Shown here one piece after another: positions 1-64,000 of a stretch of DNA of 64,000 nucleotides. The position numbers and the translations under genes were made by a program. Source of the stretch: a candidate division WS2 bacterium ADurb.Bin280 (GTDB lineage: Bacteria > Patescibacteriota > UBA1384 > DTJR01); NCBI GenBank assembly GCA_002071685.1, contig MWBO01000008.1, positions 333 through 64,332 on the forward strand, in the 5' to 3' direction. Positions within the stretch are counted from its first letter, which is position 1, and the number at the start of each line of letters is the position of its first letter. The notes under the pieces are model-generated. The model was not told the origin of the DNA, did not search any database, and saw only the letters and a program-made list of their open reading frames with translations.

Positions 1-459
1 TGCGTCCTCCAGTTCGGCGACCGCTTCGAGTTCTACGAGGTGGAGTGGTCACACCTCGGCGTCCCGTCGATTGTCGAGCGCTCGGGGAGGGGATGCTGGG
101 CATTCAACCCTGAAGACGGTTCGATCGTCTGGAAGCAGGCGGACAGGGAGAAGGCAACCGTCGTCAGAGTAAGCTCTCCTGTTGCCTACGAAGTCTGCCT
201 CTGGCAGCCCGGAATAGCTCCGGAGTTAGCAGTGGCAGCTCTGGTGGGGGAGCTCGGCATGGGCCCGTCACAGGATGTACCGACCTCGATCGCCCTGAGG
301 TCACTCGACCAACAGATCCGCGAGAGAGCGCTGCACGCTGAAATCAAGTACCTCCTGCGGGAAGCCAGAAAAGCCGTCTGGAAAATGACGAACGGGCACA
401 GCTCCATCGCCCTATCCCTGCACGACGAGCTGGAGAAACTCACCAGCCAGCTCCACTAG
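1..459 (+). CDS. 3' end of a hypothetical protein encoded in a high-GC segment (partial; ORF is open to window position 1)
   Basis: Frame of the 40..459 ORF stays open back to nt 1. About 65% GC against ~37% for the window. No recognisable motif. Confidence 0.3.
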   Translation, partial: CVLQFGDRFEFYEVEWSHLGVPSIVERSGRGCWAFNPEDGSIVWKQADREKATVVRVSSPVAYEVCLWQPGIAPELAVAALVGELGMGPSQDVPTSIALRSLDQQIRERALHAEIKYLLREARKAVWKMTNGHSSIALSLHDELEKLTSQLH

Positions 460-468
460 CATCAAAAC

Positions 469-497
469 GGGGGCACCGATCTTGGGTCGGTGCCCCC
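469..497 (+). terminator. GC-rich hairpin GGGGGCACCGA-(7 nt loop)-TCGGTGCCCCC followed by TTCGCATTTTAT
   Basis: 11-bp perfect inverted repeat 10 nt after the stop of the GC-rich ORF. The GC-to-AT transition occurs here. Confidence 0.5.
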
Positions 498-563
498 TTC
501 GCATTTTATACAAAGACAGCTTGAAAAATTTTTGCTAAAATCATTATAAAAAAGGAGGGAGAT

Positions 564-725
564 ATGTCGATAGTAGAAGAGAGTGAGTTTAAGGGAAACC
601 CCATGATCGTTTTGAAAAATGACGAGGACGATCAATATCCGTTTCAGTTCGGAGTCAAAAAAGCCAAGCTAGTGATTGAGAATATTGAGGAAATAAAAAA
701 ATTCGTTGAAAAACACGAAAAATAA
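564..725 (+). CDS. small acidic hypothetical protein (53 aa), not in ORF track
   Basis: ATG lies 3 nt after a strong SD AAAGGAGGGA (551-560). Translation MSIVEESEFKGNPMIVLKNDEDDQYPFQFGVKKAKLVIENIEEIKKFVEKHEK. Stop is 2 nt before the next gene. Confidence 0.4.
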   Translation: MSIVEESEFKGNPMIVLKNDEDDQYPFQFGVKKAKLVIENIEEIKKFVEKHEK

Positions 726-727
726 AA

Positions 728-1009
728 ATGATCTATTTTGCGATAGGATTGATAATCGGCATAATAATAGGAATTCTCTCAAGACCGGCAGCAGGGACCG
801 CAAACAAAGAGGGTTCGGCCAGAGAAGACAACATCAGTGAACTAAAAACTCTTTTTGAGCGAGAGGAAAAAGTGACAAATGACGATGTCGAGAAGTCACT
901 GGGTGTTTCTGATTCAACTGCGACCAGATACTTAGATCAACTTGAGAAGGACGGATTTATTGTGCAAATAGGAGAAGAGGGGAGATCAGTCTATTACCAA
1001 AAAAAATAA
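728..1009 (+). CDS. small membrane-anchored protein with a C-terminal winged-helix/HTH-like domain
   Basis: N-terminal TM helix IYFAIGLIIGIIIGIL. C-terminal STATRYLDQLEKDGFIVQIGEEGRSVYY resembles MarR/DeoR-type HTH. Confidence 0.45.
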   Translation: MIYFAIGLIIGIIIGILSRPAAGTANKEGSAREDNISELKTLFEREEKVTNDDVEKSLGVSDSTATRYLDQLEKDGFIVQIGEEGRSVYYQKK

Positions 1010-1034
1010 ACGGCTCACTCAAATGAGCCGTTTA
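1007..1034. repeat. palindromic hairpin element, copy 1 (A8-TAAACGGCTCA-CTCAAA-TGAGCCGTTTA-TTTC); likely a bidirectional intrinsic terminator
   Basis: The same 11-bp stem recurs at 45385-45412 and 54869-54896. A decayed copy sits at 44220-44245. All copies lie at gene 3' ends. Confidence 0.6.
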
Positions 1035-1044
1035 TTTCAAGCCA

Positions 1045-1674
1045 ATGAGCAAGCAAAATCTGATAAATAACCTGACAAATTCAGGCTTGATAACGAGACG
1101 ATCGATAAAAAAGGCCTTCGAGAGGGTTGATCGAAAAGACTTTGTTTTGCGAGAATACAAGGACCTTGCATACGCTGATCAGTCACTACCGATTGGCTTT
1201 GATCAGACTATATCGCAGCCATCGACAGTCGCTTTCATGCTCAAATTACTTAATGTAAAAGAAGGTGATCTGGTGCTCGATGTGGGATCGGGATCGGGCT
1301 GGACAAGCGCTCTCTTGGCACAAATAGTATCAGGCAGTGGCTTTGTGACTGCGGTTGAGAGAATAGAGGATCTAATTAATCGCTCAATCTTAAATACCAA
1401 AAAATACAGATTTGAAAACATCGCTTTTAAAAAGGCGGGTAAGGAACTCGGCTATAGCGAAAATGCCCCTTATGACAAAATTCTTGTTTCCGCAACAAGC
1501 GACGATATACCAGAAGAACTGATCGATCAATTGAAGCTGGAGGGAGTGATGGTTGTTCCGGTAAAAAATTCAATCCTTAGAGTCAAAAAAACAAAAAGCG
1601 GTGCTATTAGAAAAAGGGATTTTCCCGGATTTGTATTTGTCAAACTAATTAAGGACGAAGATGATGAAGATTAA
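1045..1674 (+). CDS. pcm: protein-L-isoaspartate O-methyltransferase
   Basis: DQTISQPSTVAFMLKLL followed by the VLDVGSGSGWTSALLAQ SAM-binding motif. Confidence 0.8.
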   Translation: MSKQNLINNLTNSGLITRRSIKKAFERVDRKDFVLREYKDLAYADQSLPIGFDQTISQPSTVAFMLKLLNVKEGDLVLDVGSGSGWTSALLAQIVSGSGFVTAVERIEDLINRSILNTKKYRFENIAFKKAGKELGYSENAPYDKILVSATSDDIPEELIDQLKLEGVMVVPVKNSILRVKKTKSGAIRKRDFPGFVFVKLIKDEDDED

Positions 1675-2032
1675 TCCATTGAACGAAGAAGAGAGGAGAA
1701 TCATTGAGGAAAAGGGAACGGAACCACCCTTCTCAGGTAAATACAACGACTTTTTCAAGGAAGGTGTCTTTGTCTGCAAAAGATGCTCAAATCCTCTCTT
1801 TTCTTCACAAGCAAAGTTCAAGTCATCCTGTGGCTGGCCCTCATTTGATGAATATTTTGAGGGGGCAGCGAGAGAGGTTCCAGACAGCGACGGAATCCGT
1901 ACAGAGATCGTTTGCAACAAGTGTTTGGCACATCTAGGACATGTTTTTCGTGGCGAAAATTTTACGCCAAAAAACACTCGACATTGTGTTAATTCGCTTT
2001 CGATTAAATTTATCCCAGAATTAAAGGGTTGA
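1661..2032 (+). CDS. msrB: peptide methionine-R-sulfoxide reductase MsrB
   Basis: CKRCSNPLF...SSCGWPSF...CNKCLAHLGHVF: two CxxC pairs and the conserved GWPSF/HLGHVF motifs. Confidence 0.85.
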   Translation: MMKINPLNEEERRIIEEKGTEPPFSGKYNDFFKEGVFVCKRCSNPLFSSQAKFKSSCGWPSFDEYFEGAAREVPDSDGIRTEIVCNKCLAHLGHVFRGENFTPKNTRHCVNSLSIKFIPELKG

Positions 2033-2067
2033 ATTATTTTCAATGATCGTTAAAATTTAGAAAAATA

Positions 2068-3381
2068 ATGGAATACGTTCAAGAAAAAAAGATGGGGGCT
2101 CTTTCGGTTGGTGCTGTAGTAACAGCGATTGTTTTGGGTGTTTTGGCAAACCTTGGAGTGGGTGCAATACTAGTAACAAAAAACAAACTGGAATTTGCCA
2201 AAGCGGAAAATCAAGCGGAAAAAATTTCACAAGAATCTGAAACGATAGAAGAGCTGATGCCATCGTTAAACTTTCTGAAAACGGGAGAATCTGGAAAAAA
2301 CGGAGCAAACGGATTTGACGGAAAAAATGGAACAAACGGAACAAATGGAATAAATGGAGAGAACGGTCAAAATGGAGTGAATGGCTCAAATGGCCAAAAT
2401 GGGGAAAACGGTCTTGATGGCGAGACGGGAAATCAAGGCGCAAAAGGTGTTGCCGGTGACACAGGAACGAAGGGATTGACCACCGGATTTATCACAAGTC
2501 TCGAAAGAACAACTCAAGAGCGAATTTATTATGTAAACTCGTCTTCAGGAAGCGACATAACAGGAGTCGGCAGTCTTGACAGTCCATACGCTACTGTACA
2601 AAAAGCGATTAATTCCGTTCCCGAAAAAATCTCTCACAACACGACAATTCAAGTGGCTGCAGGAACGTATCGCGAAGGACTGGATTTTAAAAAAATAATA
2701 GATAGCGGAAAACTTTTCACAATCAAGGGTGACGCTTCCGACCCCAACTCTTATCGCATCACCGGCGCAGACGCTGGTGCTGAAACAACAGCAGTTCGAA
2801 GCTACGGTTTGGTAAACAGAAGCAACGGCAAGACCGGCGGAGGCGTGAAAGTTGAAGGGCTTCGATTTGATTACTTCAAAAATGCCGGTTTTTATTCCTA
2901 CTTTAATGCAAATACTCAATTAAAAGACATTGTCTTTCATCGATGCGCAAACTCAACCACTAGTGTAATTTATATGGTATCGTTTTCAAGGATAGATATT
3001 TACGGATCGTTAAGTATCACAGGTGATGGCAACGATTCCGGCTTTTATGCTTATGCAGCAACCAATACGATTAATGTTTTTGATGGTGCAACAATAAATA
3101 TTTACAATGTAGCATTTGGAATCGACAGTTTTTCGGGACTCATTGTGAACTCAAGCTCAGGTGCTACATGGAATATCGACAATAGCCAAATTGCAAAAAC
3201 CGGAGTCGGGATACAAGCGTGGCACGGGGAAAGAATCAAAGGGATTAAGGGAACGATGAAAAATCTTAATTATGGTGTCTGGGCAGCAAACTTGGCGCTT
3301 ATAAGTATTGGAACAATCGAAATGACAAATGTAACCACAGCAATTAACGAAACGCTCGGCGGAGTGGTAGTCGAAAACTAA
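2068..3381 (+). CDS. membrane-anchored collagen-like repeat protein with a C-terminal right-handed beta-helix (pectate-lyase-like) domain
   Basis: N-terminal TM segment, then ~22 consecutive G-X-Y triplets (GKNGANGFDGKNGTNGTNGINGENGQNG...). These are followed by YYVNSSSGSD...PYATVQKAINSV...AAGTYRE, the typical cap motif of parallel beta-helix proteins. Confidence 0.7.
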   Translation: MEYVQEKKMGALSVGAVVTAIVLGVLANLGVGAILVTKNKLEFAKAENQAEKISQESETIEELMPSLNFLKTGESGKNGANGFDGKNGTNGTNGINGENGQNGVNGSNGQNGENGLDGETGNQGAKGVAGDTGTKGLTTGFITSLERTTQERIYYVNSSSGSDITGVGSLDSPYATVQKAINSVPEKISHNTTIQVAAGTYREGLDFKKIIDSGKLFTIKGDASDPNSYRITGADAGAETTAVRSYGLVNRSNGKTGGGVKVEGLRFDYFKNAGFYSYFNANTQLKDIVFHRCANSTTSVIYMVSFSRIDIYGSLSITGDGNDSGFYAYAATNTINVFDGATINIYNVAFGIDSFSGLIVNSSSGATWNIDNSQIAKTGVGIQAWHGERIKGIKGTMKNLNYGVWAANLALISIGTIEMTNVTTAINETLGGVVVEN

Positions 3382-3393
3382 TTAATTTAAAAA

Positions 3394-4680
3394 ATGGAAA
3401 AATCAAACAAACTCATCAGCCAAATTGCATCGTTTTTTATAGTATTGCTTGTTTCAATATCGTACTCTTACCTCGCCTATGCCCAACCCAAAAAAGCCAT
3501 AAACTCATTGAATGATTTTGTGTCCGGTATAAATGAAAAAATTGACAAGTTTTCCGCCGAAAAGATGAGCCAAGGAGAAAAGGGGAGCGACGGCATTGAC
3601 GGATCAAACGGTAAAGATGGTGAAAATGGTAGCGATGGAACAAATGGATTATCGGGTACAAATGGCGCTAATGGTACGAACGGAACCGATGGCACAAATG
3701 GCATAAATGGGATAAATGGCCAAAATGGATCAACTGGTATTCAGGGCGAAAAAGGCGACAACGGACCCAGAGGTCTTGCTGGCGACACCGAGGAGTTGGG
3801 AAGTATCACATCGGCTGCCATTACATATTATGTAAGCCCATCCGGAAGTGACGAAAACGGTGATGGTACGGTGGGCCTGCCCTTTGCCACAATACAGCAC
3901 GCTATCGATTCATTGCCTGATTTTCTAGCACACGAATGCAACATAATTTTGGCAGCGGGTACTTATCGGGAATCGGTAGTGATAAATAAAAACTCAGTTA
4001 ACGCAACGAATTACTTATATATAACAGGCAACACGTCAAGCCCCAACTCTTACATAATCTCAGGAGCAGATTCGGCTTCGCCAACAGAAGCTGTCAGGGA
4101 TTATGGCATAACCCTTTATGGTGATGCCGCCTATTATTTGCGAGGGATACGTCTTGATTATTTCAAGAAAGCCGGCTTGTTCATGGAAAATGGATCACGC
4201 TCTCGAATCCAAAATATTAATTTTAATTATTGCGCACAGGACAATTTGTATGGCGCTATAAGACAATCATCGTACACATACCTAGACATACGCGGAGCAA
4301 TAAATATCACGGGAAATGGCGGAAACAATGAATCGGGATTTTATTCCGCTGACGGTCCAAGCTATATGTACAATTACGGTACCTTTGCAATCAATATTTA
4401 CAAAGTGAAGTATGGCGTTTATTCAAGTAGTACCTCACAGTGGATCGGGGATAACACGGTGCAATGGACGGTAGACAATAGTGCCATAGATAAAATCGCC
4501 GGAAGCGCAGGCGTCTATTTTGGGGCGGGAGATCATGGACACGACTTCGAGCTTGATGTAAACAATTTTACATACGGAGTCTATCTGGACAATCTATCCC
4601 TCTTTGATGTAAACGTAGGAAATACATATACAAATGTAGATACTAGCGTAAGTGCGAACAATGGAAGTTTGTCGGTATAA
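3394..4680 (+). CDS. secreted collagen-like repeat protein with a beta-helix domain (paralog of 2068..3381)
   Basis: Signal peptide ending AYA|QP. G-X-Y run GEKGSDGIDGSNGKDGENGSDGTNG...GPRGLAGD. Then YYVSPSGSDENGDGTVGLPFATIQHAIDSL...AAGTYRE. Confidence 0.7.
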   Translation: MEKSNKLISQIASFFIVLLVSISYSYLAYAQPKKAINSLNDFVSGINEKIDKFSAEKMSQGEKGSDGIDGSNGKDGENGSDGTNGLSGTNGANGTNGTDGTNGINGINGQNGSTGIQGEKGDNGPRGLAGDTEELGSITSAAITYYVSPSGSDENGDGTVGLPFATIQHAIDSLPDFLAHECNIILAAGTYRESVVINKNSVNATNYLYITGNTSSPNSYIISGADSASPTEAVRDYGITLYGDAAYYLRGIRLDYFKKAGLFMENGSRSRIQNINFNYCAQDNLYGAIRQSSYTYLDIRGAINITGNGGNNESGFYSADGPSYMYNYGTFAINIYKVKYGVYSSSTSQWIGDNTVQWTVDNSAIDKIAGSAGVYFGAGDHGHDFELDVNNFTYGVYLDNLSLFDVNVGNTYTNVDTSVSANNGSLSV

Positions 4681-5169
4681 ATGAAAAAAGACACTGCAAT
4701 ATTTGCCTCGGGATGTTTTTGGGGAACACAATATTATCTCTCAAAAGCGGTCGGTGTTGTCAAAACCCAAGTCGGATACACAGGAGGGGAGCTAGAAAGC
4801 CCTACTTACGAACAAGTTTGCTCTGGTAAAACTGGTCATGTTGAGGCGGTAAAAGTTGAGTATGATCCAGATAAAACAAATTACGAGAATTTATCGAAAC
4901 TCTTCTTTGAAACTCACGACTTTTCTCAAAAAGGCGGTCAGGGGCCGGACATCGGGAGTCAATACGAATCGGTCATCTTTTATGCCAACAATCAAGAGAA
5001 AAAAATTGCCCAAGTACTCATTAATGAGCTTGAAAACAGGGGAATGAAAGTCGCAACAAAAATAGCACCGAGAAAGGAATTTTATGTTGCGGAAGAATAT
5101 CATCAAGATTATTATTTGAAAAACCAGCAAACGCCCTATTGTCATAGATACAGAAAACTCTTTTCCTAG
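4681..5169 (+). CDS. msrA: peptide methionine-S-sulfoxide reductase MsrA
   Basis: ASGCFWGTQYY active-site motif. Confidence 0.85.
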   Translation: MKKDTAIFASGCFWGTQYYLSKAVGVVKTQVGYTGGELESPTYEQVCSGKTGHVEAVKVEYDPDKTNYENLSKLFFETHDFSQKGGQGPDIGSQYESVIFYANNQEKKIAQVLINELENRGMKVATKIAPRKEFYVAEEYHQDYYLKNQQTPYCHRYRKLFS

Positions 5170-5176
5170 ATAGCGC

Positions 5177-5205
5177 CTTGACTTGAGGCCTCAAATCTGT
5201 TATGA
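5177..5205 (+). promoter_or_regulatory. sigma70-like promoter for typA: TTGACT-17 nt-TATGAT
   Basis: -35 at 5177-5182 and -10 at 5200-5205. The spacer contains the palindrome TGAGGCCTCA. Confidence 0.5.
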
Positions 5206-5245
5206 TTTGTTTTTTGTATCAAGCAAAACATTAAAAAATTGGTAA

Positions 5246-7054
5246 ATGGAAATTAGAAACGTCGCCATAATTGCTCACGTTGATCACGGAAAAACATCTC
5301 TGGTAGATGGATTTTTAAAGCAAACCGAAACATTTCGAGAAAACGAAGCTATTATGGATGAAACGCTGATAATGGACTCAAATGACCAAGAGAGGGAACG
5401 GGGAATTACTATTTTGGCCAAAAATACCTCTGTAATATACAACCAAACAAAAATCAATATCATAGACACCCCGGGACACGCCGACTTCGGAGGAGAAGTT
5501 GAAAGAAGTCTAAATATGGCCGACGGAGCGATTTTGGTCATAGATGCTCAAGAGGGCCCCATGCCCCAAACCAAGTTTGTTTTAAAAAAAGCCTTTGAGC
5601 TTGGACTCAAGATAATGGTAGTGATCAATAAAATTGATAAAAAAAACGCCGACATAGAAAGGACTCTGGGTAGAACGTATGATCTTTTTTTGGAATTAGC
5701 TACCGACGAAAAACAGCTAGATTTTCCTATTTACTATGCAATCGCCAAAGAGGGTAAGGCATGGGATGAATTACCGGACAATATAAACGAAGAAAAGAAT
5801 TTATTAATAATCTTAGATGGAATTATTGAAAATATTCCCACGCCACAAACTGATGTCGAAGGCCCACTGCAAATGCTGGTTTCGGCCCTTGATTACGATA
5901 ATTACGTAGGAAAATATGCTGTGGGAAAGATTAAAAGAGGCAAGGTAAAAACCGGACAAAAAATTACTTTGGTCAAAGATGGTAACGTTGCTCAAAGCGG
6001 AAAAATTGAAAAGATATTTCAGAATTTTGGCGTCAAAAAAAGCGAAATTAACGAAGCTCTCTCTGGTGACATCGTAGCGATTGCCGGACTTTCGCAAGTG
6101 ATGATTTCAGATACGATTTGCGACGAAAATAAAATAGAACCTCTTGAAAGGCCGAAAATCGAAGAGCCAACCCTGCGACTTTCAATGTATACCAATACTT
6201 CTCCGTTTGCCGGCAAAGAGGGGAAATTCGTGACCGCGCGCGAATTGCTTGAACGTATTAGAAAAGAGCTTGAGACAAACGTGTCCATGAGACTAGAGAT
6301 TGATCAAAATGGTCGATACATTGTTAGTGGCCGTGGAGAACTCCACATTAGCGTTTTTGTCGAATCATTGCGTCGAGAGGGATATGAACTGGAACTTGGC
6401 AAACCGGAGGTGATTACCAAAGAGATAGAGGGTGTTGTTTGCGAACCGGTGGAAGAATTGACAATTGATGTAGATGACGAATATGCGAATCAAGTAATAA
6501 ACGAAGTTAACAGAAGAAAAGGATTGATGATCAGCCAGGATAAGATCTCCGGATCTACAAGACTTATTTTTGAAATATCGACGAGAGGAACGCTTGGGCT
6601 TAGAAATGTCTTGATAAGTGCATCGCGAGGAACAGCAGTAGTTAACTCAATATTTTTGAGATATCAAAAAATGGGCGAAAAACTTCCCAAGATCAGAAAT
6701 GGTGCTTTGATCGCTTACGAGCAAGGAAAAGCAGTCACATATGGACTAAACGCAGCCCAAGAAAGGGGAGTGATTTTTATTTCACCACAAACTCAAGTTT
6801 ACGAAGGTATGATCGTCGGGCTAAATAACAGAGAAAACGATCTCGAGGTAAATGTTTGCAAAGAGAAAAAACTAACAAATGTCAGGTCTTCAAACTCCGA
6901 TATATCAGTCGCTCTAACACCTCCAACAGTCCTTTCACTCGAACAATCGATCGATTTTCTAGAAGACGACGAACTTCTTGAGGTCACGCCGTCATCCTTG
7001 CGCCTTAGAAAGAAAATTTTGAAAAATCAGGAAAGATACAAAAGTAAAAAATGA
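5246..7054 (+). CDS. typA: translational GTPase TypA/BipA
   Basis: G1 AHVDHGKTS and G3 DTPGHADF at the N-terminus. Length 602 aa, with EF-G-like domains. Confidence 0.9.
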   Translation: MEIRNVAIIAHVDHGKTSLVDGFLKQTETFRENEAIMDETLIMDSNDQERERGITILAKNTSVIYNQTKINIIDTPGHADFGGEVERSLNMADGAILVIDAQEGPMPQTKFVLKKAFELGLKIMVVINKIDKKNADIERTLGRTYDLFLELATDEKQLDFPIYYAIAKEGKAWDELPDNINEEKNLLIILDGIIENIPTPQTDVEGPLQMLVSALDYDNYVGKYAVGKIKRGKVKTGQKITLVKDGNVAQSGKIEKIFQNFGVKKSEINEALSGDIVAIAGLSQVMISDTICDENKIEPLERPKIEEPTLRLSMYTNTSPFAGKEGKFVTARELLERIRKELETNVSMRLEIDQNGRYIVSGRGELHISVFVESLRREGYELELGKPEVITKEIEGVVCEPVEELTIDVDDEYANQVINEVNRRKGLMISQDKISGSTRLIFEISTRGTLGLRNVLISASRGTAVVNSIFLRYQKMGEKLPKIRNGALIAYEQGKAVTYGLNAAQERGVIFISPQTQVYEGMIVGLNNRENDLEVNVCKEKKLTNVRSSNSDISVALTPPTVLSLEQSIDFLEDDELLEVTPSSLRLRKKILKNQERYKSKK

Positions 7055-7105
7055 ATCAGGGCGCCCGATACCTTGGTGTGGTACCGGACGCCCCGAGAGA
7101 ACCAC

Positions 7106-7423
7106 TCAGGGAGTGGGCTGGGGCACGACCTGCTTGCCGATCTTCAGGTTGAACTGTGCCACAGGACCGATCTCGGCAAGCACAGCACTCGCCTGGAACT
7201 TTTGGCGCATTCCCGGATTGCCCTCCACCTCGCAGGCGTAAACTATGCCCGCTTCCATGTCTCGGGCGAAGCGCGAGGGTATGAACACCTCGGGGAGAGT
7301 GCCGGGAAGGGGGTTACAGACCTTTCCCCCCGTGGTTATGTACGCAACCACCACTCCGAACGCCACCCCCTGACTCGTCGAGCCACGAACCCAAACGCAA
7401 GCATTGACCGGCATTCCAATCAC
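7106..7423 (-). CDS. hypothetical small protein (105 aa) encoded in a high-GC island
   Basis: SD AGGGAG lies 9 nt upstream of the ATG. The opposite-strand ORF 7073..7465 reads as low-complexity R/H-rich and is taken as a shadow. Confidence 0.35.
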   Translation of the reverse strand: MIGMPVNACVWVRGSTSQGVAFGVVVAYITTGGKVCNPLPGTLPEVFIPSRFARDMEAGIVYACEVEGNPGMRQKFQASAVLAEIGPVAQFNLKIGKQVVPQPTP

Positions 7424-7543
7424 TCCCTAGTCATATTGATCGCCCAAGCGATCAAAAAACCATAGCAAATAATTGCAAAAAATCAATCTTTATAAAGCAA
7501 AATTTTTAATTTATAGTTAATTTAATATTTAAGCGGGGGAAAA

Positions 7544-8317
7544 ATGAAAATAGGGATTGCACTTAGCGGCGGGGGAGTTCTCGGAGCGGCACACATCGGC
7601 GCATTGAAAGAGATAGAAAAAGCCAACATTAAGATCGAATATGTTTGTGGTGCCTCTGCCGGATCGATCATCGGCGGGATCTACAGTAGTTCGGGAATAG
7701 AAGGACTGGAAGAATTTTATAACGAGATCAGCAATAAAAAGGGATTTTCGCCAAATACAAGATTTCAAATCCAATCTCCCTCAAGATTTTTTAGCGAGCT
7801 TGAAAACACCGTCTCAAAATATCTGGAGCCAAAAATAGACAGACCACAAATACCATTTGGAGCAGTAGCGACAAATCTAGAAACCGGATTGCCAGAGCTT
7901 CTTCAAGAGGGAGATAAATTAAAAAATATTATGGCCTCCTGCGCTTATCCCGGAGTATTTCCGATAGTAAGAATCTCTTCGAAACTCTATGTGGACGGAG
8001 GTATCGCTGTAAATTTACCGGCAGAGTTTGTCAAAAATGAATGTGATTTCACAATCGGCTCAAGCATTTATTCATTGCCAAAAATTAAAAAATCATATTT
8101 TGATAAAAATTCCAGAACTAGAGTGCTCTCAAGGTCGTTGGAAATTATCGAAAACCGCTTGAGTTATTATCAAGAAAATTATTGCGACTTCTGCTTCAAG
8201 CCGCAGATAAAAAATCTCAAGTGGTTTCATTTCTGGAAACTCCAAGAAGCGCGGGACGCAGGAGAAGCTAATGCGAAAAAACAAATAAACGATCTGGTGC
8301 AGTTGCTAAATAGATAA
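7544..8317 (+). CDS. patatin-like phospholipase
   Basis: GGGVLGAAHIG oxyanion-hole motif and GASAG (GxSxG) nucleophile motif. Confidence 0.8.
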   Translation: MKIGIALSGGGVLGAAHIGALKEIEKANIKIEYVCGASAGSIIGGIYSSSGIEGLEEFYNEISNKKGFSPNTRFQIQSPSRFFSELENTVSKYLEPKIDRPQIPFGAVATNLETGLPELLQEGDKLKNIMASCAYPGVFPIVRISSKLYVDGGIAVNLPAEFVKNECDFTIGSSIYSLPKIKKSYFDKNSRTRVLSRSLEIIENRLSYYQENYCDFCFKPQIKNLKWFHFWKLQEARDAGEANAKKQINDLVQLLNR

Positions 8318-8908
8318 GTTCTCCTTTGACTTGCTAAGTTCGCTGACCACAAAATAACCAAGCAATAGTCCACCGACAATGTCGATTCCGTAATGCCCCC
8401 TTGCAAGAAGAAGGGAGGCGGCCTCAACTATCACCAGAAAATAAAGTATTCCTTTGGTGTATTTTGCAACTGATGAAGATACGAGAAGGTAGCAAACGAC
8501 GGCGAAGCCAACATGCCCCGAAGGGAAGGCGCCGTAGGGCTTGATTGATGTAAGCCCGAATGTCGCCTCGGTGCCGAAATATCCACTGACCGGATTGAGA
8601 ACCACCAACAGTGCCCTTAGAAGATAAAAGAATCCAAAGGCGTATAAGGCATATGGAAGATGCCTTTTTTCGTATTTTATAAAGTAATAAATAACAATCG
8701 CCCCGCTAAGCAGGACTACGGCGTCTGTTAAATATTGAGCGGATGGCACAAAGGGCAGGGAATCAAAAAGAAAATCGGCAAGTGGTTGTCTATTTGGATA
8801 TAAGTTATTAATAAGAGAACCCAGAAATAAATTCAAGTAAGTGGAAATCGCAATCAAGAGTATCGGGGGAAGTAGCTTGATATAATTGCTTCTGCTGGTA
8901 TTTGCCAT
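8306..8908 (-). CDS. PAP2-family membrane phosphatase
   Basis: PSGH and R...H...D motifs (PSGHVGFAV, ARGHYGIDIVGG). Multi-TM protein. Confidence 0.6.
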   Translation of the reverse strand: MANTSRSNYIKLLPPILLIAISTYLNLFLGSLINNLYPNRQPLADFLFDSLPFVPSAQYLTDAVVLLSGAIVIYYFIKYEKRHLPYALYAFGFFYLLRALLVVLNPVSGYFGTEATFGLTSIKPYGAFPSGHVGFAVVCYLLVSSSVAKYTKGILYFLVIVEAASLLLARGHYGIDIVGGLLLGYFVVSELSKSKENLSI

Positions 8909-8969
8909 TGTTGATATTTTTTTAATAAAGATGATAATAAAAATATACTATTATTTTAAATAAAATTAT

Positions 8970-9296
8970 ATGGTTTTTACAGAACACCTCTCTCCAAAAG
9001 ACGTACAGGATCCTCCTTTTGTCGATCGCAATGGCAGGACGTATTATGAAATCTATGACATCGCCGATCTCGCCTATCAAGCTGAAAAACTAAGATATGA
9101 TTACAGAGAGTGGTTAAGCAAATCGCCCAGCGGCCCGCCTCCTAATAAAATGGTAGAGAGGATAATGAAAATTCAGGAGGCTTTTGAGGCGTTCAGTTCC
9201 AGTGGAAATACAGGATCGCAGGTAGGCGATCCAGAAAAAGCAGAAAAATTATCTCAAATAGAGTCCGTTCTAAACTCGATTACATCTGCAACATAA
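8970..9296 (+). CDS. hypothetical protein
   Basis: ORF of 108 aa immediately upstream of the lipoprotein gene. No recognisable motif. Confidence 0.4.
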   Translation: MVFTEHLSPKDVQDPPFVDRNGRTYYEIYDIADLAYQAEKLRYDYREWLSKSPSGPPPNKMVERIMKIQEAFEAFSSSGNTGSQVGDPEKAEKLSQIESVLNSITSAT

Positions 9297-9298
9297 AA

Positions 9299-11683
9299 AT
9301 GAAATATTTTCCCAAATCATCACTAACCGCGCTCTCATTAATAATTTTGAGCGTGGCGATCTCCGGATGCAACGGCCTGAATTCTGAAGAAAATACAAAG
9401 ACAAATACAACAAAAATCAATAATCAATTTTATTACGGTGAGCAAACAAACGGATTGATGCAAATTAAATCCGCGCCCTTGGCATCTACTAATAAAATTT
9501 CAAAGTTGCTGAAAAATCTTTATGTCGATGCTTCAAAAGTTGAATCCGGCGAGACGGTTATGCAAATTGATAGTACCGGTAAAGCGATCAAAGTCTTGCC
9601 CGATGGAAGCCTTATTGTTGCCACAAACTTGAATGAGCACAAAAGTGCTGAGTCTATATCCATTTTTAATACAAAAAATAGCAAACTCGAAAATATCTAC
9701 AAACCCAAAGACAATTTTTTGATTGATGATTTTATCATAAATCCTTCGGGTAATTTAATAGCAACCTGGGAAGTTAAAAAATCACCCAAGGGCAAATTAC
9801 TAGGAGGCGAATCGAGGGTGATGGAAATAGATTTAAAGACCAATGAAATAGAAGAGATCATTCCCATCCAAAGGCTCGAAGGTGACATGAACCAAGACGA
9901 CACCAGCCTGGCACAGTATTTTGTAAGTTCGCAAGTTTGCCTTCAGCACCCAATTTTCTACGATAATAGCGACAGCATCTATCTCGACACCTTTTGTCCC
10001 AACACAATCGAAGGAACTGGATGGGGGGCGGGAATTCATGTAATAAAACATAAGAGTAAAAACGCTCAGAAATCACAAATGTTTGAAATAGGCAATTATT
10101 CATACAGACCGAGTATTTCATCCGATGGAAAAAAGATTGCTGTTGTACGGCCTAAAAACAGAAAATTTTCAACCCTAGAGGCATCGTGGGAGGCCCAGCA
10201 AAACCCAGACAGTCTTTATGTGGTTGATGTTGTTTCGGGGGAAGAAACACTCCTTTTTGAATCAGATGACACAAAAATTTCGGCCCAACCAGTAATTTCT
10301 AACGATGGTAAATACATTGGAATAACCACATTTGGAACAAATTCCGGAGAAGAAAAGGCCATCGCCCTTAACACACAGACTAAGAAAAGGATAAATATCA
10401 ATGTGTCAGCAGAAATGAAGCCGTGTTGTTTTGACGATGACAATTATCTCGTCTTTGCCCATTACGATTCAACTAATGCCGCGGGCATTTCTTATATGGG
10501 AGATGCGCCAAATTCATTTTTGGCCAGTACAATTAATTACGTCAACCCCAAAACTGGCAAGATTGAAAAGGAAGCGGACTTTCCAGACAACGATCCACCA
10601 AATGGCGAGATTATCCCAACATTAAATAAAAACTCGGAAAAAATTGAAGGATCATTAAATGCTCCGGCGGAAGGCGCTTCGAAAAAGAGTAGCTCAAATC
10701 AACAACAAATCATCGCATGGATGCCTGATGAGTCGCAAATAGCTTCTGAGAAAAAAGCCCAAATTTTTCATGAAAGTTTTACCAATAATGACTGCACAGA
10801 CAATTGTAAAAAAACGGTCGATCCTAACTCGCTAGATCCGGACTCATGCCCTCAAGACGTCAGAAATCCCGAAGCATGCGAAGTAGTAGAACTCCCTGAC
10901 GGAAGAATAGTTAAACTAAGTACATATTCGAAGCCTACGGGAGAGATCGATCCAGTTACCGGATTTGAGATAGCTACGCCATCAGAGTTGATGAAGTGGA
11001 AGTGGGAGCACTCCAAAGAAATGACCCTGGACCAGTGCAACAGGTGGATCAAATCGATCGGAGGAGTTAACACTTTTGAGAAAAGCAAAAAAAATCCCGA
11101 GATCTGGAAATTGACTTATGAAAATGCCCAGTATTTCAATTGCTTTGACTCTCCGCTTTATTTGTACCCGAAAGAAAAAAAGACTGTAAAAATTGAATCT
11201 GAAAATATAATTTTCAATACCTATCCGAAAACTGAAACTAACGGCTGGACCGTTGAGGCAAAACCCGACGGAACAATTATTCACCAAAATGAAAAGTATA
11301 ATTCAATTAAGTATGACTATAAGGGGATGCACACAACTCCCCCAAAAAATGGAGTCGTGGTAAGAAAAGAACAGCTGAGTAACTCACTAAGAACTTACGC
11401 AAATAATCTGGGACTTAATAAAACTGAGAGCGACGAATTTGTAATGTTTTTTACTAAAAAGCTCTCAAACTTGGGTCCATATATTCAAATTTCTCATTAT
11501 AATATGGGCGATTCAGAAAAAATTCTTAATCTAAAAATTGAACCAAAACCAGATACATTCATACCAATCGTTATGTACTTTAGGGAAATCTCAACACCAC
11601 TGTCTCTAAAAGAACCAACTTTTGACGATATACCGGAAAGAACAGGATTCACCGTTGTTGACTGGAGTGGAAAAATTGAGTAG
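9299..11683 (+). CDS. large lipoprotein with TolB-like beta-propeller repeats and a Cys-rich module
   Basis: Lipobox AISGC. Repeated S(S/N)DGKKIA / SNDGKYIGI blades. A C-x-C-rich segment NNDCTDNCKK...DSCPQDVRNPEACE. Confidence 0.6.
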   Translation: MKYFPKSSLTALSLIILSVAISGCNGLNSEENTKTNTTKINNQFYYGEQTNGLMQIKSAPLASTNKISKLLKNLYVDASKVESGETVMQIDSTGKAIKVLPDGSLIVATNLNEHKSAESISIFNTKNSKLENIYKPKDNFLIDDFIINPSGNLIATWEVKKSPKGKLLGGESRVMEIDLKTNEIEEIIPIQRLEGDMNQDDTSLAQYFVSSQVCLQHPIFYDNSDSIYLDTFCPNTIEGTGWGAGIHVIKHKSKNAQKSQMFEIGNYSYRPSISSDGKKIAVVRPKNRKFSTLEASWEAQQNPDSLYVVDVVSGEETLLFESDDTKISAQPVISNDGKYIGITTFGTNSGEEKAIALNTQTKKRININVSAEMKPCCFDDDNYLVFAHYDSTNAAGISYMGDAPNSFLASTINYVNPKTGKIEKEADFPDNDPPNGEIIPTLNKNSEKIEGSLNAPAEGASKKSSSNQQQIIAWMPDESQIASEKKAQIFHESFTNNDCTDNCKKTVDPNSLDPDSCPQDVRNPEACEVVELPDGRIVKLSTYSKPTGEIDPVTGFEIATPSELMKWKWEHSKEMTLDQCNRWIKSIGGVNTFEKSKKNPEIWKLTYENAQYFNCFDSPLYLYPKEKKTVKIESENIIFNTYPKTETNGWTVEAKPDGTIIHQNEKYNSIKYDYKGMHTTPPKNGVVVRKEQLSNSLRTYANNLGLNKTESDEFVMFFTKKLSNLGPYIQISHYNMGDSEKILNLKIEPKPDTFIPIVMYFREISTPLSLKEPTFDDIPERTGFTVVDWSGKIE

Positions 11684-11906
11684 TGAAGTGATAGAAGTAC
11701 ATACAAGAGCCAATAGTCAACACCCGACTTTTAGACAAGAAGGCGAGTACTATATAGCCGCAGTCAAATCGCACCCCACTGATGGGAAGGCAAATTTAGA
11801 ACTGATAGACCTTGTATCAAAACATTTTTCGATTGCAAAAAGTTGCATAAAGATCAAAAAGGGTAAACGAAGCCGGGTTAAGTTAGTAGAACTAACAACA
11901 AGTTAG
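11676..11906 (+). CDS. DUF167/YggU-family protein
   Basis: HPTDGKANLELIDLVSKHFSIAKSCIKIKKGKRSRVKLVEL matches the YggU signature (GKAN...G..SR.K.V). A probable TTG start at 11676 with SD GGAGTGG; the annotated ATG at 11622 overlaps the upstream gene. Confidence 0.5.
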   Translation: MSSEVIEVHTRANSQHPTFRQEGEYYIAAVKSHPTDGKANLELIDLVSKHFSIAKSCIKIKKGKRSRVKLVELTTS

Positions 11907-11929
11907 CAGAGCTCTGATATAATCAACTC

Positions 11930-13261
11930 ATGAGAAAAGAAGCTTCTGACATTGTTGCCAAATTACAACGCGAGGGCTTTTTGGCCTATTTTGCGGGGGG
12001 CTATGTTAGAGATTTACTGATGAAAAGAGAAAGTAGTGACATTGATATTGCCACTTCAGCTAAACCCGATGATGTAAAAAGAATATTTACAAAAACGATA
12101 GATAAGGCGCAAAAATTCGGCACCATCATCGTAATACAGGGCTCTCATCAATTCGAGGTAACGACATTTAGAAACGAAGCTATTTATCTTGATGGCAGGC
12201 GACCGTCACAAGTCAGTTTTACAAACGCCAGAGAAGATGCCCGAAGAAGGGATTTCACCATAAACGGTATTTTTTATGATCCGATAAAAGGCAATTTCAT
12301 TGATTACGTCGGAGGGATCGATGATGTAAAAAAAAGGGTAATCTCTTTTATAGGAAATGCGACAAATAGAATAAACGAAGACAAGCTCCGGCTAATCCGC
12401 GCCGTTCGCTTAAAAATAGTTTTGAATTTTCAATACAAAGACGAAACTTTTCAGGCAATCAAAAGAAATGCCAAAAAAATTCAATGCGTATCCGCGGAGA
12501 GAATCAGGGAGGAGGTAAATAAGATATTACAAAGCAAAAGCAGACACCTAGGGCTGGTTGAGTTATCCCAATCGGGTATCTTAAAATACATACTGCCAGA
12601 GGTCGAAAGATTGAAGGGCGTACCCCAGCCATACGAGTATCATCATGAGGGAGATTGTTTTACCCACATCTATCTTGCCTTAAAATCCTTAAGGCAAGAT
12701 GCCCCTCTTGAAGTTTGCTGGGGTGTTTTGCTTCACGACATAGCAAAACCGCAAACTCTTAAAAAAATAAATGGAAAGATCACTTTCAATGATCACGCCT
12801 CACAATCCTCAGATCTAGCAAGAAAGATATTGCAAAGATTTAAATTTAGCAAAAAATTTATCGAGGACGTATGTTATATTATCAGGTACCACATGTCTAT
12901 CGGACAGATAGAGCAAATGAAACCAAGCAAAAAAGTTGACTTTCTATTAAATGAAAGATTTGAATTGCTTCTAGAGCTTACGGAGGCAGATTCAAAGGGA
13001 ACATATCCGGTAAATCTGGAAATGGTAGCTGCTATGAAAAGATTTAACAAAATGGCTAGATTACAGGTCGATATCACCAAGCATTTAAAAGATGAACCAA
13101 AATTAATAAACGGAAACGATCTAAAAGAAATCGAACATATCGAGCAGAAAAAGTATGGAGAAATTTTGGAAGAAGTTTATGATTTACAAATCGAAGGAAA
13201 GTTAAAAACAAAAGAAGAAGCAATCAGTTTTATAAAGGATAAATACATAAATGGACAATAA
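11930..13261 (+). CDS. cca: CCA-adding tRNA nucleotidyltransferase with an HD domain
   Basis: GGYVRDLLM...DIDIAT polymerase-beta head, RDFTINGIFYDP, and HHEGDCFTH...LLHDIAK HD motif. Confidence 0.8.
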   Translation: MRKEASDIVAKLQREGFLAYFAGGYVRDLLMKRESSDIDIATSAKPDDVKRIFTKTIDKAQKFGTIIVIQGSHQFEVTTFRNEAIYLDGRRPSQVSFTNAREDARRRDFTINGIFYDPIKGNFIDYVGGIDDVKKRVISFIGNATNRINEDKLRLIRAVRLKIVLNFQYKDETFQAIKRNAKKIQCVSAERIREEVNKILQSKSRHLGLVELSQSGILKYILPEVERLKGVPQPYEYHHEGDCFTHIYLALKSLRQDAPLEVCWGVLLHDIAKPQTLKKINGKITFNDHASQSSDLARKILQRFKFSKKFIEDVCYIIRYHMSIGQIEQMKPSKKVDFLLNERFELLLELTEADSKGTYPVNLEMVAAMKRFNKMARLQVDITKHLKDEPKLINGNDLKEIEHIEQKKYGEILEEVYDLQIEGKLKTKEEAISFIKDKYINGQ

Positions 13262-14141
13262 AATAACCGAAGAGGATTTAAAAAATCTTTTCGACAAAGA
13301 CCTTGAAGACGTAGTTCCGGAAAACAGCTGGAAGGGATTTGAGGTAAAAGAGGAAAAAATTAAAATTAAAAAATCAATCAAAAAAAACGAAGACTACAAA
13401 AATATACGGCTGATCAGAAAAAAAATTCAGCAAGTCAAAAATAAAAAGAGAAAAAAAAGCGATAAGCAAATTGATCTATTTCTCAAGGCCTGTTTCTTGT
13501 CCGGATTAATTGTGGGGGCGTTTTTTGTTTTTATTAATTACGAGGGTTATTCAAAACAGCTCAAGTGGTCGTACTACCGCGAATATTTGAACGAACCACT
13601 TCCTGAAAAAAAGGACCCCTCGCCAACACCTCTGCCCAGTCCTACCGTTGAGCCAACGGCAGTCGTAGACGTTTTGCCCGTACTTGAAGCTCCAGAGATC
13701 AACATCGAAGACAACAGACTGATAATTGACAAAATAGCAGTTAACGCCAAAGTAATTTGGGACGTTAGCGAAAACAATATAATCGAAAAATTAAAGGATG
13801 GAGTCGTCCATTACGGGGGTACCTCAAAACCCTCTGACGGCGGCAATATTTTTCTAGTTGGCCACTCATCAAACTATTCTTGGATTAAAAGTGATTACAA
13901 CAGTATCTTTGCCCTTCTGGACAAGCTTGTAAAAGGTGACAGAATAGAGTTAAGGAGAGAGGGAAGAAGTTATTATTATGAGGTAATGGAGACAAAAATT
14001 GTTTCAAAAGATGACGTAAGCGTCATAAACAATACTGATAAGGAAATTTTAAGTTTGATGACCTGCTGGCCGATAGGAACCTCTCTCAAAAGAATGGTAG
14101 TGATATCTGAGCTTAAATATTATTCAAGCTGGACTAACTAG
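13251..14141 (+). CDS. sortase-family transpeptidase
   Basis: N-terminal TM anchor. Catalytic His in LVGHSS and Cys in LSLMTCWP (TLxTC-like), with a downstream Arg. Confidence 0.65.
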   Translation: MDNKITEEDLKNLFDKDLEDVVPENSWKGFEVKEEKIKIKKSIKKNEDYKNIRLIRKKIQQVKNKKRKKSDKQIDLFLKACFLSGLIVGAFFVFINYEGYSKQLKWSYYREYLNEPLPEKKDPSPTPLPSPTVEPTAVVDVLPVLEAPEINIEDNRLIIDKIAVNAKVIWDVSENNIIEKLKDGVVHYGGTSKPSDGGNIFLVGHSSNYSWIKSDYNSIFALLDKLVKGDRIELRREGRSYYYEVMETKIVSKDDVSVINNTDKEILSLMTCWPIGTSLKRMVVISELKYYSSWTN

Positions 14142-15249
14142 AACCCAATCTCTCTATGACATCAAGTGTTTTTGAAGCCGCATCGTCCCATTTAAAAACA
14201 CTGGACCTCAAAAGACCTAGCTTCACATATTTATCATGAGATTTTTTGTCTCCTATCAATTGAAGAAGCATGTCGGATAATTGCTTGTGGTCATGAACGC
14301 TGTGCAATAAGCCGGCTCCATTTAATATTTCGGGTATTGAAGTAGTATTTGAAGCGACAACCGGAACACCACTGGCCATAGCTTCAACAAGAGGCATCCC
14401 GAACCCTTCAAAATTACTTGGGAAAGCAAAAATGTCGGCATTGCGCATAAAAAGAGGCGCGTCTTCATCGCTAACATATCCAAGCTCAATAATGTCTTTT
14501 TTTATAAAATCATCAAGCGAGGCGATTAAGTCACTGATCTGCTCATATTGGTAGCCGGGCCTACCAGCTAAAACCAATTTGTGATTTATTGATCTGTTCT
14601 GTTTCAAAAGGGCAAAAGCTTTTATTAAAGTTGTTATATTTTTCTTAGCTTCCAAGCGACCGATGAAATAAATGTATTTCCCAAGCGGCTTTATTTTTGG
14701 ATGATCCGGCTCCTTTTTGACAAAATATTTCTTCTTATCATACCCATGATAGACTACTGTAATTTTTCGTTCATCGGCTCCGTAAAGCTTGATTAAATCT
14801 TTTTTGGTAGCCTCGGAAATTGCGATTATTTGATTGGCGTGCTTGACCGAAAAGCGCATGCACCAATCGTGGTAAATTCTTTCAAGAGGAGTATAGAGTT
14901 CTGGGTAATATTTAAAGCCGACATCATGAAGAGTGATAACAGTTTTCTTTCCGTGAAAAACGGGGATTGTGTGAGCTGGGACAAACAATACATCGGGCGG
15001 ATTTCTTAATATTTCAAAAGAAAGACGGATTTGGCTCCAAAGTTTCGGAAAGGACATAACTCTATTGCTAACGCCTTTCTGATTTTTATCAACATAATCC
15101 AAAGGAGTTTTTGAATAAAGGCGCAGTTCGACACTTTCTCTCTTTAGAGAGATCATTTGCTTGATAATTTCATAGGAATAATACTCGGTTCCTGTTCGTT
15201 GGGCGGTGTTTGACCTGCTCGCATCTATTCCGATTACAGTTTTTTTCAT
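14134..15249 (-). CDS. glycosyltransferase family 1 (GT4)
   Basis: EGFGMPLVEAMASGVPVVAS C-terminal GT-B motif. Confidence 0.8.
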   Translation of the reverse strand: MKKTVIGIDASRSNTAQRTGTEYYSYEIIKQMISLKRESVELRLYSKTPLDYVDKNQKGVSNRVMSFPKLWSQIRLSFEILRNPPDVLFVPAHTIPVFHGKKTVITLHDVGFKYYPELYTPLERIYHDWCMRFSVKHANQIIAISEATKKDLIKLYGADERKITVVYHGYDKKKYFVKKEPDHPKIKPLGKYIYFIGRLEAKKNITTLIKAFALLKQNRSINHKLVLAGRPGYQYEQISDLIASLDDFIKKDIIELGYVSDEDAPLFMRNADIFAFPSNFEGFGMPLVEAMASGVPVVASNTTSIPEILNGAGLLHSVHDHKQLSDMLLQLIGDKKSHDKYVKLGLLRSSVFKWDDAASKTLDVIERLGSS

Positions 15250-16253
15250 TTAGACCTCCAAATAAATGAGCTTGAAAAATCATCAAAATGATCAACGGCA
15301 AGCTTGATACCTGCAATAGTGCAACCATCGGGGTTTTCGGCCATCTGGCAAGGAACGCCTGTCACTTTGGTTAAAAGCTCATCGAAGTTTCTTAAATTTC
15401 CGGCACCACCGACTATTACCATACCTCTATCCATTATATCTGAAGAAAGCTCGGGGGGAGTTCTTTGTAAAACTTGCTTGACCGACAGAATGATCTCGTT
15501 TATTACCGGCTTTATTGCATTTACTACATCTTGAGTTTCAAGAATCAAGCTTTCAGGTAATCCAGAGACAGTGTTACTACCCGAAACCTCCATCTTTAAT
15601 TCTTTTTTCAACGGCATTGCCGAACCAATTTCAATTTTTACCTGCTCTGCCGTCTGCTCACCAATGACAAGTGAATGTTTTTTGCGAACATAATCGGCAA
15701 TCGCTTCGTCGAATTTCTTCCCTCCGTATCTGACAGAAGAGAAAGAGACGATGTCGCCAAGCGAAATAACGGCTATTTCTGTTTTTCCGCCCCCAACGTC
15801 AATAACCATGTTGCCACTTGAAGAAGAAATATCTATTCCAGCACCAAGGGCAGCGGCAAGCGGAGATTTAAATAAATAGGCCTTCTTCCCTCCGACTGCT
15901 TCGATTACGTCAATAACAGCTTTTTTTTCTGTAGATGTGGCGCCAACCGGTATATTCACCACCACGTCGGGTTTTAGTAATCTCAATCGCCCGAGTATTT
16001 GGGCAAAATATATTTGAAGCATTTGCTTAGTTGTCTTAAAAGAGGCAATCACTCCATCGCAAAGAGGATGGGCAGCCATTAATCCCTCCGGTGTTCGCCC
16101 AAGCATTGATTTTGCCTCTTTGCCAACCGCCACCACCTTCTGTTTTGACACGTCTATAGCAACAACACTTGGTTCGTCAACTACAAGAGCTTTTTTGCTG
16201 GTGCAAATTCTGATATTAAGCGACCCTAGATCAATCCCTATCCTATACGGCAT
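15246..16253 (-). CDS. mreB: rod-shape determining protein MreB
   Basis: Actin-like ATPase motifs GIDLGSLN, VIDVGGGKTEIA and VIVGGAG; length 335 aa. Confidence 0.85.
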   Translation of the reverse strand: MPYRIGIDLGSLNIRICTSKKALVVDEPSVVAIDVSKQKVVAVGKEAKSMLGRTPEGLMAAHPLCDGVIASFKTTKQMLQIYFAQILGRLRLLKPDVVVNIPVGATSTEKKAVIDVIEAVGGKKAYLFKSPLAAALGAGIDISSSSGNMVIDVGGGKTEIAVISLGDIVSFSSVRYGGKKFDEAIADYVRKKHSLVIGEQTAEQVKIEIGSAMPLKKELKMEVSGSNTVSGLPESLILETQDVVNAIKPVINEIILSVKQVLQRTPPELSSDIMDRGMVIVGGAGNLRNFDELLTKVTGVPCQMAENPDGCTIAGIKLAVDHFDDFSSSFIWRSK

Positions 16254-17511
16254 CTTCTCTCCTAATTATTTGAGCTCCGAGATTATTAAGTTTTTGTTCC
16301 ACTTTCTCATAACCCCTATCAATGATTTGAGCTTTTTCAATTATGCTCTCCCCCTGCGCCATCAGCGCGGCAATGAGAAGGGTAATTCCACTTCTTAAAT
16401 CGGGTGACTCAACGTTACAGCTGACAAAATCGGTCGGACCAAAAATTTGCGCTTCATTGGGACCGACCATCTCTACTTTTAGGCCCATTTTTTGAAGCTG
16501 TTTTAGATACCCCAGTCGATTATCAAACATTTTTTCTCTAATTATCGATTTTCCATTTGCCTTTGCCGCCAAGAGCGACATTGGAGACTGTAGGTCGGTC
16601 GGGAACCCCGGATACGGGGCAGTTTCAATGACAAACGGCTTAATATCGTCACTTTTTTCAATATAAGCAACATCATCCTTGACCGAAATGTTTACATTGC
16701 AATCTCGAATAACCTTGGTAAAGGAACGCAGATCCTTTTCAATATATGGGCTAACCGTACCACTTCCACCGGTCAAGGCAATTGCTAGGGCAAATGTTCC
16801 GGCCTCAATTCTATCGGGCAATGCACTAACCCTTTCAACAGAAAGGTCTTCGACACCTTCTATACGCAAGAAACCATCCGAATTTTCATTTATACGTCCT
16901 CCTGCCAGATTGATAATCCTGATCAGATCCATCACCTCGGGTTCGCGGGCAAAATTCGAAATCGTTGCCACAAGAGAGCTTTTTGCTAAATACAAAATGA
17001 TGTTTTCGGTAGCTGTAACGCTTTTTTCCGCCATTTGAATACTGACTTCACCCTCGTTCTTTTTCGCCTCGAGAAAATAGCTACCGTTTGCCTCATGAGA
17101 AATCTCTACGCCACATTGTCTAAAAGCATCAAGGTGTGAATCGATAGATCTAAGACCGATGGCGCATCCTCCGGGACAAAAAATGTTTGCCCTTTTGAAC
17201 CTTGAAAGCAGGGGACCGGTATAAACGATTGAAGCCCTAAGCTTGGTGGAGAGTTCTCTGTTTAGCGTAAAATTTGTGATATTTTGACTGTTTAACCTCA
17301 ACTGCGATCCTTCAAATTGGTATTCGCCTCCCAGAAGACGCAGAAGCTCCAATTGTTTTTTAACATCCTCAATCTCAGGAGAGTTGTCAATCGATATGGG
17401 CTTTGACAAAATTAGCGACAACGGAATTAACTTTAACACTTCGTTTTTGGCACCGCTTACTTCAACGTTTCCGTTTAAAGACTTTTTTCCCTTAATTACA
17501 AAAGATGACAT
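16243..17511 (-). CDS. murA: UDP-N-acetylglucosamine 1-carboxyvinyltransferase
   Basis: Catalytic Cys loop FCPGGCAIGLR; length 422 aa; EPSP-synthase fold repeats. Confidence 0.9.
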   Translation of the reverse strand: MSSFVIKGKKSLNGNVEVSGAKNEVLKLIPLSLILSKPISIDNSPEIEDVKKQLELLRLLGGEYQFEGSQLRLNSQNITNFTLNRELSTKLRASIVYTGPLLSRFKRANIFCPGGCAIGLRSIDSHLDAFRQCGVEISHEANGSYFLEAKKNEGEVSIQMAEKSVTATENIILYLAKSSLVATISNFAREPEVMDLIRIINLAGGRINENSDGFLRIEGVEDLSVERVSALPDRIEAGTFALAIALTGGSGTVSPYIEKDLRSFTKVIRDCNVNISVKDDVAYIEKSDDIKPFVIETAPYPGFPTDLQSPMSLLAAKANGKSIIREKMFDNRLGYLKQLQKMGLKVEMVGPNEAQIFGPTDFVSCNVESPDLRSGITLLIAALMAQGESIIEKAQIIDRGYEKVEQKLNNLGAQIIRREDAV

Positions 17512-17575
17512 CTTAAATTCCTTATATTTTTATGTTATAATCATACCTGTAGCAAAAATATTTTCAATAAAACAA

Positions 17576-18238
17576 ATGAAGATCGTAGGATTTATTTTCA
17601 GTTTTTTATTTTTCATAGCGGCGGGAGCGGCGATCATATCCTATGCCGCTGGTTATAAAATAGATTTAGTAAGTAGGCAAATCAAGCAGACAGGCATGAT
17701 TGAAGTTCAGACCAAAACCAAAGACAGTGCGATTTATTTAAACGGTGAACTTCGTGGAGCAGAATCCGTGGTAATACGCGATCTTTCACCAGGTCAATAT
17801 GACGTCCTAGTGTCGAAAGAAGGTTACCATGACTGGTCAAAGAAAGTCGAGCTACAAGCGGGCAGAGTCGAAATACTAAATGACGTCGTTCTTTTTCTCA
17901 AAGAGCCCATAATCGAAGAGTTTGTGAGTGACATAAATAGTGACTCCCTTTTTAAATTAGCAGACACTGATGGCCTTGCCTTAAACGGAAGCGAGATAAT
18001 ACAAAATAATCTTTTTGTGACTAGACTCAATACGGAAATATTTGGTGTTTGTTGGTATCCAAACAGAAAATACATTGCTTTTACAACCCAAAAGAAGCTC
18101 AATGTCATTGAAATTGACGGATCCAATCAAGTAGAAATATTAGAGAAGGACTCAGATTCTCCGGTTGTTTTCGTGAACTCCGGCATGAGTATGATATTTA
18201 AAAGCGGTGATAAATTTTATCGCAGCGTTATAAGATAA
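17576..18238 (+). CDS. membrane-anchored PEGA-domain protein
   Basis: TM helix, then the PEGA-like IYLNGELRG...GQYDVLVSKEGYHDW. The ATG at 17576 is preferred over the track start 17384, which overlaps murA. TATAAT at 17537. Confidence 0.5.
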   Translation: MKIVGFIFSFLFFIAAGAAIISYAAGYKIDLVSRQIKQTGMIEVQTKTKDSAIYLNGELRGAESVVIRDLSPGQYDVLVSKEGYHDWSKKVELQAGRVEILNDVVLFLKEPIIEEFVSDINSDSLFKLADTDGLALNGSEIIQNNLFVTRLNTEIFGVCWYPNRKYIAFTTQKKLNVIEIDGSNQVEILEKDSDSPVVFVNSGMSMIFKSGDKFYRSVIR

Positions 18239-18242
18239 CAAA

Positions 18243-18968
18243 ATGCTTAAGATATTTGGCATCAACATAAGGTCGGGTTCGGCCGAGGATGTTTTGAAAT
18301 TAATCGATCTTGTAATTTCAAAAAAGACTCAAGTTCAAATAGCCACGGTAAATAACGAGATCCTCATTGAATCAAGAAAAAACAAGGAATTTAAAACGGC
18401 TCTCACGAAAAGCCACTGTATCGCCGACAGTACGGGAGTAGTTTTGGCGGTCTTTTTTAAATATTTTAAAAAAATCGAAAGAATACCGGGCGTGGATCTT
18501 TTTTACAAAATCTGCGAGAGAGCGCAGGAGAAAAATTACAAAATCTTTCTCTTTGGCGGAGGCAGGGGAATTGCCCACGTTGCAAAATCCAAGCTTGAGG
18601 ACAGGTATCCGGGAATAAAAATTGTAGGGATCATCGATGGAGACGAAATTTCTCCGGAAAAAACGAACCTTGTTCACCTAACTAAGATAAATAAATCTGA
18701 AGCGCAAATCATCGCAGTTGCTTTAGGAGCTCCCAAGCAAGAGCTGTGGATTAGAAACAATATGACAAAAATTAAAGCAAATGTTTTCATAGGACTGGGT
18801 GGAACTCTTGATTTTGTTTCGCTCAATGTTCAGAGAGCACCTCTTTTTATAAGAAGACTGGGGCTTGAGTGGCTGTTTAGATTAATAAAACAACCAAATC
18901 GATTTTTTAGAATAATAAAAGCAGTAATTGTTTTTCCCTTCTTTGTTTTGTTTGACAGCACCAGATAA
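18243..18968 (+). CDS. WecB/TagA/CpsF-family glycosyltransferase (GT26)
   Basis: Length ~240 aa, with GVDLFYKICE...IFLFGG...IAVALGAPKQELW matching the family core. Confidence 0.65.
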   Translation: MLKIFGINIRSGSAEDVLKLIDLVISKKTQVQIATVNNEILIESRKNKEFKTALTKSHCIADSTGVVLAVFFKYFKKIERIPGVDLFYKICERAQEKNYKIFLFGGGRGIAHVAKSKLEDRYPGIKIVGIIDGDEISPEKTNLVHLTKINKSEAQIIAVALGAPKQELWIRNNMTKIKANVFIGLGGTLDFVSLNVQRAPLFIRRLGLEWLFRLIKQPNRFFRIIKAVIVFPFFVLFDSTR

Positions 18969-18973
18969 ATGCA

Positions 18974-19002
18974 TTGACATTTTATTAAATCTCTTATATA
19001 AT
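18974..19002 (+). promoter_or_regulatory. consensus sigma70 promoter TTGACA-17 nt-TATAAT upstream of nusA
   Basis: Perfect -35 (18974-18979) and -10 (18997-19002) with a 17-nt spacer. Confidence 0.6.
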
Positions 19003-19011
19003 GTATTATAA

Positions 19012-19031
19012 AAGCGGCTAAAAGGCCGCTT
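19012..19031 (+). promoter_or_regulatory. leader hairpin (AAGCGGC-TAAAAG-GCCGCTT) between the promoter and nusA
   Basis: 7-bp GC-rich stem 10 nt downstream of the -10. Its position resembles the nusA autoregulatory leader structures of other bacteria. Confidence 0.4.
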
Positions 19032-19091
19032 AAATTATTAAAAAAACTTAACTTTAAAACTAGTTACAGTTAATTAACGCTCGGAGGAAAA

Positions 19092-20204
19092 ATGCAAATT
19101 GGAGAATTTTTGTCAGCAATCAAGATGCTTGCGGAAGAAAAAGGACTAGAGGAGAGCGTGGTAATGGAGGCGGTCGAGTCCGCATTGGGAGCCGCATACA
19201 GAAAAGACTATGGCAAAAGCGGACAAATAATAAAAGCAAAGATTGATACAGCCAAAAACACTCTCAAGATTTGGAGAGTATATAATGTTATTGACGAAAA
19301 CGAGCAAGAGAGCATCAACGAAGAGGCCGACCTAACGGTCGAGCAAGCAAAAAAAATCAAGAAGGATGCCAAGGTTGGCGACGAAATCGAGGTAGAGCTT
19401 GAGAGCAAGCAGGATTTTGGTAGAGTTGCCGCTCAAACAGCAAAGCAGGTCATAATACAAAAACTCCGAGAGGCCGAAAGAGACGTTCTTTACCGTGAAT
19501 TTAAAACAAAAGAAAATAAAATCATCAATAGTAGCGTTCAAAGACTAGAAGGCCAGAACGTTATAATAGATTTGAACAAAATAAACGGCATGATGCTTCC
19601 CAACGATCAAATACCCGGCGAAAGATATTACACCGGGCAAAGATTGAAGGTTTGGGTAAGCGAAGTAGAAGAGTCAAATAGAGGACCGAGAATTCTGGTA
19701 TCAAGAAGCAGAAGCGAATTTATTTTGGGTCTTTTTGCACAAGAAGTGCCGGAAATTGAGTCTGGTTCTATTGAAATTGCAGGAATCTCCAGAGAGGCCG
19801 GCTCCAGAACAAAAATTGCTGTTAAATCAAATGATGAGAACCTAGATCCAGTCGGATCGGTTGTCGGACAAAGAGGAACCAGAGTTCAAGCAGTTTTGAG
19901 CGAAATACCAAATGAAAAGATTGACATCATACTGTATGATGAAGATCCGGAGGTTTATATCACAAACGCCTTATCACCTGCGAAAATCCAAAAGATAAAG
20001 TTCAACAAAAAAGAAAAAATAGCTAAGATCTGGGTTGACGACGACCAACTTTCTTTGGCGATCGGACGCGGAGGGCAAAACGTTAGATTGGCGAGCAAGC
20101 TTACCGGTTGGACACTGGACATAGTCAAAGATGAAAAAAAAGATGATCAAAAAACTAAAACCGACGATGAAATAACGGGAGAAGAAGCGGACCAAAATGA
20201 ATGA
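19092..20204 (+). CDS. nusA: transcription termination/antitermination factor NusA
   Basis: N-terminal domain plus S1 and two KH regions (GSRTKIAVKS...GQRGTRVQ, IGRGGQNVRLA). Confidence 0.9.
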   Translation: MQIGEFLSAIKMLAEEKGLEESVVMEAVESALGAAYRKDYGKSGQIIKAKIDTAKNTLKIWRVYNVIDENEQESINEEADLTVEQAKKIKKDAKVGDEIEVELESKQDFGRVAAQTAKQVIIQKLREAERDVLYREFKTKENKIINSSVQRLEGQNVIIDLNKINGMMLPNDQIPGERYYTGQRLKVWVSEVEESNRGPRILVSRSRSEFILGLFAQEVPEIESGSIEIAGISREAGSRTKIAVKSNDENLDPVGSVVGQRGTRVQAVLSEIPNEKIDIILYDEDPEVYITNALSPAKIQKIKFNKKEKIAKIWVDDDQLSLAIGRGGQNVRLASKLTGWTLDIVKDEKKDDQKTKTDDEITGEEADQNE

Positions 20205-22719
20205 AAACGTTTTTGGTAAATTAACTAAAAATGCAAAAACTATTTTACTTCAGGCGGAAAAGTTATCAGAAGAAAGAGGAGAGGCACTCAATAGCACGCA
20301 CATCCTGCAAAGTATAACAAGACTCAAAGGAACTCTGGCAAAAGACATTTTACAGGAATACACCATCACCTCTGAAGAAATAGAAATTATTACTAGTGTC
20401 GAAACAAAACACCGAGGAAGATTTGGGCAACAGGTTTCAGACGACGCCAAAAAAGTCATCATAGATTCCTTCAAGCTAGCCGCTCAATTCAAGCACTACA
20501 ATGTTGATGCAGAGCATATTTTGCTGTCCATTGTCTCAAGTGAAAGTTGCTTTGCTTATAATCTGATAAATAGAATCGGCGTTGATCCACAAATTATCAA
20601 GAAACAGCTTCAAAGCATATTCAAGGATCTTTTTGAAATGGATAAGTTGATAAAGGATCAGGCAGTCGAAAGATTTAACGACTCTTCCGGACAAAATGTG
20701 TTTGAAGGTGACGAAGATCCGCTCTTGGGGACGCAGAGCCAACCGCTTGGTGGCTTAAGAACAATTAGTCCAAACGAAAAATTTTTCGAGGATGCTTCAA
20801 TTGACCTTATAAAAAAGGCCAAAAAAGGCGAAATTGATCTTGTTTACGGAAGAGAGGAGGAGATTTCTCGGTGCATTCGCATCCTCATGAGAAGAACAAA
20901 AAATAATCCGATTTTTATCGGCGAAAGCGGAGTAGGCAAGACCGCTATAGTTGAAGGATTGGCGCACAAGATCGCCAGCGGTAAAGTACCGAGCGCACTT
21001 TTAAATAAAAAAATAATCTCCCTAGACATGGGCGTTTTGATCGCCGGCACTATTTATCGCGGGCAATTTGAAGAGAGACTAAAAAAAGTTTTATCTCATG
21101 TCAAAAATAACAAAGACATAATAATATTCATCGACGAAGTACATTCGATTGTCGGCACCGGTTCGGCCGAAGGCTCAATGGACGCGGCAAATATACTCAA
21201 GCCTGCTTTGGCCAAGGGTGAGATTCGCTTGATCGGAGCAACTACAACCGAAGAGTATCGAAAATTTATAGAAAAAGATCCGGCACTTGAAAGAAGGCTA
21301 CAGCCAATTATGGTGAAGGAGCCGGAAGAGTCAGAGACAATAAACATATTGAAAGAAATCAGGCCTCTTTATGAAAAACATCACGCAGTCAAAATATCTG
21401 ACGAAGCTATTGTCGCAAGCGTCGAGCTTTCTCAAAAATATTTAAAAGACAGATTTTTGCCAGACAAAGCGATTGACCTAATCGATGAAGCAGCAGCCGA
21501 GAAAAAGATAAATTTTTCTCTCGACCAAGAATCTCTCAAACTTGAAAAACTCAAATCTCAAATCAGTCAACTAGAAAATCAAAAAGAGGAATTGATCATT
21601 CAAGAAAAATTTGAAATGGCTGCAAAAATCAAAGAAAAAGAGCTTCAACTAAAGAAAAAGCAAGATGAACTATCGAGCAAAAGTCTTAAAAAAGAACCGA
21701 AGATTATTGTCGAGCGAGAAGACATCGCAAAAATCGTTTCGCAAATAACCGGAGTGCCTCTGGGAAATCTTAAATCGGTTGAGGCCCGAAGGTACAAGAG
21801 AATAGAAGAGGTGATAAAGAAAAACATTGCCGGACAGGAAGAGGCAATAAGGGAGCTTTCGCGGGTAATCAGGAGAAATCGCTCAGGAATAAGAGAGCAG
21901 AATAAACCGATCGGTTCATTTATTTTCCTAGGCCCGAGCGGAGTAGGAAAGACCGAAGTTGCGAAAGTTCTGTCAGAAAAATTTTATCTTGATAAAAAGG
22001 CCCTGATCAGATTTGACATGAGCGAATTTTCCGAAAGGCATAACGTTGCACAGTTGACAGGCGCGCCTCCGGGGTACGTCGGTTACGAAGACGCGGGAAA
22101 ATTAACAGAAAGAGTGAGACGCAATCCGTACTCAATTCTATTATTTGACGAAATTGAAAAGGCCCATGCCGAGGTCTTTAATGTTTTGCTTCAAATATTA
22201 GACGAGGGAACCCTAACAGATGCTAGAGGAAAAACCACAGATTTCAAAAACACAATCATCATCATGACTTCAAATATTGGCCTTGATGAATATGCAAGTA
22301 TTAAAAAAATCGGCTTCAAAACAGACGAAGAGCAGAAATATAAACAGATCAAAGAGCTTTTAAGCAAAAGGGTGGGTGAGTTCTTGAGGCCAGAATTAAT
22401 AAACAGAATTGATAAAATTATTGTTTTTGACACTCTTGGCAAAAACGATTTGGAAAAAATTGCTTTGTTGAATATTGAAAAGCTTCAAAAACGCCTTCTT
22501 GATATGGAGATAGAGGCCTCATTTAGCAAAGAATTAATCAAAGAAATCCTTGAAATAAATTTTGATCCGATGTTTGGAGCGAGACCGCTTGTCAGAGAGA
22601 TCAGCGAAAAAATAGAATCTCAAATAAGTGATTTAATAATCTCCGGAGACGTTTCAAAAGGAGATAAAGTGGAATTTACTATTAACAAAGATGGAAAACT
22701 ACAGCATCGAAAAGCTTAA
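20197..22719 (+). CDS. Clp/Hsp100 AAA+ chaperone (ClpC/ClpB family)
   Basis: Two Walker A motifs ([18 protein letters not shown]), a coiled-coil middle domain and an N-terminal Clp_N repeat; length 840 aa. Confidence 0.85.
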
Positions 22720-24175
22720 AAAGACCTTGCTTGATGGAGCCGGCACCTACCTTTCTACACAAGAGGTTAAGAAAATATCAAAAGCCATCTCGATAGCTCT
22801 TGATGCGCACAAAGGCCAAAAAAGAAATTCCGGAGACGACTTCATCGTCCACCCCTTAAGCGTAGCCATCATTTTACTTGAACTCAAAGTTGACGCAGAC
22901 ACTCTGATTGCGGCGGTTCTTCATGACACCATCGAAGATACGGAATATAAAATAAACGAAATAAAAAAAGTCTTTAACGCCGATGTGGCAAAACTTGTAG
23001 AAAGCGTGACAAAGCTTTCAAATGTACGAATAAAAAAGACGTGGTTTCCGTTTTGGAAAGTAAAAAAGGAAGAGATTCCGGAATTTGAAAGACAAATGGA
23101 GACGCTAAGAAAAATGCTGGTGGCAATGTCGAAAGACATTAGAGTAATCATTATCAAGCTTGCCGATAAAATACATAATCTTAGAACATTAAAATATCTG
23201 GATAAAGAAAAGCGCGAGAGAATTGCCAGTGAAACTATCGAAATATTTGCTCCTATTGCCGGACGACTTGGTATTGGGAAATGGAAAGGAAATCTCGAAG
23301 ATTTAGCTTTTGTTCATCTGTATCCGCATGAATATGAAAAATTAAGAGAGATGGCTATTCCCAAAATAAAAGATCGAGAGAAGATACTGGCAAAACTATC
23401 AAAAGAAGTTGAACAGATGCTCGCCGATGGATCGATAGAAGCGCAGGTCGATTACAGAGCTAAGAGATGGTACAGTCTGTACAAAAAATTGGAGAAGTAT
23501 GACGGAGATCTTGATAAAATACATGACCTAATTGCGATCAGAGTCATCGTCAAGAACTTAGAAGATTGCTATGGAGCTTTGGGGATAATTCATGGAAAAT
23601 GGAAACCCTTAATCGGTAGAATCAAAGACTACATAGCCCTGCCAAAGCCAAACGGCTACCAATCTCTGCACACGACTGTATTTACAAATGCAGGTGAAAT
23701 TGTCGAAATTCAGATCAGAACCGAAAGTATGCACGAACAAGCAGAATTCGGTATTGCATCTCACTGGATATATTCGCAAGACAGAAGATCAAAAAAGCCA
23801 AACAGAAAAGAAGTAGACTGGCTAAAAGAATTTTCCAAATTTCAGAAAAGCATCACCAATCCAGCAGAATTTTTTAAAGTTCTCAAAATGGACCTTTTTG
23901 AAAACAGAATATTTGTTTTCACGCCGGACGGAGACGTTAAGGATTTACCAAGTGGCGCTACAGCAATAGATTTTGCCTACAGCGTTCACACACAAGTCGG
24001 CAATCACTGCTTTGGGGCAAAAGTAAACAACAAAATTACTTCCTTTGACAAGCCGCTTTCCAACGGCGACATTGTGGAAATAATAACTGCCAAAAAAACA
24101 ACCCCGAATAAAGACTGGCTAAATTTCTGCAAAACTCAAGCGGCTCGCAATAACATAAGAAAATTTACCAGATAA
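22691..24175 (+). CDS. rel: bifunctional (p)ppGpp synthetase/hydrolase Rel/SpoT (short form, no ACT domain)
   Basis: HD hydrolase motif HDTIEDT, synthetase motif GRIKDYIALPKPNGYQSLHTTV, and a TGS domain (IFVFTPDGDV). Confidence 0.85.
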   Translation: MENYSIEKLKKTLLDGAGTYLSTQEVKKISKAISIALDAHKGQKRNSGDDFIVHPLSVAIILLELKVDADTLIAAVLHDTIEDTEYKINEIKKVFNADVAKLVESVTKLSNVRIKKTWFPFWKVKKEEIPEFERQMETLRKMLVAMSKDIRVIIIKLADKIHNLRTLKYLDKEKRERIASETIEIFAPIAGRLGIGKWKGNLEDLAFVHLYPHEYEKLREMAIPKIKDREKILAKLSKEVEQMLADGSIEAQVDYRAKRWYSLYKKLEKYDGDLDKIHDLIAIRVIVKNLEDCYGALGIIHGKWKPLIGRIKDYIALPKPNGYQSLHTTVFTNAGEIVEIQIRTESMHEQAEFGIASHWIYSQDRRSKKPNRKEVDWLKEFSKFQKSITNPAEFFKVLKMDLFENRIFVFTPDGDVKDLPSGATAIDFAYSVHTQVGNHCFGAKVNNKITSFDKPLSNGDIVEIITAKKTTPNKDWLNFCKTQAARNNIRKFTR

Positions 24176-24249
24176 ACTATCGTTTCTCTTAAATGTTTCG
24201 CAAAATAGCAAGTATTTTAATCTAATTAAATATCTGCTATCTTTTAACC

Positions 24250-25209
24250 ATGATTCAAAGACCAAGAGGAACAGTCGATTTTATCGACGAACAATTTAAA
24301 CAAAAACAAGATCTAGAAAGAAGATTTAGTGATTTTTTTTACAAAAAAAATTACATCGGAATTGAAACACCGCTTTTTGAAAGCAAAGATTTATTTGTGA
24401 GAACTGTTGGCGACCAAACAGATATTGTGCAAAAAGAACTTTTTGAGCTTGAGCAAAAATCTGATACAAAATATGCTTTGCGCCCGGAAATAACCGCAAG
24501 TATAATCAGGGCCTTGGCTGAAAGCGGCTCGCTCAAAACAAAGCCCAAGCCAATAAATGTTTTTAGTTACGGGCCGTGCTTCAGATATGAAAAACCCCAA
24601 AAAGGCCGAAGAAGACAATTCAATCAACTTGACCTTGAATCAATAGGAAGAAGTGACGCTTCTTCTGATGAGGAGTTCATCGTCAATGTAGTTGAATTTA
24701 TAGAGCTTATTTCTCCAAAAAAAATTTTGTTGTCTATTAGTACCTTTGGTAGTGAGGAGAGGAAGGCCGAGTACGCTAAAGATCTGACGAAATACTTCGC
24801 AGACAAAAAGGATTCTTTGTGCGAACTTTGCCAAAAACGAATTGACAAAAATCCTTTCCGTGTCCTTGATTGCAAAAATCCCGACTGTAAAACGATCTGT
24901 CAAGATGCTCCGGAAATATCGCTAAATCAAGAGGAGAGAGAAAGGTTTCAAAACACGGTAAGCAATATTGAACAGAGAATATCGCCCAAGGGTCAAACCT
25001 CGATTAAAATCGACAAAACAATGGTTAGGGGACTCGATTATTACACTGGAATTGTTTTTGAATTTTCCCTAGTAGATGACGAAACGAGGTCGGGTTCGAT
25101 CGGAGGAGGCGGTCGTTATGACAATCTGGTTGGCGAATTGTCCTCAATAAATTTGCCAGCGATTGGCGTCGGTCTAGGCGTAGAGAGAATAATTGACGCC
25201 ATTGAATAA
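24250..25209 (+). CDS. histidyl-tRNA synthetase-like class II catalytic core without an anticodon-binding domain
   Basis: RGTVDF, ALRPEITAS (motif 2) and GGGGRYD (motif 3). Ends right after GVERIIDAIE. Contains an inserted CxxC...CxxC knuckle (CELCQKRIDKNPFRVLDCKNPDCKTIC). Confidence 0.6.
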   Translation: MIQRPRGTVDFIDEQFKQKQDLERRFSDFFYKKNYIGIETPLFESKDLFVRTVGDQTDIVQKELFELEQKSDTKYALRPEITASIIRALAESGSLKTKPKPINVFSYGPCFRYEKPQKGRRRQFNQLDLESIGRSDASSDEEFIVNVVEFIELISPKKILLSISTFGSEERKAEYAKDLTKYFADKKDSLCELCQKRIDKNPFRVLDCKNPDCKTICQDAPEISLNQEERERFQNTVSNIEQRISPKGQTSIKIDKTMVRGLDYYTGIVFEFSLVDDETRSGSIGGGGRYDNLVGELSSINLPAIGVGLGVERIIDAIE

Positions 25210-25251
25210 AGCTTGACACGTTCGGTTTTTGTTTGGTATCCTAGTATTGAC

Positions 25252-25857
25252 ATGAAAAAACAACTACCACTAACCAAGAGACAATCCGAGATACTCTCTT
25301 TTATAAGAGCATTCATTGAGGAAAACGAATACTCTCCAAGCTATAGAGAAATCGCCAAGGCCCTGGAACTCTCATCGGTCGCGACTGTAGCAGAATATAT
25401 ATCTATTCTCAATCAAAAGGGATACCTGAACAAAGAAGGATCTGGAGCCAGATCGCTCCAACTAACTCCCTCATGGGATGAAAGAGTATTTGAAATACCT
25501 CTAATGGGATTGATAGCCGCGGGAAGACCAATTGAAGCTATCAGAACCAACGAAACTATTGAAATACCCAGAGACATGGTCGGTCACAATGTTTTTGCTC
25601 TCAAGGTTCACGGCGACTCGATGATAGACGACGGAATACTCGATGGCGATTATGTAATAATAGAAAAGACCAGCAATCCAAAAAATGGTGACATCGTCGT
25701 GGCACTAATAGATCAAGATAACGTGACACTAAAAAGATTTTACCGCGAAAAATCAAGAATCAGACTTCAACCGGCAAACAAAAACTACAAGCCCATTTAT
25801 ACTAAAAAAGCGATTGTCCAAGGCAGGTTAAAAGGAGTGATAAGAAAATTTGACTAA
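25252..25857 (+). CDS. lexA: LexA repressor
   Basis: N-terminal HTH, Ala-Gly cleavage region (LIAAGRP), and the S24 catalytic motifs HGDSM and VTLKRF. ATG at 25252 is preferred over the upstream TTG. Confidence 0.85.
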   Translation: MKKQLPLTKRQSEILSFIRAFIEENEYSPSYREIAKALELSSVATVAEYISILNQKGYLNKEGSGARSLQLTPSWDERVFEIPLMGLIAAGRPIEAIRTNETIEIPRDMVGHNVFALKVHGDSMIDDGILDGDYVIIEKTSNPKNGDIVVALIDQDNVTLKRFYREKSRIRLQPANKNYKPIYTKKAIVQGRLKGVIRKFD

Positions 25858-25934
25858 GTCAGTGCCTGCACTATTGGCGTACGCAGTGATATTCTTGCTA
25901 TAATTAAATTGCTTAAATAAAATAAGGAGCAAAA

Positions 25935-26555
25935 ATGCCAAGGCCAATGGACATAATAGATCCCAAAAAAGACCTAGATAAAATTGAAGACAGCGAGTCG
26001 CCAAACGACAAAAATGATAAAAATGAAGAGGTTTTTGAAATAGAGCAGGCAAAAAGCGGGGGAACTTTTTATTTAGTTCTTGGAATTATTGCTCTTGTTG
26101 TCGCTACGGCTTTTGCTCTTTATATCTTGTATAGCGACAAAAGTTCGGACAGTTCAACTACCCAAGAACAAGTCGCAGTCGCGAGTCAGACGCCCGAAGC
26201 AGATGAAGAGCAAACCCTGGAGCCAGCCAAGACAACAACAATCACCGAAACCGCAACCGCGGTTGCCTCGACAGCCAACTTCGGTTCTTCTTCGGTCAGA
26301 GTAGCTAACGGCAACGGTGTGGAAGGCGAGGGCGCAAAAATTAAAACAATTCTTGAGGAAGCAGGTTTTTCAATCACATCAGTAGGTAACGCAAGCAAGA
26401 CTTATGATAGTTCGATAATCTTTTTCAAATCGGGGAAAGAGGATTTGGCCGACGCACTCAAAGAGGCAATCAAAGACAATTACCAAGCTTCGACAAAAGA
26501 ATCTGACGAAACGGTCGGAACATATGATGCCGTTGTTGTATTGGGCAAAGAGTAA
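25935..26555 (+). CDS. membrane-anchored protein with a LytR_C-like C-terminal domain
   Basis: TM helix, a Thr/Glu-rich linker, then VRVANGNGVEGEGAKIKTILEEAGFSI. Confidence 0.4.
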   Translation: MPRPMDIIDPKKDLDKIEDSESPNDKNDKNEEVFEIEQAKSGGTFYLVLGIIALVVATAFALYILYSDKSSDSSTTQEQVAVASQTPEADEEQTLEPAKTTTITETATAVASTANFGSSSVRVANGNGVEGEGAKIKTILEEAGFSITSVGNASKTYDSSIIFFKSGKEDLADALKEAIKDNYQASTKESDETVGTYDAVVVLGKE

Positions 26556-27159
26556 TCTCTTCATTAGCGCCCCCCTTCTTCTATTGCTTTTTGTATTTCT
26601 TCGAGAACTTCTCCTTAGAAGTACAAGGGGAAACAAAGCGTTGTTTAACGTTTTACTTTTCCCCGGTGTAGTTGTTCACGAACTGTCCCACGCCGGCGCC
26701 TGCCTTTTGCTTGGGGCAAAAATTGTTGACATAGATCTATTCACATATGGGGGTGGGAAAGTCGTTTATCGCTTTAAAAGGGGCCATTTGTATAAGAACT
26801 TTTTCATTTCGAGCGCTCCACTAATAATTGGAATTTTAATTTTATATCTTATAGCGTCCAGTTTTCTCGGACCTTTCGCTCAAGAAAAAAACTTAGCACT
26901 GATTGCTCTTTTGTTTTATTTTGCTTTATCTTTGACTATTACAATGATGCCAAGCGCACAAGATTTCAAGAATTCTTATCTTGCCTATATTTTATTGTTT
27001 GTCATAATATTTTTTGCCTCCTACTTATTCAGAGAAAAATTGATATATGCCGATAAGGTAATAACTTTTTTACTTCTTGCAAATGCAGTTATAGTGACAG
27101 CTTTGATAATTTCATTTTTTTACAGACTGGTAAGATCTCTGGTAATATTTAAAAAATGA
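26524..27159 (+). CDS. polytopic membrane protein with an HExxH motif (putative zinc metalloprotease)
   Basis: VVVHELSHAG within a TM region; 5-6 predicted TM helices. Confidence 0.4.
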   Translation: MMPLLYWAKSNLFISAPLLLLLFVFLRELLLRSTRGNKALFNVLLFPGVVVHELSHAGACLLLGAKIVDIDLFTYGGGKVVYRFKRGHLYKNFFISSAPLIIGILILYLIASSFLGPFAQEKNLALIALLFYFALSLTITMMPSAQDFKNSYLAYILLFVIIFFASYLFREKLIYADKVITFLLLANAVIVTALIISFFYRLVRSLVIFKK

Positions 27160-27182
27160 GTTAAAAAATATATAATTCATCT

Positions 27183-27587
27183 ATGGATATGGAAGTTACT
27201 AATTTTAAAAAAGGCGACGAAGCGATATCTCAAATAACCCAAAAATTATCCGCCGATAAAAAAAGTGGTGTATTCTGGGGAATTGGCGCTTTCACTGAAG
27301 CGACGATAAAGGTCTATGATTTAGGCAACAAAAAATATAAAGAAAAAAATCTTTCCGGAAATTTAGAGGTCGCAAGTATGACGGGAATCCTGTCATACAT
27401 AGACGGTGAACCAACCATTCATGTTCACGTTTGTTTATGCGATGAAAACTTTTCAACTTATGCAGGTCATCTAGAAAAAGCAATTGTCGGAGCTACGCTT
27501 GAAGTGGGATTTTGTCAAAGTAAAGACTTAAACAGAGAATTCAATAATGAAATTGGTTTGAATTTGCTTAAAATAAAGGAGGATTAG
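27183..27587 (+). CDS. hypothetical protein, PPC/DUF296-like
   Basis: GNLEVASMTGIL...GEPTIHVHVCLCD...AGHLEKAIVGATLEV resembles PPC-domain proteins. Confidence 0.35.
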   Translation: MDMEVTNFKKGDEAISQITQKLSADKKSGVFWGIGAFTEATIKVYDLGNKKYKEKNLSGNLEVASMTGILSYIDGEPTIHVHVCLCDENFSTYAGHLEKAIVGATLEVGFCQSKDLNREFNNEIGLNLLKIKED

Positions 27588-28684
27588 TGGCAGACTACAT
27601 AGACCCAAGAGAGGTAAAGGCCTCAAAACAAAAGAAACTTAAAACTGCGGCGATCATAACTTTGGTAGTTGCCATATTTATAATTGGTGGCGCGCTAGCG
27701 GCGACAAGGTTTAATAAAAACGATGCTAAAATTCCGGGAAAAGAAGCGGTCCAAAGTACTACAAAAACACCTGAACTACAGATTTGTCAGCTGGACGGAA
27801 TGTCATATTCCCCAGACAAGGCCAATCGCCATCCTTTGGCGGTGATTGTCGAGAACCATCCGGATGCCAGACCGCAGTCAGGCCTTGCAGACGCCAGTAT
27901 AGTTTACGAGGCGATTACGGAAGGCGGAATTACTCGTTTTATGGCAATATTTGGGCCAACAGACGCCAAAGAGATCGGACCAATTAGAAGCGCAAGATTG
28001 TTCTTTATGGACTTCTTGAAAGAGTATGATGCCTTTTTTGCTCATGCGGGCGGAAACGAAGACGCGTTGGCAAATATCGGTAATTATGGCATCAAAGACC
28101 TAAACCACTCCAGTAAATACTTCCAAAGAGATTACAAGGGGAGAAGCGTGGCTAGCGAGCACACACTGTATTCATCCACAGATCAGCTATACGAATACGC
28201 AAAGAGTAAAAATTACAATATCGACAGCGGCTCCTATCAAACACTGAAATTTAAAGCTGACACTCCCGTTTCCGAAGGAGGAAAGGGGATAGAGATAAAC
28301 TTTTCAGGTTCACAAACTTATGCTGTCAAATGGACATACAACCAGTCCACCAACAATTACTCAAGATTCATGGCCGCAGTTGAGCACAAAGATAGAAACA
28401 CGGGTGCTCAAATAACCGCAAAAAATATTATCATTCAAGAAGTTTCAAGAACTCTTCAGCCCCACGGAAGTTATGGGAGCGAGAACTGGGTCTTTGATAC
28501 CATCGGAAGTGGAAACGCCAAGGTTCTAAGAGATGGACAAATTATCGAGGCAACGTGGAAAAAGGCCGACCGGACGAGTAGAACTAAATTTTTCGATGCA
28601 AACGGCACAGAGATTCAATTCAACCCCGGAAATACTTGGTATGAGATTGCCGCCAAGGGAACAACGAAGACTACAGAGATTTAG
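27587..28684 (+). CDS. membrane-anchored exported hypothetical protein
   Basis: GTG start, an N-terminal TM anchor and a large extracytoplasmic domain. No firm family assignment. Confidence 0.45.
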   Translation: MADYIDPREVKASKQKKLKTAAIITLVVAIFIIGGALAATRFNKNDAKIPGKEAVQSTTKTPELQICQLDGMSYSPDKANRHPLAVIVENHPDARPQSGLADASIVYEAITEGGITRFMAIFGPTDAKEIGPIRSARLFFMDFLKEYDAFFAHAGGNEDALANIGNYGIKDLNHSSKYFQRDYKGRSVASEHTLYSSTDQLYEYAKSKNYNIDSGSYQTLKFKADTPVSEGGKGIEINFSGSQTYAVKWTYNQSTNNYSRFMAAVEHKDRNTGAQITAKNIIIQEVSRTLQPHGSYGSENWVFDTIGSGNAKVLRDGQIIEATWKKADRTSRTKFFDANGTEIQFNPGNTWYEIAAKGTTKTTEI

Positions 28685-29307
28685 ATACTGTTCATAACAC
28701 TCTTGACCTTATTAACATAGGCCATTGAGTGATTGTAATTAAACAGTGCTTTATCGATATCTCCGTTTGAAGCACCGCTTCTCGCGAGAAGGTTTGCAGC
28801 AGCAAAAACACTGTCACGTAAATCACAAATATTAGCACCGCTTTCAGCATATGCTCTAAAAGTTGAAGGCATGAATTGCATCGGCCCTGTGGCGCCCGCA
28901 TAAGACTTCTTACATTGAGCCGATTTACCAGTTTCTACTTGGTGAACCGCTTCAATCAGCTTCCAGTCAATAGAATACCTGGAAGCGGCTTCTTGGTATA
29001 GAGCTCTTAACGAACCCAAATCGGTGGAATAATTTTTGGCAACTTGAAGAACCTGCTTTTGCGCATTTAATCTGGCAACAGCTTCTCTTTTTTCTCTTTC
29101 GGACTTATCGCTTGAAGACTCACCCTTAACAATCTCAATCTTTTGAGCGTTTCTCTCAAATGAAATTTTTGTGTCAAATTTTGCCTTTACCTGAGGATTA
29201 TCCCTTGTCTCAACAGGTTCAGATAAATACAAAGGAAAACCACTGAACACTACAGTCAGTAGAGCGAACAAAATTGTTTGAATGAATATTTTTCTCATTT
29301 TAAACAA
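28681..29307 (-). CDS. lytic transglycosylase (SLT domain)
   Basis: AGATGPMQFMPSTF catalytic-region motif and a signal peptide. TTG start at 29307 lies 5 nt after GGGAAG. Confidence 0.7.
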   Translation of the reverse strand: MFKMRKIFIQTILFALLTVVFSGFPLYLSEPVETRDNPQVKAKFDTKISFERNAQKIEIVKGESSSDKSEREKREAVARLNAQKQVLQVAKNYSTDLGSLRALYQEAASRYSIDWKLIEAVHQVETGKSAQCKKSYAGATGPMQFMPSTFRAYAESGANICDLRDSVFAAANLLARSGASNGDIDKALFNYNHSMAYVNKVKSVMNSI

Positions 29308-29451
29308 AAATCTTCCCTTTTTTGGGAAGAAATATGATTATAGCACAAAATTGTCAATTTGTCAAGATGGCAGCCTCTTTTGGCCATTTTGGTTGATATT
29401 TGAGCGAATTTGTAGTAAGATAAATCAAGTAATAGAAAGGGGTGAGTTAAT

Positions 29452-29631
29452 TTGAGAAAGTCGGAAAATCCCGAAGTTGTCATACGAAGGTTTCTGCGCG
29501 AAGTCCAATTGAGCGGAGTACTGACAGAAGCCAAAAGGAGAAGATACCGTGAAAAAGAGCCCTCAAGAAGAGATAGAAGGGAATCAGCGGAAAGAAAGGC
29601 AAAAAGAAATGAAAGCAAAAGGGGCTGGTAA
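29452..29631 (+). CDS. rpsU: 30S ribosomal protein bS21
   Basis: Not in the ORF track. TTG start after SD AAAGGGGTGAG. Translation MRKSENPEVVIRRFLREVQLSGVLTEAKRRRYREKEPSRRDRRESAERKAKRNESKRGW fits the bS21 pattern. The next gene is yqeY, as in Firmicutes. Confidence 0.75.
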   Translation: MRKSENPEVVIRRFLREVQLSGVLTEAKRRRYREKEPSRRDRRESAERKAKRNESKRGW

Positions 29632-29735
29632 ACTGATATTATCAGTATTATTCGTGTTTTTTCTTATTGCTATTTTGGTTACTCTATATCTAACAACTAG
29701 ATATAGTACTGATACATTTAAAATAAATTTCTAAA

Positions 29736-30182
29736 ATGGACTATCTTGAGTTAATAAACAAAATGATTCTTGATGAGTATAAATCCGGCAATGCCAAAAA
29801 AAGGGTTTTTTTACAAACCCTGAAGGCCGCACTGATCAAAAAGAAGATTGACGTAGGCGATAAATACACAAACGAAGACGGCCTTGGAGCGATCAAGATC
29901 GAATATAAACAATTGAAAGAAAGCGCCAAAGAGCAAGAAAAGGCGAAAAGGCCCGACCTTCTAGAGGAGACACTGGAAAGAATCAAGATCATCGAGCAAA
30001 TTTTGCCTGAAAAAATGGATGAGCAGGCGTTACAAGAAAAAATTGACAAAATCATAGAACAAAGCGAAGACAAGTCTTTTTCATCTGTAATAAAAACTGC
30101 GATGAAAGAACTTCGTTCAGAAGCGGACGGCTCTGACATTGCCAGAATAGTCAAAGAACGACTGGAGAGCGATGGACAGTGA
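29736..30182 (+). CDS. yqeY: GatB/YqeY-domain protein
   Basis: YqeY-like N-terminal region, and conserved rpsU-yqeY synteny. Confidence 0.65.
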   Translation: MDYLELINKMILDEYKSGNAKKRVFLQTLKAALIKKKIDVGDKYTNEDGLGAIKIEYKQLKESAKEQEKAKRPDLLEETLERIKIIEQILPEKMDEQALQEKIDKIIEQSEDKSFSSVIKTAMKELRSEADGSDIARIVKERLESDGQ

Positions 30183-30552
30183 GGGTCTGCGCATAGAAAT
30201 AATTGTTAGAGTAGAAGAAACGGATCTAAATCTAAGCAATCTTAGCAAAAGAGCCAAAAAACACCTGCTCGGGCGGGGAGTCAAAAAAGCTTTCGCCGAA
30301 ATAGAAATTATCGGAAAAGCCAGAATGAGGTCCTTGAATAAGAAATTTATGAAAAAGGACTACCCCACAGACGTCTTAAGCTTTCCTCTTGAAAAAATTC
30401 CCGGGGAAGACGCTCAAAACATTGGCACTATTTTTGTTTGTAATGATATAATAAAAAAGCAATCAAGTGAAAGGGGAATTTCTTATAATGAAGAATTGGT
30501 CTTTTTGGTTTGTCACGGCTTGGACCACTTAATAGGGATTCATCATAGTTAA
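30172..30552 (+). CDS. ybeY: rRNA maturation endoribonuclease YbeY
   Basis: C-terminal HGLDHLIGIHH zinc-binding motif; length ~126 aa. Confidence 0.75.
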   Translation: MDSEGLRIEIIVRVEETDLNLSNLSKRAKKHLLGRGVKKAFAEIEIIGKARMRSLNKKFMKKDYPTDVLSFPLEKIPGEDAQNIGTIFVCNDIIKKQSSERGISYNEELVFLVCHGLDHLIGIHHS

Positions 30553-30564
30553 ATAAGGAGGATT

Positions 30565-31815
30565 TTGACGCAACAAGACAGCATCGTCGGAATAGATGTC
30601 GGAACCACAAAGGTCTCTGTGGCGGTAGGCCAAATCAATGAAGGAATGATTCAGGTTTTAGCCCTACACAGTGTAGCAAATTCCGGAATGAGAAAGGGGT
30701 ATGTTGTTGATGTTGAAGAAGTCGTTTCAAATATTTCTCTTGCGATTGAGGAAGTCGAGAGAATGTGTGGCTTTACCCTTACAAACTGCCTGACAAGTAT
30801 TTGCTCCAATCAAATTGTCTGCGTCGAGTCAAAGGGCGTAATTGCCACAACCAGAAATGATAGTGAGATTACTGAGGAAGACGTAATCAAGGCGGTAGAG
30901 GCGGCCAAAACCGTTGCACTTCCTCCTAATTATGAAATTATTCACATAGTTCCAAAATACTTCATGGTTGACGGACAAAATCCCATCAAGGAACCGGTTG
31001 GCTTAAATGGAATAAGACTGGAAGTTTCCACGTGCGTTGTAGGCACCTCAACACCACCGCTTAGAAATTTGAGCAAAACCCTTACAATGGCAGGATTGGA
31101 GATTGAAGGAATCGTATTTTCACCCATTGCCAGTGCCAAGTGCGCAATCAACAAGAAGCAAAAAGAACAGGGTGTGGTGATGATTGATTTTGGCGCAAGC
31201 AACACCTCAATTGCCGTATTTATAGAGGGTTCTCTAATTCACGCAAAAGTTTTTCCGATTGGCTCAAACCACATAACAAACGACATAGCAATCGGTTTGA
31301 AAATTTCCATTGAAGCGGCGGAAAAAATCAAAATAACCGAAGGGAGCGCCCTAAAAGATAGTGCTAGGGAATCAGAGAAGATTAATCTGTCAAAATATGA
31401 GGAAAACGAAGAAAGCACTGTCAGCAAAAAATATGTTTGCGAAATAATTGAAGCTAGATTGAATGAAATATTTTCACTTATAAAAGAAGAGTTGAAATCA
31501 ATAGAAGTTGAAGGACTTTTGCCGGCTGGAGCAGTAATTTCCGGAGGAGGCGCCAAACTAAACGACTTACAAACCTTTGCCAAAAGCTCATTATCACTGC
31601 CTGTTCAAATCTCCCGGCCCAGCAGTGAACTCTCCGGAGTTATTGACAAATCGGATGACCCGATTTACGCTGGCGCTATCGGTCTAATGCTGTGGGGTAT
31701 TGACGAGATGAATTCAATAGTGTCTAATAAGGGCAAAGCAATAAATTTGGATTTTGGAAAATTTGGGGGGGCATTAGATAAAGTAAAAGGTATATTTAAA
31801 AACTTACTCCCATAA
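30565..31815 (+). CDS. ftsA: cell division protein FtsA
   Basis: Actin-like ATPase fold [13 protein letters not shown], with ftsZ immediately downstream. Confidence 0.85.
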
Positions 31816-31817
31816 TC

Positions 31818-32945
31818 ATGATCAAGGAAGATTTAGAAACATTTGCAACGATACGCGTCGTCGGCGTAGGGGGCTCGGGTGGTAATTCCGTAGAAAGAAT
31901 GATCGCAGCCAAGCTTAGAGGCGTTGAATTTATCGCGGCCAACACTGACGCACAGGCGCTAGTCAATAATTCTGCACCCGTCAAAATACAGATTGGTAAA
32001 GAAACTACCAGAGGACTTGGTTCAGGAAGTAATGTTGAGGTTGGCCGAAAATCAGTGGAAGAAAACAAAGAGGAAATCCTAGAAGCTCTAAAGGGTTCGG
32101 ACATGGTCTTTGTCGCCTATGGAGCGGGAGGCGGAACGGGAACCGGAGCGGGCCCGGTAGTTGCCGCCATATCAAAAGAAATAGGTGCACTAACTGTTGG
32201 AATTGTCACAAAACCATTTAGTTTTGAGGGAATGAGGCGTAAGAAAGTTGCCGAACAAGGAATAGAAGAACTCAAAGACAAAGTAGATACACTCATAGTA
32301 ATTCCAAACGACCGATTGTTACAGGTGATTGATAAGAAAACTTCATTAAACGATGCTTTCGGAGTAGTCGATGACGTTTTGCGTCAGGGCGTTCAGGGTA
32401 TTTCAGACCTGATCACAATGCACGGTATTATCAACGTTGACTTTGCCGATGTGAAAACAATAATGGCTGATGCCGGCAGCGCTTTGATGGGCATCGGACG
32501 AGGCAGTGGCGACAACCGAGCTGTAGAAGCGGCTCGGGCAGCTATTGATTCACCCCTTCTAGAACTTTCAATAGACGGAGCAAAAGGCATTTTATTTAAT
32601 ATCACCGGCGGTCCCGATTTAAGTATGTACGAGATCGACGAAGCGGCAAAGATTATTACTGAAGCCGCAGATCCGGATGCAAACATCATCTTCGGCTCTA
32701 TTGTCGACGAATCGATGTCCGGCGAGGTTCGCATTACAGTCATTGCAACAGGATTTGATGAAATCAGCGAACCCAAAAAACAGCAAAAGCCGATATTTTC
32801 TAGTTTCGAGCAACCGGTACAGCAACCGCAAGCAACCTCTCCATTCACACCCCTAGTCACAAAAGAAGCCCCAATAATTGAAGAAGAAACGGAAGAAGCA
32901 GACGATCTCGAAGTGCCCGCTTTTATTAGAAGAAAGCTCAAATAG
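31818..32945 (+). CDS. ftsZ: cell division GTPase FtsZ
   Basis: Tubulin signature GGGTGTG and NTDAQAL. Confidence 0.95.
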
Positions 32946-32982
32946 GCACTTGTTCTCAAGAGAACGAAAAAACTATTGACAA

Positions 32983-33025
32983 CACTATATAGTGCTTTAT
33001 TATTATAAAAGCACCAAATATAGTG
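32983..33025 (+). promoter_or_regulatory. two NrdR-box-like palindromes (CACTATATAGTG, CACCAAATATAGTG) overlapping the nrdR promoter (TTGACA 32976-32981)
   Basis: Box 1 at 32983-32994 is a perfect 12-bp palindrome. Box 2 at 33012-33025 lies ~2 helical turns downstream. Both match the known NrdR operator consensus. Confidence 0.55.
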
Positions 33026-33031
33026 TAATAA

Positions 33032-33475
33032 ATGCTTTGTCCAAAATGTAAGAGCGACGAAATTCAGGTAGTCGATTCGCGCGATGTAGATGAAAAAACC
33101 ATCAGGCGAAGACGCGAGTGCGAAGCTTGTAAGTTTAGATTTACATCATACGAAAGAATCCAACCGATAAAATTAACGGTAATTAAGTCTGATGGAAAAA
33201 CCGAAAATTTTGATCGCTCAAAAATAATCAGGGGTATTGAAATTGCTTCCAATAATAGGTTAAAAAGAGAGCAGATAGAAAAAATTGCGGATGAAGTCGA
33301 GGCAAAAATTACTCAAGAATCTCCCCCGCAAGTAACAACCAAGAAAATCGGAAGTATAGTAATCAGAAAGTTGAAAAAGATGGATGAGGTTTCTTACCTT
33401 AGATTCGCATCTGTTTACAAAAATTTTCAGGATATAGATTCATTTGAGCAAGAGCTTGAAAAATTAAAAAAATAA
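33032..33475 (+). CDS. nrdR: transcriptional repressor NrdR
   Basis: MLCPKCKSDEIQVVDSRD zinc ribbon plus an ATP-cone. Confidence 0.9.
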   Translation: MLCPKCKSDEIQVVDSRDVDEKTIRRRRECEACKFRFTSYERIQPIKLTVIKSDGKTENFDRSKIIRGIEIASNNRLKREQIEKIADEVEAKITQESPPQVTTKKIGSIVIRKLKKMDEVSYLRFASVYKNFQDIDSFEQELEKLKK

Positions 33476-33525
33476 TAATTAGCAAACAAGTATAAAGTAA
33501 AATACCAAGAGAACAGGAGGGGATT

Positions 33526-36500
33526 GTGCCAAAGACAAAGATTACCGAAAAAGCGGAAAGCCAGGCAAAGCTGCTAAAAAACGACAAAAAGAAGGCCAGA
33601 AAAAGAACCCAGAAGGGTTTAAAATTTGAAAAATATTTTACTAAGGATTTAAAAGATCCGCTTGAATCGGTCAAATACACAAGCAGGTCTTGCAAAATTA
33701 TCAATCCCGACGGAAGCGTAGTCTTTGAACTAAATGACATCGAAATACCTCAAGATTGGTCGAAGATAGCTTCAGATATTTTGATATCCAAGTACATTAG
33801 AAAAAACGGCGTGCCACAATACGATTCAAACGGTCAAGAAGTTTTGGACAAGGATGGTAACGTTAAACTAACTAGCGAAAAATCGGCAAAACAAGTTGTC
33901 AGAAGATTGGCAGGATGCTGGAGACATTGGGGGGAGAAGTATAAATATTTTGCAAGCGAAAGAGACGCTCAAAATTTTCAGGACGAAGCGGAATATATGC
34001 TGATAAAACAAATGGCCGCCCCCAATTCGCCCCAATGGTTCAATACCGGACTCAATTACGCATATGGCATAACCGGACCAGCCCAGGGTCACTGGTACGC
34101 CGATCCCAAAAGCGGAAGATTAAAACTTTCAGAAGATGCCTACACCCACCCCCAGCCACACGCCTGCTTCATTCAATCTGTAGATGACGACCTTGTTAAT
34201 AAAGGTGGAATTTTTGATCTTATTACAAAAGAAGCGAGAATATTTAAATATGGATCCGGTTCGGGAAGTAACTTCTCGAAATTACGCGGAACGGGCGAAC
34301 CTCTGTCCGGAGGAGGAACCTCCTCCGGCTTGATGAGCTGGCTACAGATATTTGATAAGGCGGCAGGAGCTATAAAGTCCGGTGGTACCACCAGAAGAGC
34401 GTCAAAGATGGTCATACTAAATGCAGATCATCCCGATATCGAAGAGTTTGTTTTATGGAAACACAGAGAGGAGCAAAAGGCGTCGGCTTTAATGGCGGCA
34501 GGATATGGAGCCGGTTTCGAAGGCGAATCTTATCAAACTGTTTCCGGCCAAAATTCCAATAACTCTATCAGAGTAACGCATGATTTCATGAAGGCGGTGG
34601 AAAACAATAGCGACTGGCACTTGGTCTGGAGAACGGATCCGACCCACATTGCCAAAACAATCAAGGCAAGGGATTTGTGGAACAAGATAGTGGAGGGCGC
34701 TTGGAGCTGTGGAGATCCGGGGCTTCAGTTTGATTCGACGGTTAATGACTGGCACACCTGCCTCAAATCAGGAAGAATAAACGGCTCAAACCCATGTAGC
34801 GAATTTATGTTTCTCGATGATTCTTCGTGCAATTTGGCCTCCTTGAATTTGATAAAATTCTACGACCACAAGACGAAGGCCTTTGATATAGAAGGATTCA
34901 AGCATGCCACAAGGATTTGGACAACAGTGCTTGAAATATCGGTTTTGATGGCTCAATTTCCGTCTTACGAAATTGCCAAAAACTCATATATTTTCAGACC
35001 ACTTGGTCTTGGCTATGCAAATATTGGTGCAATGTTAATGGTCATGGGAGTCCCCTATGACTCTGAAGAAGGAAGAGCGATTTCTGCAACAATCACTTCA
35101 ATAATGACAGCACAGGCATATGAAACTTCAGCGGAAATGGCAAAAAACCTTGGGCCTTTCTCTTCTTATGAGGACAACAAAGACGACATGTTGAGAGTAA
35201 TTCGAAATCACAGAAAAGCAGCTTACAATGCAAAAAAAGAAGATTTTGAAAAATTGGGACTAATTCCTCCGGAAACAGATCTTAAGAATGTCAGTGAAGA
35301 ACTAGTCAAAACTTCTCAAGAACTTTGGGACAAGGCCCTACTAGAAGGAGGGATGCATGGCTTTAGAAATGCTCAAGTTACTCTTCTTGCACCAACCGGA
35401 ACCATCGGTCTTTTGATGGATTGTGATACAACTGGAATTGAACCTGATTATGCCCTTGTTAAATTTAAAAAACTCGCCGGCGGGGGATATTTCAAGATAA
35501 TCAACAATTCCGTTCCCGGAGCACTTGAAAATTTGGGATATTCTAAAACGCAAATCCAAGAGATGATTGAGTACATTATCGGATCCGCTTCATTAAATGA
35601 TTCTCCCCATATAAACAGACCGACGCTTATTAAAAAGGGTATGAGCGAGGATCTAATAGAAAAAATCGAAAACGAGTTATCGGGCGCCTTTGACCTCACC
35701 TTTGCGTTTAACAAAACAATCATTAGCAAAGAAGCGGCTAAAAAAATGGGAATTGAAGAAGGAGAGTATGAAAAAGAAGACTTTAATTTCCTCAAGGCAA
35801 TCGGCTTCTCGAAAGAACAGATAGACGAGGCGAACGAAAGCATTTGCGGAATTATGACAATCGAAGGAGCTCCCCATCTTAAAGAAGAGGACCTTCCGGT
35901 CTTTGACTGCGCAAATAAATGTGGCAAGGGAGGCAAGAGATTCATTGCTCCCGAAGGCCACGTCAAGATGATGGGGGCCGTTCAACCCTTTTTGTCGGGT
36001 GCGATTTCAAAGACAGTTAACTTGCCAAATGAAGCGACTCTAGAAGATGTCAGTAATATCTACAGGAAATCTTGGGAACTTGGGCTTAAAGCGGTTGCAA
36101 TATATCGTGACGGATCAAAGGTTTCTCAACCCCTAAACATCGAAAAAGACAAAAAAGCGCAAGAAAAGGAAAAAGAGGTTGTAATAGAGTATAGGCCAGT
36201 CAGAAAAAAGCTTCCGAAAGAAAGACAGTCGTTGACCAGAAAAGTCAACCTCGGCGGGCACAAGCTGTTTTTGACAGTCGGACTTTACGAGGACGGTAAG
36301 CCCGGTGAGTTATTCATAACGATGAGTCAGCAGGGTAGCTTTGCTGCCGGCATGGCCGATTCGTTTGCCAAGATGGTCTCGATTGGTCTGCAGTACGGAG
36401 TGCCAGTGGAAACTATAATTTCCCAGATGAGACACATGAGATATCAACCAATGGGCTTTACCGGCGACAACGACATCACCAACGTATCCTCAATATCGGA

Positions 36501-36765
36501 TTTCATCGCCCAATGGTTCGAAAATAAATTTCTGGAATCTTCGATGAAGGCGGTAAAATTACCCTTTGGCGGAAAAGAAGCGACTACGACAGAACAAGTT
36601 GCGCAGGCAGAAATAGCAGAGGACAAGAGCGAGCAAAAAAGCATTTTTAGTCAAGAACTAGGATTTTCTGGCGAAACCTGTCCCGAATGCGGAATGGCCT
36701 CGATGGTGACAAATGGGAAGTGTTACAAATGCGTAAACTGCGGAGCGACCACCGGATGCTCATAA
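33526..36765 (+). CDS. nrdJ: class II (adenosylcobalamin-dependent) ribonucleoside reductase
   Basis: 1079 aa with a GTG start. Catalytic-core motifs (NPCSEF, ...), and a C-terminal CPECG...CYKCVNCG zinc ribbon typical of monomeric class II RNRs. Confidence 0.9.
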   Translation: MPKTKITEKAESQAKLLKNDKKKARKRTQKGLKFEKYFTKDLKDPLESVKYTSRSCKIINPDGSVVFELNDIEIPQDWSKIASDILISKYIRKNGVPQYDSNGQEVLDKDGNVKLTSEKSAKQVVRRLAGCWRHWGEKYKYFASERDAQNFQDEAEYMLIKQMAAPNSPQWFNTGLNYAYGITGPAQGHWYADPKSGRLKLSEDAYTHPQPHACFIQSVDDDLVNKGGIFDLITKEARIFKYGSGSGSNFSKLRGTGEPLSGGGTSSGLMSWLQIFDKAAGAIKSGGTTRRASKMVILNADHPDIEEFVLWKHREEQKASALMAAGYGAGFEGESYQTVSGQNSNNSIRVTHDFMKAVENNSDWHLVWRTDPTHIAKTIKARDLWNKIVEGAWSCGDPGLQFDSTVNDWHTCLKSGRINGSNPCSEFMFLDDSSCNLASLNLIKFYDHKTKAFDIEGFKHATRIWTTVLEISVLMAQFPSYEIAKNSYIFRPLGLGYANIGAMLMVMGVPYDSEEGRAISATITSIMTAQAYETSAEMAKNLGPFSSYEDNKDDMLRVIRNHRKAAYNAKKEDFEKLGLIPPETDLKNVSEELVKTSQELWDKALLEGGMHGFRNAQVTLLAPTGTIGLLMDCDTTGIEPDYALVKFKKLAGGGYFKIINNSVPGALENLGYSKTQIQEMIEYIIGSASLNDSPHINRPTLIKKGMSEDLIEKIENELSGAFDLTFAFNKTIISKEAAKKMGIEEGEYEKEDFNFLKAIGFSKEQIDEANESICGIMTIEGAPHLKEEDLPVFDCANKCGKGGKRFIAPEGHVKMMGAVQPFLSGAISKTVNLPNEATLEDVSNIYRKSWELGLKAVAIYRDGSKVSQPLNIEKDKKAQEKEKEVVIEYRPVRKKLPKERQSLTRKVNLGGHKLFLTVGLYEDGKPGELFITMSQQGSFAAGMADSFAKMVSIGLQYGVPVETIISQMRHMRYQPMGFTGDNDITNVSSISDFIAQWFENKFLESSMKAVKLPFGGKEATTTEQVAQAEIAEDKSEQKSIFSQELGFSGETCPECGMASMVTNGKCYKCVNCGATTGCS

Positions 36766-36768
36766 AAA

Positions 36769-37302
36769 ATGAAAAAAGATGGTTTAATAATTGCATACAT
36801 CGGCGAAGGCAAGGGTAAATCAACAGCGGCATTTGGACTTGCCCTAAGAGCGATCGGCCAAGAAAAGAAAGTTTGCATTATTCAATTCATCAAAAGTAAC
36901 GAGCAAACGGGTGAAGCAAAGTTCTTCAAAAAGCTCAAGAACGAGTGTGAATTTATAGCTCTCGGGGAGGGGTTCGTATCCATTCAAGGCGATACAAAGA
37001 CTTTTAAAGTTCACAAAAACGCCGCTCAAAAGGCGATAGAGGTGGCGGAAGAAATAATCACCTCTAACAAATATGAAGTCATCATACTTGATGAAATAGT
37101 TGTTGCCATGGCGCTCAAACTGATAACTCAGGCACAAATAAAAAAGCTTCTCTTACTCAAAAAAGACCATCAAACAATCGTAATAACAGGGAGAGGCGAA
37201 CTGGGTAAAATTGAAAAATTGTGCGATCTGATAACTCAGATGAAATGTATAGCTCATCCGTTTGACCAAAAAGTGGAGGCAATCAGGGGAATTGATTACT
37301 AA
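36769..37302 (+). CDS. ATP:cob(I)alamin adenosyltransferase (CobA/CobO/BtuR family)
   Basis: IGEGKGKSTAAFGLALRAIGQ...CIIQFIK matches the P-loop signature of the family. Confidence 0.7.
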   Translation: MKKDGLIIAYIGEGKGKSTAAFGLALRAIGQEKKVCIIQFIKSNEQTGEAKFFKKLKNECEFIALGEGFVSIQGDTKTFKVHKNAAQKAIEVAEEIITSNKYEVIILDEIVVAMALKLITQAQIKKLLLLKKDHQTIVITGRGELGKIEKLCDLITQMKCIAHPFDQKVEAIRGIDY

Positions 37303-37328
37303 AAATCCTTCTGTGGTATAATTAATTT

Positions 37329-37910
37329 ATGAATAAAGTTGCAATTCTAGCTTCAATAGTAATTGTCGGTGTTGGAATTTCGGGATGTTCAGGCCAAAAA
37401 AATACTACCGAAGAAACCCCCCAGATTCCAGCGCAAAAAGAAACATCCGTTGATAGTTCAAGTGGAAACTCTTATGAGCAAACAGACAGAATAAGCATCA
37501 CCGATCCGGCGCTTTCCGACTACCTTTCAGACAGGGAAAAAACAGTCACGCAAGAAAGCTTACCGGCGCTTTCCGAGCAAGAGATTAAAAAAATCGGACT
37601 TGTGGCAAAGATATCCGGTGGAAGCAAGTACGGTTTGTCGGGAACGGCTCAAATTTTATCAAAGTCAACTATTGCACTTTCCAACTTCAGCTTCAACGGC
37701 GCCTGCCTGCCCCTTTTGGCTTATTTGACAAGAAGCAATCAAGTCGAAGACCCCTTAGTGAAAATAAAAGAATTTTCGGCGCCGATAAGCAATGCCAGTT
37801 TTAATCTCGACATCCCCGGGAACATAAGCTTAACGACCTTTGACTCAATTAGTTTTTATTGTTCGGATAAAATGGATAATCCCGTCAGTACAACCGATTT
37901 TACAAATTAA
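37329..37910 (+). CDS. lipoprotein, hypothetical
   Basis: Lipobox ISGCSG; no recognisable domain. Confidence 0.5.
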   Translation: MNKVAILASIVIVGVGISGCSGQKNTTEETPQIPAQKETSVDSSSGNSYEQTDRISITDPALSDYLSDREKTVTQESLPALSEQEIKKIGLVAKISGGSKYGLSGTAQILSKSTIALSNFSFNGACLPLLAYLTRSNQVEDPLVKIKEFSAPISNASFNLDIPGNISLTTFDSISFYCSDKMDNPVSTTDFTN

Positions 37911-37945
37911 TTGACAAAAGGACTCAATTAAAATAAAACTAGTCT

Positions 37946-38473
37946 ATGAGGAATTTTTTGATTTTGTTTTCTGTTGGCGTAATTTCTAGAGTAATTGCGC
38001 ATTTGCCAAACTTTACTCCCGTCGGAGCAATTATTGTTTATAGCGCTTCGCGCATGGGAATTAAGAAAGCCCTTGCCCTTGGAGCACTCACCATGTTGGT
38101 TAGTGATGCCATTCTTGGTTTTAGTTACGTTAGCATCTTTGTTTATCTTGGATTTGCATCATACGCGGTCATATCAAAATTATTTTCAAAAAAAATCGGT
38201 CTCATGCTGAGTGCCATTTTGGGTTCCTGTGCTTTTTTTCTTATTTCAAATTTTGGCGTTTTCCTAGGGCCATGGTATGACCACTCGTTAAGCGGGCTGT
38301 TGACCTGTTATACACTAGCAATACCATTTTTTTCAAACATGCTCATTGCTGACATAGTTTTTATCGGCGCGATAAGTATTATAGAAAATGTGGTATCTTA
38401 TAAATTCAAGAAAATAAATTGGGAGGTTTTATGGCTACAATTATTTCCGAAAGCGATTTTGAGGAAAAGGTAA
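37946..38473 (+). CDS. small polytopic membrane protein (possible ECF-type S component)
   Basis: ~5 TM helices and 175 aa. Follows the cobalamin-related genes. Confidence 0.4.
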   Translation: MRNFLILFSVGVISRVIAHLPNFTPVGAIIVYSASRMGIKKALALGALTMLVSDAILGFSYVSIFVYLGFASYAVISKLFSKKIGLMLSAILGSCAFFLISNFGVFLGPWYDHSLSGLLTCYTLAIPFFSNMLIADIVFIGAISIIENVVSYKFKKINWEVLWLQLFPKAILRKR

Positions 38474-38739
38474 TCAAATCAGAAAAGCCGGTATTGGTTG
38501 ATTTTTTTGCATCATGGTGTGGGCCATGCCAGATGATGAGTCCGGTGATCGACGAACTTGCATCGGAGATGGAGAAAGATGCGGGTGTTTACAAGGTAGA
38601 TGTTGATGCCTCGGGTAATCTTGCCAACAAATATCAAATAATGTCCATCCCAACAATTTTGATTTTCAAGGGAGGAAAAGTGGTCAAACAGTTTAACGGA
38701 GTCACCTCAAAAGAAGATCTCGAAAAAGAACTCAAATAA
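38431..38739 (+). CDS. trxA: thioredoxin
   Basis: WCGPC active site. ATG at 38431 after SD GGGAGG. Confidence 0.85.
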   Translation: MATIISESDFEEKVIKSEKPVLVDFFASWCGPCQMMSPVIDELASEMEKDAGVYKVDVDASGNLANKYQIMSIPTILIFKGGKVVKQFNGVTSKEDLEKELK

Positions 38740-38748
38740 GTCGGTGAT

Positions 38749-41601
38749 GTGGATAAAATACTAGAGGGATTAAATAAACAACAGAAAGAGGCAGTGGCCC
38801 ATGGAAATGGGCCATGTCTTATAATTGCGGGTGCAGGTACCGGAAAAACAAAGGTAATCACCAGCCGAATCGCTTATATCATCGCGCAGAAATGGGCCAA
38901 GCCCTCGGAAATTCTTGCTCTTACTTTCACCGACAAGGCGGCTCAAGAAATGGAAGAAAGGGTTGATGTCTTGGTCCCGTACGGATTTATAGACACATGG
39001 ATTTCGACATTTAACGCGTTCGGAGACAGAATTATAAGAGATTACAGCATAGACCTAGGGTTGCCGGCAAATTTCAAAATACTCTCTTCGACGGAGCAAG
39101 CAATTTTTATGCGGGAGAATTTATTTTCTTTCGATCTAAAACACTATCGTCCAATAGCAAATCCCATTTCTCACATAAGAGAGCTTTTGACACACTTTTC
39201 AAGACTCAAAGACGAGCTTATAAGCGAAAATGAGTACCTTCAATTTGCAAAAAACAAAATGTCTCAAACCACTGATCGCGAAAGTATGGAATTTTTGCAA
39301 AATGAGAAAACACTTGAACTTGCAAATGCATACAAGAAATACAAAGAGCTGATGCTCGAGAACGGCTACCTAGATTATGGAGATCAAATTTATCTAGTTT
39401 ACAAACTTCTAAGCGAGAGACCTGATGTAGCCAAGCAAATAAGCGACAAATTTAAATTTGTTCTTGTTGATGAATTTCAAGATACAAACTACGCTCAATA
39501 TGAAATTGTCAAAAAAATAGCCAGAAGCAAAAACATCACAGTGGTCGGAGACGACGACCAGTCAATTTATCGTTTTCGAGGAGCTTCGATTTCAAACATC
39601 CTTTCTTTTAAAGATGATTTCCCGCAATGCAAGCAAATAGTATTGTTTGAAAACTACCGATCAACACAGGAAATACTCGATTGCTCATACCGGCTGATAC
39701 AGCACAACAATCCCGACAGACTGGAGGCAAAAAATAACATTTCAAAAAAACTTAAATCTACCAAAAATGGTCCCGAGCCAAAGCTTTTGCACTGCCAAAC
39801 CCTTTCCTGTGAAGCTGACATGGTCGCTGACGAGATTTTAAAATTAAAAAAAGAATTAAACCTACAAAATAAGGATTTTGCTATATTATCACGAGCAAAT
39901 AATCACCTAGAACCCTTCATCACCTCATTAAATCATAAAAAAATTGACAATGTATTCATTGGCTCCTCGTCTCTTTTCCAAACAGACGAGGTAAAAATGC
40001 TCATAGCGTTTCTCAAGTGCTTGGTATATTTTGAGGATAATTTAAGCTTCTACCAGCTTGCCACTAGCGAAATGTACAATATCGACGTCGAGCAATTAAC
40101 CCCTTATTACGCAAAAATTAAAAAAGAAAATAAAACATTTGAGGAAATTTTTGGTTTGGAAAGTCAAAACTTTACGACAAAAATTATCGAGGATCTTGGA
40201 TTCTATAGAAAAATGCTTTCAAGCAAAGGAACAGGGGAGATACTTTACGATTATTTAAAAAGAAGTAATTATCTAAAAAAACTAACTCAAAATACAAGCG
40301 CCAGCAATGAAAGCAAGGTTCAAAATATTGCGAAGTTTTTTGATAGAATAAGCCAATTTGACCGAACGAGTTCGAACAGTTCGGTTTTGTCTTTTCTATC
40401 AAATCTGGAACTGATAATGGAAGTAGGCGACGAGGTACTGACAAGCGATATCGATCCGGACATCGACGCCGTTTCGCTTATGAGCGTTCACGCCTCAAAG
40501 GGCTTGGAATGGCCGGTGGTTTTCGTCGTAAATATGGTTTCCGATAGATTTCCCTCAAGAGACAGAAAAGAAAAAATACCTATTCCCGATGAAATTATAA
40601 GAGAACGTCTCCCGAGCGGCGATTTCCACATACAAGAAGAAAGACGGCTTTTTTATGTGGCCATGACTAGAGCTAAAGATCGCTTATATTTCTCAAGCGC
40701 CCAAGACTACGGCGGAAAGAGAGCAAAGAAAATTTCTCCATTTGTATTAGAAGCTTTGGATAATCCAAATATAGACAACCAAAAGTACAAACTTACGAGC
40801 ATTGAAAAAATCGCTAGGCACTCTTTTGTGAAAAACAATAATCACAAAAAAGTACGCAAGGGCGACGGCATCATCAGACTGTCCCGTCAACAAATAGATG
40901 ATTACTATACTTGTCCTAAAAAATATTATTATTCGGCTGTTATTCAAATACCGCTTCCGGTCAACTGGCACTTCATGTACGGAAGCGCTATTCACGAAGC
41001 TATAGCGAGATATTACATAAGAAAAATGTCGGGTAAAAAACACACACTCGAGGATTTAATAAAGGATTTTAATCAGTGTTTCAAAAGCGAGGGCTTTATT
41101 ACCAGAGAACACGAGGAGCAGAGAAAAAACAAAGGAGAACAAACTCTAACAAAGTTTTTTCAAAAGGAACAAAAAAGCAAAACCCTACCATACAAGGTTG
41201 AAGACTCGTTTGAATTCTTTGAAGATGGTGTAAAAATAAGGGGCAGGTATGATCTTGTTTATAAACACGATCATACTTTTACAATTTGCGATTTCAAAAC
41301 TTCAGACGTCACCAACCAGAAAGATGCAGATACAAGAATCAAACAATCAACGCAAATGAAAATATACGCTCTGTCGTGGTTTGAAAAATATAAAGCAATT
41401 CCTCAAACTTCTTTGATCTTCATAGAATCCGACCTGCATTTGCAAATTACTTTTTCAAAAGACGATCTTGATAAAACAAAAGAGCTAATATTTGAAGTTG
41501 CGCAGGGCATAAAAAACGAAGATTACACCGCTAAACCCGACATCCGTCAATGCTCACTGTGCCCCTACAAAGAAATATGTAAAGATGCTAAGATAGGTTA
41601 G
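38749..41601 (+). CDS. UvrD/PcrA-family helicase fused to a C-terminal Cas4/AddB-type PD-(D/E)xK nuclease with a Cys cluster
   Basis: Walker A AGAGTGKT and UvrD motifs. The C-terminal domain is CPKKYYY...DLVYK...ICDFKTS...CSLCPYKEIC. Confidence 0.8.
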   Translation: MDKILEGLNKQQKEAVAHGNGPCLIIAGAGTGKTKVITSRIAYIIAQKWAKPSEILALTFTDKAAQEMEERVDVLVPYGFIDTWISTFNAFGDRIIRDYSIDLGLPANFKILSSTEQAIFMRENLFSFDLKHYRPIANPISHIRELLTHFSRLKDELISENEYLQFAKNKMSQTTDRESMEFLQNEKTLELANAYKKYKELMLENGYLDYGDQIYLVYKLLSERPDVAKQISDKFKFVLVDEFQDTNYAQYEIVKKIARSKNITVVGDDDQSIYRFRGASISNILSFKDDFPQCKQIVLFENYRSTQEILDCSYRLIQHNNPDRLEAKNNISKKLKSTKNGPEPKLLHCQTLSCEADMVADEILKLKKELNLQNKDFAILSRANNHLEPFITSLNHKKIDNVFIGSSSLFQTDEVKMLIAFLKCLVYFEDNLSFYQLATSEMYNIDVEQLTPYYAKIKKENKTFEEIFGLESQNFTTKIIEDLGFYRKMLSSKGTGEILYDYLKRSNYLKKLTQNTSASNESKVQNIAKFFDRISQFDRTSSNSSVLSFLSNLELIMEVGDEVLTSDIDPDIDAVSLMSVHASKGLEWPVVFVVNMVSDRFPSRDRKEKIPIPDEIIRERLPSGDFHIQEERRLFYVAMTRAKDRLYFSSAQDYGGKRAKKISPFVLEALDNPNIDNQKYKLTSIEKIARHSFVKNNNHKKVRKGDGIIRLSRQQIDDYYTCPKKYYYSAVIQIPLPVNWHFMYGSAIHEAIARYYIRKMSGKKHTLEDLIKDFNQCFKSEGFITREHEEQRKNKGEQTLTKFFQKEQKSKTLPYKVEDSFEFFEDGVKIRGRYDLVYKHDHTFTICDFKTSDVTNQKDADTRIKQSTQMKIYALSWFEKYKAIPQTSLIFIESDLHLQITFSKDDLDKTKELIFEVAQGIKNEDYTAKPDIRQCSLCPYKEICKDAKIG

Positions 41602-41614
41602 CCAAGGAAACAAC

Positions 41615-42763
41615 ATGGACAATACGATAATCTACATCGCCATAACATCATTTGTTGCAGCAATTGCAGGAATTTTGTTATCAAATTTCTTCGTCAAAAG
41701 AGCACAAAAAAACGGTAGCATTGACGACGAGCTTTTGGAAAACAAAATCTCCAGAATTTCATCCGAAGCACTGGATAAAAATTCCCAGAGATTTTTATTG
41801 ATGGCAAAAGAAATTCTAAACAGTCAAAAAACAGAAATAAAAACCGACCTTGAAGGAAAAAAATCCGCCATCAACGAGTTAATTGCCGAAATAAGAAGAG
41901 ACATCAGAAAAAATGAGGAGAGACTGTCACGCTCCGACGAAGAGAGAGTCAGATCCTTCACCGCACTGCAAAACGAGCTCGAAAGCTACAAAAAAATCAC
42001 CGGAGAGCTCAAAATCTCTGCAGACAAACTGAAGAATTTGCTGGCAAACAATCAGTGGCGAGGAGCGTTTGGAGAGCAAATAGCCGAGAACCTTTTAAAA
42101 ATGGCCGGATTTGTAATAGGCACGGACTACACGCGAAACGAAAAACAGACCACCGAGAACACCCGCCCCGACTTCACAATATTTTTACCTGATCAAACTA
42201 AGATAAACGTTGATGTTAAATTTCCCTACGCCTCTCTCGTCAGAACTATCGAGTCGGAAAACGCAGATGAAAAGAAGAAGCATTTCCAAACCTTCAAGCA
42301 AGATGTAAAAAACAAGATCAAGCAAGTTTGTACAAGAGAATACATTAACCCATCAGAGAAAACGGTCGACTTCGTAATCCTTTTCATCCCCAACGAAATG
42401 ATTTTTAGCTACATTTACGACTCTATGAATGATGTCTGGGAAGAGGCAATGAGAAAAAAAGTTGTTTTAGCCGGCCCATTTAGCTTCACGGCAATCCTAA
42501 GAATGATTAAGCAAGCATACTCAAATTTCAGATACCAGGAGAACCTCCAGCACATCATCACTCTCATCCAAAAGTTTGACAATGAGTATGAAAAATTTTC
42601 CCAAGAATTTGATAAATTGGGAGAAAGAATCAACTCGACAAGCCGACAATACGAATCAGTTGCGACGACTAGAAATCGCCAATTAACGTCCGTTGTGGAT
42701 AAAATAAAGTCACAAAACATTTCGGACAGCAGCTCTATAGAAGATATTAAAGAGCTGGCCTAA
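41615..42763 (+). CDS. rmuC: DNA recombination protein RmuC
   Basis: N-terminal TM/coiled-coil followed by an RmuC nuclease-like C-terminal domain. Confidence 0.75.
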   Translation: MDNTIIYIAITSFVAAIAGILLSNFFVKRAQKNGSIDDELLENKISRISSEALDKNSQRFLLMAKEILNSQKTEIKTDLEGKKSAINELIAEIRRDIRKNEERLSRSDEERVRSFTALQNELESYKKITGELKISADKLKNLLANNQWRGAFGEQIAENLLKMAGFVIGTDYTRNEKQTTENTRPDFTIFLPDQTKINVDVKFPYASLVRTIESENADEKKKHFQTFKQDVKNKIKQVCTREYINPSEKTVDFVILFIPNEMIFSYIYDSMNDVWEEAMRKKVVLAGPFSFTAILRMIKQAYSNFRYQENLQHIITLIQKFDNEYEKFSQEFDKLGERINSTSRQYESVATTRNRQLTSVVDKIKSQNISDSSSIEDIKELA

Positions 42764-42766
42764 TAA

Positions 42767-43501
42767 ATGGAAATAAAAAAACTCTACGAAGAAGACGACC
42801 TTTTGGTAATTTCAAAACCGATTGGAATTGCTGCTCACAAAGGAGCGGACAAAGTTTCTTTTACAGTTTCAGACTGGCTTGTTGATGAGTATGAGCAAAT
42901 AAAAAAACTTAACTGGCAAACCAAAAATCGCATCGGCATAGTTCATCGATTAGACAAAGATACATCCGGAGTAATGATTCTTGCCAAAAAACCCGACATG
43001 ATCAAAATTCTCCAAGATCAGTTTCGCCAAAGAGAAGTCGAAAAACACTACCTGACTTTGGTTTATGGAAAAATGCCCTTTGAAAAAGGATCGATCAGCG
43101 CCCAAATTTATACAAATCCGAAAAATCGAAAAGGACAAAAGGTAGAGCTGATAGACTTTGGAATCTACAACTTCAAGAGAAGATTTTCAGCAACAGAATA
43201 TCAAGAAATTAAAGTTTATAAATACAAGAAGGAACTATTGAGTTTGCTTGAAATAAATTTGAAAACCGGAAGAAAGCACCAAATTAGAGCACATATGAAG
43301 TTTGAAAATCGGCCCGTCATCGGTGACCAAATGTATTTCAACAAACCTTCAAAAAGACTTTCCAAGGAGCTTCAAATTCAAAGACAGTTTCTACATTCCT
43401 GTTATATAAAATTTAAGAATCGAAAGGGCGAGGAAATGGTTGTAAGGGACGAGCTAAGAGACGATTTGCAAGAAGTGCTGCAAAAACTGGAGGAGGTGTA
43501 A
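42767..43501 (+). CDS. RluA-family pseudouridine synthase
   Basis: HRLDKDTSGVMILAK catalytic Asp motif. Confidence 0.8.
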   Translation: MEIKKLYEEDDLLVISKPIGIAAHKGADKVSFTVSDWLVDEYEQIKKLNWQTKNRIGIVHRLDKDTSGVMILAKKPDMIKILQDQFRQREVEKHYLTLVYGKMPFEKGSISAQIYTNPKNRKGQKVELIDFGIYNFKRRFSATEYQEIKVYKYKKELLSLLEINLKTGRKHQIRAHMKFENRPVIGDQMYFNKPSKRLSKELQIQRQFLHSCYIKFKNRKGEEMVVRDELRDDLQEVLQKLEEV

Positions 43502-44229
43502 TGGATTGGTTTGAAAAAATTAAAAAACCGATCATCGCTCTTGCGCCGATGCACGGATATACCTACAGCGAGTTTAGACAAAAATGTGCCAAGGCGGGCG
43601 CTGATGCCGTCTACAGTGAGATGGTCGCAAGTGAAGCGATTATTCGCGACGTCCCACAAGCAATGGAGATGCTCGGATTTGAACAAAACGAAAGACCGGT
43701 GATTTTGCAAATTTTTGGATCAAATAGCGAGGTCATGGCAAAAGCGGCACAAATTATCGAGGAGAGATTTTCTCCGGATGGAATTGACATTAATTTCGGC
43801 TGTCCAGTACAGAAGGCGGCAAAGCAAGGATTTGGATCTTGCCAGCTAGCTGATGATAGCGAAGCGGCAAAAATAGTCAAAGCTGTTTGTAGCGCCACCA
43901 GTATTGCTGTCAGCGTGAAAATGCGCTTGGTCAGTTTTGATGCTAACGAAAACATTGATTTCATAAAAAAAATGCACCAAGCTGGGGCAAGATTATTTTC
44001 AGTTCACGGCAGAATAAGAACACAGAAATATCGCGGTCACGCCGATTGGAATTTGCTTAGAAAAATAAAACAGGGTTGTGGCGACATCCCAATTCTAGGA
44101 AGCGGAGATGTCGATAGTTTGCAGTTTTTGAAAGATAATCTTGGCAATTTAGATGGGGCATTAGTTGGTCGCGCTGCCAAACGCGATCCGGAAATATTCG
44201 GAGAGCTGGTAAAAATAAAAAACGATTAG
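43501..44229 (+). CDS. tRNA-dihydrouridine synthase (Dus family, short)
   Basis: LAPMHGYT, DINFGCPVQK and FMN-binding TIM-barrel motifs. Confidence 0.7.
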   Translation: MDWFEKIKKPIIALAPMHGYTYSEFRQKCAKAGADAVYSEMVASEAIIRDVPQAMEMLGFEQNERPVILQIFGSNSEVMAKAAQIIEERFSPDGIDINFGCPVQKAAKQGFGSCQLADDSEAAKIVKAVCSATSIAVSVKMRLVSFDANENIDFIKKMHQAGARLFSVHGRIRTQKYRGHADWNLLRKIKQGCGDIPILGSGDVDSLQFLKDNLGNLDGALVGRAAKRDPEIFGELVKIKND

Positions 44230-44245
44230 GCAATTGAGCAGTTTA
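44220..44245. repeat. decayed copy of the TAAACGGCTCA hairpin element (AAACGATTAG-GCAAT-TGAGCAGTTTA)
   Basis: The 3' arm and loop closely match copy 3 (CAATTGAGCCGTTTA), but the 5' arm has diverged. Confidence 0.4.
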
Positions 44246-44250
44246 AAAAT

Positions 44251-44329
44251 TATGAATGCAGAATGTAGAATTTTGAATCTAGCAAATTCAGAATTAAGAG
44301 TGCAGAATTAACAGTGATAAATTACGAAA
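44251..44329. repeat. tandem array of ~11 heptamers, consensus NNNGAAT (tatGAAT gcaGAAT gtaGAAT tttGAAT ... gcaGAAT ...)
   Basis: Strict 7-bp phasing of the GAAT cores, read directly from the sequence. A related array lies at 56645-56705. Confidence 0.5.
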
Positions 44330-44430
44330 AAAGATGATGTGCTAAATTCAAATTCCAAATTCCTAACTAATTAAAAATAAGCAAGGGCGCCGATTCCGGT
44401 GAAGGAACCGACGCCCCTGTGTCGGCAGTG

Positions 44431-45309
44431 TTAGAAGGCGGGCCCGGACGGGGGCCTTCTGACCACCTCCTCGTGCCCATCGTCGTAGACGACGGTGAAG
44501 AGAATCGGGGAGCTCGGCTCCCCATCAACGATCCGAACGACCCGAGGGCCGTCGGACCGAATGAAGACGATGGGAAACAACTTACCGGCGACATCCCCCA
44601 TCAGGATGGCGCTGTCGCCGGAGCGCAACTCCTCGGTCGGGAGGATCTCGATGCGCCGAGCACCCTCTCCGACCGTGTTGACACGCACGCCCATGGGGAC
44701 GTCCCAGAGAACGGGGACGTCAGGTGACCCGGGCCAACCGGGGTACCCCGTAGCGCCGTGGTCGATCCACGACACGTTAAGGACCACCGGCGCCGCGCTT
44801 GACAGTCGGGTGTCGGCGTAGAAGCCGTCACCCGAGCGGGTGGCGCCTTGGACGAAGATCTCCAGCTTGTCAGGCTGGATCCTCGTCGTGATGACGTGGG
44901 CCGACCAGACCGTCTGGTCGGCAACCTCGGCATAGACGTTGCACTGCCACGAGGACAGTGCAGTCAGACGCCACCGCCCGGGCGACAAGCGCTCAAGCGA
45001 GAGCGCTTCCGCCGGAACGGCGAAGAGCGTGACCGGCCGGCTGGGAAGGTCCCCGCGGACCTCCCAGATCTGCTGGCCGATCACCTCTACATCCCCATCC
45101 GGCTGAGCCGGAATGGGGTGCGAAACGACAACGTCGTCCGGCACCGTCGCGGGGGTGAACCCTTCGCCGGAACAACCGGCGAGGATAACGACCAGCATGA
45201 CGGCCAAGGCCGCCGAAAACAACTTTTTCAATGTACTTCCTCCCTTCGAAGACGAATCTCCGAGGTTCGATTTCCGACGCGAATAGCGCCATGAGGAAAT
45301 CGTAACCAA
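44431..45309 (-). CDS. lipoprotein (292 aa) encoded by a high-GC (~65%) island
   Basis: Lipobox LAGCSG after a hydrophobic signal. The GC jump coincides exactly with the gene boundaries (44381-45310). The other long ORFs here, on both strands, are typical high-GC shadows. Confidence 0.55.
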   Translation of the reverse strand: MVTISSWRYSRRKSNLGDSSSKGGSTLKKLFSAALAVMLVVILAGCSGEGFTPATVPDDVVVSHPIPAQPDGDVEVIGQQIWEVRGDLPSRPVTLFAVPAEALSLERLSPGRWRLTALSSWQCNVYAEVADQTVWSAHVITTRIQPDKLEIFVQGATRSGDGFYADTRLSSAAPVVLNVSWIDHGATGYPGWPGSPDVPVLWDVPMGVRVNTVGEGARRIEILPTEELRSGDSAILMGDVAGKLFPIVFIRSDGPRVVRIVDGEPSSPILFTVVYDDGHEEVVRRPPSGPAF

Positions 45310-45384
45310 GTACTATAGCACAAAATTGCCAAAAAGTCAAGATCACCAGCGCTTTTAAAAAAGCGACATAAACTGCAAAAAAAA

Positions 45385-45412
45385 TAAACGGCTCAATCAA
45401 ATGAGCCGTTTA
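45385..45412. terminator. palindromic hairpin element, copy 2 (TAAACGGCTCA-ATCAAA-TGAGCCGTTTA); terminator for the minus-strand ATPase-ferredoxin operon
   Basis: On the minus strand the hairpin is followed by TTTATTTTTTTT. Copy 2 is nearly identical to copy 1 over ~38 nt. Confidence 0.65.
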
Positions 45413-45430
45413 TCTTCTGTTAAATTTAAA

Positions 45431-45610
45431 TTATTTCTCTATCTGTATCGCCTCTACCGGACAAGATTGAGCAACTTCTTCAAGGTTGCAATCGTCACAT
45501 TCTTGTTTTTTGACCTTGCTAATACCGTCAACCACCTCAAAACATTGCTCGCAAAGCGCCGCACAAGTACCGCAACCTATGCACCTCACCTCATCGACTG
45601 TAATTTTCAT
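45431..45610 (-). CDS. small 4Fe-4S ferredoxin (59 aa)
   Basis: Not in the ORF track. SD GGAGAG lies 5 nt before the ATG. Translation MKITVDEVRCIGCGTCAALCEQCFEVVDGISKVKKQECDDCNLEEVAQSCPVEAIQIEK carries CxxCxxC...CP. Confidence 0.7.
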   Translation of the reverse strand: MKITVDEVRCIGCGTCAALCEQCFEVVDGISKVKKQECDDCNLEEVAQSCPVEAIQIEK

Positions 45611-45636
45611 ATCTCTCCTCTGGAATTACTATTATT

Positions 45637-47901
45637 TTAAAGAATTGGAGCGGAAAAATTTTCTTCCTTGAGCTTTTCAAGGACTTCCATTTCTTTTGAT
45701 TTTTCTTTCTTGATCTCACCCTCCGCCTGCGTCTTGGACTGACAGTAATTTTCTCTAGAGTAGGCAATGATCTGTTCCTTAAAATTGAACGTCGGCTCTG
45801 GAATCGAAATTGTTTTGCCTGAAAATGCCTCTTTTACCTCATCATCTATCGATAACTTCAAGTATATTTCCCGAACGCCAAGATTGACGATATCGTTTGC
45901 GCCAAAGCGAGGAGAAAATTCTTTTTCGAGCAAGGCGGCATCCTCCGGACCTACCCTGAAAGCGATAATTGATCCGACATTTCCAAACACAGTGTTTCGA
46001 ATGGTGTCGCTAATTTGCGAAACGTACTGGTGAGCCAAGGACAGACTCAGTTTATACTTTCTGGCCTCCGACAAAATATTGGCAAAAGTATCTGTGGCAA
46101 AGTTTTGAAACTCGTCAACGTAGAGATAAAAAGGAACACGTTGACTTTCGGGCACCTCGGAGCGCGCCAAAGCACTTTGATAAATTTTGGTAATAATCAT
46201 CGCACCCAGAAGTGACGTATTCTCTTCTCCCAGAATTCCCTTGGGTAATTTAACCAGCAGAATTTTTTTATTATCCATCACATCCTGAACAGAAAAAGTG
46301 TTCTCTTCCTGTCCGACAATATTTCTAATAATTGTATTTGATACGAACTGACCAATTTTGTTCAAAATGGGCATGATCGCTTCACTATCAAATTTCTCGC
46401 TCCATCCGGCAAATTCATTGGTCCAGAAATTTTTAACTACCTGATCTTCGATAGATTTAATCGTGTCTTGCCTATATTCACGGTCGGTCAAAAGAAGCAA
46501 TATCGAGAGAACCGACGCCTTGGGAGCATCAAGAAGCGCTAAAATCGTCATTCTCATAACGTGCTCCAGTCGAGGAGTCCAGTTGGCGCCAAAGGCCTTT
46601 TTGAAGGTTTCTATAAGTCCGGTAGCAACTTGCTGACGATAAATCTTTTCCACTTTTTCAATCGGGTTAAACGAGATGGGATACTCTTCGTCAATCGGAT
46701 TGAAATAAATAACGCCTTTGACCCTCGATTCCGGAATGTAGGGAATGATGTTTTCCACCAAATCGCCGTGCGGATCTATTACACAGATACCGTGGCCGTT
46801 TTCGATGTCATTTTTGATGAGTAATTCTTGAAGTTTGGACTTTCCCGAACCTGATTTACCGATAGTGTACATGTGTCTAGCTCTGTCTCTCCTTTTTATT
46901 CCAAATACTTCTCTGATATTGCGATAGTTGGTGGTGGCAAAGGGACAAAGCTCTTCAGGCGAAGTATTGTCAACCGTTGGTAAGCCCAGAGGCGGTTCAG
47001 CTTTTGGAGAGAGAACTTTGTATAGGTTGGGTACCGAATCTGTATCTGTTGGAAAATGAAAAATTGTCGAAAGCTCGTCCGAGGAGAGATACATGGCGTT
47101 TTTTGAAAAACTAAGAGCTTTGACTTTCTGCAAACTCTCTTCGGTCAATTCGCTTACCGGATACTTGAATTCGTTATATTCGCTTTCCAGTTTATTGAAA
47201 ACTTGCGCTATCGGAGCAAGCTTTGCCTGCGCCGAAACATGACTGTCGCTATAGAGGATCATGTCAAGCTCGACTTGGTAGAGAAATTGTTTGTTTTTTT
47301 CGACAGCAGCGCCGACCGCTCTCGACCTCGTCTCTCCGGAAAGTTTTTTGTTAAAGATGTTTTCGACGACATTTAATCTCTGGCTTAAATTTTTATAGGC
47401 CAGATTGACCGATCTTTTTACCGAAAAAATTGCCTGATTGAAGTCAACAGGGGACACTTTTACTTGCAATACAAAACTGTCATAAGCCGTCAATCTATTG
47501 AGCTGATTATAAATATCCGCCAAGAAAGATCCTTCCATCTGATGAAAGACCAAGAAGGGGAATTGATCGCCATACTTGAGCTTGAGATTTGTATGGGCGG
47601 CATTTTCCACTTTGCCGAAGCTTATCTCCTTGGAAACCGTCTCTATTTCTATCTTGGGAAAAAGAGAATATAGCTGGTTTTCAAAGATACTGGCATAGCC
47701 CTCGCCGATCCTCGCTCCATAAAAAATCCTTTTTCCAATAACGTTAAGAGTAAAACAGAAGGGAACATTGGTCAGAATCTTATTGGAAGTTTTGATAAAT
47801 TCATAAAAGGTACCAATGTCAAACTTGGTATTCTGAGGAAGTTTGATGATGTATTCTCTGCTTTCGAAAAAGTCGTCCATAAATCCTTTATAATTTATCA
47901 T
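45637..47901 (-). CDS. P-loop ATPase of the HerA/FtsK/VirB4/TrwB superfamily with a ~330-aa N-terminal domain of unknown function
   Basis: Walker A GKSGSGKS, then VIDPHGDL, Walker B YLYVDEFQNF, and an AHQY/arginine-finger region. It is a paralog of 61826..>64000. Confidence 0.8.
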   Translation of the reverse strand: MINYKGFMDDFFESREYIIKLPQNTKFDIGTFYEFIKTSNKILTNVPFCFTLNVIGKRIFYGARIGEGYASIFENQLYSLFPKIEIETVSKEISFGKVENAAHTNLKLKYGDQFPFLVFHQMEGSFLADIYNQLNRLTAYDSFVLQVKVSPVDFNQAIFSVKRSVNLAYKNLSQRLNVVENIFNKKLSGETRSRAVGAAVEKNKQFLYQVELDMILYSDSHVSAQAKLAPIAQVFNKLESEYNEFKYPVSELTEESLQKVKALSFSKNAMYLSSDELSTIFHFPTDTDSVPNLYKVLSPKAEPPLGLPTVDNTSPEELCPFATTNYRNIREVFGIKRRDRARHMYTIGKSGSGKSKLQELLIKNDIENGHGICVIDPHGDLVENIIPYIPESRVKGVIYFNPIDEEYPISFNPIEKVEKIYRQQVATGLIETFKKAFGANWTPRLEHVMRMTILALLDAPKASVLSILLLLTDREYRQDTIKSIEDQVVKNFWTNEFAGWSEKFDSEAIMPILNKIGQFVSNTIIRNIVGQEENTFSVQDVMDNKKILLVKLPKGILGEENTSLLGAMIITKIYQSALARSEVPESQRVPFYLYVDEFQNFATDTFANILSEARKYKLSLSLAHQYVSQISDTIRNTVFGNVGSIIAFRVGPEDAALLEKEFSPRFGANDIVNLGVREIYLKLSIDDEVKEAFSGKTISIPEPTFNFKEQIIAYSRENYCQSKTQAEGEIKKEKSKEMEVLEKLKEENFSAPIL

Positions 47902-47971
47902 TTTTAGATAAACAAAACAATCAACCTTGACATAACCAGGGCCCCTGATATTTTTAAATTAAAGGAGGGGA

Positions 47972-48082
47972 ATGGCAAGCGAAATAAAAAACACCGGATT
48001 GCTATCGGCAATAGTTTTTGCCATTATAGTGATCATTTTGCTCATAATAGGACTTTTCACCCCATGGTTTCCGCAAATATAA
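47972..48082 (+). CDS. small hydrophobic peptide (36 aa, single TM)
   Basis: Not in the ORF track. SD AAAGGAGGGG lies 2 nt before the ATG. Translation MASEIKNTGLLSAIVFAIIVIILLIIGLFTPWFPQI. Divergent from the ATPase operon. Confidence 0.4.
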   Translation: MASEIKNTGLLSAIVFAIIVIILLIIGLFTPWFPQI

Positions 48083-48336
48083 AGCTCAAATATCATTCTC
48101 ACCCCATCAATGAATTTACGGAGATTGACAAGTATTTGATGGTGCCCAAAAAACTGCACGAGGATTTTCCCGAAGGCGAGATAGAAATCAGATTGCAAAA
48201 CAAGAAGTTTTCTACAAGAGTTTATGATATTTATTGTGAATGCACCGGTAGCAAACACATTCACAAGGTCATCGACTTAAGAAAATTTGAAGGAACAAAC
48301 GACTTTTCAGAGGGCGAGGAAATAGAGATCTCATGA
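48064..48336 (+). CDS. hypothetical protein (90 aa)
   Basis: Its stop overlaps the next start (ATGA). An alternative start is at M26. No motif recognised. Confidence 0.35.
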   Translation: MVSANIKLKYHSHPINEFTEIDKYLMVPKKLHEDFPEGEIEIRLQNKKFSTRVYDIYCECTGSKHIHKVIDLRKFEGTNDFSEGEEIEIS

Positions 48337-49346
48337 AACAAAAAATTTTGCTTATTCCATATGTAAAAAATGGGGAAGAAATTGTTTATTTTGTCGGAAA
48401 GAGAAAATTGAGTTTTGAGAAAGATGCTTCAAAGGAGATTTGGCAACTTCCAACAGGCAAAGTAGGCGACAACGTCGATGGCGAAAAGGTGATCGAGGCG
48501 GCGCTCCGCGAGTTTGAGGAAGAGCTCGGAGTAAAAAAATATAAAAATTTTATAAATCAAAATTATTTTTTTAATTGGAGCAAGGAGGGCGAACAAATCA
48601 GGGAATATGTTTTCGCGCTAGAGCTTGAAAATGAAAAAGTGAAAGTCTGCAAAAGGGAGTTTGAAAAATATGGCTTTTTTAATATCGATAGAGCAAAAAA
48701 AATTTTAAGTTACGACAACCATAAAAACTTTCTTGTCAGACTGGACGAAGACATCAGAACATCAAAATATCCCAAAATTTTTGTCATCTGCGGTCCCGGC
48801 GGGTGTGGGAAGGGTTCATTAATGGACCTGATCGAAGACAAAGCCAAAATCGAGCGCGCCAGAACAGCCACCACTAGAAGCAGGGGAGTCAGCGACAGCG
48901 ACAAGTGTCGGATATTTGTCAGCAAGGGTGATTTTGGGAGGATGAAAAAAAGGGGGCAATTTATCGAAACAAATTTTTTCAAGGGAAATTATTACGGATC
49001 TTTAAAAAGCGAGGTGGAGGGAAGATTTTTGGAGGGCAAAAGCGTCATGATTGAACTTGACTTAAATGGCCTTGAGCGAATAAAATCTATCTACTCAAAC
49101 GTTGTTTCAATTTTTATATACGCTGACTTAAAAACTCTTAAACAAAGAATGGAAAAAAGAGGACGAGACAGCGCAAAAGAAATCGAAAGAAGACTGAAAA
49201 TATCCCAAAGGGAACTTGAAAACTCCTCGCTTTGTGATTACATTATAAAAAATGAAGACGGCAAACTTAAAGAAGCCGCGAAAGAACTTATAAATATAAT
49301 AAACAAAAACACTGTCAAAAAGGAGAAAAATGAGTTCGCAAAATAA
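48333..49346 (+). CDS. NUDIX hydrolase fused to a guanylate-kinase-like P-loop kinase domain
   Basis: Nudix box GEKVIEAALREFEEELGV. Then GPGGCGKGS Walker A, TATTRSRG and an IFVSKGDF Gmk-like core. Confidence 0.6.
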   Translation: MKQKILLIPYVKNGEEIVYFVGKRKLSFEKDASKEIWQLPTGKVGDNVDGEKVIEAALREFEEELGVKKYKNFINQNYFFNWSKEGEQIREYVFALELENEKVKVCKREFEKYGFFNIDRAKKILSYDNHKNFLVRLDEDIRTSKYPKIFVICGPGGCGKGSLMDLIEDKAKIERARTATTRSRGVSDSDKCRIFVSKGDFGRMKKRGQFIETNFFKGNYYGSLKSEVEGRFLEGKSVMIELDLNGLERIKSIYSNVVSIFIYADLKTLKQRMEKRGRDSAKEIERRLKISQRELENSSLCDYIIKNEDGKLKEAAKELINIINKNTVKKEKNEFAK

Positions 49347-49956
49347 AAGTGCTTCGGTATTCATTATAATCGTTGCTATCATAGGATTGATTTTGGGAGG
49401 TATGGTAATTAGCGCACCTTCAACCAATAATGGCTCGCAACAGGCAGTAAATGAAGACGAAGCAATAATTTCGAGAAATAATAAATTTGTCATCGGAAAT
49501 GAAAATGCAAAGGTGCGAGTTGTAATATTCTCAGACTACCTTTGCCCATACTGCGCTGATGTTCACGCGCAAATGAATGAAATCGTAAGCAACGACCCCG
49601 ATAAAGTTTCTTTCGTGACCAGATCGTTCATCGTCCACGACGAGGCCATGATCATGTCGCAAGCGGCACACGCGGCCGGAGAGCAAGGTAAATTCAAAGA
49701 GGCAAGCGATCTGCTTTTCGAGAAATACAACGAAGGGACAGAAGAGAAAATGCTGGAGATGGCTAGAGAGCTAAATCTTGATGAAAATAAATTCAAAAAT
49801 GATCTCAACAGCGAAGAAACAAAGAACTTCATTCAAACCGACAACGAAGATGCCTTTGCTCTAAATCTCAGAGGAACTCCAAGCATTTTCGTAAACGGCA
49901 AGTATGTAGACGACCCCAGTAATCTAATGATGATTATTGAAGAAGCGGCAAAATGA
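49330..49956 (+). CDS. DsbA-family thiol-disulfide oxidoreductase
   Basis: N-terminal TM anchor, CPYC active site and a thioredoxin fold. Confidence 0.7.
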   Translation: MSSQNKSASVFIIIVAIIGLILGGMVISAPSTNNGSQQAVNEDEAIISRNNKFVIGNENAKVRVVIFSDYLCPYCADVHAQMNEIVSNDPDKVSFVTRSFIVHDEAMIMSQAAHAAGEQGKFKEASDLLFEKYNEGTEEKMLEMARELNLDENKFKNDLNSEETKNFIQTDNEDAFALNLRGTPSIFVNGKYVDDPSNLMMIIEEAAK

Positions 49957-50507
49957 AGCTTGCGTTAATCAGCGATCTCCATAGCCAGAAGGCATGCCTT
50001 CGCAGTGTGGAAAAAATCTCCAATCAGCAAAAAATCGGGGGAATTATCTGCTCTGGCGACAATACGGTGGGAGATGACGCAGAGTTCATAAGACAAATAT
50101 TTTCTATTTTAAAGAGAGAAGGGAAGAGGGGATTCTTTATTTGGGGAAACTCCGATCAAGAAAATGTCCGCAAAGAAATTTTAGAAAACGACTTCAATAT
50201 TCATCTTGAAAAAAAGGAATTTCTTTCACTTAAGATATTTGGCCTAAGCTATATGGAGGACTACGTTGCTTTTGACAGCTCCTTGGTCAAAGGAAGTATT
50301 TTTGTCACGCATCAACCTCCGATTCAGCAAGCACTGCTTAAAAAATGTCAAAATGCCCCACTGATGCACATATCAGGCCATCTTCACAAAAAAGCATTTG
50401 TCAAAGAATATCCGGCTACGACTCACATACAAGTCCCGACATTAATTGACGGCAGGTACGCTCTCCTCGATGAAAAAACCAAAGAAGTGGAGTTTGAATA
50501 TATTTAA
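49953..50507 (+). CDS. metallophosphoesterase (calcineurin-like)
   Basis: LISDLH, GDNTVGDD, GNSDQE and GHLH motifs. Confidence 0.6.
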   Translation: MKLALISDLHSQKACLRSVEKISNQQKIGGIICSGDNTVGDDAEFIRQIFSILKREGKRGFFIWGNSDQENVRKEILENDFNIHLEKKEFLSLKIFGLSYMEDYVAFDSSLVKGSIFVTHQPPIQQALLKKCQNAPLMHISGHLHKKAFVKEYPATTHIQVPTLIDGRYALLDEKTKEVEFEYI

Positions 50508-50542
50508 GTACTTCAATAAGATATGTGCTAAAATAAAATCAA

Positions 50543-51499
50543 ATGGAAAATCTTTCAATTTGCACAATAGGAGATACAACAATTGATAGATTTTTTATGC
50601 TCGATAAAGGCGAGGCAGAACTCTTTTGCTCAAAAGGACATTGTGAAATATCTTTTGGACATGGCGAAAAAATATCGATTGAAAAATACAAAAAGTCCTT
50701 TGGTGGGAGCGCATTAAATACCGCTATCGGATTTTCAAGATTATCTGTCAAAAGCTCTATAGCGACCATAGTGGGGGAGGACGAAGACGGCGAGCAAATA
50801 ATCTCATTTCTCAGCAAAAACGGTGTAAACACCAGTTTAATAAAAAAACAAGAAGACACCAATCAATCGGCAATTCTCGTTTATGCCGGAGAAAGAACAA
50901 TATTTTCATATCACAAAAATCGAGATTATGGGCAAATTGAAATACCAAACACTAATTGGTTATACCTCTCAAGCGCAGGTGATGGTTTTGCCAAAATGAT
51001 TCCGCAGATAGATTCAAAAGTAAAAGCAGGGGCAAAAATAGCTATAAACCCCGGCTCCTCACTGATCGAAAATTTTGAAAATTTAGAAAAATTAATAAAT
51101 GTTTGCGAAATATTATTTTTGAACCGTCAAGAGGCTACGATGCTATTTAAAACAGAAAAAATCAACGAACAAATAGACGAGGTTCTCAAGCAAGGACCAA
51201 AAACCGCCGTCATTACCGATGGAGCAAATGGTGCATATGTAGCAAATGCTACTACAAGATTTCACATGGGCATCATGCCAAGTCGTCTGGTCGATCAAAC
51301 CGGCGCCGGAGACTCTTTCTCTTGTGCGTTTACCGCTAGCCATGCGCAAGGAATGTCGCTTGAAGAATCCTCAAGATGGGGTATGGTAAACTCATCAAGT
51401 GTCATTGAAAAAATCGGAGCAAACGACGGGTTGCTAAACGAAAAACAAATTAGAGAAATTGTTGGCTCATCACCAATCTTAAAGGCCGTTGATTTATAA
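50543..51499 (+). CDS. PfkB-family carbohydrate kinase (ribokinase-like)
   Basis: GGSALNTAIGF and DQTGAGDSFSCAF motifs. Confidence 0.75.
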   Translation: MENLSICTIGDTTIDRFFMLDKGEAELFCSKGHCEISFGHGEKISIEKYKKSFGGSALNTAIGFSRLSVKSSIATIVGEDEDGEQIISFLSKNGVNTSLIKKQEDTNQSAILVYAGERTIFSYHKNRDYGQIEIPNTNWLYLSSAGDGFAKMIPQIDSKVKAGAKIAINPGSSLIENFENLEKLINVCEILFLNRQEATMLFKTEKINEQIDEVLKQGPKTAVITDGANGAYVANATTRFHMGIMPSRLVDQTGAGDSFSCAFTASHAQGMSLEESSRWGMVNSSSVIEKIGANDGLLNEKQIREIVGSSPILKAVDL

Positions 51500-51541
51500 A
51501 AAAATAATTTTGAAGCTCTCAAAGCTTCAGGGGGCGATCAG

Positions 51542-52513
51542 ATGAAGAAGATATTTATAGCCAGAAATATCGATGAAAAGGGGATTAATCTTTTAAAAAA
51601 ATATGAGTCGTTCGACGTTGAAATAAATAAATCAGGCGACGTTTTGAGTCAAGAAGAATTGATAGAAAGAGCCAAGGGATGCGAAGCAATAGTGACCCTC
51701 CTAACCGACAAAATAGACGCAAAAGTCTTAGACGGCATCGGCAGTCAATTAAAGATAGTGGCAAATTACGCAGTCGGATTTGACAACATTGATCTGCAAG
51801 CCGCCAAGGAAAGAAATATCGAAGTCACAAATACCCCAGACATAATGACGCAAGCGGTAGCTGAACACGCTATGGCGCTGATTCTTGCTTGCGCCAGAAG
51901 GGTGGAGGAGGGAGATAATTATGTCAGGGCGGGAAAATACAAAAAATGGGAGAGCGATCTACTACTGGGTCCGGAAATTGCCGGTAAAACCCTCGGGATA
52001 ATTGGCATGGGAAATATCGGAATAGCCCTTGCCAGCATTGGCTATCATGGCTTCGGAATGAAAATTCTCTACAGCGATCCTAATATATGCGAAGAAGCGG
52101 ATAGAAATTTTCAGGCGGACAGAAGGTCGCTAAATGAACTGCTCGAACACAGTGATTTCATCTCTTTGCACGTACCTCTACTTGAAAGCACCCATCATTT
52201 AATTTCAGAGGCAGAGCTCAAGAAGATGAAAAAAACTGCAATCTTGGTAAACACCGCGCGCGGACCGATTATCGACGAAAAGGCCTTGGCGGAGGCACTT
52301 GAACAAAAAGAGATTTTTGCAGCAGGAATAGATGTATTCGAATTTGAACCAGAGCCCGTTGAAAAGCTAAAGGATCTACAAAATATAATAATGACCCCGC
52401 ACATCGCAAGCGCAACTCACGAAGCAAGAGAAGCGATGAGCGAACTGGTAGCCCAAAATATAATCGAGGTCTTGCATTCGAGACCGGCAAAAACCTCCGT
52501 GCTCAAAAAATGA
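51542..52513 (+). CDS. D-isomer-specific 2-hydroxyacid dehydrogenase (glycerate/hydroxypyruvate reductase-like)
   Basis: NAD-binding GIIGMGNIGIALA, and a catalytic R/E/H arrangement (TARGPIID, HIAS). Confidence 0.8.
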   Translation: MKKIFIARNIDEKGINLLKKYESFDVEINKSGDVLSQEELIERAKGCEAIVTLLTDKIDAKVLDGIGSQLKIVANYAVGFDNIDLQAAKERNIEVTNTPDIMTQAVAEHAMALILACARRVEEGDNYVRAGKYKKWESDLLLGPEIAGKTLGIIGMGNIGIALASIGYHGFGMKILYSDPNICEEADRNFQADRRSLNELLEHSDFISLHVPLLESTHHLISEAELKKMKKTAILVNTARGPIIDEKALAEALEQKEIFAAGIDVFEFEPEPVEKLKDLQNIIMTPHIASATHEAREAMSELVAQNIIEVLHSRPAKTSVLKK

Positions 52514-53400
52514 ACGAAGAAAAAATTGCCGTTATTGATATAGGCGGAACAAATATTAAGTTTGCAGTTATTGGAGCGCAAGATCGGGCAGAAGTACAAC
52601 AATTTGATACGCCAAAACAAAAGGATGAGCTCCTCAATTCAATAAAAGGCGCATTAGAAAAATCTCTTATTGAAAAAATTAAAAACGTCGTCTTAGGTAT
52701 TCCGGGGCTGGTCGATTATGATCAAAATAAAGTTATTTTCTGTCCCAACCTTAAAGAACTAAAAGATCAAGATCTCAAAGATCTATTTAAGGAAAAAGGC
52801 CTTAATGCATATTTTGCAAATGATGCTGATCTATTTTTGTATGGAGCCACAAATGGCAACTTTGCAATAAACACCCTTGCCCTAACAATCGGAACGGGGC
52901 TGGGGGGATCTTTTTGCCTTGGAGGAGCTGCACCCGATCAAATGGGTTTGGCCGGCGAGATTGGGCACATGAAAATTGTTGCAAACGGTAGAGAGTGCGG
53001 ATGTGGACAGAAAGGATGCGCCGAAGCATATGTGAGCGCTACCGCCCTCATAAAACAAGCGCAAAAAGAAATATCAACGGACGTCACAAAAGCGTATGAA
53101 GTATTTGACTTGGCTAGACAGGGGAACGAAAAAGCGCTTTTTATAATTGAGGAAATGGCAAAATCACTAGGATTAGTAATTGCAAACATGATCAATGTAT
53201 GTGCGGTGGAGAAAATTATAATTGGTGGCGGAATAGCCAAATCATCTGGAGCATTTATTCAAACAGTAAAAGATAATGCTATTGAAAATACATACTGCGC
53301 CCAAGAGCGCAAAATAGATATTTTCGCCCAAGAAGATTTCGAGGAAACTGTCGCAAGAGGCGCCAAAATATTTTTTCAGAGAAATTATGATAGAACTTAA
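52510..53400 (+). CDS. ROK-family sugar kinase (glucokinase-like)
   Basis: IDIGGTNIKFA, and the ROK zinc motif CGCGQKGCAEAY. Confidence 0.75.
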   Translation: MNEEKIAVIDIGGTNIKFAVIGAQDRAEVQQFDTPKQKDELLNSIKGALEKSLIEKIKNVVLGIPGLVDYDQNKVIFCPNLKELKDQDLKDLFKEKGLNAYFANDADLFLYGATNGNFAINTLALTIGTGLGGSFCLGGAAPDQMGLAGEIGHMKIVANGRECGCGQKGCAEAYVSATALIKQAQKEISTDVTKAYEVFDLARQGNEKALFIIEEMAKSLGLVIANMINVCAVEKIIIGGGIAKSSGAFIQTVKDNAIENTYCAQERKIDIFAQEDFEETVARGAKIFFQRNYDRT

Positions 53401-54871
53401 ATACAAAAGACAGGCCCTTCTGGATATTCATTCGCCCCTGTATCTAAAAAGTAAAAGCCACGATCTGGGAGCGGGTGATATAGACGATCTATATGTACTA
53501 TCAGATATTTGTGCACAAAGCAGCTTTCGCTTCATTCAAATGACGCCAATTCATGACAGCAGTCTCAATCCTTCACCCTACATGGGAATTAGCAGTTTTT
53601 CACTAAATCCGATTCATTTAAGTGTCAGCAAAATCCCCCGAAGCGATAAAGTCGATAAAGTCATTGCTAAATGGAAACAAAAACACTCGCTTAGAAAAAA
53701 TAAATCAATAGTTGACTACAAGGGGATCTATCGTTTTAAATTGAAAATTCTTGAAACAATTTTTGAGGATTTCAAGAAGCGCAACAGTGTAGATTATGAG
53801 AAATTCGATCCCCAGACAATCAATTATGCAGTTTTTCGAGCTCTAAAAAACAAATACGAGCTCAGATGGAATAATTGGCCTTCAAAATATAAAATTGCCG
53901 ATTATCAAAAAATTATTTCTAGCGACGACGAAATAAAAGAAAAGACTGAGTTTTTTCTTTTTTGCCAAGAGGTCTTACTGGCGCAGTGGAAAGAGGTAGC
54001 AAAATATGCAAAAAGCAAGGGTGTATTTTTTGTGATCGACAAACCAATCTATCCGATACACGACAGCGCCGATGTCTGGGCTAATCAAGACATTTTTTAC
54101 CTCAACGAGGATGGCTCGGCAAAGTATGTCTCGGGTTGCGATAACCCAAAAGATCCTTTTGGAAAGCAGATCTGGGATCAGGCGGTTTATAAATTTCGTG
54201 AGAAAAAAGAGGATGTGATTGATTATATTGAGAAATCGATTGCTTTTGAAGCGCAAATATCTACCGTAATTCGCCTTGATCACGCAATTGCTCTGGTTTG
54301 GAAATATTATGTAATTGATGCCCAAACAAAAGAAGGAAGGCACATTGAAGCGATTTGTGATGATTTGTTTAAAAGACTGATAAAAAAATTTCCCGATGTA
54401 TTGTTCATTGCTGAAGACGTCGGATTCATTAGTAAATTAATAGACAGACCCCTTGAAAAATACAATCTCCCGGGGATGAGAAGTCCCCAATGGCACAGCA
54501 GAAAAAAATACCGCGAGATAGACGAATACCCAGAAAACTGTCTAGCGTTTACTTCAAATCACGACATGACGACATTAAAACAATGGTGCAAGAGTTTGAA
54601 TGTCAATGAAAAAGAATATTTCTTCAGTAGGAAAGAGGCGAAACGATTCAAAAGCGACGAGTGTGCCCAAAAAATTATCGAAAAAATTTTTCACAGCAAG
54701 GCGAGTATGGCAGGTATTTCGCTAAGAGATTTGATCGGTGATGACAGGAGGTTCAACAAACCGGGGATTAAAAATTTGAAAAACTGGAAATTAAGAATGA
54801 CAAAATACCTTGAGGAAGTTGATTTTTCTCAGATAAAAGAGATAATCAAATCAAGTGGGCGATTTTTTTAA
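53387..54871 (+). CDS. malQ: 4-alpha-glucanotransferase (amylomaltase, GH77)
   Basis: NPSPYMGISSFSLNPIHL and DSADVWANQDIF match the MalQ N-terminal and catalytic-region signatures. Confidence 0.6.
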   Translation: MIELKYKRQALLDIHSPLYLKSKSHDLGAGDIDDLYVLSDICAQSSFRFIQMTPIHDSSLNPSPYMGISSFSLNPIHLSVSKIPRSDKVDKVIAKWKQKHSLRKNKSIVDYKGIYRFKLKILETIFEDFKKRNSVDYEKFDPQTINYAVFRALKNKYELRWNNWPSKYKIADYQKIISSDDEIKEKTEFFLFCQEVLLAQWKEVAKYAKSKGVFFVIDKPIYPIHDSADVWANQDIFYLNEDGSAKYVSGCDNPKDPFGKQIWDQAVYKFREKKEDVIDYIEKSIAFEAQISTVIRLDHAIALVWKYYVIDAQTKEGRHIEAICDDLFKRLIKKFPDVLFIAEDVGFISKLIDRPLEKYNLPGMRSPQWHSRKKYREIDEYPENCLAFTSNHDMTTLKQWCKSLNVNEKEYFFSRKEAKRFKSDECAQKIIEKIFHSKASMAGISLRDLIGDDRRFNKPGIKNLKNWKLRMTKYLEEVDFSQIKEIIKSSGRFF

Positions 54872-54896
54872 ACGGCTCACCCAATTGAGCCGTTTA
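54869..54896. repeat. palindromic hairpin element, copy 3 (TAAACGGCTCA-CCCAAT-TGAGCCGTTTA)
   Basis: Overlaps the malQ stop codon and is preceded by T7. Confidence 0.55.
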
Positions 54897-54925
54897 ATAT
54901 GGGGAGAGAAATATAAGAAAGAATA

Positions 54926-56644
54926 GTGGAAAATAAAACTTGTAAGCAGTGTGGGGAGGATTTTGTCGTAAGTGATGACGATTTGGCGTTTTTGGAAGAT
55001 ATAAGTCCTGAATTTGGTGGGCAAAAATATCTAATAGATAGTCCAAAACTCTGCCACAAGTGCCGACAGATAAGGAGATTAGTCTGGAGAAACGAAAGAT
55101 CACTTTATAAAAGAAAATCTGACAAAGGCGGAGAAGAGATCGTTTCTATTTATTCGCCGGACAAAACAGACTATAAAGTTTATTCAATCGATGAATATCA
55201 AAGCGATAATTGGGACGCCTTGGAATACGGATTTGAATTTGATTTTAATCTTACTTTTTTTCAGCAGTACGATAAATTGATACATCTCGTCCCTCGAAAA
55301 ACAAGCAACTCTATAAGAAATGAAAACAGCGAATTTTGTAACCAAACATGGCAAAGCAAAGATTCGTATCTTTGTTTCAACACCGGTTACGCCGAGAAAT
55401 GTATGTATTGCACCGAAGCATTCTATGTCAAGGACTGTGTGGATTGTTTTGACATAAGAAATTGCGAAGGTTGTTTTAACAGTTTCGACTGCGAAGGATG
55501 CAACAACTGCCAGTATATCGATCACTGCAAAAATTGTTCGGAGAGTTATTTCGCCTTTGACTGCATGGGCAGTCAAAATGTCTTTATGTCAACTGGACAA
55601 AGAAATAAGCAGTATGTCTTTGAAAACCAGCAACTCTCCAAAGAAGAATATGAATCTAAAATTGCACAATTCGACCTCGGTAATCGAACAGTGGTAGATG
55701 ATTTAAAAAATCGCTTCAAAGAGTTAAAAAAGAGCGCAATACATAAATTTAACCACAATATTCAAAGTGAAAATTGCACAGGTGATTACTTAAATCAGTG
55801 TCACAACTGCCATGACTGCTACAATTCATTTAAAGCTGATGGTTGCGTGCGAGTTGCCGGAATTGACGACAATTGCAAGCAATGCCGAGATATGAACATC
55901 ATAACCGAGGCAGAACTCTGCTATGAGGGCACGAGCATAACGGGATATAGAAATCTCTTTAGTGTCTTCGTCGTAAGTGGAAGCGGTAATATGTATTGTA
56001 ATTTTTGCGAGAATTGTAACGATTGTTTCGGCTGCGTTGGCTTGAACAAGAAACAGTATTGCATCCTAAACAAACAATATTCAAAAGAGGGGTATGAATC
56101 TCTGATGAGCAGAATTATTGAAAAAATGAAACAAGACGAACAATGGGGTGAATTTTTTGAACCCAGCATTTCACCATTTGGCTACAACGAAACTCTGATC
56201 AATTTATACGACAGCAAAACTAAGGACGAGGCTATCGCCATGGGAGCCAAGTGGCAAGAAAATGATTTTGCACTGAAGTTTGAGGGCGATTCATACGAAC
56301 CAGCAGAAAATATTACCCAATATGAAGATGAAGATAAGCAGAAAGAGATTGTCAATGGGATTTTGGTTTGTAAAAGCTCCGGTAAAGCTTTTAAAATAAT
56401 GCCTCAAGAGCTAGCATATTATCTTCAGCGCAGAATTCCGATACCACATAAACACTCCGAAGAGAGATTCATGGAGCTATTTCGGGAAAGAAATCCGCGA
56501 GAGCTTTTCGAACGGCAGTGTGACTGCGAAGAGGGTGATCACGATCACTCCGGCAGATGCGAGACACAATTCAAGACAACCTACGCACCAGATAGACCGG
56601 AGAAGGTTTATTGTGAAAGTTGCTACCAGAAAACTATAATGTGA
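54926..56644 (+). CDS. cysteine-rich repeat protein (572 aa, ~50 Cys in CxxC knuckles)
   Basis: GTG start. Runs such as DCVDCFDIRNCEGCFNSFDCEGCNNCQYIDHCKNC, CHNCHDC and CNFCENCNDCFGC. N- and C-terminal zinc-ribbon-like CxxC pairs. No family recognised. Confidence 0.6.
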   Translation: MENKTCKQCGEDFVVSDDDLAFLEDISPEFGGQKYLIDSPKLCHKCRQIRRLVWRNERSLYKRKSDKGGEEIVSIYSPDKTDYKVYSIDEYQSDNWDALEYGFEFDFNLTFFQQYDKLIHLVPRKTSNSIRNENSEFCNQTWQSKDSYLCFNTGYAEKCMYCTEAFYVKDCVDCFDIRNCEGCFNSFDCEGCNNCQYIDHCKNCSESYFAFDCMGSQNVFMSTGQRNKQYVFENQQLSKEEYESKIAQFDLGNRTVVDDLKNRFKELKKSAIHKFNHNIQSENCTGDYLNQCHNCHDCYNSFKADGCVRVAGIDDNCKQCRDMNIITEAELCYEGTSITGYRNLFSVFVVSGSGNMYCNFCENCNDCFGCVGLNKKQYCILNKQYSKEGYESLMSRIIEKMKQDEQWGEFFEPSISPFGYNETLINLYDSKTKDEAIAMGAKWQENDFALKFEGDSYEPAENITQYEDEDKQKEIVNGILVCKSSGKAFKIMPQELAYYLQRRIPIPHKHSEERFMELFRERNPRELFERQCDCEEGDHDHSGRCETQFKTTYAPDRPEKVYCESCYQKTIM

Positions 56645-56945
56645 ATACAGAATATTGAATTTTGAATATCGGGGAATTTAGAATGCAGAATGATGAATTA
56701 AGAATTGTTTGTATAATTGCTTGAATTATTAATTTTGCGTTGTGGTTATACGTTATTCGTTATAAGTTTTGCGTAATCTGAATTCTGGTCTCTGTCATCT
56801 GGAATCTGGCATCTGTAATCTGTCATCTGATATCTGTTCTCTGTAAACTTTTTATTTTTGCATTATCATTTTAATTTTTAACTTTTAACTTTTAATTTAA
56901 TGTAGTTATTCGTTATACGTTATATTGTTGTATAATAAAACAAAC
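56645..56945. repeat. 300-bp intergenic region composed of consecutive 7-bp-periodic arrays
   Basis: NGAATNN x9 (56645-56705). GTTATNC x3 (56745-56765). MATCTGK x10 (56775-56844). TTTTAAC x3 (~56877-56897). GTTATNC x3 (56905-56925). Then TATAAT (56931) and the gap RBS. Confidence 0.5.
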
Positions 56946-56959
56946 TAACGAAAGGGCTT

Positions 56960-58009
56960 ATGTCCATAAAACTTGCAATAAATGGCTTTGGACGCATTGG
57001 GCGTCAAACCTTGAGAGCACTTCTCGAAAAATATAGTAAAGGGGAAACTTCGCTGGAAGAGATTGAGCTTGTCGCAGTTAACGACCTAACTGATCCCAAG
57101 ACGCTGGCCCATCTATTAAAATACGACAGTGTTTATGGAATATTGCCAAATAGGGTGAGCTTTTCTACTGAAACAAAAGATAAAAGTTTTGCCGGAGAGA
57201 TTTACGTTGATAATCTTAGCTTTGGTGTGATAAGTGAACCCGAACCCAAAAAACTTCCTTGGAAAAAATTAGCCGTTGATGTTGTCATAGAATCAACCGG
57301 TCGGTTTACGGATAGGGAAGGGGCAAAAGCCCACCTCGAGGCCGGCGCAAAAAAGGTAATAATTAGCGCTCCGGCAAAGGGCTCCGGTGTCGGGACTTAC
57401 GTTATAGGGGTGAACATGGATGAGCTTTCGCCAAGAGAAAATATTATTTCAAACGCCTCTTGCACTACAAACTGCATAGCACCGATAATGAAAATCATGC
57501 ACGAAAAGTTTTCCATAAAAAAATCTCTAATGACGACCACCCACGCCTATACGGCAGATCAATCACTCGTAGACGGGCCACATCGTGATTTAAGGAGAGC
57601 TAGGGGAGCAGCCATTAATACAATTCCTACGACGACCGGAGCGGCAATCGCAGCGACAGAAACCATTCCGGAATTGAAAGGAAAGTTTGACGGACTGTCA
57701 GTAAGAGTTCCCGTTCCTGTGGGCTCTTTATCCGATATCACAATGCTAGTTGGCAGAGAGGCGACCGTAGATGAAATAAATAAAGCAATCATTGAAGAGT
57801 GCGAAAAACCACATTGGCAGGGGATTATCACTTATACAAACGAACCAATCGTCTCAAGCGATATCATAGGTAATTCGCACTCTGCCATCGTGGACCTGTC
57901 GCTAACACAAGTTGTTGACAAAACGTTGGTAAAAGTAGTAGCTTGGTATGACAACGAGTGGGGATATTCTCACAGAATGATCGAGCAAGTTATAAAGGTG
58001 AGCAAATGA
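56960..58009 (+). CDS. gap: glyceraldehyde-3-phosphate dehydrogenase
   Basis: NGFGRIGR NAD motif and the active-site SCTTNC. Confidence 0.9.
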   Translation: MSIKLAINGFGRIGRQTLRALLEKYSKGETSLEEIELVAVNDLTDPKTLAHLLKYDSVYGILPNRVSFSTETKDKSFAGEIYVDNLSFGVISEPEPKKLPWKKLAVDVVIESTGRFTDREGAKAHLEAGAKKVIISAPAKGSGVGTYVIGVNMDELSPRENIISNASCTTNCIAPIMKIMHEKFSIKKSLMTTTHAYTADQSLVDGPHRDLRRARGAAINTIPTTTGAAIAATETIPELKGKFDGLSVRVPVPVGSLSDITMLVGREATVDEINKAIIEECEKPHWQGIITYTNEPIVSSDIIGNSHSAIVDLSLTQVVDKTLVKVVAWYDNEWGYSHRMIEQVIKVSK

Positions 58010-58914
58010 TTTACGATACAATAATTATCGGCGGAGGACCCTCGGGACTTACCGCGGCGATTTATCTTGGAAGGTACCAGAGAAAAGTTCTACTTTTGAC
58101 CGGCGATATAGGCGGTCAAACTTCAATAGCGGGAACACTTGAAAATTATCCGGGAATTTCACAAATCAACGGCTTTGAACTGGCAAACAATATGCTAAAT
58201 CAAGTAAAATCACTAGAAAATGTCGAAGTAAAAGTCGCCGAACCCGCAAAGAATATCTCCGTGTCGGATATGGTAACTATTACCACTGAAAAAGGGGATT
58301 ATGAAGCTAAAACTGCACTGATAGCTGCCGGCAAAAGACACAGAGAACTTGGACTTGATAATGAAAAGTCTCTTATCGGTAAGGGCGTCAGTTATTGTGC
58401 GACATGCGATGGACCTTTTGCCAAAGGCAAAGACGTCGTAATTATCGGGGGCGGATATGCAGCTACAGAAGCCGCTTTGATATTAGAAAAATTAGCGAAG
58501 TCCGTTGCCATTGTTAATATTGGCAAACAGCTCTCAGGCGAAACTCTCACTTTACAAAAAATCGAAAGCAACCCTTCGATAAAAGTAATAAACGAATCAT
58601 CTACTATTGAAATCACAGAAGAACAGGGAAGTGTCAGTGGGATAAAATACAAAAGAAATGATCAGGAGTTTCAAATTGAAGCAAAAATGATCTTTGTAGA
58701 GATAGGCCAGATACCAAATAGCGAAAATTTCAAAGACACAGTCGAATTAAATAAAGAAAACGAAATTATCATAGACGAAAATAACCAAACTTCTACAGAA
58801 AAAATTTACGCCGCCGGAGATATTACAAACATAAGCGCAAAGCAAACGATCGTTGCTTGTGGCGAAGGAGCAAAGGCGGCCATCCAAATTAATAAATTTC
58901 TCGAAAAAAACTAG
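58006..58914 (+). CDS. trxB: thioredoxin reductase
   Basis: FAD motif IIGGGPSGLTAA, redox CATCDG and an NADPH GGGYAA motif. The ATG at 58006 overlaps the gap stop (ATGA). The track start 57958 is rejected. Confidence 0.85.
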   Translation: MIYDTIIIGGGPSGLTAAIYLGRYQRKVLLLTGDIGGQTSIAGTLENYPGISQINGFELANNMLNQVKSLENVEVKVAEPAKNISVSDMVTITTEKGDYEAKTALIAAGKRHRELGLDNEKSLIGKGVSYCATCDGPFAKGKDVVIIGGGYAATEAALILEKLAKSVAIVNIGKQLSGETLTLQKIESNPSIKVINESSTIEITEEQGSVSGIKYKRNDQEFQIEAKMIFVEIGQIPNSENFKDTVELNKENEIIIDENNQTSTEKIYAAGDITNISAKQTIVACGEGAKAAIQINKFLEKN

Positions 58915-58952
58915 ATGTTTGACTTTTTTTACACTTCTGGTTCAATTCTTAT

Positions 58953-60206
58953 GTGATGAAAAATAACTTTTTGACTATTTTATTTTTGCTGGTAGTCGCT
59001 ATATATGCGGTATTGATAGCAATTCCCAAGACCCCGTCTTTCCTAGGAGATCGGAAGATGAATCTCGGACTTGATCTGCAGGGCGGAGTTCAGTTAATTT
59101 ATCAGATTGAAACTGAAAAACTCAAAGACAAAGACGAGAGTGAAGCGCAACAAGAGGCGATTGACCTAATTAGAAGACGGCTTGACAACGAATCTGTGTT
59201 TGGGGGAACGGGAGAGCAAAATATTCAAATGACAAGAATAGGGGACAAGCCCGGAATTATTGTTGAGCTTCCCGGTGTTCATGATATAGACAATGCCAAG
59301 GGAATTATTGGAAAAACTGCACAACTAAAATTTTACGAGCTTGACGAATCCGGAAATGAGAAGGAGACTGATCTGACCGGAGCAGATATCAAGAGGGCCG
59401 CATTCAACATCGACCAGACATCCAGTATCAGTGCATCTCCAATTATCGATCTGGAATTCACTCCAGAAGGAGCAAAAAAATTTAAAGAAATAACAAAAAG
59501 AAATATTGGCAAGGCCCTCGTAACGAAATTGGATGACGAAGTGATAAATACCGCCACTGTTCAGACAGAAATAGACGGCGGAAAAGCTGTCATCACGGGA
59601 CTAGAAAGCAAGCAAGAGGCAAAAGACACAGCCAGACTGATCAACGAAGGAGCGCTTCCTGCGCCCATCAAATTGGTGCAAGAAGGGCACGTGGGAGCAT
59701 CACTAGGACGTGACTCCATCGAAAAAAGTTTAATAGCGGGAATTTTCGGTATATTGCTTGTTGCAATTTTCATGGTGGTTTACTACAAAGGACTTGGATT
59801 AGTCGCCACGATTGCCTTAACACTTTACACCATAATTGTCGTAGCCATCTTCAAAATTCTCAATATTACAATGACAATTTCGGGCATAGCCGGCTTTATC
59901 TTCTCGATAGGAATTGCGGTCGATGCAAACATCCTGATCTTCGAAAGATTTAAAGAGGAGTTGAAGAAAAATCTTCCGCGAAAACAAGCACTTGAAAATT
60001 CCTTTAGCCGATCTTGGCCCAGCATCAGAGATTCAAATGCGGCCTCAATCATCACTGGGCTAGTTTTGTACTATCTGGCAGCGGGAACAGTAAAGGGATT
60101 TGCAGTAACATTGATTATTGGAATTTTGGCTTCACTTTTTACTTCCATAACTGTCACACGAAACATACTACGGTTTTTTGTAAAGGAGAGACATGCAAAT
60201 AATTAA
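58953..60206 (+). CDS. secD: protein translocase subunit SecD
   Basis: N-terminal TM, a periplasmic domain, and a C-terminal 5-TM SecD/F core (GIAVDANILIFERF). Confidence 0.85.
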   Translation: MMKNNFLTILFLLVVAIYAVLIAIPKTPSFLGDRKMNLGLDLQGGVQLIYQIETEKLKDKDESEAQQEAIDLIRRRLDNESVFGGTGEQNIQMTRIGDKPGIIVELPGVHDIDNAKGIIGKTAQLKFYELDESGNEKETDLTGADIKRAAFNIDQTSSISASPIIDLEFTPEGAKKFKEITKRNIGKALVTKLDDEVINTATVQTEIDGGKAVITGLESKQEAKDTARLINEGALPAPIKLVQEGHVGASLGRDSIEKSLIAGIFGILLVAIFMVVYYKGLGLVATIALTLYTIIVVAIFKILNITMTISGIAGFIFSIGIAVDANILIFERFKEELKKNLPRKQALENSFSRSWPSIRDSNAASIITGLVLYYLAAGTVKGFAVTLIIGILASLFTSITVTRNILRFFVKERHANN

Positions 60207-61083
60207 GTATTCAAAGATTTACCTAACTATAGCAGCACTGACCACTTTGGTAGGATTGATTGCAATCTTCACATTTAAACTGCCACTTGGAATCGATTTC
60301 ACTGGTGGCACAATGGTGGAGATAAAAACATCACAAGAAAAAAGTTCCACTCAAATAAGAGGGGAGATCTCAGAGTTTTACAAAAACAATCTTACAATAC
60401 AAAATTCAGGAGAGAATCAATTCATCATCAAGACATCGCCACTGGAGGAATCTCAGTTCAAAGAACTTGAAGAAAATCTGAAAAATAAATTGTCTGCTGA
60501 TATTTTGCGACATCAGCAAATAGGGGGTTCAATTGGATCAGCGACGACGACAAACGCGATTTATGCCATTATTCTTTCCGCGATATTTATCGTTATTTAT
60601 TTGTCTTGGGCATTTCGAAAAGTTCCAAGATCAGTCTCTCCTTGGGCTTTTGGAATTATCGCATTTGTTGCCCTTATTCACGATCTAAGCTTTTCGTTTG
60701 GACTATTTGCACTGATAGGTAAATATAGCGGGTTTGAGCTAGACAGTTCCATTCTTGTAGCGGCGCTAACCATCCTGGGTTTTTCGGTGCATGACACAAT
60801 CGTAGTTTTTGACAGATTGAGAGAAAACATTATCAGGTTTCCTCAAAAATCAATCGAGGAAAACACACAGTCCAGCTTGATGGAGACGCTTGCCAGATCA
60901 TTAAATACATCTTTGACGGCCTTGCTGGTATTAGTTTCGATGATCATACTGGGCGGGGAATCAATTAAGCCATTTATATTGTTTTTGGCTATCGGTATAG
61001 CAATAGGAACCTACAGTTCGATATTTATTGCCTCGCCAACATTGGTGCTATATCAAAACTACAAAGAGCGAAAAAAAGACTGA
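60193..61083 (+). CDS. secF: protein translocase subunit SecF
   Basis: SecD/F-family TM core (VHDTIVVFDRLREN). Overlaps secD by 14 nt. Confidence 0.85.
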   Translation: MQIIKYSKIYLTIAALTTLVGLIAIFTFKLPLGIDFTGGTMVEIKTSQEKSSTQIRGEISEFYKNNLTIQNSGENQFIIKTSPLEESQFKELEENLKNKLSADILRHQQIGGSIGSATTTNAIYAIILSAIFIVIYLSWAFRKVPRSVSPWAFGIIAFVALIHDLSFSFGLFALIGKYSGFELDSSILVAALTILGFSVHDTIVVFDRLRENIIRFPQKSIEENTQSSLMETLARSLNTSLTALLVLVSMIILGGESIKPFILFLAIGIAIGTYSSIFIASPTLVLYQNYKERKKD

Positions 61084-61219
61084 TACAGGAGACGGGGGAG
61101 TGGGGGAGTGGTAGAATTTTCCCGTTTTTTAATTATATTTAAATCACACCAACGGCGCTACTCAGCAAGGTATAATTCTATTAAATTTAAAAAACCTAGA
61201 AAATAATGCAATAAAAAAA

Positions 61220-61243
61220 ATCCTTTTTTTAAGGATATTTTTT
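61220..61243 (+). terminator. AT-rich hairpin ATCCTT-TTTTT-AAGGAT followed by TTTTTT
   Basis: 6-bp stem plus a U-tract, ~135 nt after secF. A weaker G-rich stem/U-tract sits at 61092-61130. Confidence 0.3.
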
Positions 61244-61825
61244 AAGTGATTTTTGAAAAATTAACACTCACTGACAACAGCAATTGAGATCTAGCACAAA
61301 TTGTCCACAAATTGTCTATGTGCTTACTTTGTTTTGACTTTTTTCATCAGCTCGTCAACTCAAAGGGCCAAAAATGCATGCTCTGCGGTCAATCTCGCAA
61401 ATTAAATTATAAACGATTCTGGGGCATCCTAGGGCCTCTAACAGGTATATTTACAAGTATTACGTTCGTAATATTAGATATAAAAAATGCCTTAATTGGG
61501 TTTTCAGGTGTCCAAATAATCAATCCACCGGACAATACAGCGTGACGGATAATTCAAAGAACAAGGCATAATAAAAGGGGTTTTTATAAGCTAAATTAGT
61601 ATTTAAAAAAGCATATTAAATACAATCATTTTTTATGCTTTCGATCAGTTTCAGCCACCTGTTTGTTTTAATTTATCAATTACGACGTAAAAGATATATT
61701 GTGCGACATCGTTAAAGAACACGAAAGCGCTTACAGTCCTGCTTACCGGTGTTGCCCTTGCTTAGTACTTATCCGCTTCCGTCACCGTCTCTTTTAGTGC
61801 CTTATTTTCCCCTTTATTTTCTCCT

Positions 61826-64000
61826 CTATTTCTCCTGCTTGGCTGTCGCCTTAGAATCTTTTTCTTTCGGCTCCTCTTTTTCCTCTTTTTTTGAGCCTTT
61901 TTCTGCCACTCCCCCGGCTTCCTCCTCCGGAGAAGATTTACCCGAGAGAGTTCTGAAATTTGTTCTGTTTATGAAATACCATTTATTTATGTCATAGTCT
62001 TCAGCGCTCTTATAACCCTGTAATTCTTTTGGTAATTCCTCCCCCTCCCCCGAATCTTGCGCTACTCCCCCGTCCGAATTGATTTGTTGATCAATTATTT
62101 CGTCTTTTTCTGCCACTCCCCCACCTTGCGCCTGATCCTTTTGTTTGTCATCGCTTTTTTTCTCTTTGTCCGATGCGGACTCCCCCTCTGCATTAGTACT
62201 TAATGACTGAGTGGCGGATGAACCAAGTGTTTTATTTGTTATCTGAACCTCCACCTCTTCTCTGGGCTTTGAGTATTTCTGTCTAGATGCCTCAATTATT
62301 CCTTCGACATTTTCACTCTTGGGGTAATTTGGTAAAAGTGTTTTTGATGAAAATGGCGTTGAAGTAACCCCATTGATAGCCATTTTGATATAAATATTGT
62401 AGTTATCTAAATTCGTCAGATCACCCGCTTCAAATACCGGTACGAATTCCCTCTGCAACGCCTCTGCGTCCCCCGCCCCGACTCTAAAGCAAATCAAAGT
62501 ACCCACATTGCCAAAAACAGCGTTCGCCACCGTTTCGGGCATCTGAGCGATGTACTGGTTTGTGACCATCAAGCTCAAGCCGTACTTCCTAGCTTCTGAC
62601 AAGATCACGGCAAAGGAATCAGTGGCAAAGTTTTGAAACTCGTCCACATACAGATAAAAAGGCACTCTTTGTTCTTTCGGCAAGTCAGCTCTGGTCATGG
62701 CCGCCATTTGAATCTTTGTAATCATCATCGAGCCCAAAAGAGCGCTGTTATCCTCCCCTATTTTTCCAATAGATAAATCAAGGAGTAAAATCTTGCTTGT
62801 ATCCATTATCTGCCTAATGTCTACGGTGCTCTTTTCTTGGCCGACGATATTTCTAATTACAGTTGACGAAAGAAACTGACCAACTTTATTCTGGATCGGC
62901 GCGACAGCTTCAGTTCTAAACTTCTGATCATATCTTTCAAATTCATTCAAAAAGAAATCTCTAATAATCGGATCGGATATTTTGTCTATCACGTCGCGAC
63001 GAAATTTTGTGTCTGTCAGAACCTTTAATATGCTCAAAAGTGTAGCGTCAGGATAATCAAGTAGACCCAAGACAACGTTTCTCAAAATATACTCAAGACG
63101 GGGACCCCACGACTCCCCAAAAATTTTCTTAAATACACTAACAATACCGGAGGAAACCAGATTCTTATATTCTGGATCAACACTCTCCAAAAGATTAAAC
63201 CCTATCGGGAAATTTCTATCTGCCGGCGAGAAGAAAACTACATCTTGCTCTCTCTCTTTGGGTATATAGTCGAGAACATCCCTGACAAGATCACCGTGTG
63301 GATCAACTACCGCCACTCCCCTGCCCTTATAAATATCGTCAAGTATCATTCCCGACAAAAGAGTAGATTTACCAGTACCGGTCTTCCCTATGGCATAAAC
63401 ATGAAGAGCTCTATCCTTCATTTTCAACCCGAAATTTTTCTCCGCTCCTCTGAAATTTGTTTTTCCTACGACGGTGACGTCATCATCTCCATTACCCTCT
63501 ATTACGGGTAAATTTTGTGGCGGCTCCCCTTTCTTGGCGCCCGCCCAGTCCATGGTTGGAGTGACGACGCTTTCACTGGGCAAGTGATAAATCGAAGCAA
63601 TTTCTTCAATGTTTAAAATAAATGGGTTTGTGCCCATCGCCCTTTGCTTGTATTGATTCAGTATCAAATCACCTTCGGTCGCAATCCCCTGTATCAGCCC
63701 ATTCATGTTAACCGTATTGTATTGCTTGAAGGCACCAACCACCGCATTTAATTTTCTTTTTGCTTTTGAATAATCCGAAGACGAACAGGCAATTCTGATA
63801 CTTGTCTTAAATCCAAGTTTTGTTGTCTTCTCTTCTATTCCCTTCAAGGCTAGTTGCATCGGTCCAGAAACCTCTTTTGCTTCCGGAGCAACGGGCGTTC
63901 CACTAGCTGTTGTTCGCCCCGAACTGATCACATCTCTTGCAAAAGATTTCCAAAATGACTCGCCCGGATCACGTCCGGCACGAATCGTTTTTGTGTAGTT
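61826..64000 (-). CDS. paralogous HerA/FtsK/VirB4/TrwB-superfamily ATPase with an acidic low-complexity C-terminal tail (5' end beyond window)
   Basis: Walker A GKTGTGKS, VVDPHGDL, Walker B YLYVDEFQNF and ICFRVGAGDAEAL. Alignable to 45637..47901 along its whole length. The N-terminal domain is ~155 aa shorter than in the paralog, so the gene continues past 64000. Confidence 0.75.
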   Translation of the reverse strand, partial: NYTKTIRAGRDPGESFWKSFARDVISSGRTTASGTPVAPEAKEVSGPMQLALKGIEEKTTKLGFKTSIRIACSSSDYSKAKRKLNAVVGAFKQYNTVNMNGLIQGIATEGDLILNQYKQRAMGTNPFILNIEEIASIYHLPSESVVTPTMDWAGAKKGEPPQNLPVIEGNGDDDVTVVGKTNFRGAEKNFGLKMKDRALHVYAIGKTGTGKSTLLSGMILDDIYKGRGVAVVDPHGDLVRDVLDYIPKEREQDVVFFSPADRNFPIGFNLLESVDPEYKNLVSSGIVSVFKKIFGESWGPRLEYILRNVVLGLLDYPDATLLSILKVLTDTKFRRDVIDKISDPIIRDFFLNEFERYDQKFRTEAVAPIQNKVGQFLSSTVIRNIVGQEKSTVDIRQIMDTSKILLLDLSIGKIGEDNSALLGSMMITKIQMAAMTRADLPKEQRVPFYLYVDEFQNFATDSFAVILSEARKYGLSLMVTNQYIAQMPETVANAVFGNVGTLICFRVGAGDAEALQREFVPVFEAGDLTNLDNYNIYIKMAINGVTSTPFSSKTLLPNYPKSENVEGIIEASRQKYSKPREEVEVQITNKTLGSSATQSLSTNAEGESASDKEKKSDDKQKDQAQGGGVAEKDEIIDQQINSDGGVAQDSGEGEELPKELQGYKSAEDYDINKWYFINRTNFRTLSGKSSPEEEAGGVAEKGSKKEEKEEPKEKDSKATAKQEK

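Follow-up and report, generated by a model that had tools for sequence, protein, structure and literature searches.

A paralogous pair of collagen-stalk proteins with predicted beta-helix heads, candidate surface fiber subunits in a candidate division WS2 bacterium

Two adjacent paralogous genes, here called A and B, were followed up in a 64-kb stretch of DNA (64,000 nucleotides, the window in what follows); both encode proteins in which an N-terminal anchor or export signal is followed by an uninterrupted collagen-like G-X-Y region and a C-terminal domain predicted to fold as a right-handed parallel beta-helix. We consider it probable, if by no great distance, that trimeric, N-terminally anchored cell-surface fibers, each with a stalk and a binding knob, are built from A and B, with B held on the cell via A. 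An original prediction, made from the sequence alone, had already described two paralogues with this combination of stalk and head, and in this respect it held: the coordinates of both genes were exact, the products share 37% identity over 394 amino acids (E 4e-65), Pfam Collagen recognizes both stalks, and AlphaFold2 and Foldseek support the heads. The pair is real and rare, but it varies a theme already known from collagen-like surface proteins of bacteria.

The DNA comes from an uncultivated bacterium of an anaerobic digester, labeled candidate division WS2 by NCBI. Within the locus (Table 1), the genes are closely packed: the 3' end of pcm overlaps the start of msrB by 14 nucleotides, 35 nucleotides separate msrB from gene A, gene B starts 12 nucleotides past gene A, and the stop codon of gene B abuts the ATG of msrA. 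Since there is no gap after gene B, and since the sole strong promoter-like site downstream (positions 5178 to 5206) lies ahead of bipA, msrA is probably cotranscribed with A and B. Signal peptides are absent from the msrA and msrB products alike, and the idea that these enzymes might act as extracytoplasmic partners of the fibers was rejected for that reason.

Table 1. Features of the A-B locus, with positions in the window
Feature	Position	Strand	Basis
Small, membrane-tethered MarR/HTH_24-like winged-helix protein	728..1009	+	Pfam MarR E 1e-5, HTH_24 E 4e-5
pcm, protein-L-isoaspartate O-methyltransferase	1045..1674	+	Pfam PCMT E 1.2e-56
msrB, methionine-R-sulfoxide reductase	1661..2032	+	Pfam SelR E 3.7e-41
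Gene A, 437 aa, collagen-stalk/beta-helix-head protein, predicted membrane-anchored	2068..3381	+	ORF, Pfam, AlphaFold2
A, predicted signal-anchor, residues about 9-37	2092..2178	+	Top Kyte-Doolittle windows, residues 9-36
A, predicted juxtamembrane amphipathic helix, residues 38-72	2179..2283	+	AlphaFold2 helix up to residue 71
A, collagen-like region, residues 73-138, 22 uninterrupted G-X-Y triplets	2284..2481	+	Pfam Collagen, tandem repeats
A, predicted right-handed parallel beta-helix head, N-cap YYV..GSD..PYATVQ..AAGTYRE	2521..3378	+	AlphaFold2, Foldseek, phrog_4577
Gene B, 428 aa, collagen-stalk/beta-helix-head protein, predicted secreted	3394..4680	+	ORF, Pfam, AlphaFold2
B, signal peptide, residues 1-30, predicted SPase I site AYA↓QP	3394..3483	+	Read from sequence
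B, collagen-like region, residues 61-132, 24 uninterrupted G-X-Y triplets	3574..3789	+	Pfam Collagen
B, predicted right-handed parallel beta-helix head	3817..4677	+	AlphaFold2, Foldseek (PDB and BFVD), profile search
msrA, methionine-S-sulfoxide reductase	4681..5169	+	Pfam PMSR E 1.8e-58

The N-terminus of protein A contains two lysines (KK) and then a hydrophobic stretch of roughly 28 residues in which a small-x-small cleavage motif is absent; the preceding KK suggests a topology with the N-terminus inside and the C-terminus outside. AlphaFold2 places one continuous helix, of low to moderate confidence, over residues 14 to 71, spanning the hydrophobic segment, and the part that follows this segment (residues 38 to 72) is a candidate coiled coil that could nucleate trimerization. 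Protein B starts with a classical n/h/c signal with AYA↓QP, and the cleavage motif is kept in P0002, P0003, and the B-type protein of lineage L017; the forms seen among orthologues are AYA↓QP, SYA↓QP, and AFA↓SP. Thus, A would be anchored whereas B would be cleaved, in line with the original prediction; both assignments are readings of the residues rather than calls by a predictor. No LPXTG-like motif was found in A or B, despite the presence of a sortase gene in the window, and B contains neither LPXTG, a lipobox, nor another retention signal.

The collagen-like regions score 38.5 bits (A) and 49.8 bits (B) against Pfam Collagen (PF01391), both above the gathering cutoff of 27.2, and since, with all six frames of the 64-kb window translated, every other G-X-Y run is at most 4 triplets long, these two runs are not the product of chance. 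The triplet counts in Table 1 compare with a predicted range of about 22 to 28. The expected Asn/Asp-rich composition was found in both proteins: the A stalk, whose DNA shows tandem repeats of 9, 18, and 27 nucleotides, contains 12 Asn-Gly dipeptides and no Pro, whereas in the B stalk Asn-Gly occurs 11 times, Asp-Gly 5 times, and Pro once. The two stalks together contain 23 Asn-Gly and 7 Asp-Gly dipeptides, and Asn is at the Y position in 12/22 triplets of A and 11/24 of B. If triple-helical, the stalks would be about 19 nm (A) and 21 nm (B) long. Within pairs, stalk lengths are close (A/B, 22/24, 23/24, and 23/24 triplets), and Gly at every third position over 66 to 72 residues is kept from lineage to lineage, although the residues at X and Y change. 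The number of repeats in B does vary: it differs between L001 and L014, which sample the same organism (16 versus 21 triplets), a change by whole triplets (a 15-residue step). Both stalks may form a trimeric triple helix.

The repeats are followed in both proteins by the predicted YYV..GSD..AAGTYRE cap, which reads IYYVNSSSGSD..SPYATVQKAINS..VAAGTYRE in A and TYYVSPSGSD..LPFATIQHAIDS..LAAGTYRE in B. AlphaFold2 modeled the A head with a pLDDT of about 85 to 95 (residues 150 to 437) and B with a mean pLDDT of 79.7 and a pTM of 0.82, and both head models are all-beta, with repeated short strands. Beta-helix proteins make up 50 of the 50 best PDB matches that Foldseek listed for each of the two models, and the B-head matches listed from PDB and BFVD are beta-helix enzymes, adhesins, or tailspikes. 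These matches are weak: in PDB, the best E value was 4.9e-3 (A), with values in the range of 5e-3 to 7e-3 for both proteins and TM scores of ≤0.49, and an E value below 1e-3 was reached in just one of three structure searches (BFVD, 7.6e-4; TM scores of ≤0.62). We therefore hold a right-handed parallel beta-helix to be the predicted fold of both heads, on the strength of two confident models with weak structural matches.

At the sequence level, neither A nor B directly matched Pfam Beta_helix (PF13229) at E <1, searches of PDB sequences with a single head and with a profile returned nothing significant (the best E values were 0.01, from a brief N-cap-like stretch of the AsnRS N-domain, and 0.024, from a carrot pectin methylesterase [PME]), and a word-indexed homologue search with the A head recovered A alone. 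An exhaustive HMMER scan with a head profile yielded 3100 homologues and was required to recover P0010. Three of these (P0032, P0064, and P0024; E values of about 1e-22 to 1e-25) match PF13229 above its cutoff in the region aligned with the head, and a fourth, P0017, aligns across the whole head and has at its C-terminus an intramolecular chaperone of the Peptidase_S74 (endosialidase) type, a hallmark of trimeric tail fibers. The heads also matched phrog_4577, annotated as "tail protein," with E values of 1e-11 and 2.5e-11 (A, 2.5e-11), over profile positions of about 121 to 231 of 340 only, and the N-cap motif also occurs in tail fiber proteins of Staphylococcus phages and other phages. Homologue P0007 is encoded just 5' of genes for a putative membrane protein (PF06541) and a glucosaminidase-domain protein, neighbors that we read as a prophage lysis module, and the nearest homologue without a collagen-like region, P0011, lies on a contig of only 1.9 kb. 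The predicted resemblance to pectin-lyase-fold proteins and to phage tail fibers and tailspikes was thus borne out by Foldseek and phrog_4577; the head domain appears homologous to phrog_4577, yet A and B themselves would not be tail proteins.

Whether the heads cleave or bind bears directly on what the proteins might do. Active polysaccharide-modifying enzymes on a stalk (a PME-like esterase, a lyase, or a glycosidase) could degrade extracellular or neighbor-cell polymers, either to feed on them or to penetrate them, in the manner of phage depolymerase tailspikes, and most characterized members of the pectin-lyase fold are indeed carbohydrate-active enzymes; we rate this option as rather unlikely. 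CE8 pectin methylesterases are the best Pfam match besides Collagen and are found among the top structural matches, but the Pectinesterase (PF01095) scores of 17.9 and 18.1 bits stay below the gathering cutoff of 27. In a comparison of six A/B-type heads with carrot PME (1gq8), based on a weak alignment (E 0.024), B-type heads retain a stretch, C..QDxLY ... G(A/T)(I/V)x(I/F)..G, resembling the PME signature around Gln135/Asp136. In the same alignment, however, the position of Asp157, presumably the general acid/base of a catalytic set that we take to be Gln113, Gln135, Asp136, Asp157, and Arg225, is Asn, Thr, or Ser throughout the six heads; every A-type head has replacements for Gln135/Asp136, which are kept in some B-type heads only (Q-E in P0002), and the Arg225/Trp227 "GRPW" motif has no aligned counterpart in the heads. 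What stays invariant between the A and B heads (W..DNS.I.K and the N-cap) corresponds to no known catalytic motif, and no catalytic site of a depolymerase was identified in the heads. A and B are therefore not members of CE8, the carbohydrate-cleaving activity initially proposed finds no backing, and, because the catalytic residues of pectin methylesterases are not conserved, the heads most likely bind a glycan or another surface polymer rather than cleave it.

Two further readings concern the proteins as a whole. That the G-X-Y region is a flexible low-complexity spacer or a polyproline-II-type assembly, with A and B as monomeric beta-helix exoproteins, seems quite improbable to us. A collagen sequence that lacks Pro and is rich in Asn is not especially stabilizing, and the AlphaFold2 monomer models show no structure in the stalks (pLDDT <40); since a triple helix is out of reach for a model of one chain, this low pLDDT is uninformative. 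A disordered spacer, moreover, would have no need for Gly at every third position across lineages, or for repeat-number changes in whole triplets. In favor of such a spacer, the most frequent residues in bacterial collagens are Pro at X and Thr at Y (PMC8968730), a pattern beside which stalks with 0 to 1 Pro and Asn at about half of the Y positions are atypical. Very unlikely, in our view, is a remnant of a prophage tail fiber module or a recently transferred cassette that is functionless for the cell, even though the head has homologues among phage tail proteins, the A-B pair occupies differing loci in different lineages, and collagen-like segments are common in phage fibers. A and B each have an export or anchor signal at the N-terminus, a feature that virion proteins lack, both frames are intact and are maintained across several lineages, and the B head is as conserved as BipA; the pair is tightly packed with pcm, msrB, and msrA in a housekeeping context of normal G+C, and the 64-kb window contains no phage genes. 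On the basis of the export signals, gene context, and G+C content, a prophage origin was rejected.

Among about 15 billion predicted proteins, A (membrane-anchored) followed by B (signal peptide) was found in four metagenomic lineages, namely, the window, L018 together with L002, L001/L014, and L017; the family is thus very small. The spacing between A and B is conserved at 9 to 12 nucleotides. A metagenome scan added only L014, which is the same organism as L001, and the relatives' contigs all break in or near the collagen repeat of A. A scan of the GTDB species-representative genomes turned up no close relative; the matches were distant ones to the N-cap, in Streptomyces, Corallococcus, Methanobacteriaceae, and other taxa. 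Literature searches on WS2 or ADurb.Bin280 and on collagen-like proteins in combination with beta-helices, Patescibacteria, or isoaspartate returned nothing relevant. Since A-type and B-type copies are both present in four lineages, the duplication is old, as judged from these sequences. The B head shares 86% identity with its orthologue, the same value as BipA, and is thus under strong constraint, which argues against rapid diversification and against the earlier view of the duplication as a sign of it. The A protein of L018 may contain a premature stop.

The original prediction viewed the pair as inserted between msrB and msrA, which it regarded as normally adjacent or fused. The latter statement is too strong: many bacteria, including E. 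coli, keep msrA and msrB unlinked. As for the insertion, the closest lineage (L018 and L002) has the identical order HTH-pcm-msrB-A-B-msrA-bipA, with pcm in the identical position and a winged-helix orthologue that is 57% identical in L018, and among other organisms, the three whose msrB is most similar have msrA directly after msrB. However, the arrangement pcm-msrB-A-B-msrA is common to the window and this closest lineage only. In the more distant L001/L014, B is followed by genes for a transmembrane protein and an ABC transporter and by tmk rather than by msrA, which goes part of the way toward what the prediction had named as speaking against it, namely, the same genes in relatives at conserved loci unrelated to msrAB. 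An insertion is therefore plausible but would be specific to the lineage, and, on the gene orders compared, the A-B pair is a self-contained unit whose linkage to the msr genes is lineage-specific.

The placement of A and B in a protein repair operon (pcm-msrB-A-B-msrA) may itself have a function. Asn-Gly and Asp-Gly are the most isoaspartate-prone sequences in proteins, and the unfolded chains, if coexpressed with L-isoaspartyl methyltransferase and the two methionine sulfoxide reductases, could be protected by them prior to export; alternatively, fiber production might be coupled to protein damage stress. The number of Asn-Gly dipeptides per stalk is 7 to 12 in the msr/pcm-linked lineages versus 2 in the B stalks of L001/L014. 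Nevertheless, we consider a functional placement very unlikely.

For the surface fiber that we favor, the order from N- to C-terminus would be as follows. A membrane anchor (A) or a cleavable export signal (B) comes first, then a short helical segment that could nucleate trimerization, and then a collagen-type triple helix of 19 to 21 nm, formed by the 22 to 24 G-X-Y triplets. The tip, distant from the cell surface, would be a right-handed beta-helix knob of roughly 290 residues, whose homologues are the distal domains of tail fibers or tailspikes of phages and many secreted bacterial beta-helix proteins. Since A is predicted to be anchored, B appears to lose its signal peptide and lacks a retention signal, and the A-then-B order is conserved, the most economical assumption is that B is held by A, through coassembly either in mixed triple helices or as laterally associating homotrimers; alternatively, B might be released as a soluble form. 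A bolder possibility is that the two chains make up a bacterial collagen that is obligately heterotrimeric, with the cleaved chain retained by the anchored one, but the 16 versus 21 triplets in B argue against a heterotrimer whose chains match strictly in length, provided that A does not vary as well. The analysis shows the sequence anatomy, the paralogy, the fold class of the heads, the conservation of the pair, and the synteny; triple-helix formation, the trimeric state, topology, coassembly of A and B, ligand binding, and any role in attaching to another cell are what we infer from this architecture, and host attachment by an episymbiotic small-genome bacterium is a hypothesis of the original prediction.

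Several known systems resemble this layout in part. Bacillus BclA shares with A and B an N-terminus on the cell or spore surface, a G-X-Y stalk, a C-terminal knob at the tip, and a polymorphic repeat number (between strains in BclA), but outside the G-X-Y region the sequences are unrelated: the BclA head is a C1q/TNF-like jelly roll rather than a right-handed beta-helix, its stalk is GPT-rich and glycosylated rather than Asn-rich and Pro-free (0 to 1 Pro), and it is attached via an exosporium protein rather than by a transmembrane helix or signal peptide. Streptococcal Scl1 and Scl2 and Legionella Lcl are likewise surface-exposed collagen-like "lollipops"; the corresponding NCBIfam models (NF038329 and NF038330 for Scl, NF046116 for Lcl) match A and B over the G-X-Y region only, at 39 to 52 bits, far under the equivalog cutoffs of 325 to 500. 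The polarity of Scl is opposite, with a C-terminal LPXTG anchor and an N-terminal globular V domain. Among phage tail fibers and tailspikes (PHROG 4577; P22 tailspike-like proteins), the head is homologous, the N-cap is shared, and tailspikes are among the structural matches, whereas A and B are cellular, predicted to be exported and membrane-anchored, and found in a housekeeping context, and the PHROG profile is covered in part. The binding region of the Lactobacillus reuteri SRRP (PDB 5nxk), a pectin-lyase-fold domain used for binding and not for catalysis, was among the structural matches, albeit weakly (E values of 0.06 to 0.14), and SRRP differs in its Ser-rich repeat stalk and its anchoring. 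CE8 pectin methylesterases share the fold class of the heads, with A and B remaining subthreshold and the catalytic Asp/Arg not conserved. Finally, collagens XIII and XVII, MARCO, and SR-A follow the logic of protein A, with a signal-anchor, a juxtamembrane helix, a collagenous rod, and a distal head. The likeness to animal type II transmembrane collagens is an analogy of the "works like" kind: there is no homology outside the G-X-Y region, and A is bacterial, lacks hydroxyproline, and has a beta-helix head. An N-terminal trimerization sequence of transmembrane collagens is described by Snellman et al. 2000, as cited in PMC8968730.

Because bacterial collagen-like surface proteins with varied heads are already well established, the advance is incremental. 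If the proposed architecture is true, A and B would represent a bacterial counterpart of the animal type II transmembrane collagens, in which a rod of defined length presents a phage-type receptor-binding knob about 20 to 25 nm off the membrane, and a tail fiber tip domain would be common to phages and cellular surface proteins. Should the almost proline-free, Asn-rich stalk form a stable triple helix, it would be of interest to collagen biophysics and biomaterials. For the WS2 lineage, part of a candidate phylum without a cultivated member, the pair would be a tangible candidate for mediating contact between cells or between a cell and a polymer.

The paralogous collagen-like genes A and B (see the table) are separated by 12 nt, and the original prediction of paired collagen-like open reading frames (ORFs) was confirmed in its coordinates, paralogy (37% identity over 394 residues; E = 4e-65), and G-X-Y runs. 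Residues 73 to 138 of A and 61 to 132 of B form stalks of 22 and 24 uninterrupted triplets, respectively, encoded by degenerate tandem repeats of 9, 18, or 27 nt, and both proteins score above the Pfam Collagen gathering threshold. Since six-frame translation of the whole window revealed no other G-X-Y run of more than four triplets, we ruled out a chance origin. If triple-helical, the stalks would measure ~19 nm (A) and ~21 nm (B), as computed at 0.286 nm per residue. About half of their Y positions are Asn, and the proline count is 0 to 1, a composition atypical of the bacterial collagens reviewed previously (PMC8968730), in which Pro is commonest at X and Thr at Y. No G+C anomaly was seen across the A/B region, and the surrounding genes are housekeeping genes (murA-like, mreB, nusA, clpB, relA/spoT, class II RNR, addA-like, and ftsA).

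Features of the window, with positions and Pfam matches
Feature	Position	Strand or placement	Remarks
Small membrane-tethered winged-helix protein	728..1009	upstream of A	
pcm	1045..1674	upstream of A	Pfam PCMT, E 1.2e-56
msrB	1661..2032	upstream of A	Pfam SelR, E 3.7e-41
A	2068..3381	same strand as B	ORF, 437 aa
B	3394..4680	same strand as A	ORF, 428 aa
msrA	ATG at 4681	directly after B stop codon	Pfam PMSR, E 1.8e-58
bipA/typA	5246..7054	downstream of msrA	
Large ORF	9299-11683	+	794 aa; no Pfam match (E up to 1e-3 and 1e-5 thresholds)
TraG/VirD4-like type IV coupling-protein gene	45637-47901	-	TrwB_AAD_bind, TraG-D_C
Large ORF	54926-56644	+	572 aa; no Pfam match (E up to 1e-3 and 1e-5 thresholds)
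TraG/VirD4-like type IV coupling-protein gene	61826-63931	-	TrwB_AAD_bind, TraG-D_C

That the C-terminal domain (the head) is a beta-helix, as originally claimed, is supported at the class level by AlphaFold2 models, Foldseek matches (weak ones), and HMMER homologues. The B head (residues 142 to 428), modeled from an alignment of only four sequences, showed many short strands, with a mean pLDDT of 79.7 and a pTM of 0.82; full-length A reached pLDDT values of ~85 to 95 over residues 150 to 437. The best 50 PDB matches of each model were all right-handed parallel beta-helix proteins, every match being weak (best E values, 5e-3 to 7e-3; TM ≤0.49); these included pectin methylesterases, GH87, GH55, GH28, PL6, PL9, and RbmB, as well as the L. 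reuteri SRRP adhesin and the P22 and CBA120 tailspikes. The BFVD search returned tail-fibre or tailspike-type proteins (best E, 7.6e-4; TMq, 0.62). When the head profile was run with HMMER against a complete set of 1.84 billion representative proteins, it yielded 3,100 homologues at E <1e-3 but only 10 at E <1e-30, and homologues P0032, P0064, and P0024 scored above the Pfam Beta_helix cutoff. PHROG family 4577 (“tail protein”) matches the A and B heads (E ~1e-11), and phage GenBank matches are annotated as tail fibre proteins. Homologue P0017, which matches the full head, has at its C terminus a Peptidase_S74 intramolecular chaperone, a domain characteristic of trimeric tail fibres. The gene for another, P0007, lies just upstream of two genes, read here as a prophage lysis module: one for a putative membrane protein (PF06541) and the other for a protein with a glucosaminidase domain. 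Other homologues are giant multidomain proteins (2,000 to 5,500 aa), and many of ~420 aa carry the same head behind a different N-terminal module. In P0032, P0035, P0040, P0047, P0057, and others of this group, the head is joined to a signal peptide and a conserved ~130-aa module (VEFNYNGRVKV..GYFKFA..WSNDG..). Because the module represents a different stalk or adaptor, the head is swappable; it is a widely used module, common to phages and cellular exoproteins. The N-cap motif of the heads, YV..GSD..GDGT..PF.T, which follows the repeats (window positions 2527 to 2620 and 3823 to 3915), also gave a marginal PDB match (8fa3, the N-terminal domain of a eukaryotic asparaginyl-tRNA synthetase; E = 0.01), probably a short-motif coincidence.

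Whether the heads are enzymes or binders was judged against pectin methylesterase (PME). Their Pfam Pectinesterase score remained below threshold (18 versus 27 bits), and catalytic positions were compared in six heads through a profile alignment, itself weak (E = 0.024), to carrot PME 1gq8. In this alignment, a QDxLY stretch at Gln135/Asp136 is kept in some heads of the B type (signal-peptide paralogues), P0002 has Q-E where PME has Q-D, and heads of the A type (predicted membrane-anchored paralogues) have lost the motif; at the Asp157 position, every one of the six heads has Asn, Thr, or Ser, and no counterpart of Arg225 was aligned. With the score below threshold and the PME catalytic positions not conserved, we favor a putative noncatalytic binding head, by analogy with beta-helix adhesins, over one with an unrecognized active site, which is possible. 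The pattern W..DNS.I.K is invariant across all A and B heads.

The family of collagen-stalked heads is tiny, with the A/B pair present in four lineages; since all of them carry it, the duplication is older than these lineages, and A followed by B is a conserved unit. The first lineage is that of the window (candidate division WS2 bacterium ADurb.Bin280, the NCBI name of identical proteins). The second consists of contigs L018 and L002, from two JGI samples with overlapping DNA, which jointly show the order found in the window (HTH-pcm-msrB-A-B-msrA-bipA). In the third (L001/L014), an A-type gene truncated by the start of the contig precedes a B-type gene that is followed not by msrA but by genes for a 179-aa transmembrane protein, an ABC transporter, and tmk. 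In the fourth (L017), the B-type gene starts 9 nt after the A-type gene (encoding P0010). Outside the family, msrA directly follows msrB in four contigs from three organisms (L019, L020, and L022/L023), chosen as carriers of the next most similar msrB genes. An insertion between msrB and msrA is thus reasonable for the window's lineage, but the L001/L014 arrangement shows that the pair itself is not tied to msr. Identity between the window and the second lineage is 86% for the B head, 86% for BipA, 80% for msrB, 73% for pcm, 70% for the A head, and 68% for msrA. The B head, conserved like BipA, is under strong purifying selection, at odds with a rapidly diversifying adhesin. The original interpretation is partly supported: the head class stands and a lineage-specific msr insertion is plausible, but diversification is not supported.

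The B orthologue stalk comprises 16 triplets in L001 versus 21 in L014; this 15-residue step is the only difference between the two proteins. Between these two samples of one organism (L001, 869 to 2080; L014, 869 to 2125), the difference is exactly five triplets, a duplicated GLQGIQGEKGDTGAQ; BclA and Scl genes show similar stalk-length polymorphism. In the A orthologue, L018 has TAA directly after ..GTYRE (~2309 to 2311) and L002 has GAA (~31 to 33), in an overlap nearly identical across the stretches compared; the TAA is either a sequencing error or a premature stop that has made A a pseudogene in one population.

Counted over both stalks, there are 23 Asn-Gly and 7 Asp-Gly dipeptides, both isoaspartate hot spots, and these Asn-Gly-rich genes lie between pcm/msrB and msrA. 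Collagen-like proteins co-encoded with their modifying enzymes are a precedent (Iyer et al. 2010, PMC2938197), but since Msr and Pcm are cytoplasmic proteins and the pair in L001/L014 lacks the linkage, at least on its downstream side, we consider a functional link between the stalks and the pcm/msr genes highly unlikely.

Elsewhere in the window, a G+C-rich island (0.53 versus ~0.40) at 7056 to 7440, between bipA and a patatin-like gene, contains a 105-aa ORF (7106..7423, minus strand, GTG start) without a Pfam match, followed by a 17-bp GC-rich hairpin and T-run (7096..7056, minus strand). The island has no Rfam match and an RNA fold z-score of -3.9, and ~190 nt of it (7069 to 7255) are absent from L002; it may represent either a small gene of foreign origin or an uncharacterized structured RNA. 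Positions 1 to 500, at the window edge, are very G+C-rich (0.61), foreign in composition to the remaining window, and contain a 139-aa ORF (40..459, GTG start), a stretch without Pfam or Rfam matches. No tRNA or tmRNA genes (ARAGORN) and no Rfam families at the gathering threshold were found in the 64 kb. The two TraG/VirD4-like genes are ≤16 kb apart.

At its N terminus, A has KK followed by a hydrophobic stretch of ~28 residues, lacking a small-x-small site, and AlphaFold2 places residues 14 to 71 in one long helix spanning the transmembrane segment and a juxtamembrane helix. B starts with a classical signal peptide ending in AYA|QP, a site kept in orthologues (AYA|QP, SYA|QP, and AFA|SP). 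By sequence rules, A would be anchored, whereas B would be cleaved; neither sequence contains an LPXTG-like motif or lipobox. The window also contains a sortase gene (13251..14141, plus strand), which implies that some surface proteins are anchored covalently to the wall.

We propose that A and B form trimeric rod-and-knob fibres tethered by the N terminus, with A supplying the membrane anchor. B, which apparently loses the signal peptide and lacks any retention motif, would be held through co-assembly with A or be released. Co-assembly is an attractive possibility because the tandem order is conserved, the spacing is tight, and the stalk lengths are similar (A/B pairs of 22/24, 23/24, and 23/24 triplets). 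Such a fibre would share its polarity and variable stalk with BclA and its domain logic with animal type II transmembrane collagens, and its tip is phage related. A and B belong to a known class, the bacterial collagen-like surface proteins, as a new variant, and the fibres may attach the bacterium to a partner cell.

Follow-up and report, generated by a model that had tools for sequence, protein, structure and literature searches.

Must a gene that is far richer in GC than the chromosome around it be a recent arrival? The question is raised by a GC-rich patch in the window, by which we mean the whole 64-kb stretch of DNA of the bacterium ADurb.Bin280 that was analysed. The original prediction described this patch as a complete lipoprotein gene of 292 aa that an actinobacterial or other high-GC donor had contributed to an insertion hot spot. 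Our analysis favours, with a probability of ∼0.7, a long-resident, strain-variable surface-protein cassette that is exchanged by recombination and whose GC-richness is maintained at the locus.

Composition and coding content of the island

The 150-bp GC scan outlined an island at 44345-45300 with 62.7% GC. The actual extent of the anomaly, judged from GC together with divergence from the contig of another strain (L006), is a cassette with 64.5% GC; other 880-bp windows had 40.1 ± 2.7% (maximum 50.5%; z = 9.0). In 100-bp windows GC was 61-71% across ∼44400-45200 and 28-35% in the immediate surroundings. The following elements were recognized.

44417-45296, no strand assigned: strain-variable GC-rich cassette
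45312-45340, minus strand: sigma-70-type promoter with -35 box TTGACT, 17-nt spacer and TG-extended -10 box TATAGT (10 of 12 consensus positions matched)
45232-45296, minus strand: strain-variable 5′ UTR, with a Shine-Dalgarno sequence GGGAGG at 45239-45244, 7 nt 5′ of the start codon (read from the sequence)
44431-45231, minus strand: lipoprotein CDS of 266 aa, TTG start at 45231, TAA stop at 44431-44433 (homologues, codon-position GC, dN<dS)
44372-44419, minus strand: intrinsic terminator, a 16-bp GC-rich hairpin (44419-44382) followed by a T-run, kept in L006

The GC-rich patch is a genuine chromosomal, complete, single-gene transcription unit on the minus strand that encodes a 266-aa lipoprotein. 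The GC jump was correctly described as bracketing a minus-strand gene, and the boundaries of the transcription unit match it; the predicted AT-rich promoter DNA upstream (32% GC, against 54-58% in the 5′ UTR inside the cassette) and the ferredoxin terminator adjoining the island (45384-45413) are also present. The gene is complete, as had been proposed, but shorter. The 292-aa ORF (44431-45309, minus strand) does exist, but its first codon (TTG, 45309) comes 3 nt after the -10 hexamer, no further downstream than the point where transcription is predicted to begin; the start that can be used is the TTG at 45231. The annotation of assembly GCA_022705485.1 calls the identical 266-aa gene. Overlapping long ORFs occur on both strands, as reported earlier, and codon-position GC and homologues pick the minus-strand frame, the only one in which the order GC3>GC1>GC2 holds.

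In this frame GC1/2/3 were 0.66/0.48/0.82, while GC3 of host genes was 40 ± 3%; third positions were occupied by A, C, G and T in 4.5, 45, 37 and 14% of codons. Codon adaptation, compared with host genes as had been suggested, was radically un-host-like: the host-referenced CAI was 0.595 versus 0.762 ± 0.017, i.e. ∼10 SD lower. The ‘heptamer array’ described near the island consists of four KYAGAAT copies at 44258-44308; this heptamer was not enriched in the window (29 observed, 54 expected).

The encoded lipoprotein

The protein was divided into the following parts.

45172-45231, minus strand: lipoprotein signal peptide, MKKLFSAALAVMLVVILAG followed by C, with lipobox L-A-G-C and Cys20 (from sequence; helix at residues 4-18 in the AF2 model)
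44884-45129, minus strand: N-terminal Ig-like beta-sandwich domain, ∼residues 35-116 (AF2 pLDDT 85-97; Foldseek)
44557-44865, minus strand: second Ig-like beta-sandwich domain, ∼residues 123-225, mostly strain-variable (AF2 model)
44695-44769, minus strand: aromatic-rich family signature loop, residues 155-179 (columns invariant or nearly so in two family alignments)
44434-44553, minus strand: C-terminal extension specific to this allele, residues 227-266 (no homologue has it; L006 shows a 120-bp gap here)

The signal peptide has the positive n-region, the hydrophobic h-region and the [LVI][ASTVI][GAS]C box of an Lgt/LspA substrate. This classic lipobox, noticed in the original prediction, is kept in all nine full-length GC-rich relatives, and the unusual residue composition noticed with it is likewise real, Val, Gly, Pro, Ala and Asp being abundant. 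The signature loop reads W-I-D-H-G-x-x-G-Y-P-G-W-P-G-x-P-x-V-P-V-L-W-x-V-P.

An AF2 model computed from a 12-sequence alignment reached pLDDT 83.6 and pTM 0.70, whereas a 4-sequence alignment gave a pLDDT of only 53. Foldseek comparison of the model with PDB produced 251 matches at E ≤ 0.001, all of them tandem Ig-like with TM-scores of only 0.2-0.4, among them filamin, titin, the S-layer proteins SbsC and Sap, and the adhesins FdeC, InvE and LigA; matches among predicted viral structures were likewise Ig-like. The modelled structure places the lipoprotein in the Ig-like beta-sandwich fold class, with two predicted domains. The C-terminal extension, to which no similarity was found in any retrieved locus, forms three short strands in the model (pLDDT 73-78).

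Judging from the sequence, processing of the signal peptide would occur at Cys20, and a lipid anchor would hold the lipoprotein to the external side of the cell membrane. Next in order would come a short linker rich in Pro and the two Ig-like domains, of which the second carries the conserved aromatic loop. Such an architecture would belong to a protein that binds or adheres at the cell surface, a role that only the modelled fold class suggests.

The closest described structures are the Big-domain surface proteins (FdeC, InvE, LigA, SbsC, Sap), which share the predicted tandem extracellular Ig-like beta-sandwiches (Foldseek E ∼1e-6); the likeness is extended by a relative, P0003, with added Big_5 (0.0057) and Dockerin_1 (2e-07) modules, both confined to its extra N-terminal part. 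Unlike these proteins, the window protein is small (266 aa) and apparently lipid-anchored, and is neither a giant autotransporter nor part of an S-layer lattice. It also differs from them in sequence: a Pfam search (E ≤ 0.1) returned no family and no Big_* domain, only a noise match to DUF7537, and a PDB sequence search returned no match.

Comparison with another strain and support for the assembly

Variation between strains was read from a single pair, the window and L006, a 1.1-kb contig that represents another strain and stems from an independent run. Within the cassette, 238 of 739 aligned columns were mismatched (32%) and another 165 were gap columns, while the flanks differed at 4 of 162 positions upstream (2.5%) and 14 of 133 downstream (10.5%), the promoter DNA being 97.5% identical. 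Identity falls from 97% to 30-60% at 45297/45296 and resumes at 44416, the terminator being common to both. Between nearly identical flanks, the alleles diverge strongly and in mosaic fashion from just past the transcription start to the terminator, and it is the cassette alone in which these near-identical strains differ.

Divergence is uneven inside the mosaic. Nucleotide identity was 80-97% in the N-domain (dS 0.33, dN 0.12) and 27-80%, with indels, in the second domain (dS >2, dN 0.57); in the signature loop dN was 0.11 and synonymous sites were saturated (pS 0.81). GC was equally high in the conserved N-domain and in the hypervariable C-domain; thus GC does not track local divergence inside the gene.

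Could the island be an artefact, i.e. an assembly chimera, a contaminant fragment or a GC-rich non-coding RNA with a spurious ORF? The genome is a MAG, and high-GC DNA carries long chance ORFs on both strands. Still, L006 has both GC junctions in its own allele version, which excludes an assembly chimera. A second MAG (GCA_022705485.1, locus L017) matches the window with 100% identity through 12 180 bp, a stretch that contains both junctions, and may share reads with the window assembly; no separate contaminant contig, which was to be looked for, was seen. Within the family the lipobox is conserved, and dN<dS in N-domain and loop points to purifying selection. A structured non-coding RNA was rejected, given conservation at the protein level and no credible Rfam match in the whole window at gathering thresholds; the E-value mode, run on 1-8000 and 44200-45450, produced sub-threshold noise only. 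We find an artefact hardly credible. Many contigs carrying the gene are only 0.8-2 kb long and one (L018) ends 55 bp before the island, which fits population heterogeneity at the locus.

A small family in AT-richer genomes

Word-indexed and exhaustive HMM searches among 1.84 billion representatives gave ∼10 relatives of the lipoprotein, with E-values of 1e-48 to 1e-108 and identities of 32-64%; the profile search separated nine true family members (E 5e-108 to 1.6e-10). One relative, L001, is from a Candidatus Berkelbacteria MAG. When genome contigs were scanned with a protein pattern only the Berkelbacteria MAG matched; the same kind of scan found no relative in metagenome contigs, and the 29-nt promoter sequence had no match there either. 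In 10 of the 11 relatives’ loci retrieved the gene is GC-rich (55-65% GC, GC3 62-83%), and in nine of these 10 readable flanks are AT-richer (36-48% GC), those of L016 being too short. The eleventh and most distant relative, L015, has native composition in an AT-richer genome of ∼43% GC. No high-GC genome carrying a member was found among the 1.84 billion representatives, and the search for an actinobacterial or other high-GC donor came back empty, all readable relatives residing in AT-richer contigs.

On this sequence evidence the lipoprotein belongs to a very small undescribed family that occurs in AT-richer contigs only, and for which we propose the name lipoproteins of the ferredoxin-Dus slot. 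The window protein has each of the features proposed to define it: the lipobox, two (modelled) beta-sandwich domains, the signature loop and G-D-V-A-G-K near the C-terminus. Our literature searches brought up neither this family nor ADurb.Bin280, nor any account of GC-rich islands that persist in Patescibacteria.

A conserved chromosomal slot

The neighbours of the gene in the window are as follows.

45431-45610, minus strand: 59-aa 4Fe-4S ferredoxin, upstream neighbour, with its own terminator (Pfam Fer4_13, 1.4e-08)
43501-44229, plus strand: Dus (tRNA dihydrouridine synthase), convergent downstream neighbour (Pfam Dus, 7.8e-58)
42767-43501: RluA-type pseudouridine synthase, preceding Dus
41615-42763: RmuC, preceding the RluA-type gene

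The lipoprotein gene adjoins Dus in four lineages (the window, L011, L009 and L014); three of them (all but L014) have the order ferredoxin→gene→←Dus, and the window and L011 share the longer ferredoxin→gene→←Dus←RluA←RmuC. Dus proteins of the four lineages are 44-66% identical; identity to the window is 67% for RmuC, 50% for RluA, 46-51% for Dus and 52-63% for ferredoxin versus 32-40% for the lipoprotein. As the neighbouring housekeeping proteins are only 44-67% identical, the lipoprotein gene must be an old resident rather than a recent insertion: it occupies an old, conserved slot beside Dus. The insertion hot spot of the original prediction is not supported, the same slot being present in four lineages with deeply diverged neighbours.

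These observations bear directly on the scenario of a single recent transfer from a high-GC lineage into a hot spot. The composition and codon anomaly is as strong as such a transfer would leave (z = 9, CAI ∼10 SD below host), and the protein is rich in the five residues named above. On the other hand, no actinobacterial or other high-GC homologue was found among the relatives, orthologues share the slot in genomes as diverged as their Dus proteins indicate, the GC contrast is repeated in nine other loci, and neither mobility genes nor direct repeats flank the gene. We regard a single recent transfer as very improbable indeed. A recently acquired genomic island was rejected on the same slot in L011, L009 and L014 and on the lack of tRNA, flanking repeats and integrase at the locus (the window has no tRNA or tmRNA at all); an integron-like cassette was rejected as well, no attC-type site or integrase being present and the 3′ hairpin being an ordinary terminator in a conserved flank.

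The locus resembles classical horizontally acquired islands in its sharp compositional break at gene boundaries and in its deviant codon usage, and differs from them in lacking mobility genes, a tRNA, att sites and a donor. According to the amelioration model, said to be due to Lawrence and Ochman, the atypical GC and codon usage of acquired islands decay. The contrast in GC, kept by four lineages that diverged deeply, runs opposite to that prediction. High GC is found across the lineages sharing the slot, in the 5′ UTR and also in other secreted-protein genes of the slot, which argues for a maintained locus-level state rather than for a recent import that has not yet ameliorated; we infer that the high GC of the slot is such a state.

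Origin of strain variation and of high GC

Homologous recombination by way of the conserved flanks most probably accounts for the mosaic; it would shuffle allelic segments while the exposed protein is under diversifying pressure.

A different account of the same mosaic is repeated xenologous replacement. Here the slot would periodically receive new alleles out of a GC-rich reservoir that has not been sampled, be it GC-richer relatives, the phages or other mobile DNA of such relatives, or the cells on which these bacteria live; the copy in each lineage would be young and would still show the composition of its donor. The codon-position GC and third-position bases do resemble those of a gene equilibrated in a ∼65% GC genome. 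Allele identities depart from the grouping of Dus: between the window and L014 Dus is 61% and the lipoprotein 28% identical, while the lipoprotein of the Berkelbacteria L001 is, at 47%, closer to the window than that of L014. An IS256-type transposase adjoins the L014 gene, and gene transfer in Patescibacteria is reported to be mostly among Patescibacteria (PMC12455944). The window has two further GC-rich single-gene islands, both of them absolute orphans that belong to no family, as a reservoir of this kind would have it. Yet none of the 1.84 billion representatives puts a member in a high-GC context, and the sole member of native composition (L015) is in an AT-richer genome; moreover, an exact swap from promoter to terminator requires homologous flanks, which a foreign donor would not have, and the borders have no integrase, att or cassette recombination site. 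Replacement from outside is, in our judgement, unlikely.

Targeted hypermutation of the transcribed cassette, by a DGR or by a transcription-coupled GC-biased process, would lift divergence and GC together. Both shifts do set in no more than a few bases from where transcription is predicted to start, and both end at the terminator, and synonymous and 5′ UTR sites are affected as strongly as replacement sites. A gene for bAvd, a DGR accessory, lies ∼4 kb from the Berkelbacteria homologue, and a Gracilibacteria surface-protein gene is reported to be hypervariable in nucleotides with a conserved protein (PMC6851277). Against this, a DGR target was rejected: BLASTN of the island versus the 64-kb window with 7-nt words revealed no second copy or template repeat, and a Y-x-D-D scan of the window revealed no reverse transcriptase in a plausible ORF. 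We know of no bacterial mechanism for GC-biased targeted hypermutation of one transcription unit, and consider this explanation quite improbable. DGRs are reportedly common in CPR bacteria, as Paul et al. are said to have found in 2017, and their variable proteins resemble the present case in that a surface- or binding-protein gene is hypervariable locally. The resemblance goes no further: these proteins have a C-type lectin fold and adenine-specific changes in a short (∼100-bp) C-terminal repeat, while the window gene, with its modelled Ig-like domains, varies gene-wide with indels and blocks.

Returning to a long-resident cassette exchanged by recombination, its GC may, speculatively and well short of even odds, be due to frequent recombination between divergent alleles acting through biased repair or through more effective selection for GC. 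A more doubtful proposal is that a locus-specific GC-favouring process, biased repair or a targeted mutator, has kept GC3 at ∼80% in ∼40% GC genomes over deep time. Recombination-GC effects reported in bacteria are small, and to our knowledge nothing comparable to a 40-point GC3 shift at one bacterial locus has been documented. In most bacterial species GC is reported to be positively associated with recombination rate; the cause of this association is debated, and the study concerned argues that biased gene conversion does not drive it (PMC11879095).

The nearest parallels for strain variation are the recombining, host-interacting surface lipoprotein loci of Borrelia, as presented in the part of PMC11389397 available to us, and the Gracilibacteria gene (PMC6851277). 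In all these cases an anchored surface protein differs strongly between near-identical strains, and nucleotide divergence, insofar as the available part of the Borrelia source covers it, is above what protein selection alone would give. Within the same coverage the differences are that the window has a single chromosomal cassette between conserved promoter and terminator, that it has no paralogue or silent-cassette archive within the window, and that its cassette is 25 GC points above the genome, which is not described as a feature of those systems.

Implications

Atypical GC is routinely taken as evidence of recent horizontal transfer, and the ferredoxin-Dus locus plainly runs counter to this: synonymous and non-coding sites alike have remained GC-rich in a conserved slot of long-diverged lineages. 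If the cause is linked to recombination, the locus would be a natural experiment of unusual sharpness for the disputed hypotheses of GC-biased gene conversion and of selection in bacteria. If a GC-favouring process is indeed at work, it may also yield the other single-gene GC-rich orphan islands of the genome; their orphan status would be just as compatible with import from a gene pool that has not been sampled.

The bacteria carrying the slot appear, judged by gene content, to be small-genomed. The undescribed lipoprotein family is a candidate for determining how these uncultured bacteria interact with other cells or with phages, and slots of this kind, if they work as proposed, would be generators of fast-evolving surface genes and orphan genes in ultra-small symbiotic bacteria.

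Composition and transcription unit of the GC island

GC content averages 40.5% over the window; from ~44400 to 45200 it is 61–71% in every 100-bp window, and within 50–100 bp on either side 28–35%. The 880 bp at 44417–45296 have 64.5% GC, compared with 40.1 ± 2.7% in other 880-bp windows (maximum 50.5%; z = 9.0). Besides the minus-strand ORF 44431..45309 (292 aa), five further ORFs of at least 100 aa are present on both strands; high-GC coding periodicity was observed in the minus-strand frame only. In the lipoprotein frame GC1/2/3 is 0.66/0.48/0.82 versus 0.47/0.35/0.40 (SD 0.03–0.04) in 35 host genes, and third-position A falls to 4.5% versus 33%. Comparison of codon adaptation gave a host-referenced CAI of 0.595 for this gene and 0.762 ± 0.017 for host genes. 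The GC jump and the minus-strand lipoprotein ORF of the original prediction are thus real, given this z value, the coding periodicity and a lipobox.

Features of the transcription unit and its neighbours
45340–45312, minus strand: TG-extended promoter, TTGACT-17-TATAGT
about 70 nt upstream of TTG 45231, minus strand: 5′ UTR
45244–45239, minus strand: GGGAGG
45231, minus strand: start codon TTG
44433–44431, minus strand: stop codon TAA, end of coding sequence
44419–44382, minus strand: 16-bp GC-rich hairpin, then T-run
45431–45610: ferredoxin gene, upstream of the lipoprotein gene
45384–45413: ferredoxin's own terminator
45637–47901, minus strand: VirD4/TraG-like ATPase, 754 aa (TrwB_AAD_bind 1.5e-09, TraG-D_C), directly upstream of ferredoxin
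downstream, convergent with the lipoprotein gene: tRNA dihydrouridine synthase (Dus), RluA-type pseudouridine synthase, RmuC

The predicted 292-aa frame exists, but its start, TTG at 45309, follows the −10 box by 3 nt and so coincides with or precedes the predicted transcription start. The ATG start chosen by NCBI (P0001, 255 aa) leaves the signal peptide with only five hydrophobic residues. Translation from TTG 45231 gives a 266-aa product with a textbook lipoprotein signal, MKKLFSAALAVMLVVILAG|CSG, and a second public assembly also annotates this start. The spacer between Dus and the lipoprotein gene (44230–44381) has 26% GC, short inverted repeats and four KYAGAAT heptamers (44258–44308); this heptamer shows no enrichment across the window (29 found versus 54 expected).

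The 1.1-kb contig L006 (run DRR381268) has AT-rich flanks in common with the window and its own GC-rich cassette; coming from a different strain, it supports both junctions independently. Over 12,180 bp that take in both junctions, another MAG, L017 (GCA_022705485.1; possibly from the same reads), shows 100% identity to the window. An assembly artefact was ruled out by these two loci. The Logan contig L018 (SRR17648133), equivalent to window 45365–48852 and 100% identical, ends at 45365, 55 bp short of the island, and most other family-bearing contigs are only 0.8–2 kb. This suggests that assemblies break at the lipoprotein locus, through strain heterogeneity or GC-dependent coverage.

Divergence between strains

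Divergence of the window from L006 (domain values by Nei–Gojobori)
45458–45297, upstream flank (ferredoxin 3′ end, terminator, promoter): 4/162 mismatches
45296–44417, cassette: 238/739 aligned columns differ, plus 165 gap columns
44416–44283, downstream flank (terminator hairpin, spacer): 14/133 mismatches
N-domain: dS 0.33, dN 0.12
signature loop: pS 0.81 (saturated), dN 0.11
C-domain: dS >2, dN 0.57

The drop in identity falls only a few bases from the predicted transcription start, and the recovery at the terminator hairpin; divergence and GC therefore change at the same boundaries. Inside the cassette identity is blocky: 30–60% in the 5′ UTR and signal peptide, 80–97% in the N-domain and 27–80%, with indels, in the C-domain, while a 120-bp C-terminal extension is present in the window allele only. 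Neutral divergence of the cassette is 10 to >50 times that of adjoining noncoding DNA, which protein-level selection cannot yield. It requires either a separate history, in which divergent allelic segments were imported by recombination, or local mutation faster by orders of magnitude; the block structure and the indels favour recombination. Identities among lipoprotein alleles, judged from few and short sequences, depart from the grouping of Dus.

Relatives and synteny

DNA context was obtained for eleven loci of relatives.

Composition of loci carrying relatives
nine loci with readable flanks: gene GC 55–64%, GC3 62–83%, flanks or rest of contig 36–48% GC
L016: gene GC 64%, GC3 83%, flanks too short to judge (about 61% GC); copy frameshifted; terminator, then AT-rich DNA
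L015 (P0012, most distant member, 22% identity, transmembrane-anchored): gene GC 41%, GC3 36%, contig 43% GC, native composition

The expectation of an actinobacterial or other high-GC donor is not supported: among these eleven loci no relative resides in a high-GC genome, and the nine GC-rich copies with readable flanks sit in AT-richer surroundings. Nor was the gene recently imported into an insertion hot spot, since synteny is conserved in L011 (ferredoxin, 161-aa gene, lipoprotein, 124-aa gene, ←Dus, ←RluA, 211-aa gene, ←RmuC), L009 (ferredoxin, lipoprotein, 121-aa gene, ←Dus) and L014 (IS256-type transposase upstream, lipoprotein, ←Dus), with neighbours only 46–67% identical to those of the window (RmuC 67%, RluA 50%, Dus 46–51%, ferredoxin 52–63%; the lipoprotein itself 32–40%). 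Divergence this deep means multiple saturation of synonymous sites. By the established principle of amelioration, an acquired gene loses donor composition over time; had this gene entered before the split, its donor GC3 should be gone by now. L001 (a Berkelbacteria MAG) and L010 have a second context in common, with a convergent PRC-barrel gene after the lipoprotein.

In L014 (27–224, 173–1093, 1331–1945) an IS256-family transposase separates a lipobox-bearing N-terminal fragment from a signal-less lipoprotein copy, as if the gene had been split by an insertion. The coupling-protein ATPase (VirD4/TraG/TrwB-like) of the window is missing at the equivalent position in L011 and L009, which carry there an unrelated divergent gene of 364–380 aa.

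GC enrichment of the slot

The enrichment reaches beyond codons and beyond the lipoprotein family: the variable 5′ UTR has 54–58% GC versus 32% in adjoining conserved promoter DNA, and two other secreted-protein genes of the slot between ferredoxin and Dus (in L011 and L009) have GC3 of 50–74%, with ferredoxin and Dus at 25–46%. High GC therefore characterizes the slot itself. One candidate cause is recombination-associated GC gain; the correlation of recombination with GC is reported as positive in most bacteria, its cause being debated (PMC11879095). Another is that a GC-rich pool, so far unsampled, repeatedly supplies replacements; gene transfers in Patescibacteria reportedly occur mostly between members of that group (PMC12455944). 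The third is a GC-biased targeted mutator. A search for a diversity-generating retroelement (DGR) found none within the window; a surface-protein gene of the candidate phyla radiation, hypervariable in nucleotides and conserved in protein, offers a precedent (PMC6851277).

The slot genes of 161 aa (L011 9435–9920), 124 aa (L011 10816–11190) and 121 aa (L009 4616–4981), the last two a homologous pair (30–34% identity), all have a signal peptide, elevated GC and no Pfam match. The window lacks the gene of about 122 aa found in L011 and L009 at the position of its 44230–44381 spacer.

Other GC islands were also seen. The first (window 1–526, 59.7% GC) is formed by the 3′ portion of BWY43_00098 (P0016), which encodes 202 aa without a signal peptide (GC1/2/3 0.63/0.45/0.75) and whose ORF crosses the window start, stops at 457–459 and is followed by a GC-rich terminator hairpin (about 466–500) and AT-rich DNA; its protein is an absolute orphan, matching only itself among 5.8 billion protein clusters. 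The second (7026–7459, 57% GC), flanked by typA/bipA and a patatin-like gene, holds BWY43_00107 (P0017, 102 aa; ORF 7106–7414, minus strand), oriented opposite to its neighbours and likewise an absolute orphan; the island had no Rfam match, E-value mode included. L001 (JAPLVK010000005; 136–1254, 5860–6249, 6536–7991) has a bAvd gene (DGR accessory) adjoining a 1343-aa ORF. It also carries further GC-rich islands (58–65% GC), which encode a secreted protein of 296 aa containing a collagen-like stretch (GPRGPWGPSG) and a Pro/Gln-rich protein of 118 aa. The 43% GC contig with the native-GC distant member (L015) holds a single-gene island (12309–12749, 65% GC; 146-aa ORF, no Pfam match).

A proposed new family of probable surface lipoproteins

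The lipoprotein had no match in Pfam, NCBI-style or PDB sequence families. A word-indexed search of 5.8 billion clusters returned four proteins; 1.84 billion representatives, searched exhaustively with a profile, yielded nine true relatives and three spurious repeat matches. The lipobox is present in 9/9 full-length GC-rich members; the signature of the family combines an aromatic-rich loop, WIDHGxxGYPGWPGxPxVPVLWxVP, with GDVAGK. The AlphaFold model (12-sequence alignment; pLDDT 83.6, pTM 0.70) has a signal helix, predicted beta-sandwich domains at about residues 35–116 and 123–225 and a small allele-specific C-terminal extension. Foldseek against PDB and predicted viral structures matched tandem Ig-like domains only (E about 1e-6, TM-scores 0.2–0.4), including filamin, titin, S-layer SbsC and Sap, adhesins FdeC, InvE and LigA, and phage Ig-like decorations; what such matches indicate for the predicted model is its fold class rather than its function. 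The product is a putative lipid-anchored surface binding protein. The gene is ordinary as a gene and unusual as a compositional phenomenon: it represents a proposed new family of Ig-like, probably surface-exposed lipoproteins, conserved in slot, variable between strains and persistently GC-rich.

Follow-up and report, generated by a model that had tools for sequence, protein, structure and literature searches.

Does the ATPase gene that is followed by a small ferredoxin gene in the genome of a candidate division WS2 bacterium (ADurb.Bin280) form with it a dedicated redox-coupled system, or are the two genes only neighbours? Patescibacteria, the phylum to which this genome belongs, account for a large part of bacterial diversity, and their genomes are tiny. 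The question is raised by a 64,000-nucleotide stretch of contig MWBO01000008.1, referred to here as the window. An initial annotation, made from the letters of this DNA, described the pair as a candidate translocation, secretion or defence module specific to the lineage. The features that it named are real; the system deduced from them is mostly not supported. The reading favoured here, with moderate confidence, is that the ATPase belongs, as its type-A member, to a family of orphan VirB4/VirD4-like ATPases with two paralogs and would act as a translocase on the cytoplasmic side of the membrane, the ferredoxin not being a defining part of it.

The mechanical open reading frame of the ATPase comprises 754 aa (45637..47901, minus strand), as first described. 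Its start did not hold, since the close orthologs are all 747 aa long and have their N-terminus at M8 of the window protein. An AAAGGA Shine-Dalgarno sequence is found 3 nt upstream of the M8 codon and, given both observations, the gene most likely has the limits shown in Table 1. An exact-sequence look-up with the 754-aa frame gave no match; the product as annotated probably begins at M8. The motifs GKSGSGKS (Walker A), DPHGD and YLYVDEFQNF (Walker B, VDEFQNF), already recognised in the initial annotation, are present and invariant across 88 homologues; all catalytic motifs are intact. The full-length AlphaFold model has a pLDDT of 89.9.

Table 1. Features of the window discussed in the text
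Feature	Position	Strand	Basis or remark
Intrinsic-terminator-like hairpin followed by T8, closing the ATPase-ferredoxin unit	45375..45413	-	Sequence read and palindrome scan
Single-cluster [4Fe-4S] ferredoxin, 59 aa, Fer4_13, Thermotoga/Pyrococcus type	45431..45610	-	Pfam, 1ROF/1VJW match, ortholog alignment
Intergenic spacer ATPase-ferredoxin, 26 nt	45611..45636	-	Direct sequence read
Type-A orphan T4CP/VirB4-like ATPase gene, 747 aa	45637..47880	-	ORF, ortholog starts, Pfam, AlphaFold
C-terminal motor, RecA-like NTPase (Walker A GKSGSGKS, DPHGD, Walker B VDEFQNF)	45637..46896	-	
N-terminal domain (residues 1-328 of 747), DUF8128, predicted VirB4-NTD-like fold, no TM helix	46897..47880	-	
TM peptide, 36 aa, divergent, upstream of the ATPase	47972..48082		
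NUDIX-guanylate kinase fusion	48333..49346		
Window copy of the ~570-aa Cys-rich family	54926..56644	+	Neighbour clustering
Type-B ATPase paralog	61826..64000	-	42% identity to the ATPase over residues 201-730; frame open to window end

Membership of the HerA/FtsK/VirB4/T4CP superfamily of P-loop translocases, proposed from the motifs, is borne out by profile matches. Pfam TrwB_AAD_bind (PF10412; 37.6 bits, gathering score 20.5), TraG-D_C (PF12696; 27.5 bits, gathering score 22) and DUF87 all score above their gathering thresholds. The best NCBIfam match is the VirD4-like CD1115 family, which reached 57.8 bits where the cut-off is 250, and all scores with TraD, VirD4 or CD1115 lie far below the equivalog cut-offs. 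TrwB and DotL were the sole sequence matches in a PDB profile search. Together with these matches, the signatures GxxGxGKS, DPxGD and DEF point to a motor of the VirD4/TrwB coupling protein type, which contains an all-helical insertion at about residues 412-536.

The ~330 residues that precede the motor had been described as an unknown domain. This stands in so far as they have no match in the local copies of Pfam and NCBIfam. The domain is, however, not wholly novel: it can be assigned to DUF8128 (PF26449) through precomputed matches of ATPase homologues, rather than by scoring of the window protein, and its predicted fold matches the N-terminal domain of VirB4 in a fold search. The likeness is remote, with identities of 7-10% and TM-scores of 0.41-0.46 (normalised to the query). 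The same search returned VirB4 and not HerA, in agreement with the lack of a HAS-barrel noted at the outset. When the domain alone was compared by phmmer with 1.84 billion representatives, the 113 matches were all N-termini of the same family or fragments thereof, without any new architecture among them, and no paper naming DUF8128 was found in the literature searched. No TM segment is present in this domain, residues 1-335 being devoid of hydrophobic segments; the sole hydrophobic peak of the protein (KD19 2.02) corresponds to a conserved helix of the ATPase half that contains charged residues. In the model, the front half of the ATPase resembles the domain by which VirB4 docks at the membrane. 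The predicted layout matches that of VirB4, a domain of the VirB4-NTD fold preceding a RecA-like motor that carries a helical insertion.

The ferredoxin frame carries the motif CIGCGTCAALCE...CP, scores 35.7 bits with Pfam Fer4_13 (threshold 24.5, E 1.4e-8) and matches the Thermotoga maritima ferredoxin 1ROF/1VJW over its full length (E 6.8e-9). It is of the same size (~60 aa) as the ferredoxins of T. maritima and Pyrococcus furiosus, has their CxxCxxC...CP cluster motif and can be aligned with them from end to end; it differs from them by two extra conserved Cys, so that a CxxC...CxxC set is present in addition to the usual disulfide pair. All eight Cys are conserved in the ortholog alignment. 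The Shine-Dalgarno sequence and the terminating palindrome reported earlier were found again: GAGGAG lies ~5 nt upstream of the ATG, and the hairpin located 3' of the gene has a 10-bp stem (aaacggctca and tgagccgttt, with tttgat between). Because of the short spacing, the Shine-Dalgarno sequence and the shared terminator, the two genes are probably co-transcribed. In the relatives, the gap is 12-43 bases between printed coordinates.

This arrangement, together with the fact that the linkage and all eight Cys are kept in five contigs with ATPases 82-100% identical, is the argument for regarding the ferredoxin as the dedicated partner of the ATPase in a redox-coupled module for translocation, secretion or defence. 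The distribution of the pair brings such a reading close to refutation. The ferredoxin gene is found 3' of the ATPase gene in four other contigs only (L001, L084, L085 and L086), whose ATPases are 82-93% identical to that of the window. The first sample contained 82 further loci (80 of species-representative genomes plus one contig present twice, L002/L003), and in none of them, nor in any of the 80 metagenome loci, is the ATPase gene followed by a ferredoxin gene. The adjacency is thus essentially peculiar to this genome and to four contigs of close relatives, which comes down to the outcome that the initial annotation had named as refuting its proposal. Orthologs with 66-69% identity have a Cys-rich gene in the place of the ferredoxin, and at no more distant locus was a ferredoxin found. 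The ATPase itself showed no motif or domain for the binding of Fe-S clusters or flavin, and the ferredoxin appears to be a generic 60-aa electron carrier of the T. maritima/P. furiosus type. The redox-coupled translocase, unsupported by comparative data, is accordingly regarded as very unlikely, and the ferredoxin lead can be dropped. From its distribution, the linkage seems incidental, a neighbourhood found in one genus-level clade only. In this small clade a local functional tie may exist, since the linkage is tight and has been kept across ~18% of ATPase divergence. Under the favoured reading, the ferredoxin would be an ordinary low-potential [4Fe-4S] carrier whose gene lies just downstream.

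The claim that the module is specific to the lineage does not survive comparison either. Relatives of the ATPase are present in at least 598 species genomes, and proteins of this kind are already in the literature as orphan T4CP homologues, of which 5,713 were counted in 2,918 of 3,035 Patescibacteria genomes (PMC12102498). These VirD4-type homologues amount to ~2 per genome in 96% of Patescibacteria, and 148 of the 5,713 are near virB4 (PMC12102498). The family extends over essentially the whole phylum. It is kept at about two copies in nearly every member despite their tiny genomes.

As to the oligomeric state, the substrate and the membrane association of the ATPase, we infer that it would most likely form a hexameric ring on the cytoplasmic side of the membrane, which would work, driven by ATP, as a translocase or substrate receptor and may dock via the VirB4-like N-domain. 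In VirB4 this domain pairs protomers, associates with the membrane and contacts VirB3 and VirB8, according to a review (PMC12857230). A macromolecular substrate (protein or DNA) would be fed to a channel encoded elsewhere, for which the chromosomal T4SS of Patescibacteria would be the obvious candidate. T4SS genes were found neither in the scanned window ORFs nor in ~165 neighbourhoods, and relaxase, VirB and other T4SS genes are lacking among the recurrent neighbours of these ~165 loci. This bears against a T4SS-linked reading and agrees, for the scanned window ORFs, with the earlier remark that the ATPase gene is not embedded in a canonical T4SS locus. The essential T4SS cluster of Southlakia epibionticum has no recognisable coupling protein (PMC10633639). 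The single homologue tested, the type-B copy of that organism, is non-essential, whereas the T4SS is essential; the family may therefore work independently of T4SS. Since these ATPases are predicted to be soluble and to carry a VirB4-type N-domain, partners should be sought among VirB3-/VirB8-like membrane proteins or VirB4-like protomers, and not among relaxosomes.

An involvement in anti-phage defence (HerA- or MADS-like), or a role as coupling protein of an integrated conjugative element, is suggested by weak PADLOC matches to mad8 (E 4.7e-11) and HerA, and by a homologous viral family, phrog_5156. Against it, no nuclease, Sir2, methylase, relaxase or integrase was found nearby, the ATPase gene has a native GC content and is flanked by housekeeping genes in synteny with relatives. 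Moreover, a near-universal presence in the phylum at ~2 copies is unlike that of defence or mobile genes. The lack of a VirB, Tra, NurA or Sir2 partner, pointed out in the initial annotation, holds among the scanned ORFs of the window (a subset of all). The defence system was rejected, as the mad8 and HerA matches are weak and no partner gene accompanies them; a phage gene was rejected too, despite phrog_5156, because relatives occur on 8 of 2.9 million viral contigs and match the motor half only. Altogether, a defence or conjugative-element role is extremely improbable.

The 36-aa TM peptide and the NUDIX-kinase fusion located upstream of the ATPase are both real, the gene of the former being seen in close relatives only. 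Elsewhere in the window there is a high-GC island, whose explanation as an assembly chimera was rejected since a lipoprotein gene of high GC occupies the same slot in three independent assemblies. An actinobacterial host was considered as the donor of the high-GC gene, but a homology search gave only 4 homologues, of which the two with a named source come from this MAG and a Berkelbacteria bacterium. A structured RNA in the GC-rich patch 7100-7400 was discarded as well (no Rfam match, folding z-score of -0.48).

The paralog announced at the end of the window is also real. Its N-terminus lies beyond the window, and at the C-terminus the protein ends in a long, acidic tail of low complexity. In the A/B typing, which covered 160+ loci, type B is the ATPase type found in Saccharibacteria, where its gene is located 3' of dprA and topA and co-oriented with them in 20-31 loci. 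T4CPs, FtsK and HerA are DNA translocases, and the orphan T4CP-like ATPases could by analogy be cytoplasmic motors of DNA uptake or processing, for example downstream of ComEC, that do not serve a T4SS. The position of the type-B gene would fit this role, as would the observation that comEC and the t4cp homologue are both non-essential in S. epibionticum. However, the dprA/topA linkage is limited to Saccharibacteria-type loci and inapplicable to type A, for which reason it was rejected as functional evidence, and the role on DNA is itself a prediction. A DNA-uptake motor is therefore considered a highly doubtful identity for the family.

The only widely conserved neighbour of the type-A genes, in arrays outside the clade of the window, is a family of ~570-aa Cys-rich proteins with 38 Cys, 16 CxxC motifs and zinc-ribbon-like termini. 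The homologues form at least 5,792 clusters, nearly all of them lacking a Pfam domain, and no relative was found in Pfam, PADLOC or PDB. The copy in the window lies 7 kb from the ATPase gene. Members occur near type-A genes in 19 of 29 loci (48 copies), and 9 of the 11 type-A loci from metagenomes have one; the counts near type-B genes are 4/67 and, in metagenomes, 2/61. In all 14 loci L002-L015 the gene is less than 3 kb from the ATPase gene, often co-oriented and 0-75 bp apart, and a Berkelbacteria contig has the same arrangement. The Cys-rich gene may be upstream or downstream and on either strand, so the proximity has survived rearrangement. These data raise the possibility, put forward here tentatively and judged rather unlikely, that type-A ATPases and the multi-copy Cys-rich proteins constitute a T4SS-independent system specific to Patescibacteria, with the latter as clients, adaptors or substrates and the two genes drifted 7 kb apart in the clade of the window. 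Nonetheless, adjacency is not interaction, some proximity is expected by chance because the family is multi-copy, and the loci include duplicates of one contig as well as close phylogenetic relatives. Conservation extends from end to end of the proteins, which lack a signal peptide; this makes them unlike diversifying effectors, and the pair is separated in the clade of the window without visible decay. The pairing provides in any case a concrete and testable candidate partner or substrate from an unannotated family.

A further step, frankly speculative and improbable, would be to see the DUF8128 ATPases as a third deep VirB4/VirD4 branch outside T4SS in which a VirD4-like motor has retained a docking domain of the VirB4 kind, and type A with the 38-Cys arrays as an unrecognised Patescibacteria-wide machine. 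If true, this machine might, for instance, load, unfold or export metal-binding clients, or partition DNA, and the ferredoxin could have been gained in one clade because the clients are metal or cluster proteins.

Returning to the favoured reading of an orphan VirB4/VirD4-like translocase, the ATPase can be placed among known systems. It differs from HerA/DUF87 ATPases in having neither a HAS-barrel N-domain nor a NurA, Sir2 or other effector partner. TraJ of pIP501 is, like it, a coupling protein without a TM domain; the review describes it as lacking its own membrane anchor, with anchoring by the small TM protein TraI proposed, and the passages on TraJ mention no VirB4-like N-domain (PMC12857230). 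Unlike the ATPase, TraJ is plasmid-borne and encoded inside a conjugation operon. With VirB4 (TrwK of R388 and VirB4 of T. pseudethanolicus) it shares the two-domain architecture, including the predicted N-terminal VirB4-type domain. It differs in giving faint TraC and TraG-ATPase matches but no profile match to VirB4 families, and in having no adjoining virB3, virB6 or virB8; besides, the Patescibacteria T4SS cluster has a separate bona fide VirB4 (PMC12102498). The VirD4/TrwB/TraD coupling proteins resemble it in their RecA-like NTPase with an all-alpha insertion in the nucleotide-binding domain, the Walker A-DPxGD-Walker B series aligns directly with that of TrwB, and the family is picked up as T4CP by CONJscan-type profiles (PMC12102498). 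In contrast to VirD4-type proteins, the ATPase has a 330-aa VirB4-NTD-like domain instead of an N-terminal TM domain, its gene is unlinked to relaxase or T4SS genes, and its family is chromosomal and core to the phylum, at ~2 copies per genome. An architecture of this kind bears on the divergence of VirB4 and VirD4.

The two minus-strand reading frames on which the initial annotation centred, a motif-bearing ATPase and a 59-aa ferredoxin, lie where it had placed them, and the paralog reported at the end of the window is real (42% identity over residues 201-730; frame open at the window edge). The ATPase and ferredoxin genes are separated by a 26-nt gap containing GAGGAG, a hairpin (10-bp stem) followed by T8 lies downstream of the ferredoxin gene, and co-transcription is likely. 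Since all close orthologs of the ATPase are 747 aa long and start at the residue equivalent to M8 of the window protein, and M8 is preceded by an AAAGGA Shine-Dalgarno sequence of its own, 45637..47880 is the best placement of the gene. The 36-aa transmembrane peptide and the NUDIX-guanylate kinase fusion described upstream are both real. As had been remarked, the window ORFs scanned include no VirB, NurA or Sir2 partner, and no relaxase gene either. The rest of the scanned window is chromosomal housekeeping, with ClpB, class II RNR, BipA and RelA/SpoT; it also encodes MreB, GAPDH, a pyridine nucleotide-disulphide oxidoreductase, a CCA-adding-enzyme/poly(A)-polymerase-family protein and an EPSP_synthase-family (MurA/AroA-type) protein. 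The whole 64 kb contains neither a tRNA gene nor a match to an Rfam family at gathering score. One protein encoded nearby is 100% identical to BWY43_00144 of "candidate division WS2 bacterium ADurb.Bin280", whose "ADurb" bin label marks the source as an anaerobic-digester MAG; the closest labelled relatives of the source are Berkelbacteria.

Features of the window, with positions in nucleotides
Feature	Position	Strand	Characteristics
GC-rich islet	1-459		56-66% GC; ORF with GC3 0.77, open to window start
437-aa protein	2068-3381	+	collagen triple-helix repeats (Pfam Collagen, E 1e-9)
GC-rich islet	7100-7400		56-66% GC; between BipA gene and next gene; no Rfam match, no excess folding stability (z -0.48)
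794-aa ORF	9299-11683	+	no match in Pfam, PADLOC or PHROGs
Lipoprotein cassette	44382-45340 (gene 44431-45231)	-	signal peptide and LAGC lipobox
Ferredoxin ORF, 59 aa	45431..45610	-	CIGCGTCAALCE...CP
ATPase ORF, 754 aa	45637..47901	-	GKSGSGKS, DPHGD, YLYVDEFQNF
Cys-rich protein	54926..56644	+	38 Cys, 16 CxxC motifs, invariant Cys pairs at both termini
ORF	from 58953		presumably SecD-like (by eye)
ATPase paralog (type B)	61826..64000	-	window-end copy

The assignment of the ATPase to the HerA/FtsK/VirB4 superfamily is borne out, and the coupling-protein families of type IV secretion systems (T4SS), TrwB_AAD_bind (37.6 bits) and TraG-D_C, match the C-terminal half above Pfam thresholds, with DUF87 matching at the Walker A region. 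The top NCBIfam match is the VirD4-like CD1115 family, all equivalog scores being far under the cut-off. A search of all PDB sequences matched TrwB (E about 5e-4) and DotL alone, and not VirB4, even with E allowed to reach 10. The NTPase motifs are intact, and the catalytic motifs are all invariant in 88 homologues. The N-terminal 330 aa, described initially as a novel domain, have no match in local profile libraries; in this respect the description holds, but homologues carry a precomputed match to PF26449 (DUF8128), and the predicted fold is VirB4-like. A confident AlphaFold model of the N-domain built from the 88 homologues (pLDDT 90.9, pTM 0.85) gave TrwK/VirB4 chains as the top eight Foldseek matches (E 3e-6, probability 1.0, TMq 0.41-0.46). 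Because the query lacked the P-loop domain and 4ag5, a structure of the VirB4 C-domain only, is missing from the match list, the part matched must be the VirB4 N-terminal domain. No transmembrane segment is present in the N-domain.

The proposal that the system is specific to this lineage does not hold, as at least 598 genomes (pattern scan, one genome per species) encode a relative, in Patescibacteria groups including Saccharibacteria, Peregrinibacteria/Peribacteria, Abawacabacteria, Daviesbacteria, Nomurabacteria, Paceibacteria, Moranbacteria, Kerfeldbacteria and Absconditabacteria. The window ATPase belongs to a family of orphan T4CP-like ATPases that has been reported before: Quinonero-Coronel et al. 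(2025) count 5,713 VirD4-type T4CP homologues, spread over 2,918 of 3,035 Patescibacteria genomes, with just 148 of them near virB4 (PMC12102498). The two window paralogs agree with the published figure of about two copies per genome. Conservation across the phylum is away from T4SS loci; all-against-all clustering of neighbouring ORFs in the fetched loci returned no T4SS component. The ATPase may serve the Patescibacteria T4SS. In S. epibionticum the T4SS is essential in Tn-seq while the T4CP homologue is not, and exaptation "cannot be ruled out" according to the same authors (PMC12102498); Wang et al. (2023) describe an essential T4SS cluster without a recognisable coupling protein (PMC10633639). 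What is added here is the VirB4-like N-domain, the absence of a membrane anchor and a conserved Cys-rich neighbour of one paralog type. The first two are not discussed in the accessible parts of PMC12102498, PMC10633639 and the FEMS review, and no mention of the term "DUF8128" was found in the literature searched.

The ATPases of all loci compared were typed against the two window paralogs, type A being the gene at 45637 and type B the window-end copy, the type found in Saccharibacteria. In that class the type-B gene comes after dprA and topA, which would suit a possible role in DNA uptake, but this synteny is confined to the class. In seven non-Saccharibacteria loci (L016, L069, L072, L077, L081, L082 and L083) type B is divided between two ORFs side by side, an N-terminal part of ~430-520 aa and then a motor of ~530-740 aa. 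Genuine gene splitting, frameshifts or recoding may explain these pairs.

The neighbour that recurs beside type-A genes is a Cys-rich protein of ~560-575 aa. In every one of the loci L002-L015 its gene lies no more than 3 kb from the ATPase, one to seven copies being present, often in the same orientation and with gaps of 0-75 bp; the same is true of 9/11 type-A metagenome loci and one labelled Berkelbacteria contig, against 4/67 and 2/61 for type-B genes, although some loci in these counts are duplicates of one contig or closely related. The family comprises at least 5,792 clusters and is named "hypothetical" where any source gives a name; as it is multi-copy per genome, chance proximity is likelier than for a single-copy gene, and adjacency does not amount to interaction. 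A separate machine in which the ATPase works with the Cys-rich proteins is a further possible reading. The window copy lacks a signal peptide and matches nothing in Pfam, PADLOC or the PDB. Members of this unannotated Patescibacteria family have about 38 Cys and zinc-ribbon-like termini, and often form tandem arrays of 2-7 copies, as in L002, L005, L006, L007, L009, L012, L076 and L177. In the window clade, the ATPase and Cys-rich genes lie ~7 kb apart with housekeeping genes between them, and the ferredoxin occupies the slot directly downstream.

This ferredoxin is homologous over its full length to the 60-aa single-[4Fe-4S] ferredoxins of T. maritima (E 6.8e-9) and P. furiosus, which are generic electron carriers. 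Its gene directly follows the ATPase in four contigs (L001, L084, L085 and L086) whose ATPases are 82-93% identical to that of the window, with gaps of 12-43 bases by the printed coordinates. The other 82 loci of the first sample, made up of 80 species-representative genome loci and one contig present twice as L002 and L003, show no ferredoxin after the ATPase, and neither do 80 metagenome loci; among those lacking it are orthologs at 66-69% identity, where a different gene takes this position. With adjacency confined to four close contigs, the data do not support a conserved redox partnership; the ferredoxin is a neighbour specific to this clade, an outcome that the initial annotation had itself named as refuting its proposal. 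Overall, the initial observation is confirmed and its interpretation is supported in part. The eight cysteines are kept throughout the four orthologs and the window copy; four fit the [4Fe-4S] motif, and the other four make up a CxxC...CxxC set that exceeds the usual Thermotoga-type disulfide pair by two cysteines and may constitute a second metal site.

Directly downstream, adjoining the ferredoxin terminator, lies a lipoprotein gene of ~800 bp with 65% GC and GC3 0.82 in a genome of ~40% GC, provided with its own strong promoter-like site (TTGACT-17-TATAGT, TG before it) and its own terminator with a stem of 16 bp. The same slot holds high-GC lipoprotein genes in L084 (58% identical) and L001 (unalignable by BLAST) and is empty in L085 and L086. 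An assembly chimera was rejected, since independent assemblies carry such genes in the same slot. The upstream side of the ATPase is a variable slot too, because L085 (2857-3996) and L086 (4756-5889), which are close relatives, have a DUF8173 gene of ~378 aa there, flanked by the ATPase and the 36-aa peptide gene, that is missing in the window. Only four lipoprotein homologues were found in 5.8 billion proteins, one with a dockerin domain and one from a Berkelbacteria bacterium (GC3 0.77). The Berkelbacteria contig with a distant homologue (L087, 860-2991) has more high-GC genes (56-66% GC) beside bAvd, an accessory protein of diversity-generating retroelements.

A role in defence or in a mobile element is unlikely, because the mad8 and HerA matches are weak, partner genes are lacking, GC content is native, the gene is near-universal in the phylum and just 8 relatives occur in 2.9 million viral contigs; the flanks are moreover syntenic and housekeeping. 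The viral family phrog_5156 (PHROG; annotated as unknown function, 824-position profile) is nevertheless homologous, matching residues 172-740 at E 3e-69. The eight viral or provirus contigs (L089-L096, IMG/VR) carry motor-half relatives at 28-48% identity. 

The ATPase would probably act at the membrane as an ATP-driven hexamer, either a translocase or a substrate receptor, that docks through its VirB4-like N-domain. In VirB4, protomers are joined through the N-terminal domains, which are also embedded in the membrane and in contact with VirB3 and VirB8 (PMC12857230). The fold match, the VirD4-type profiles and the absence of transmembrane segments together describe a protein with the domain layout of VirB4, a motor like that of VirD4 by sequence, and no anchor of its own. 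For the last feature there is a precedent in TraJ of pIP501, a coupling protein that is proposed to have a separate small transmembrane protein as its membrane anchor (PMC12857230).
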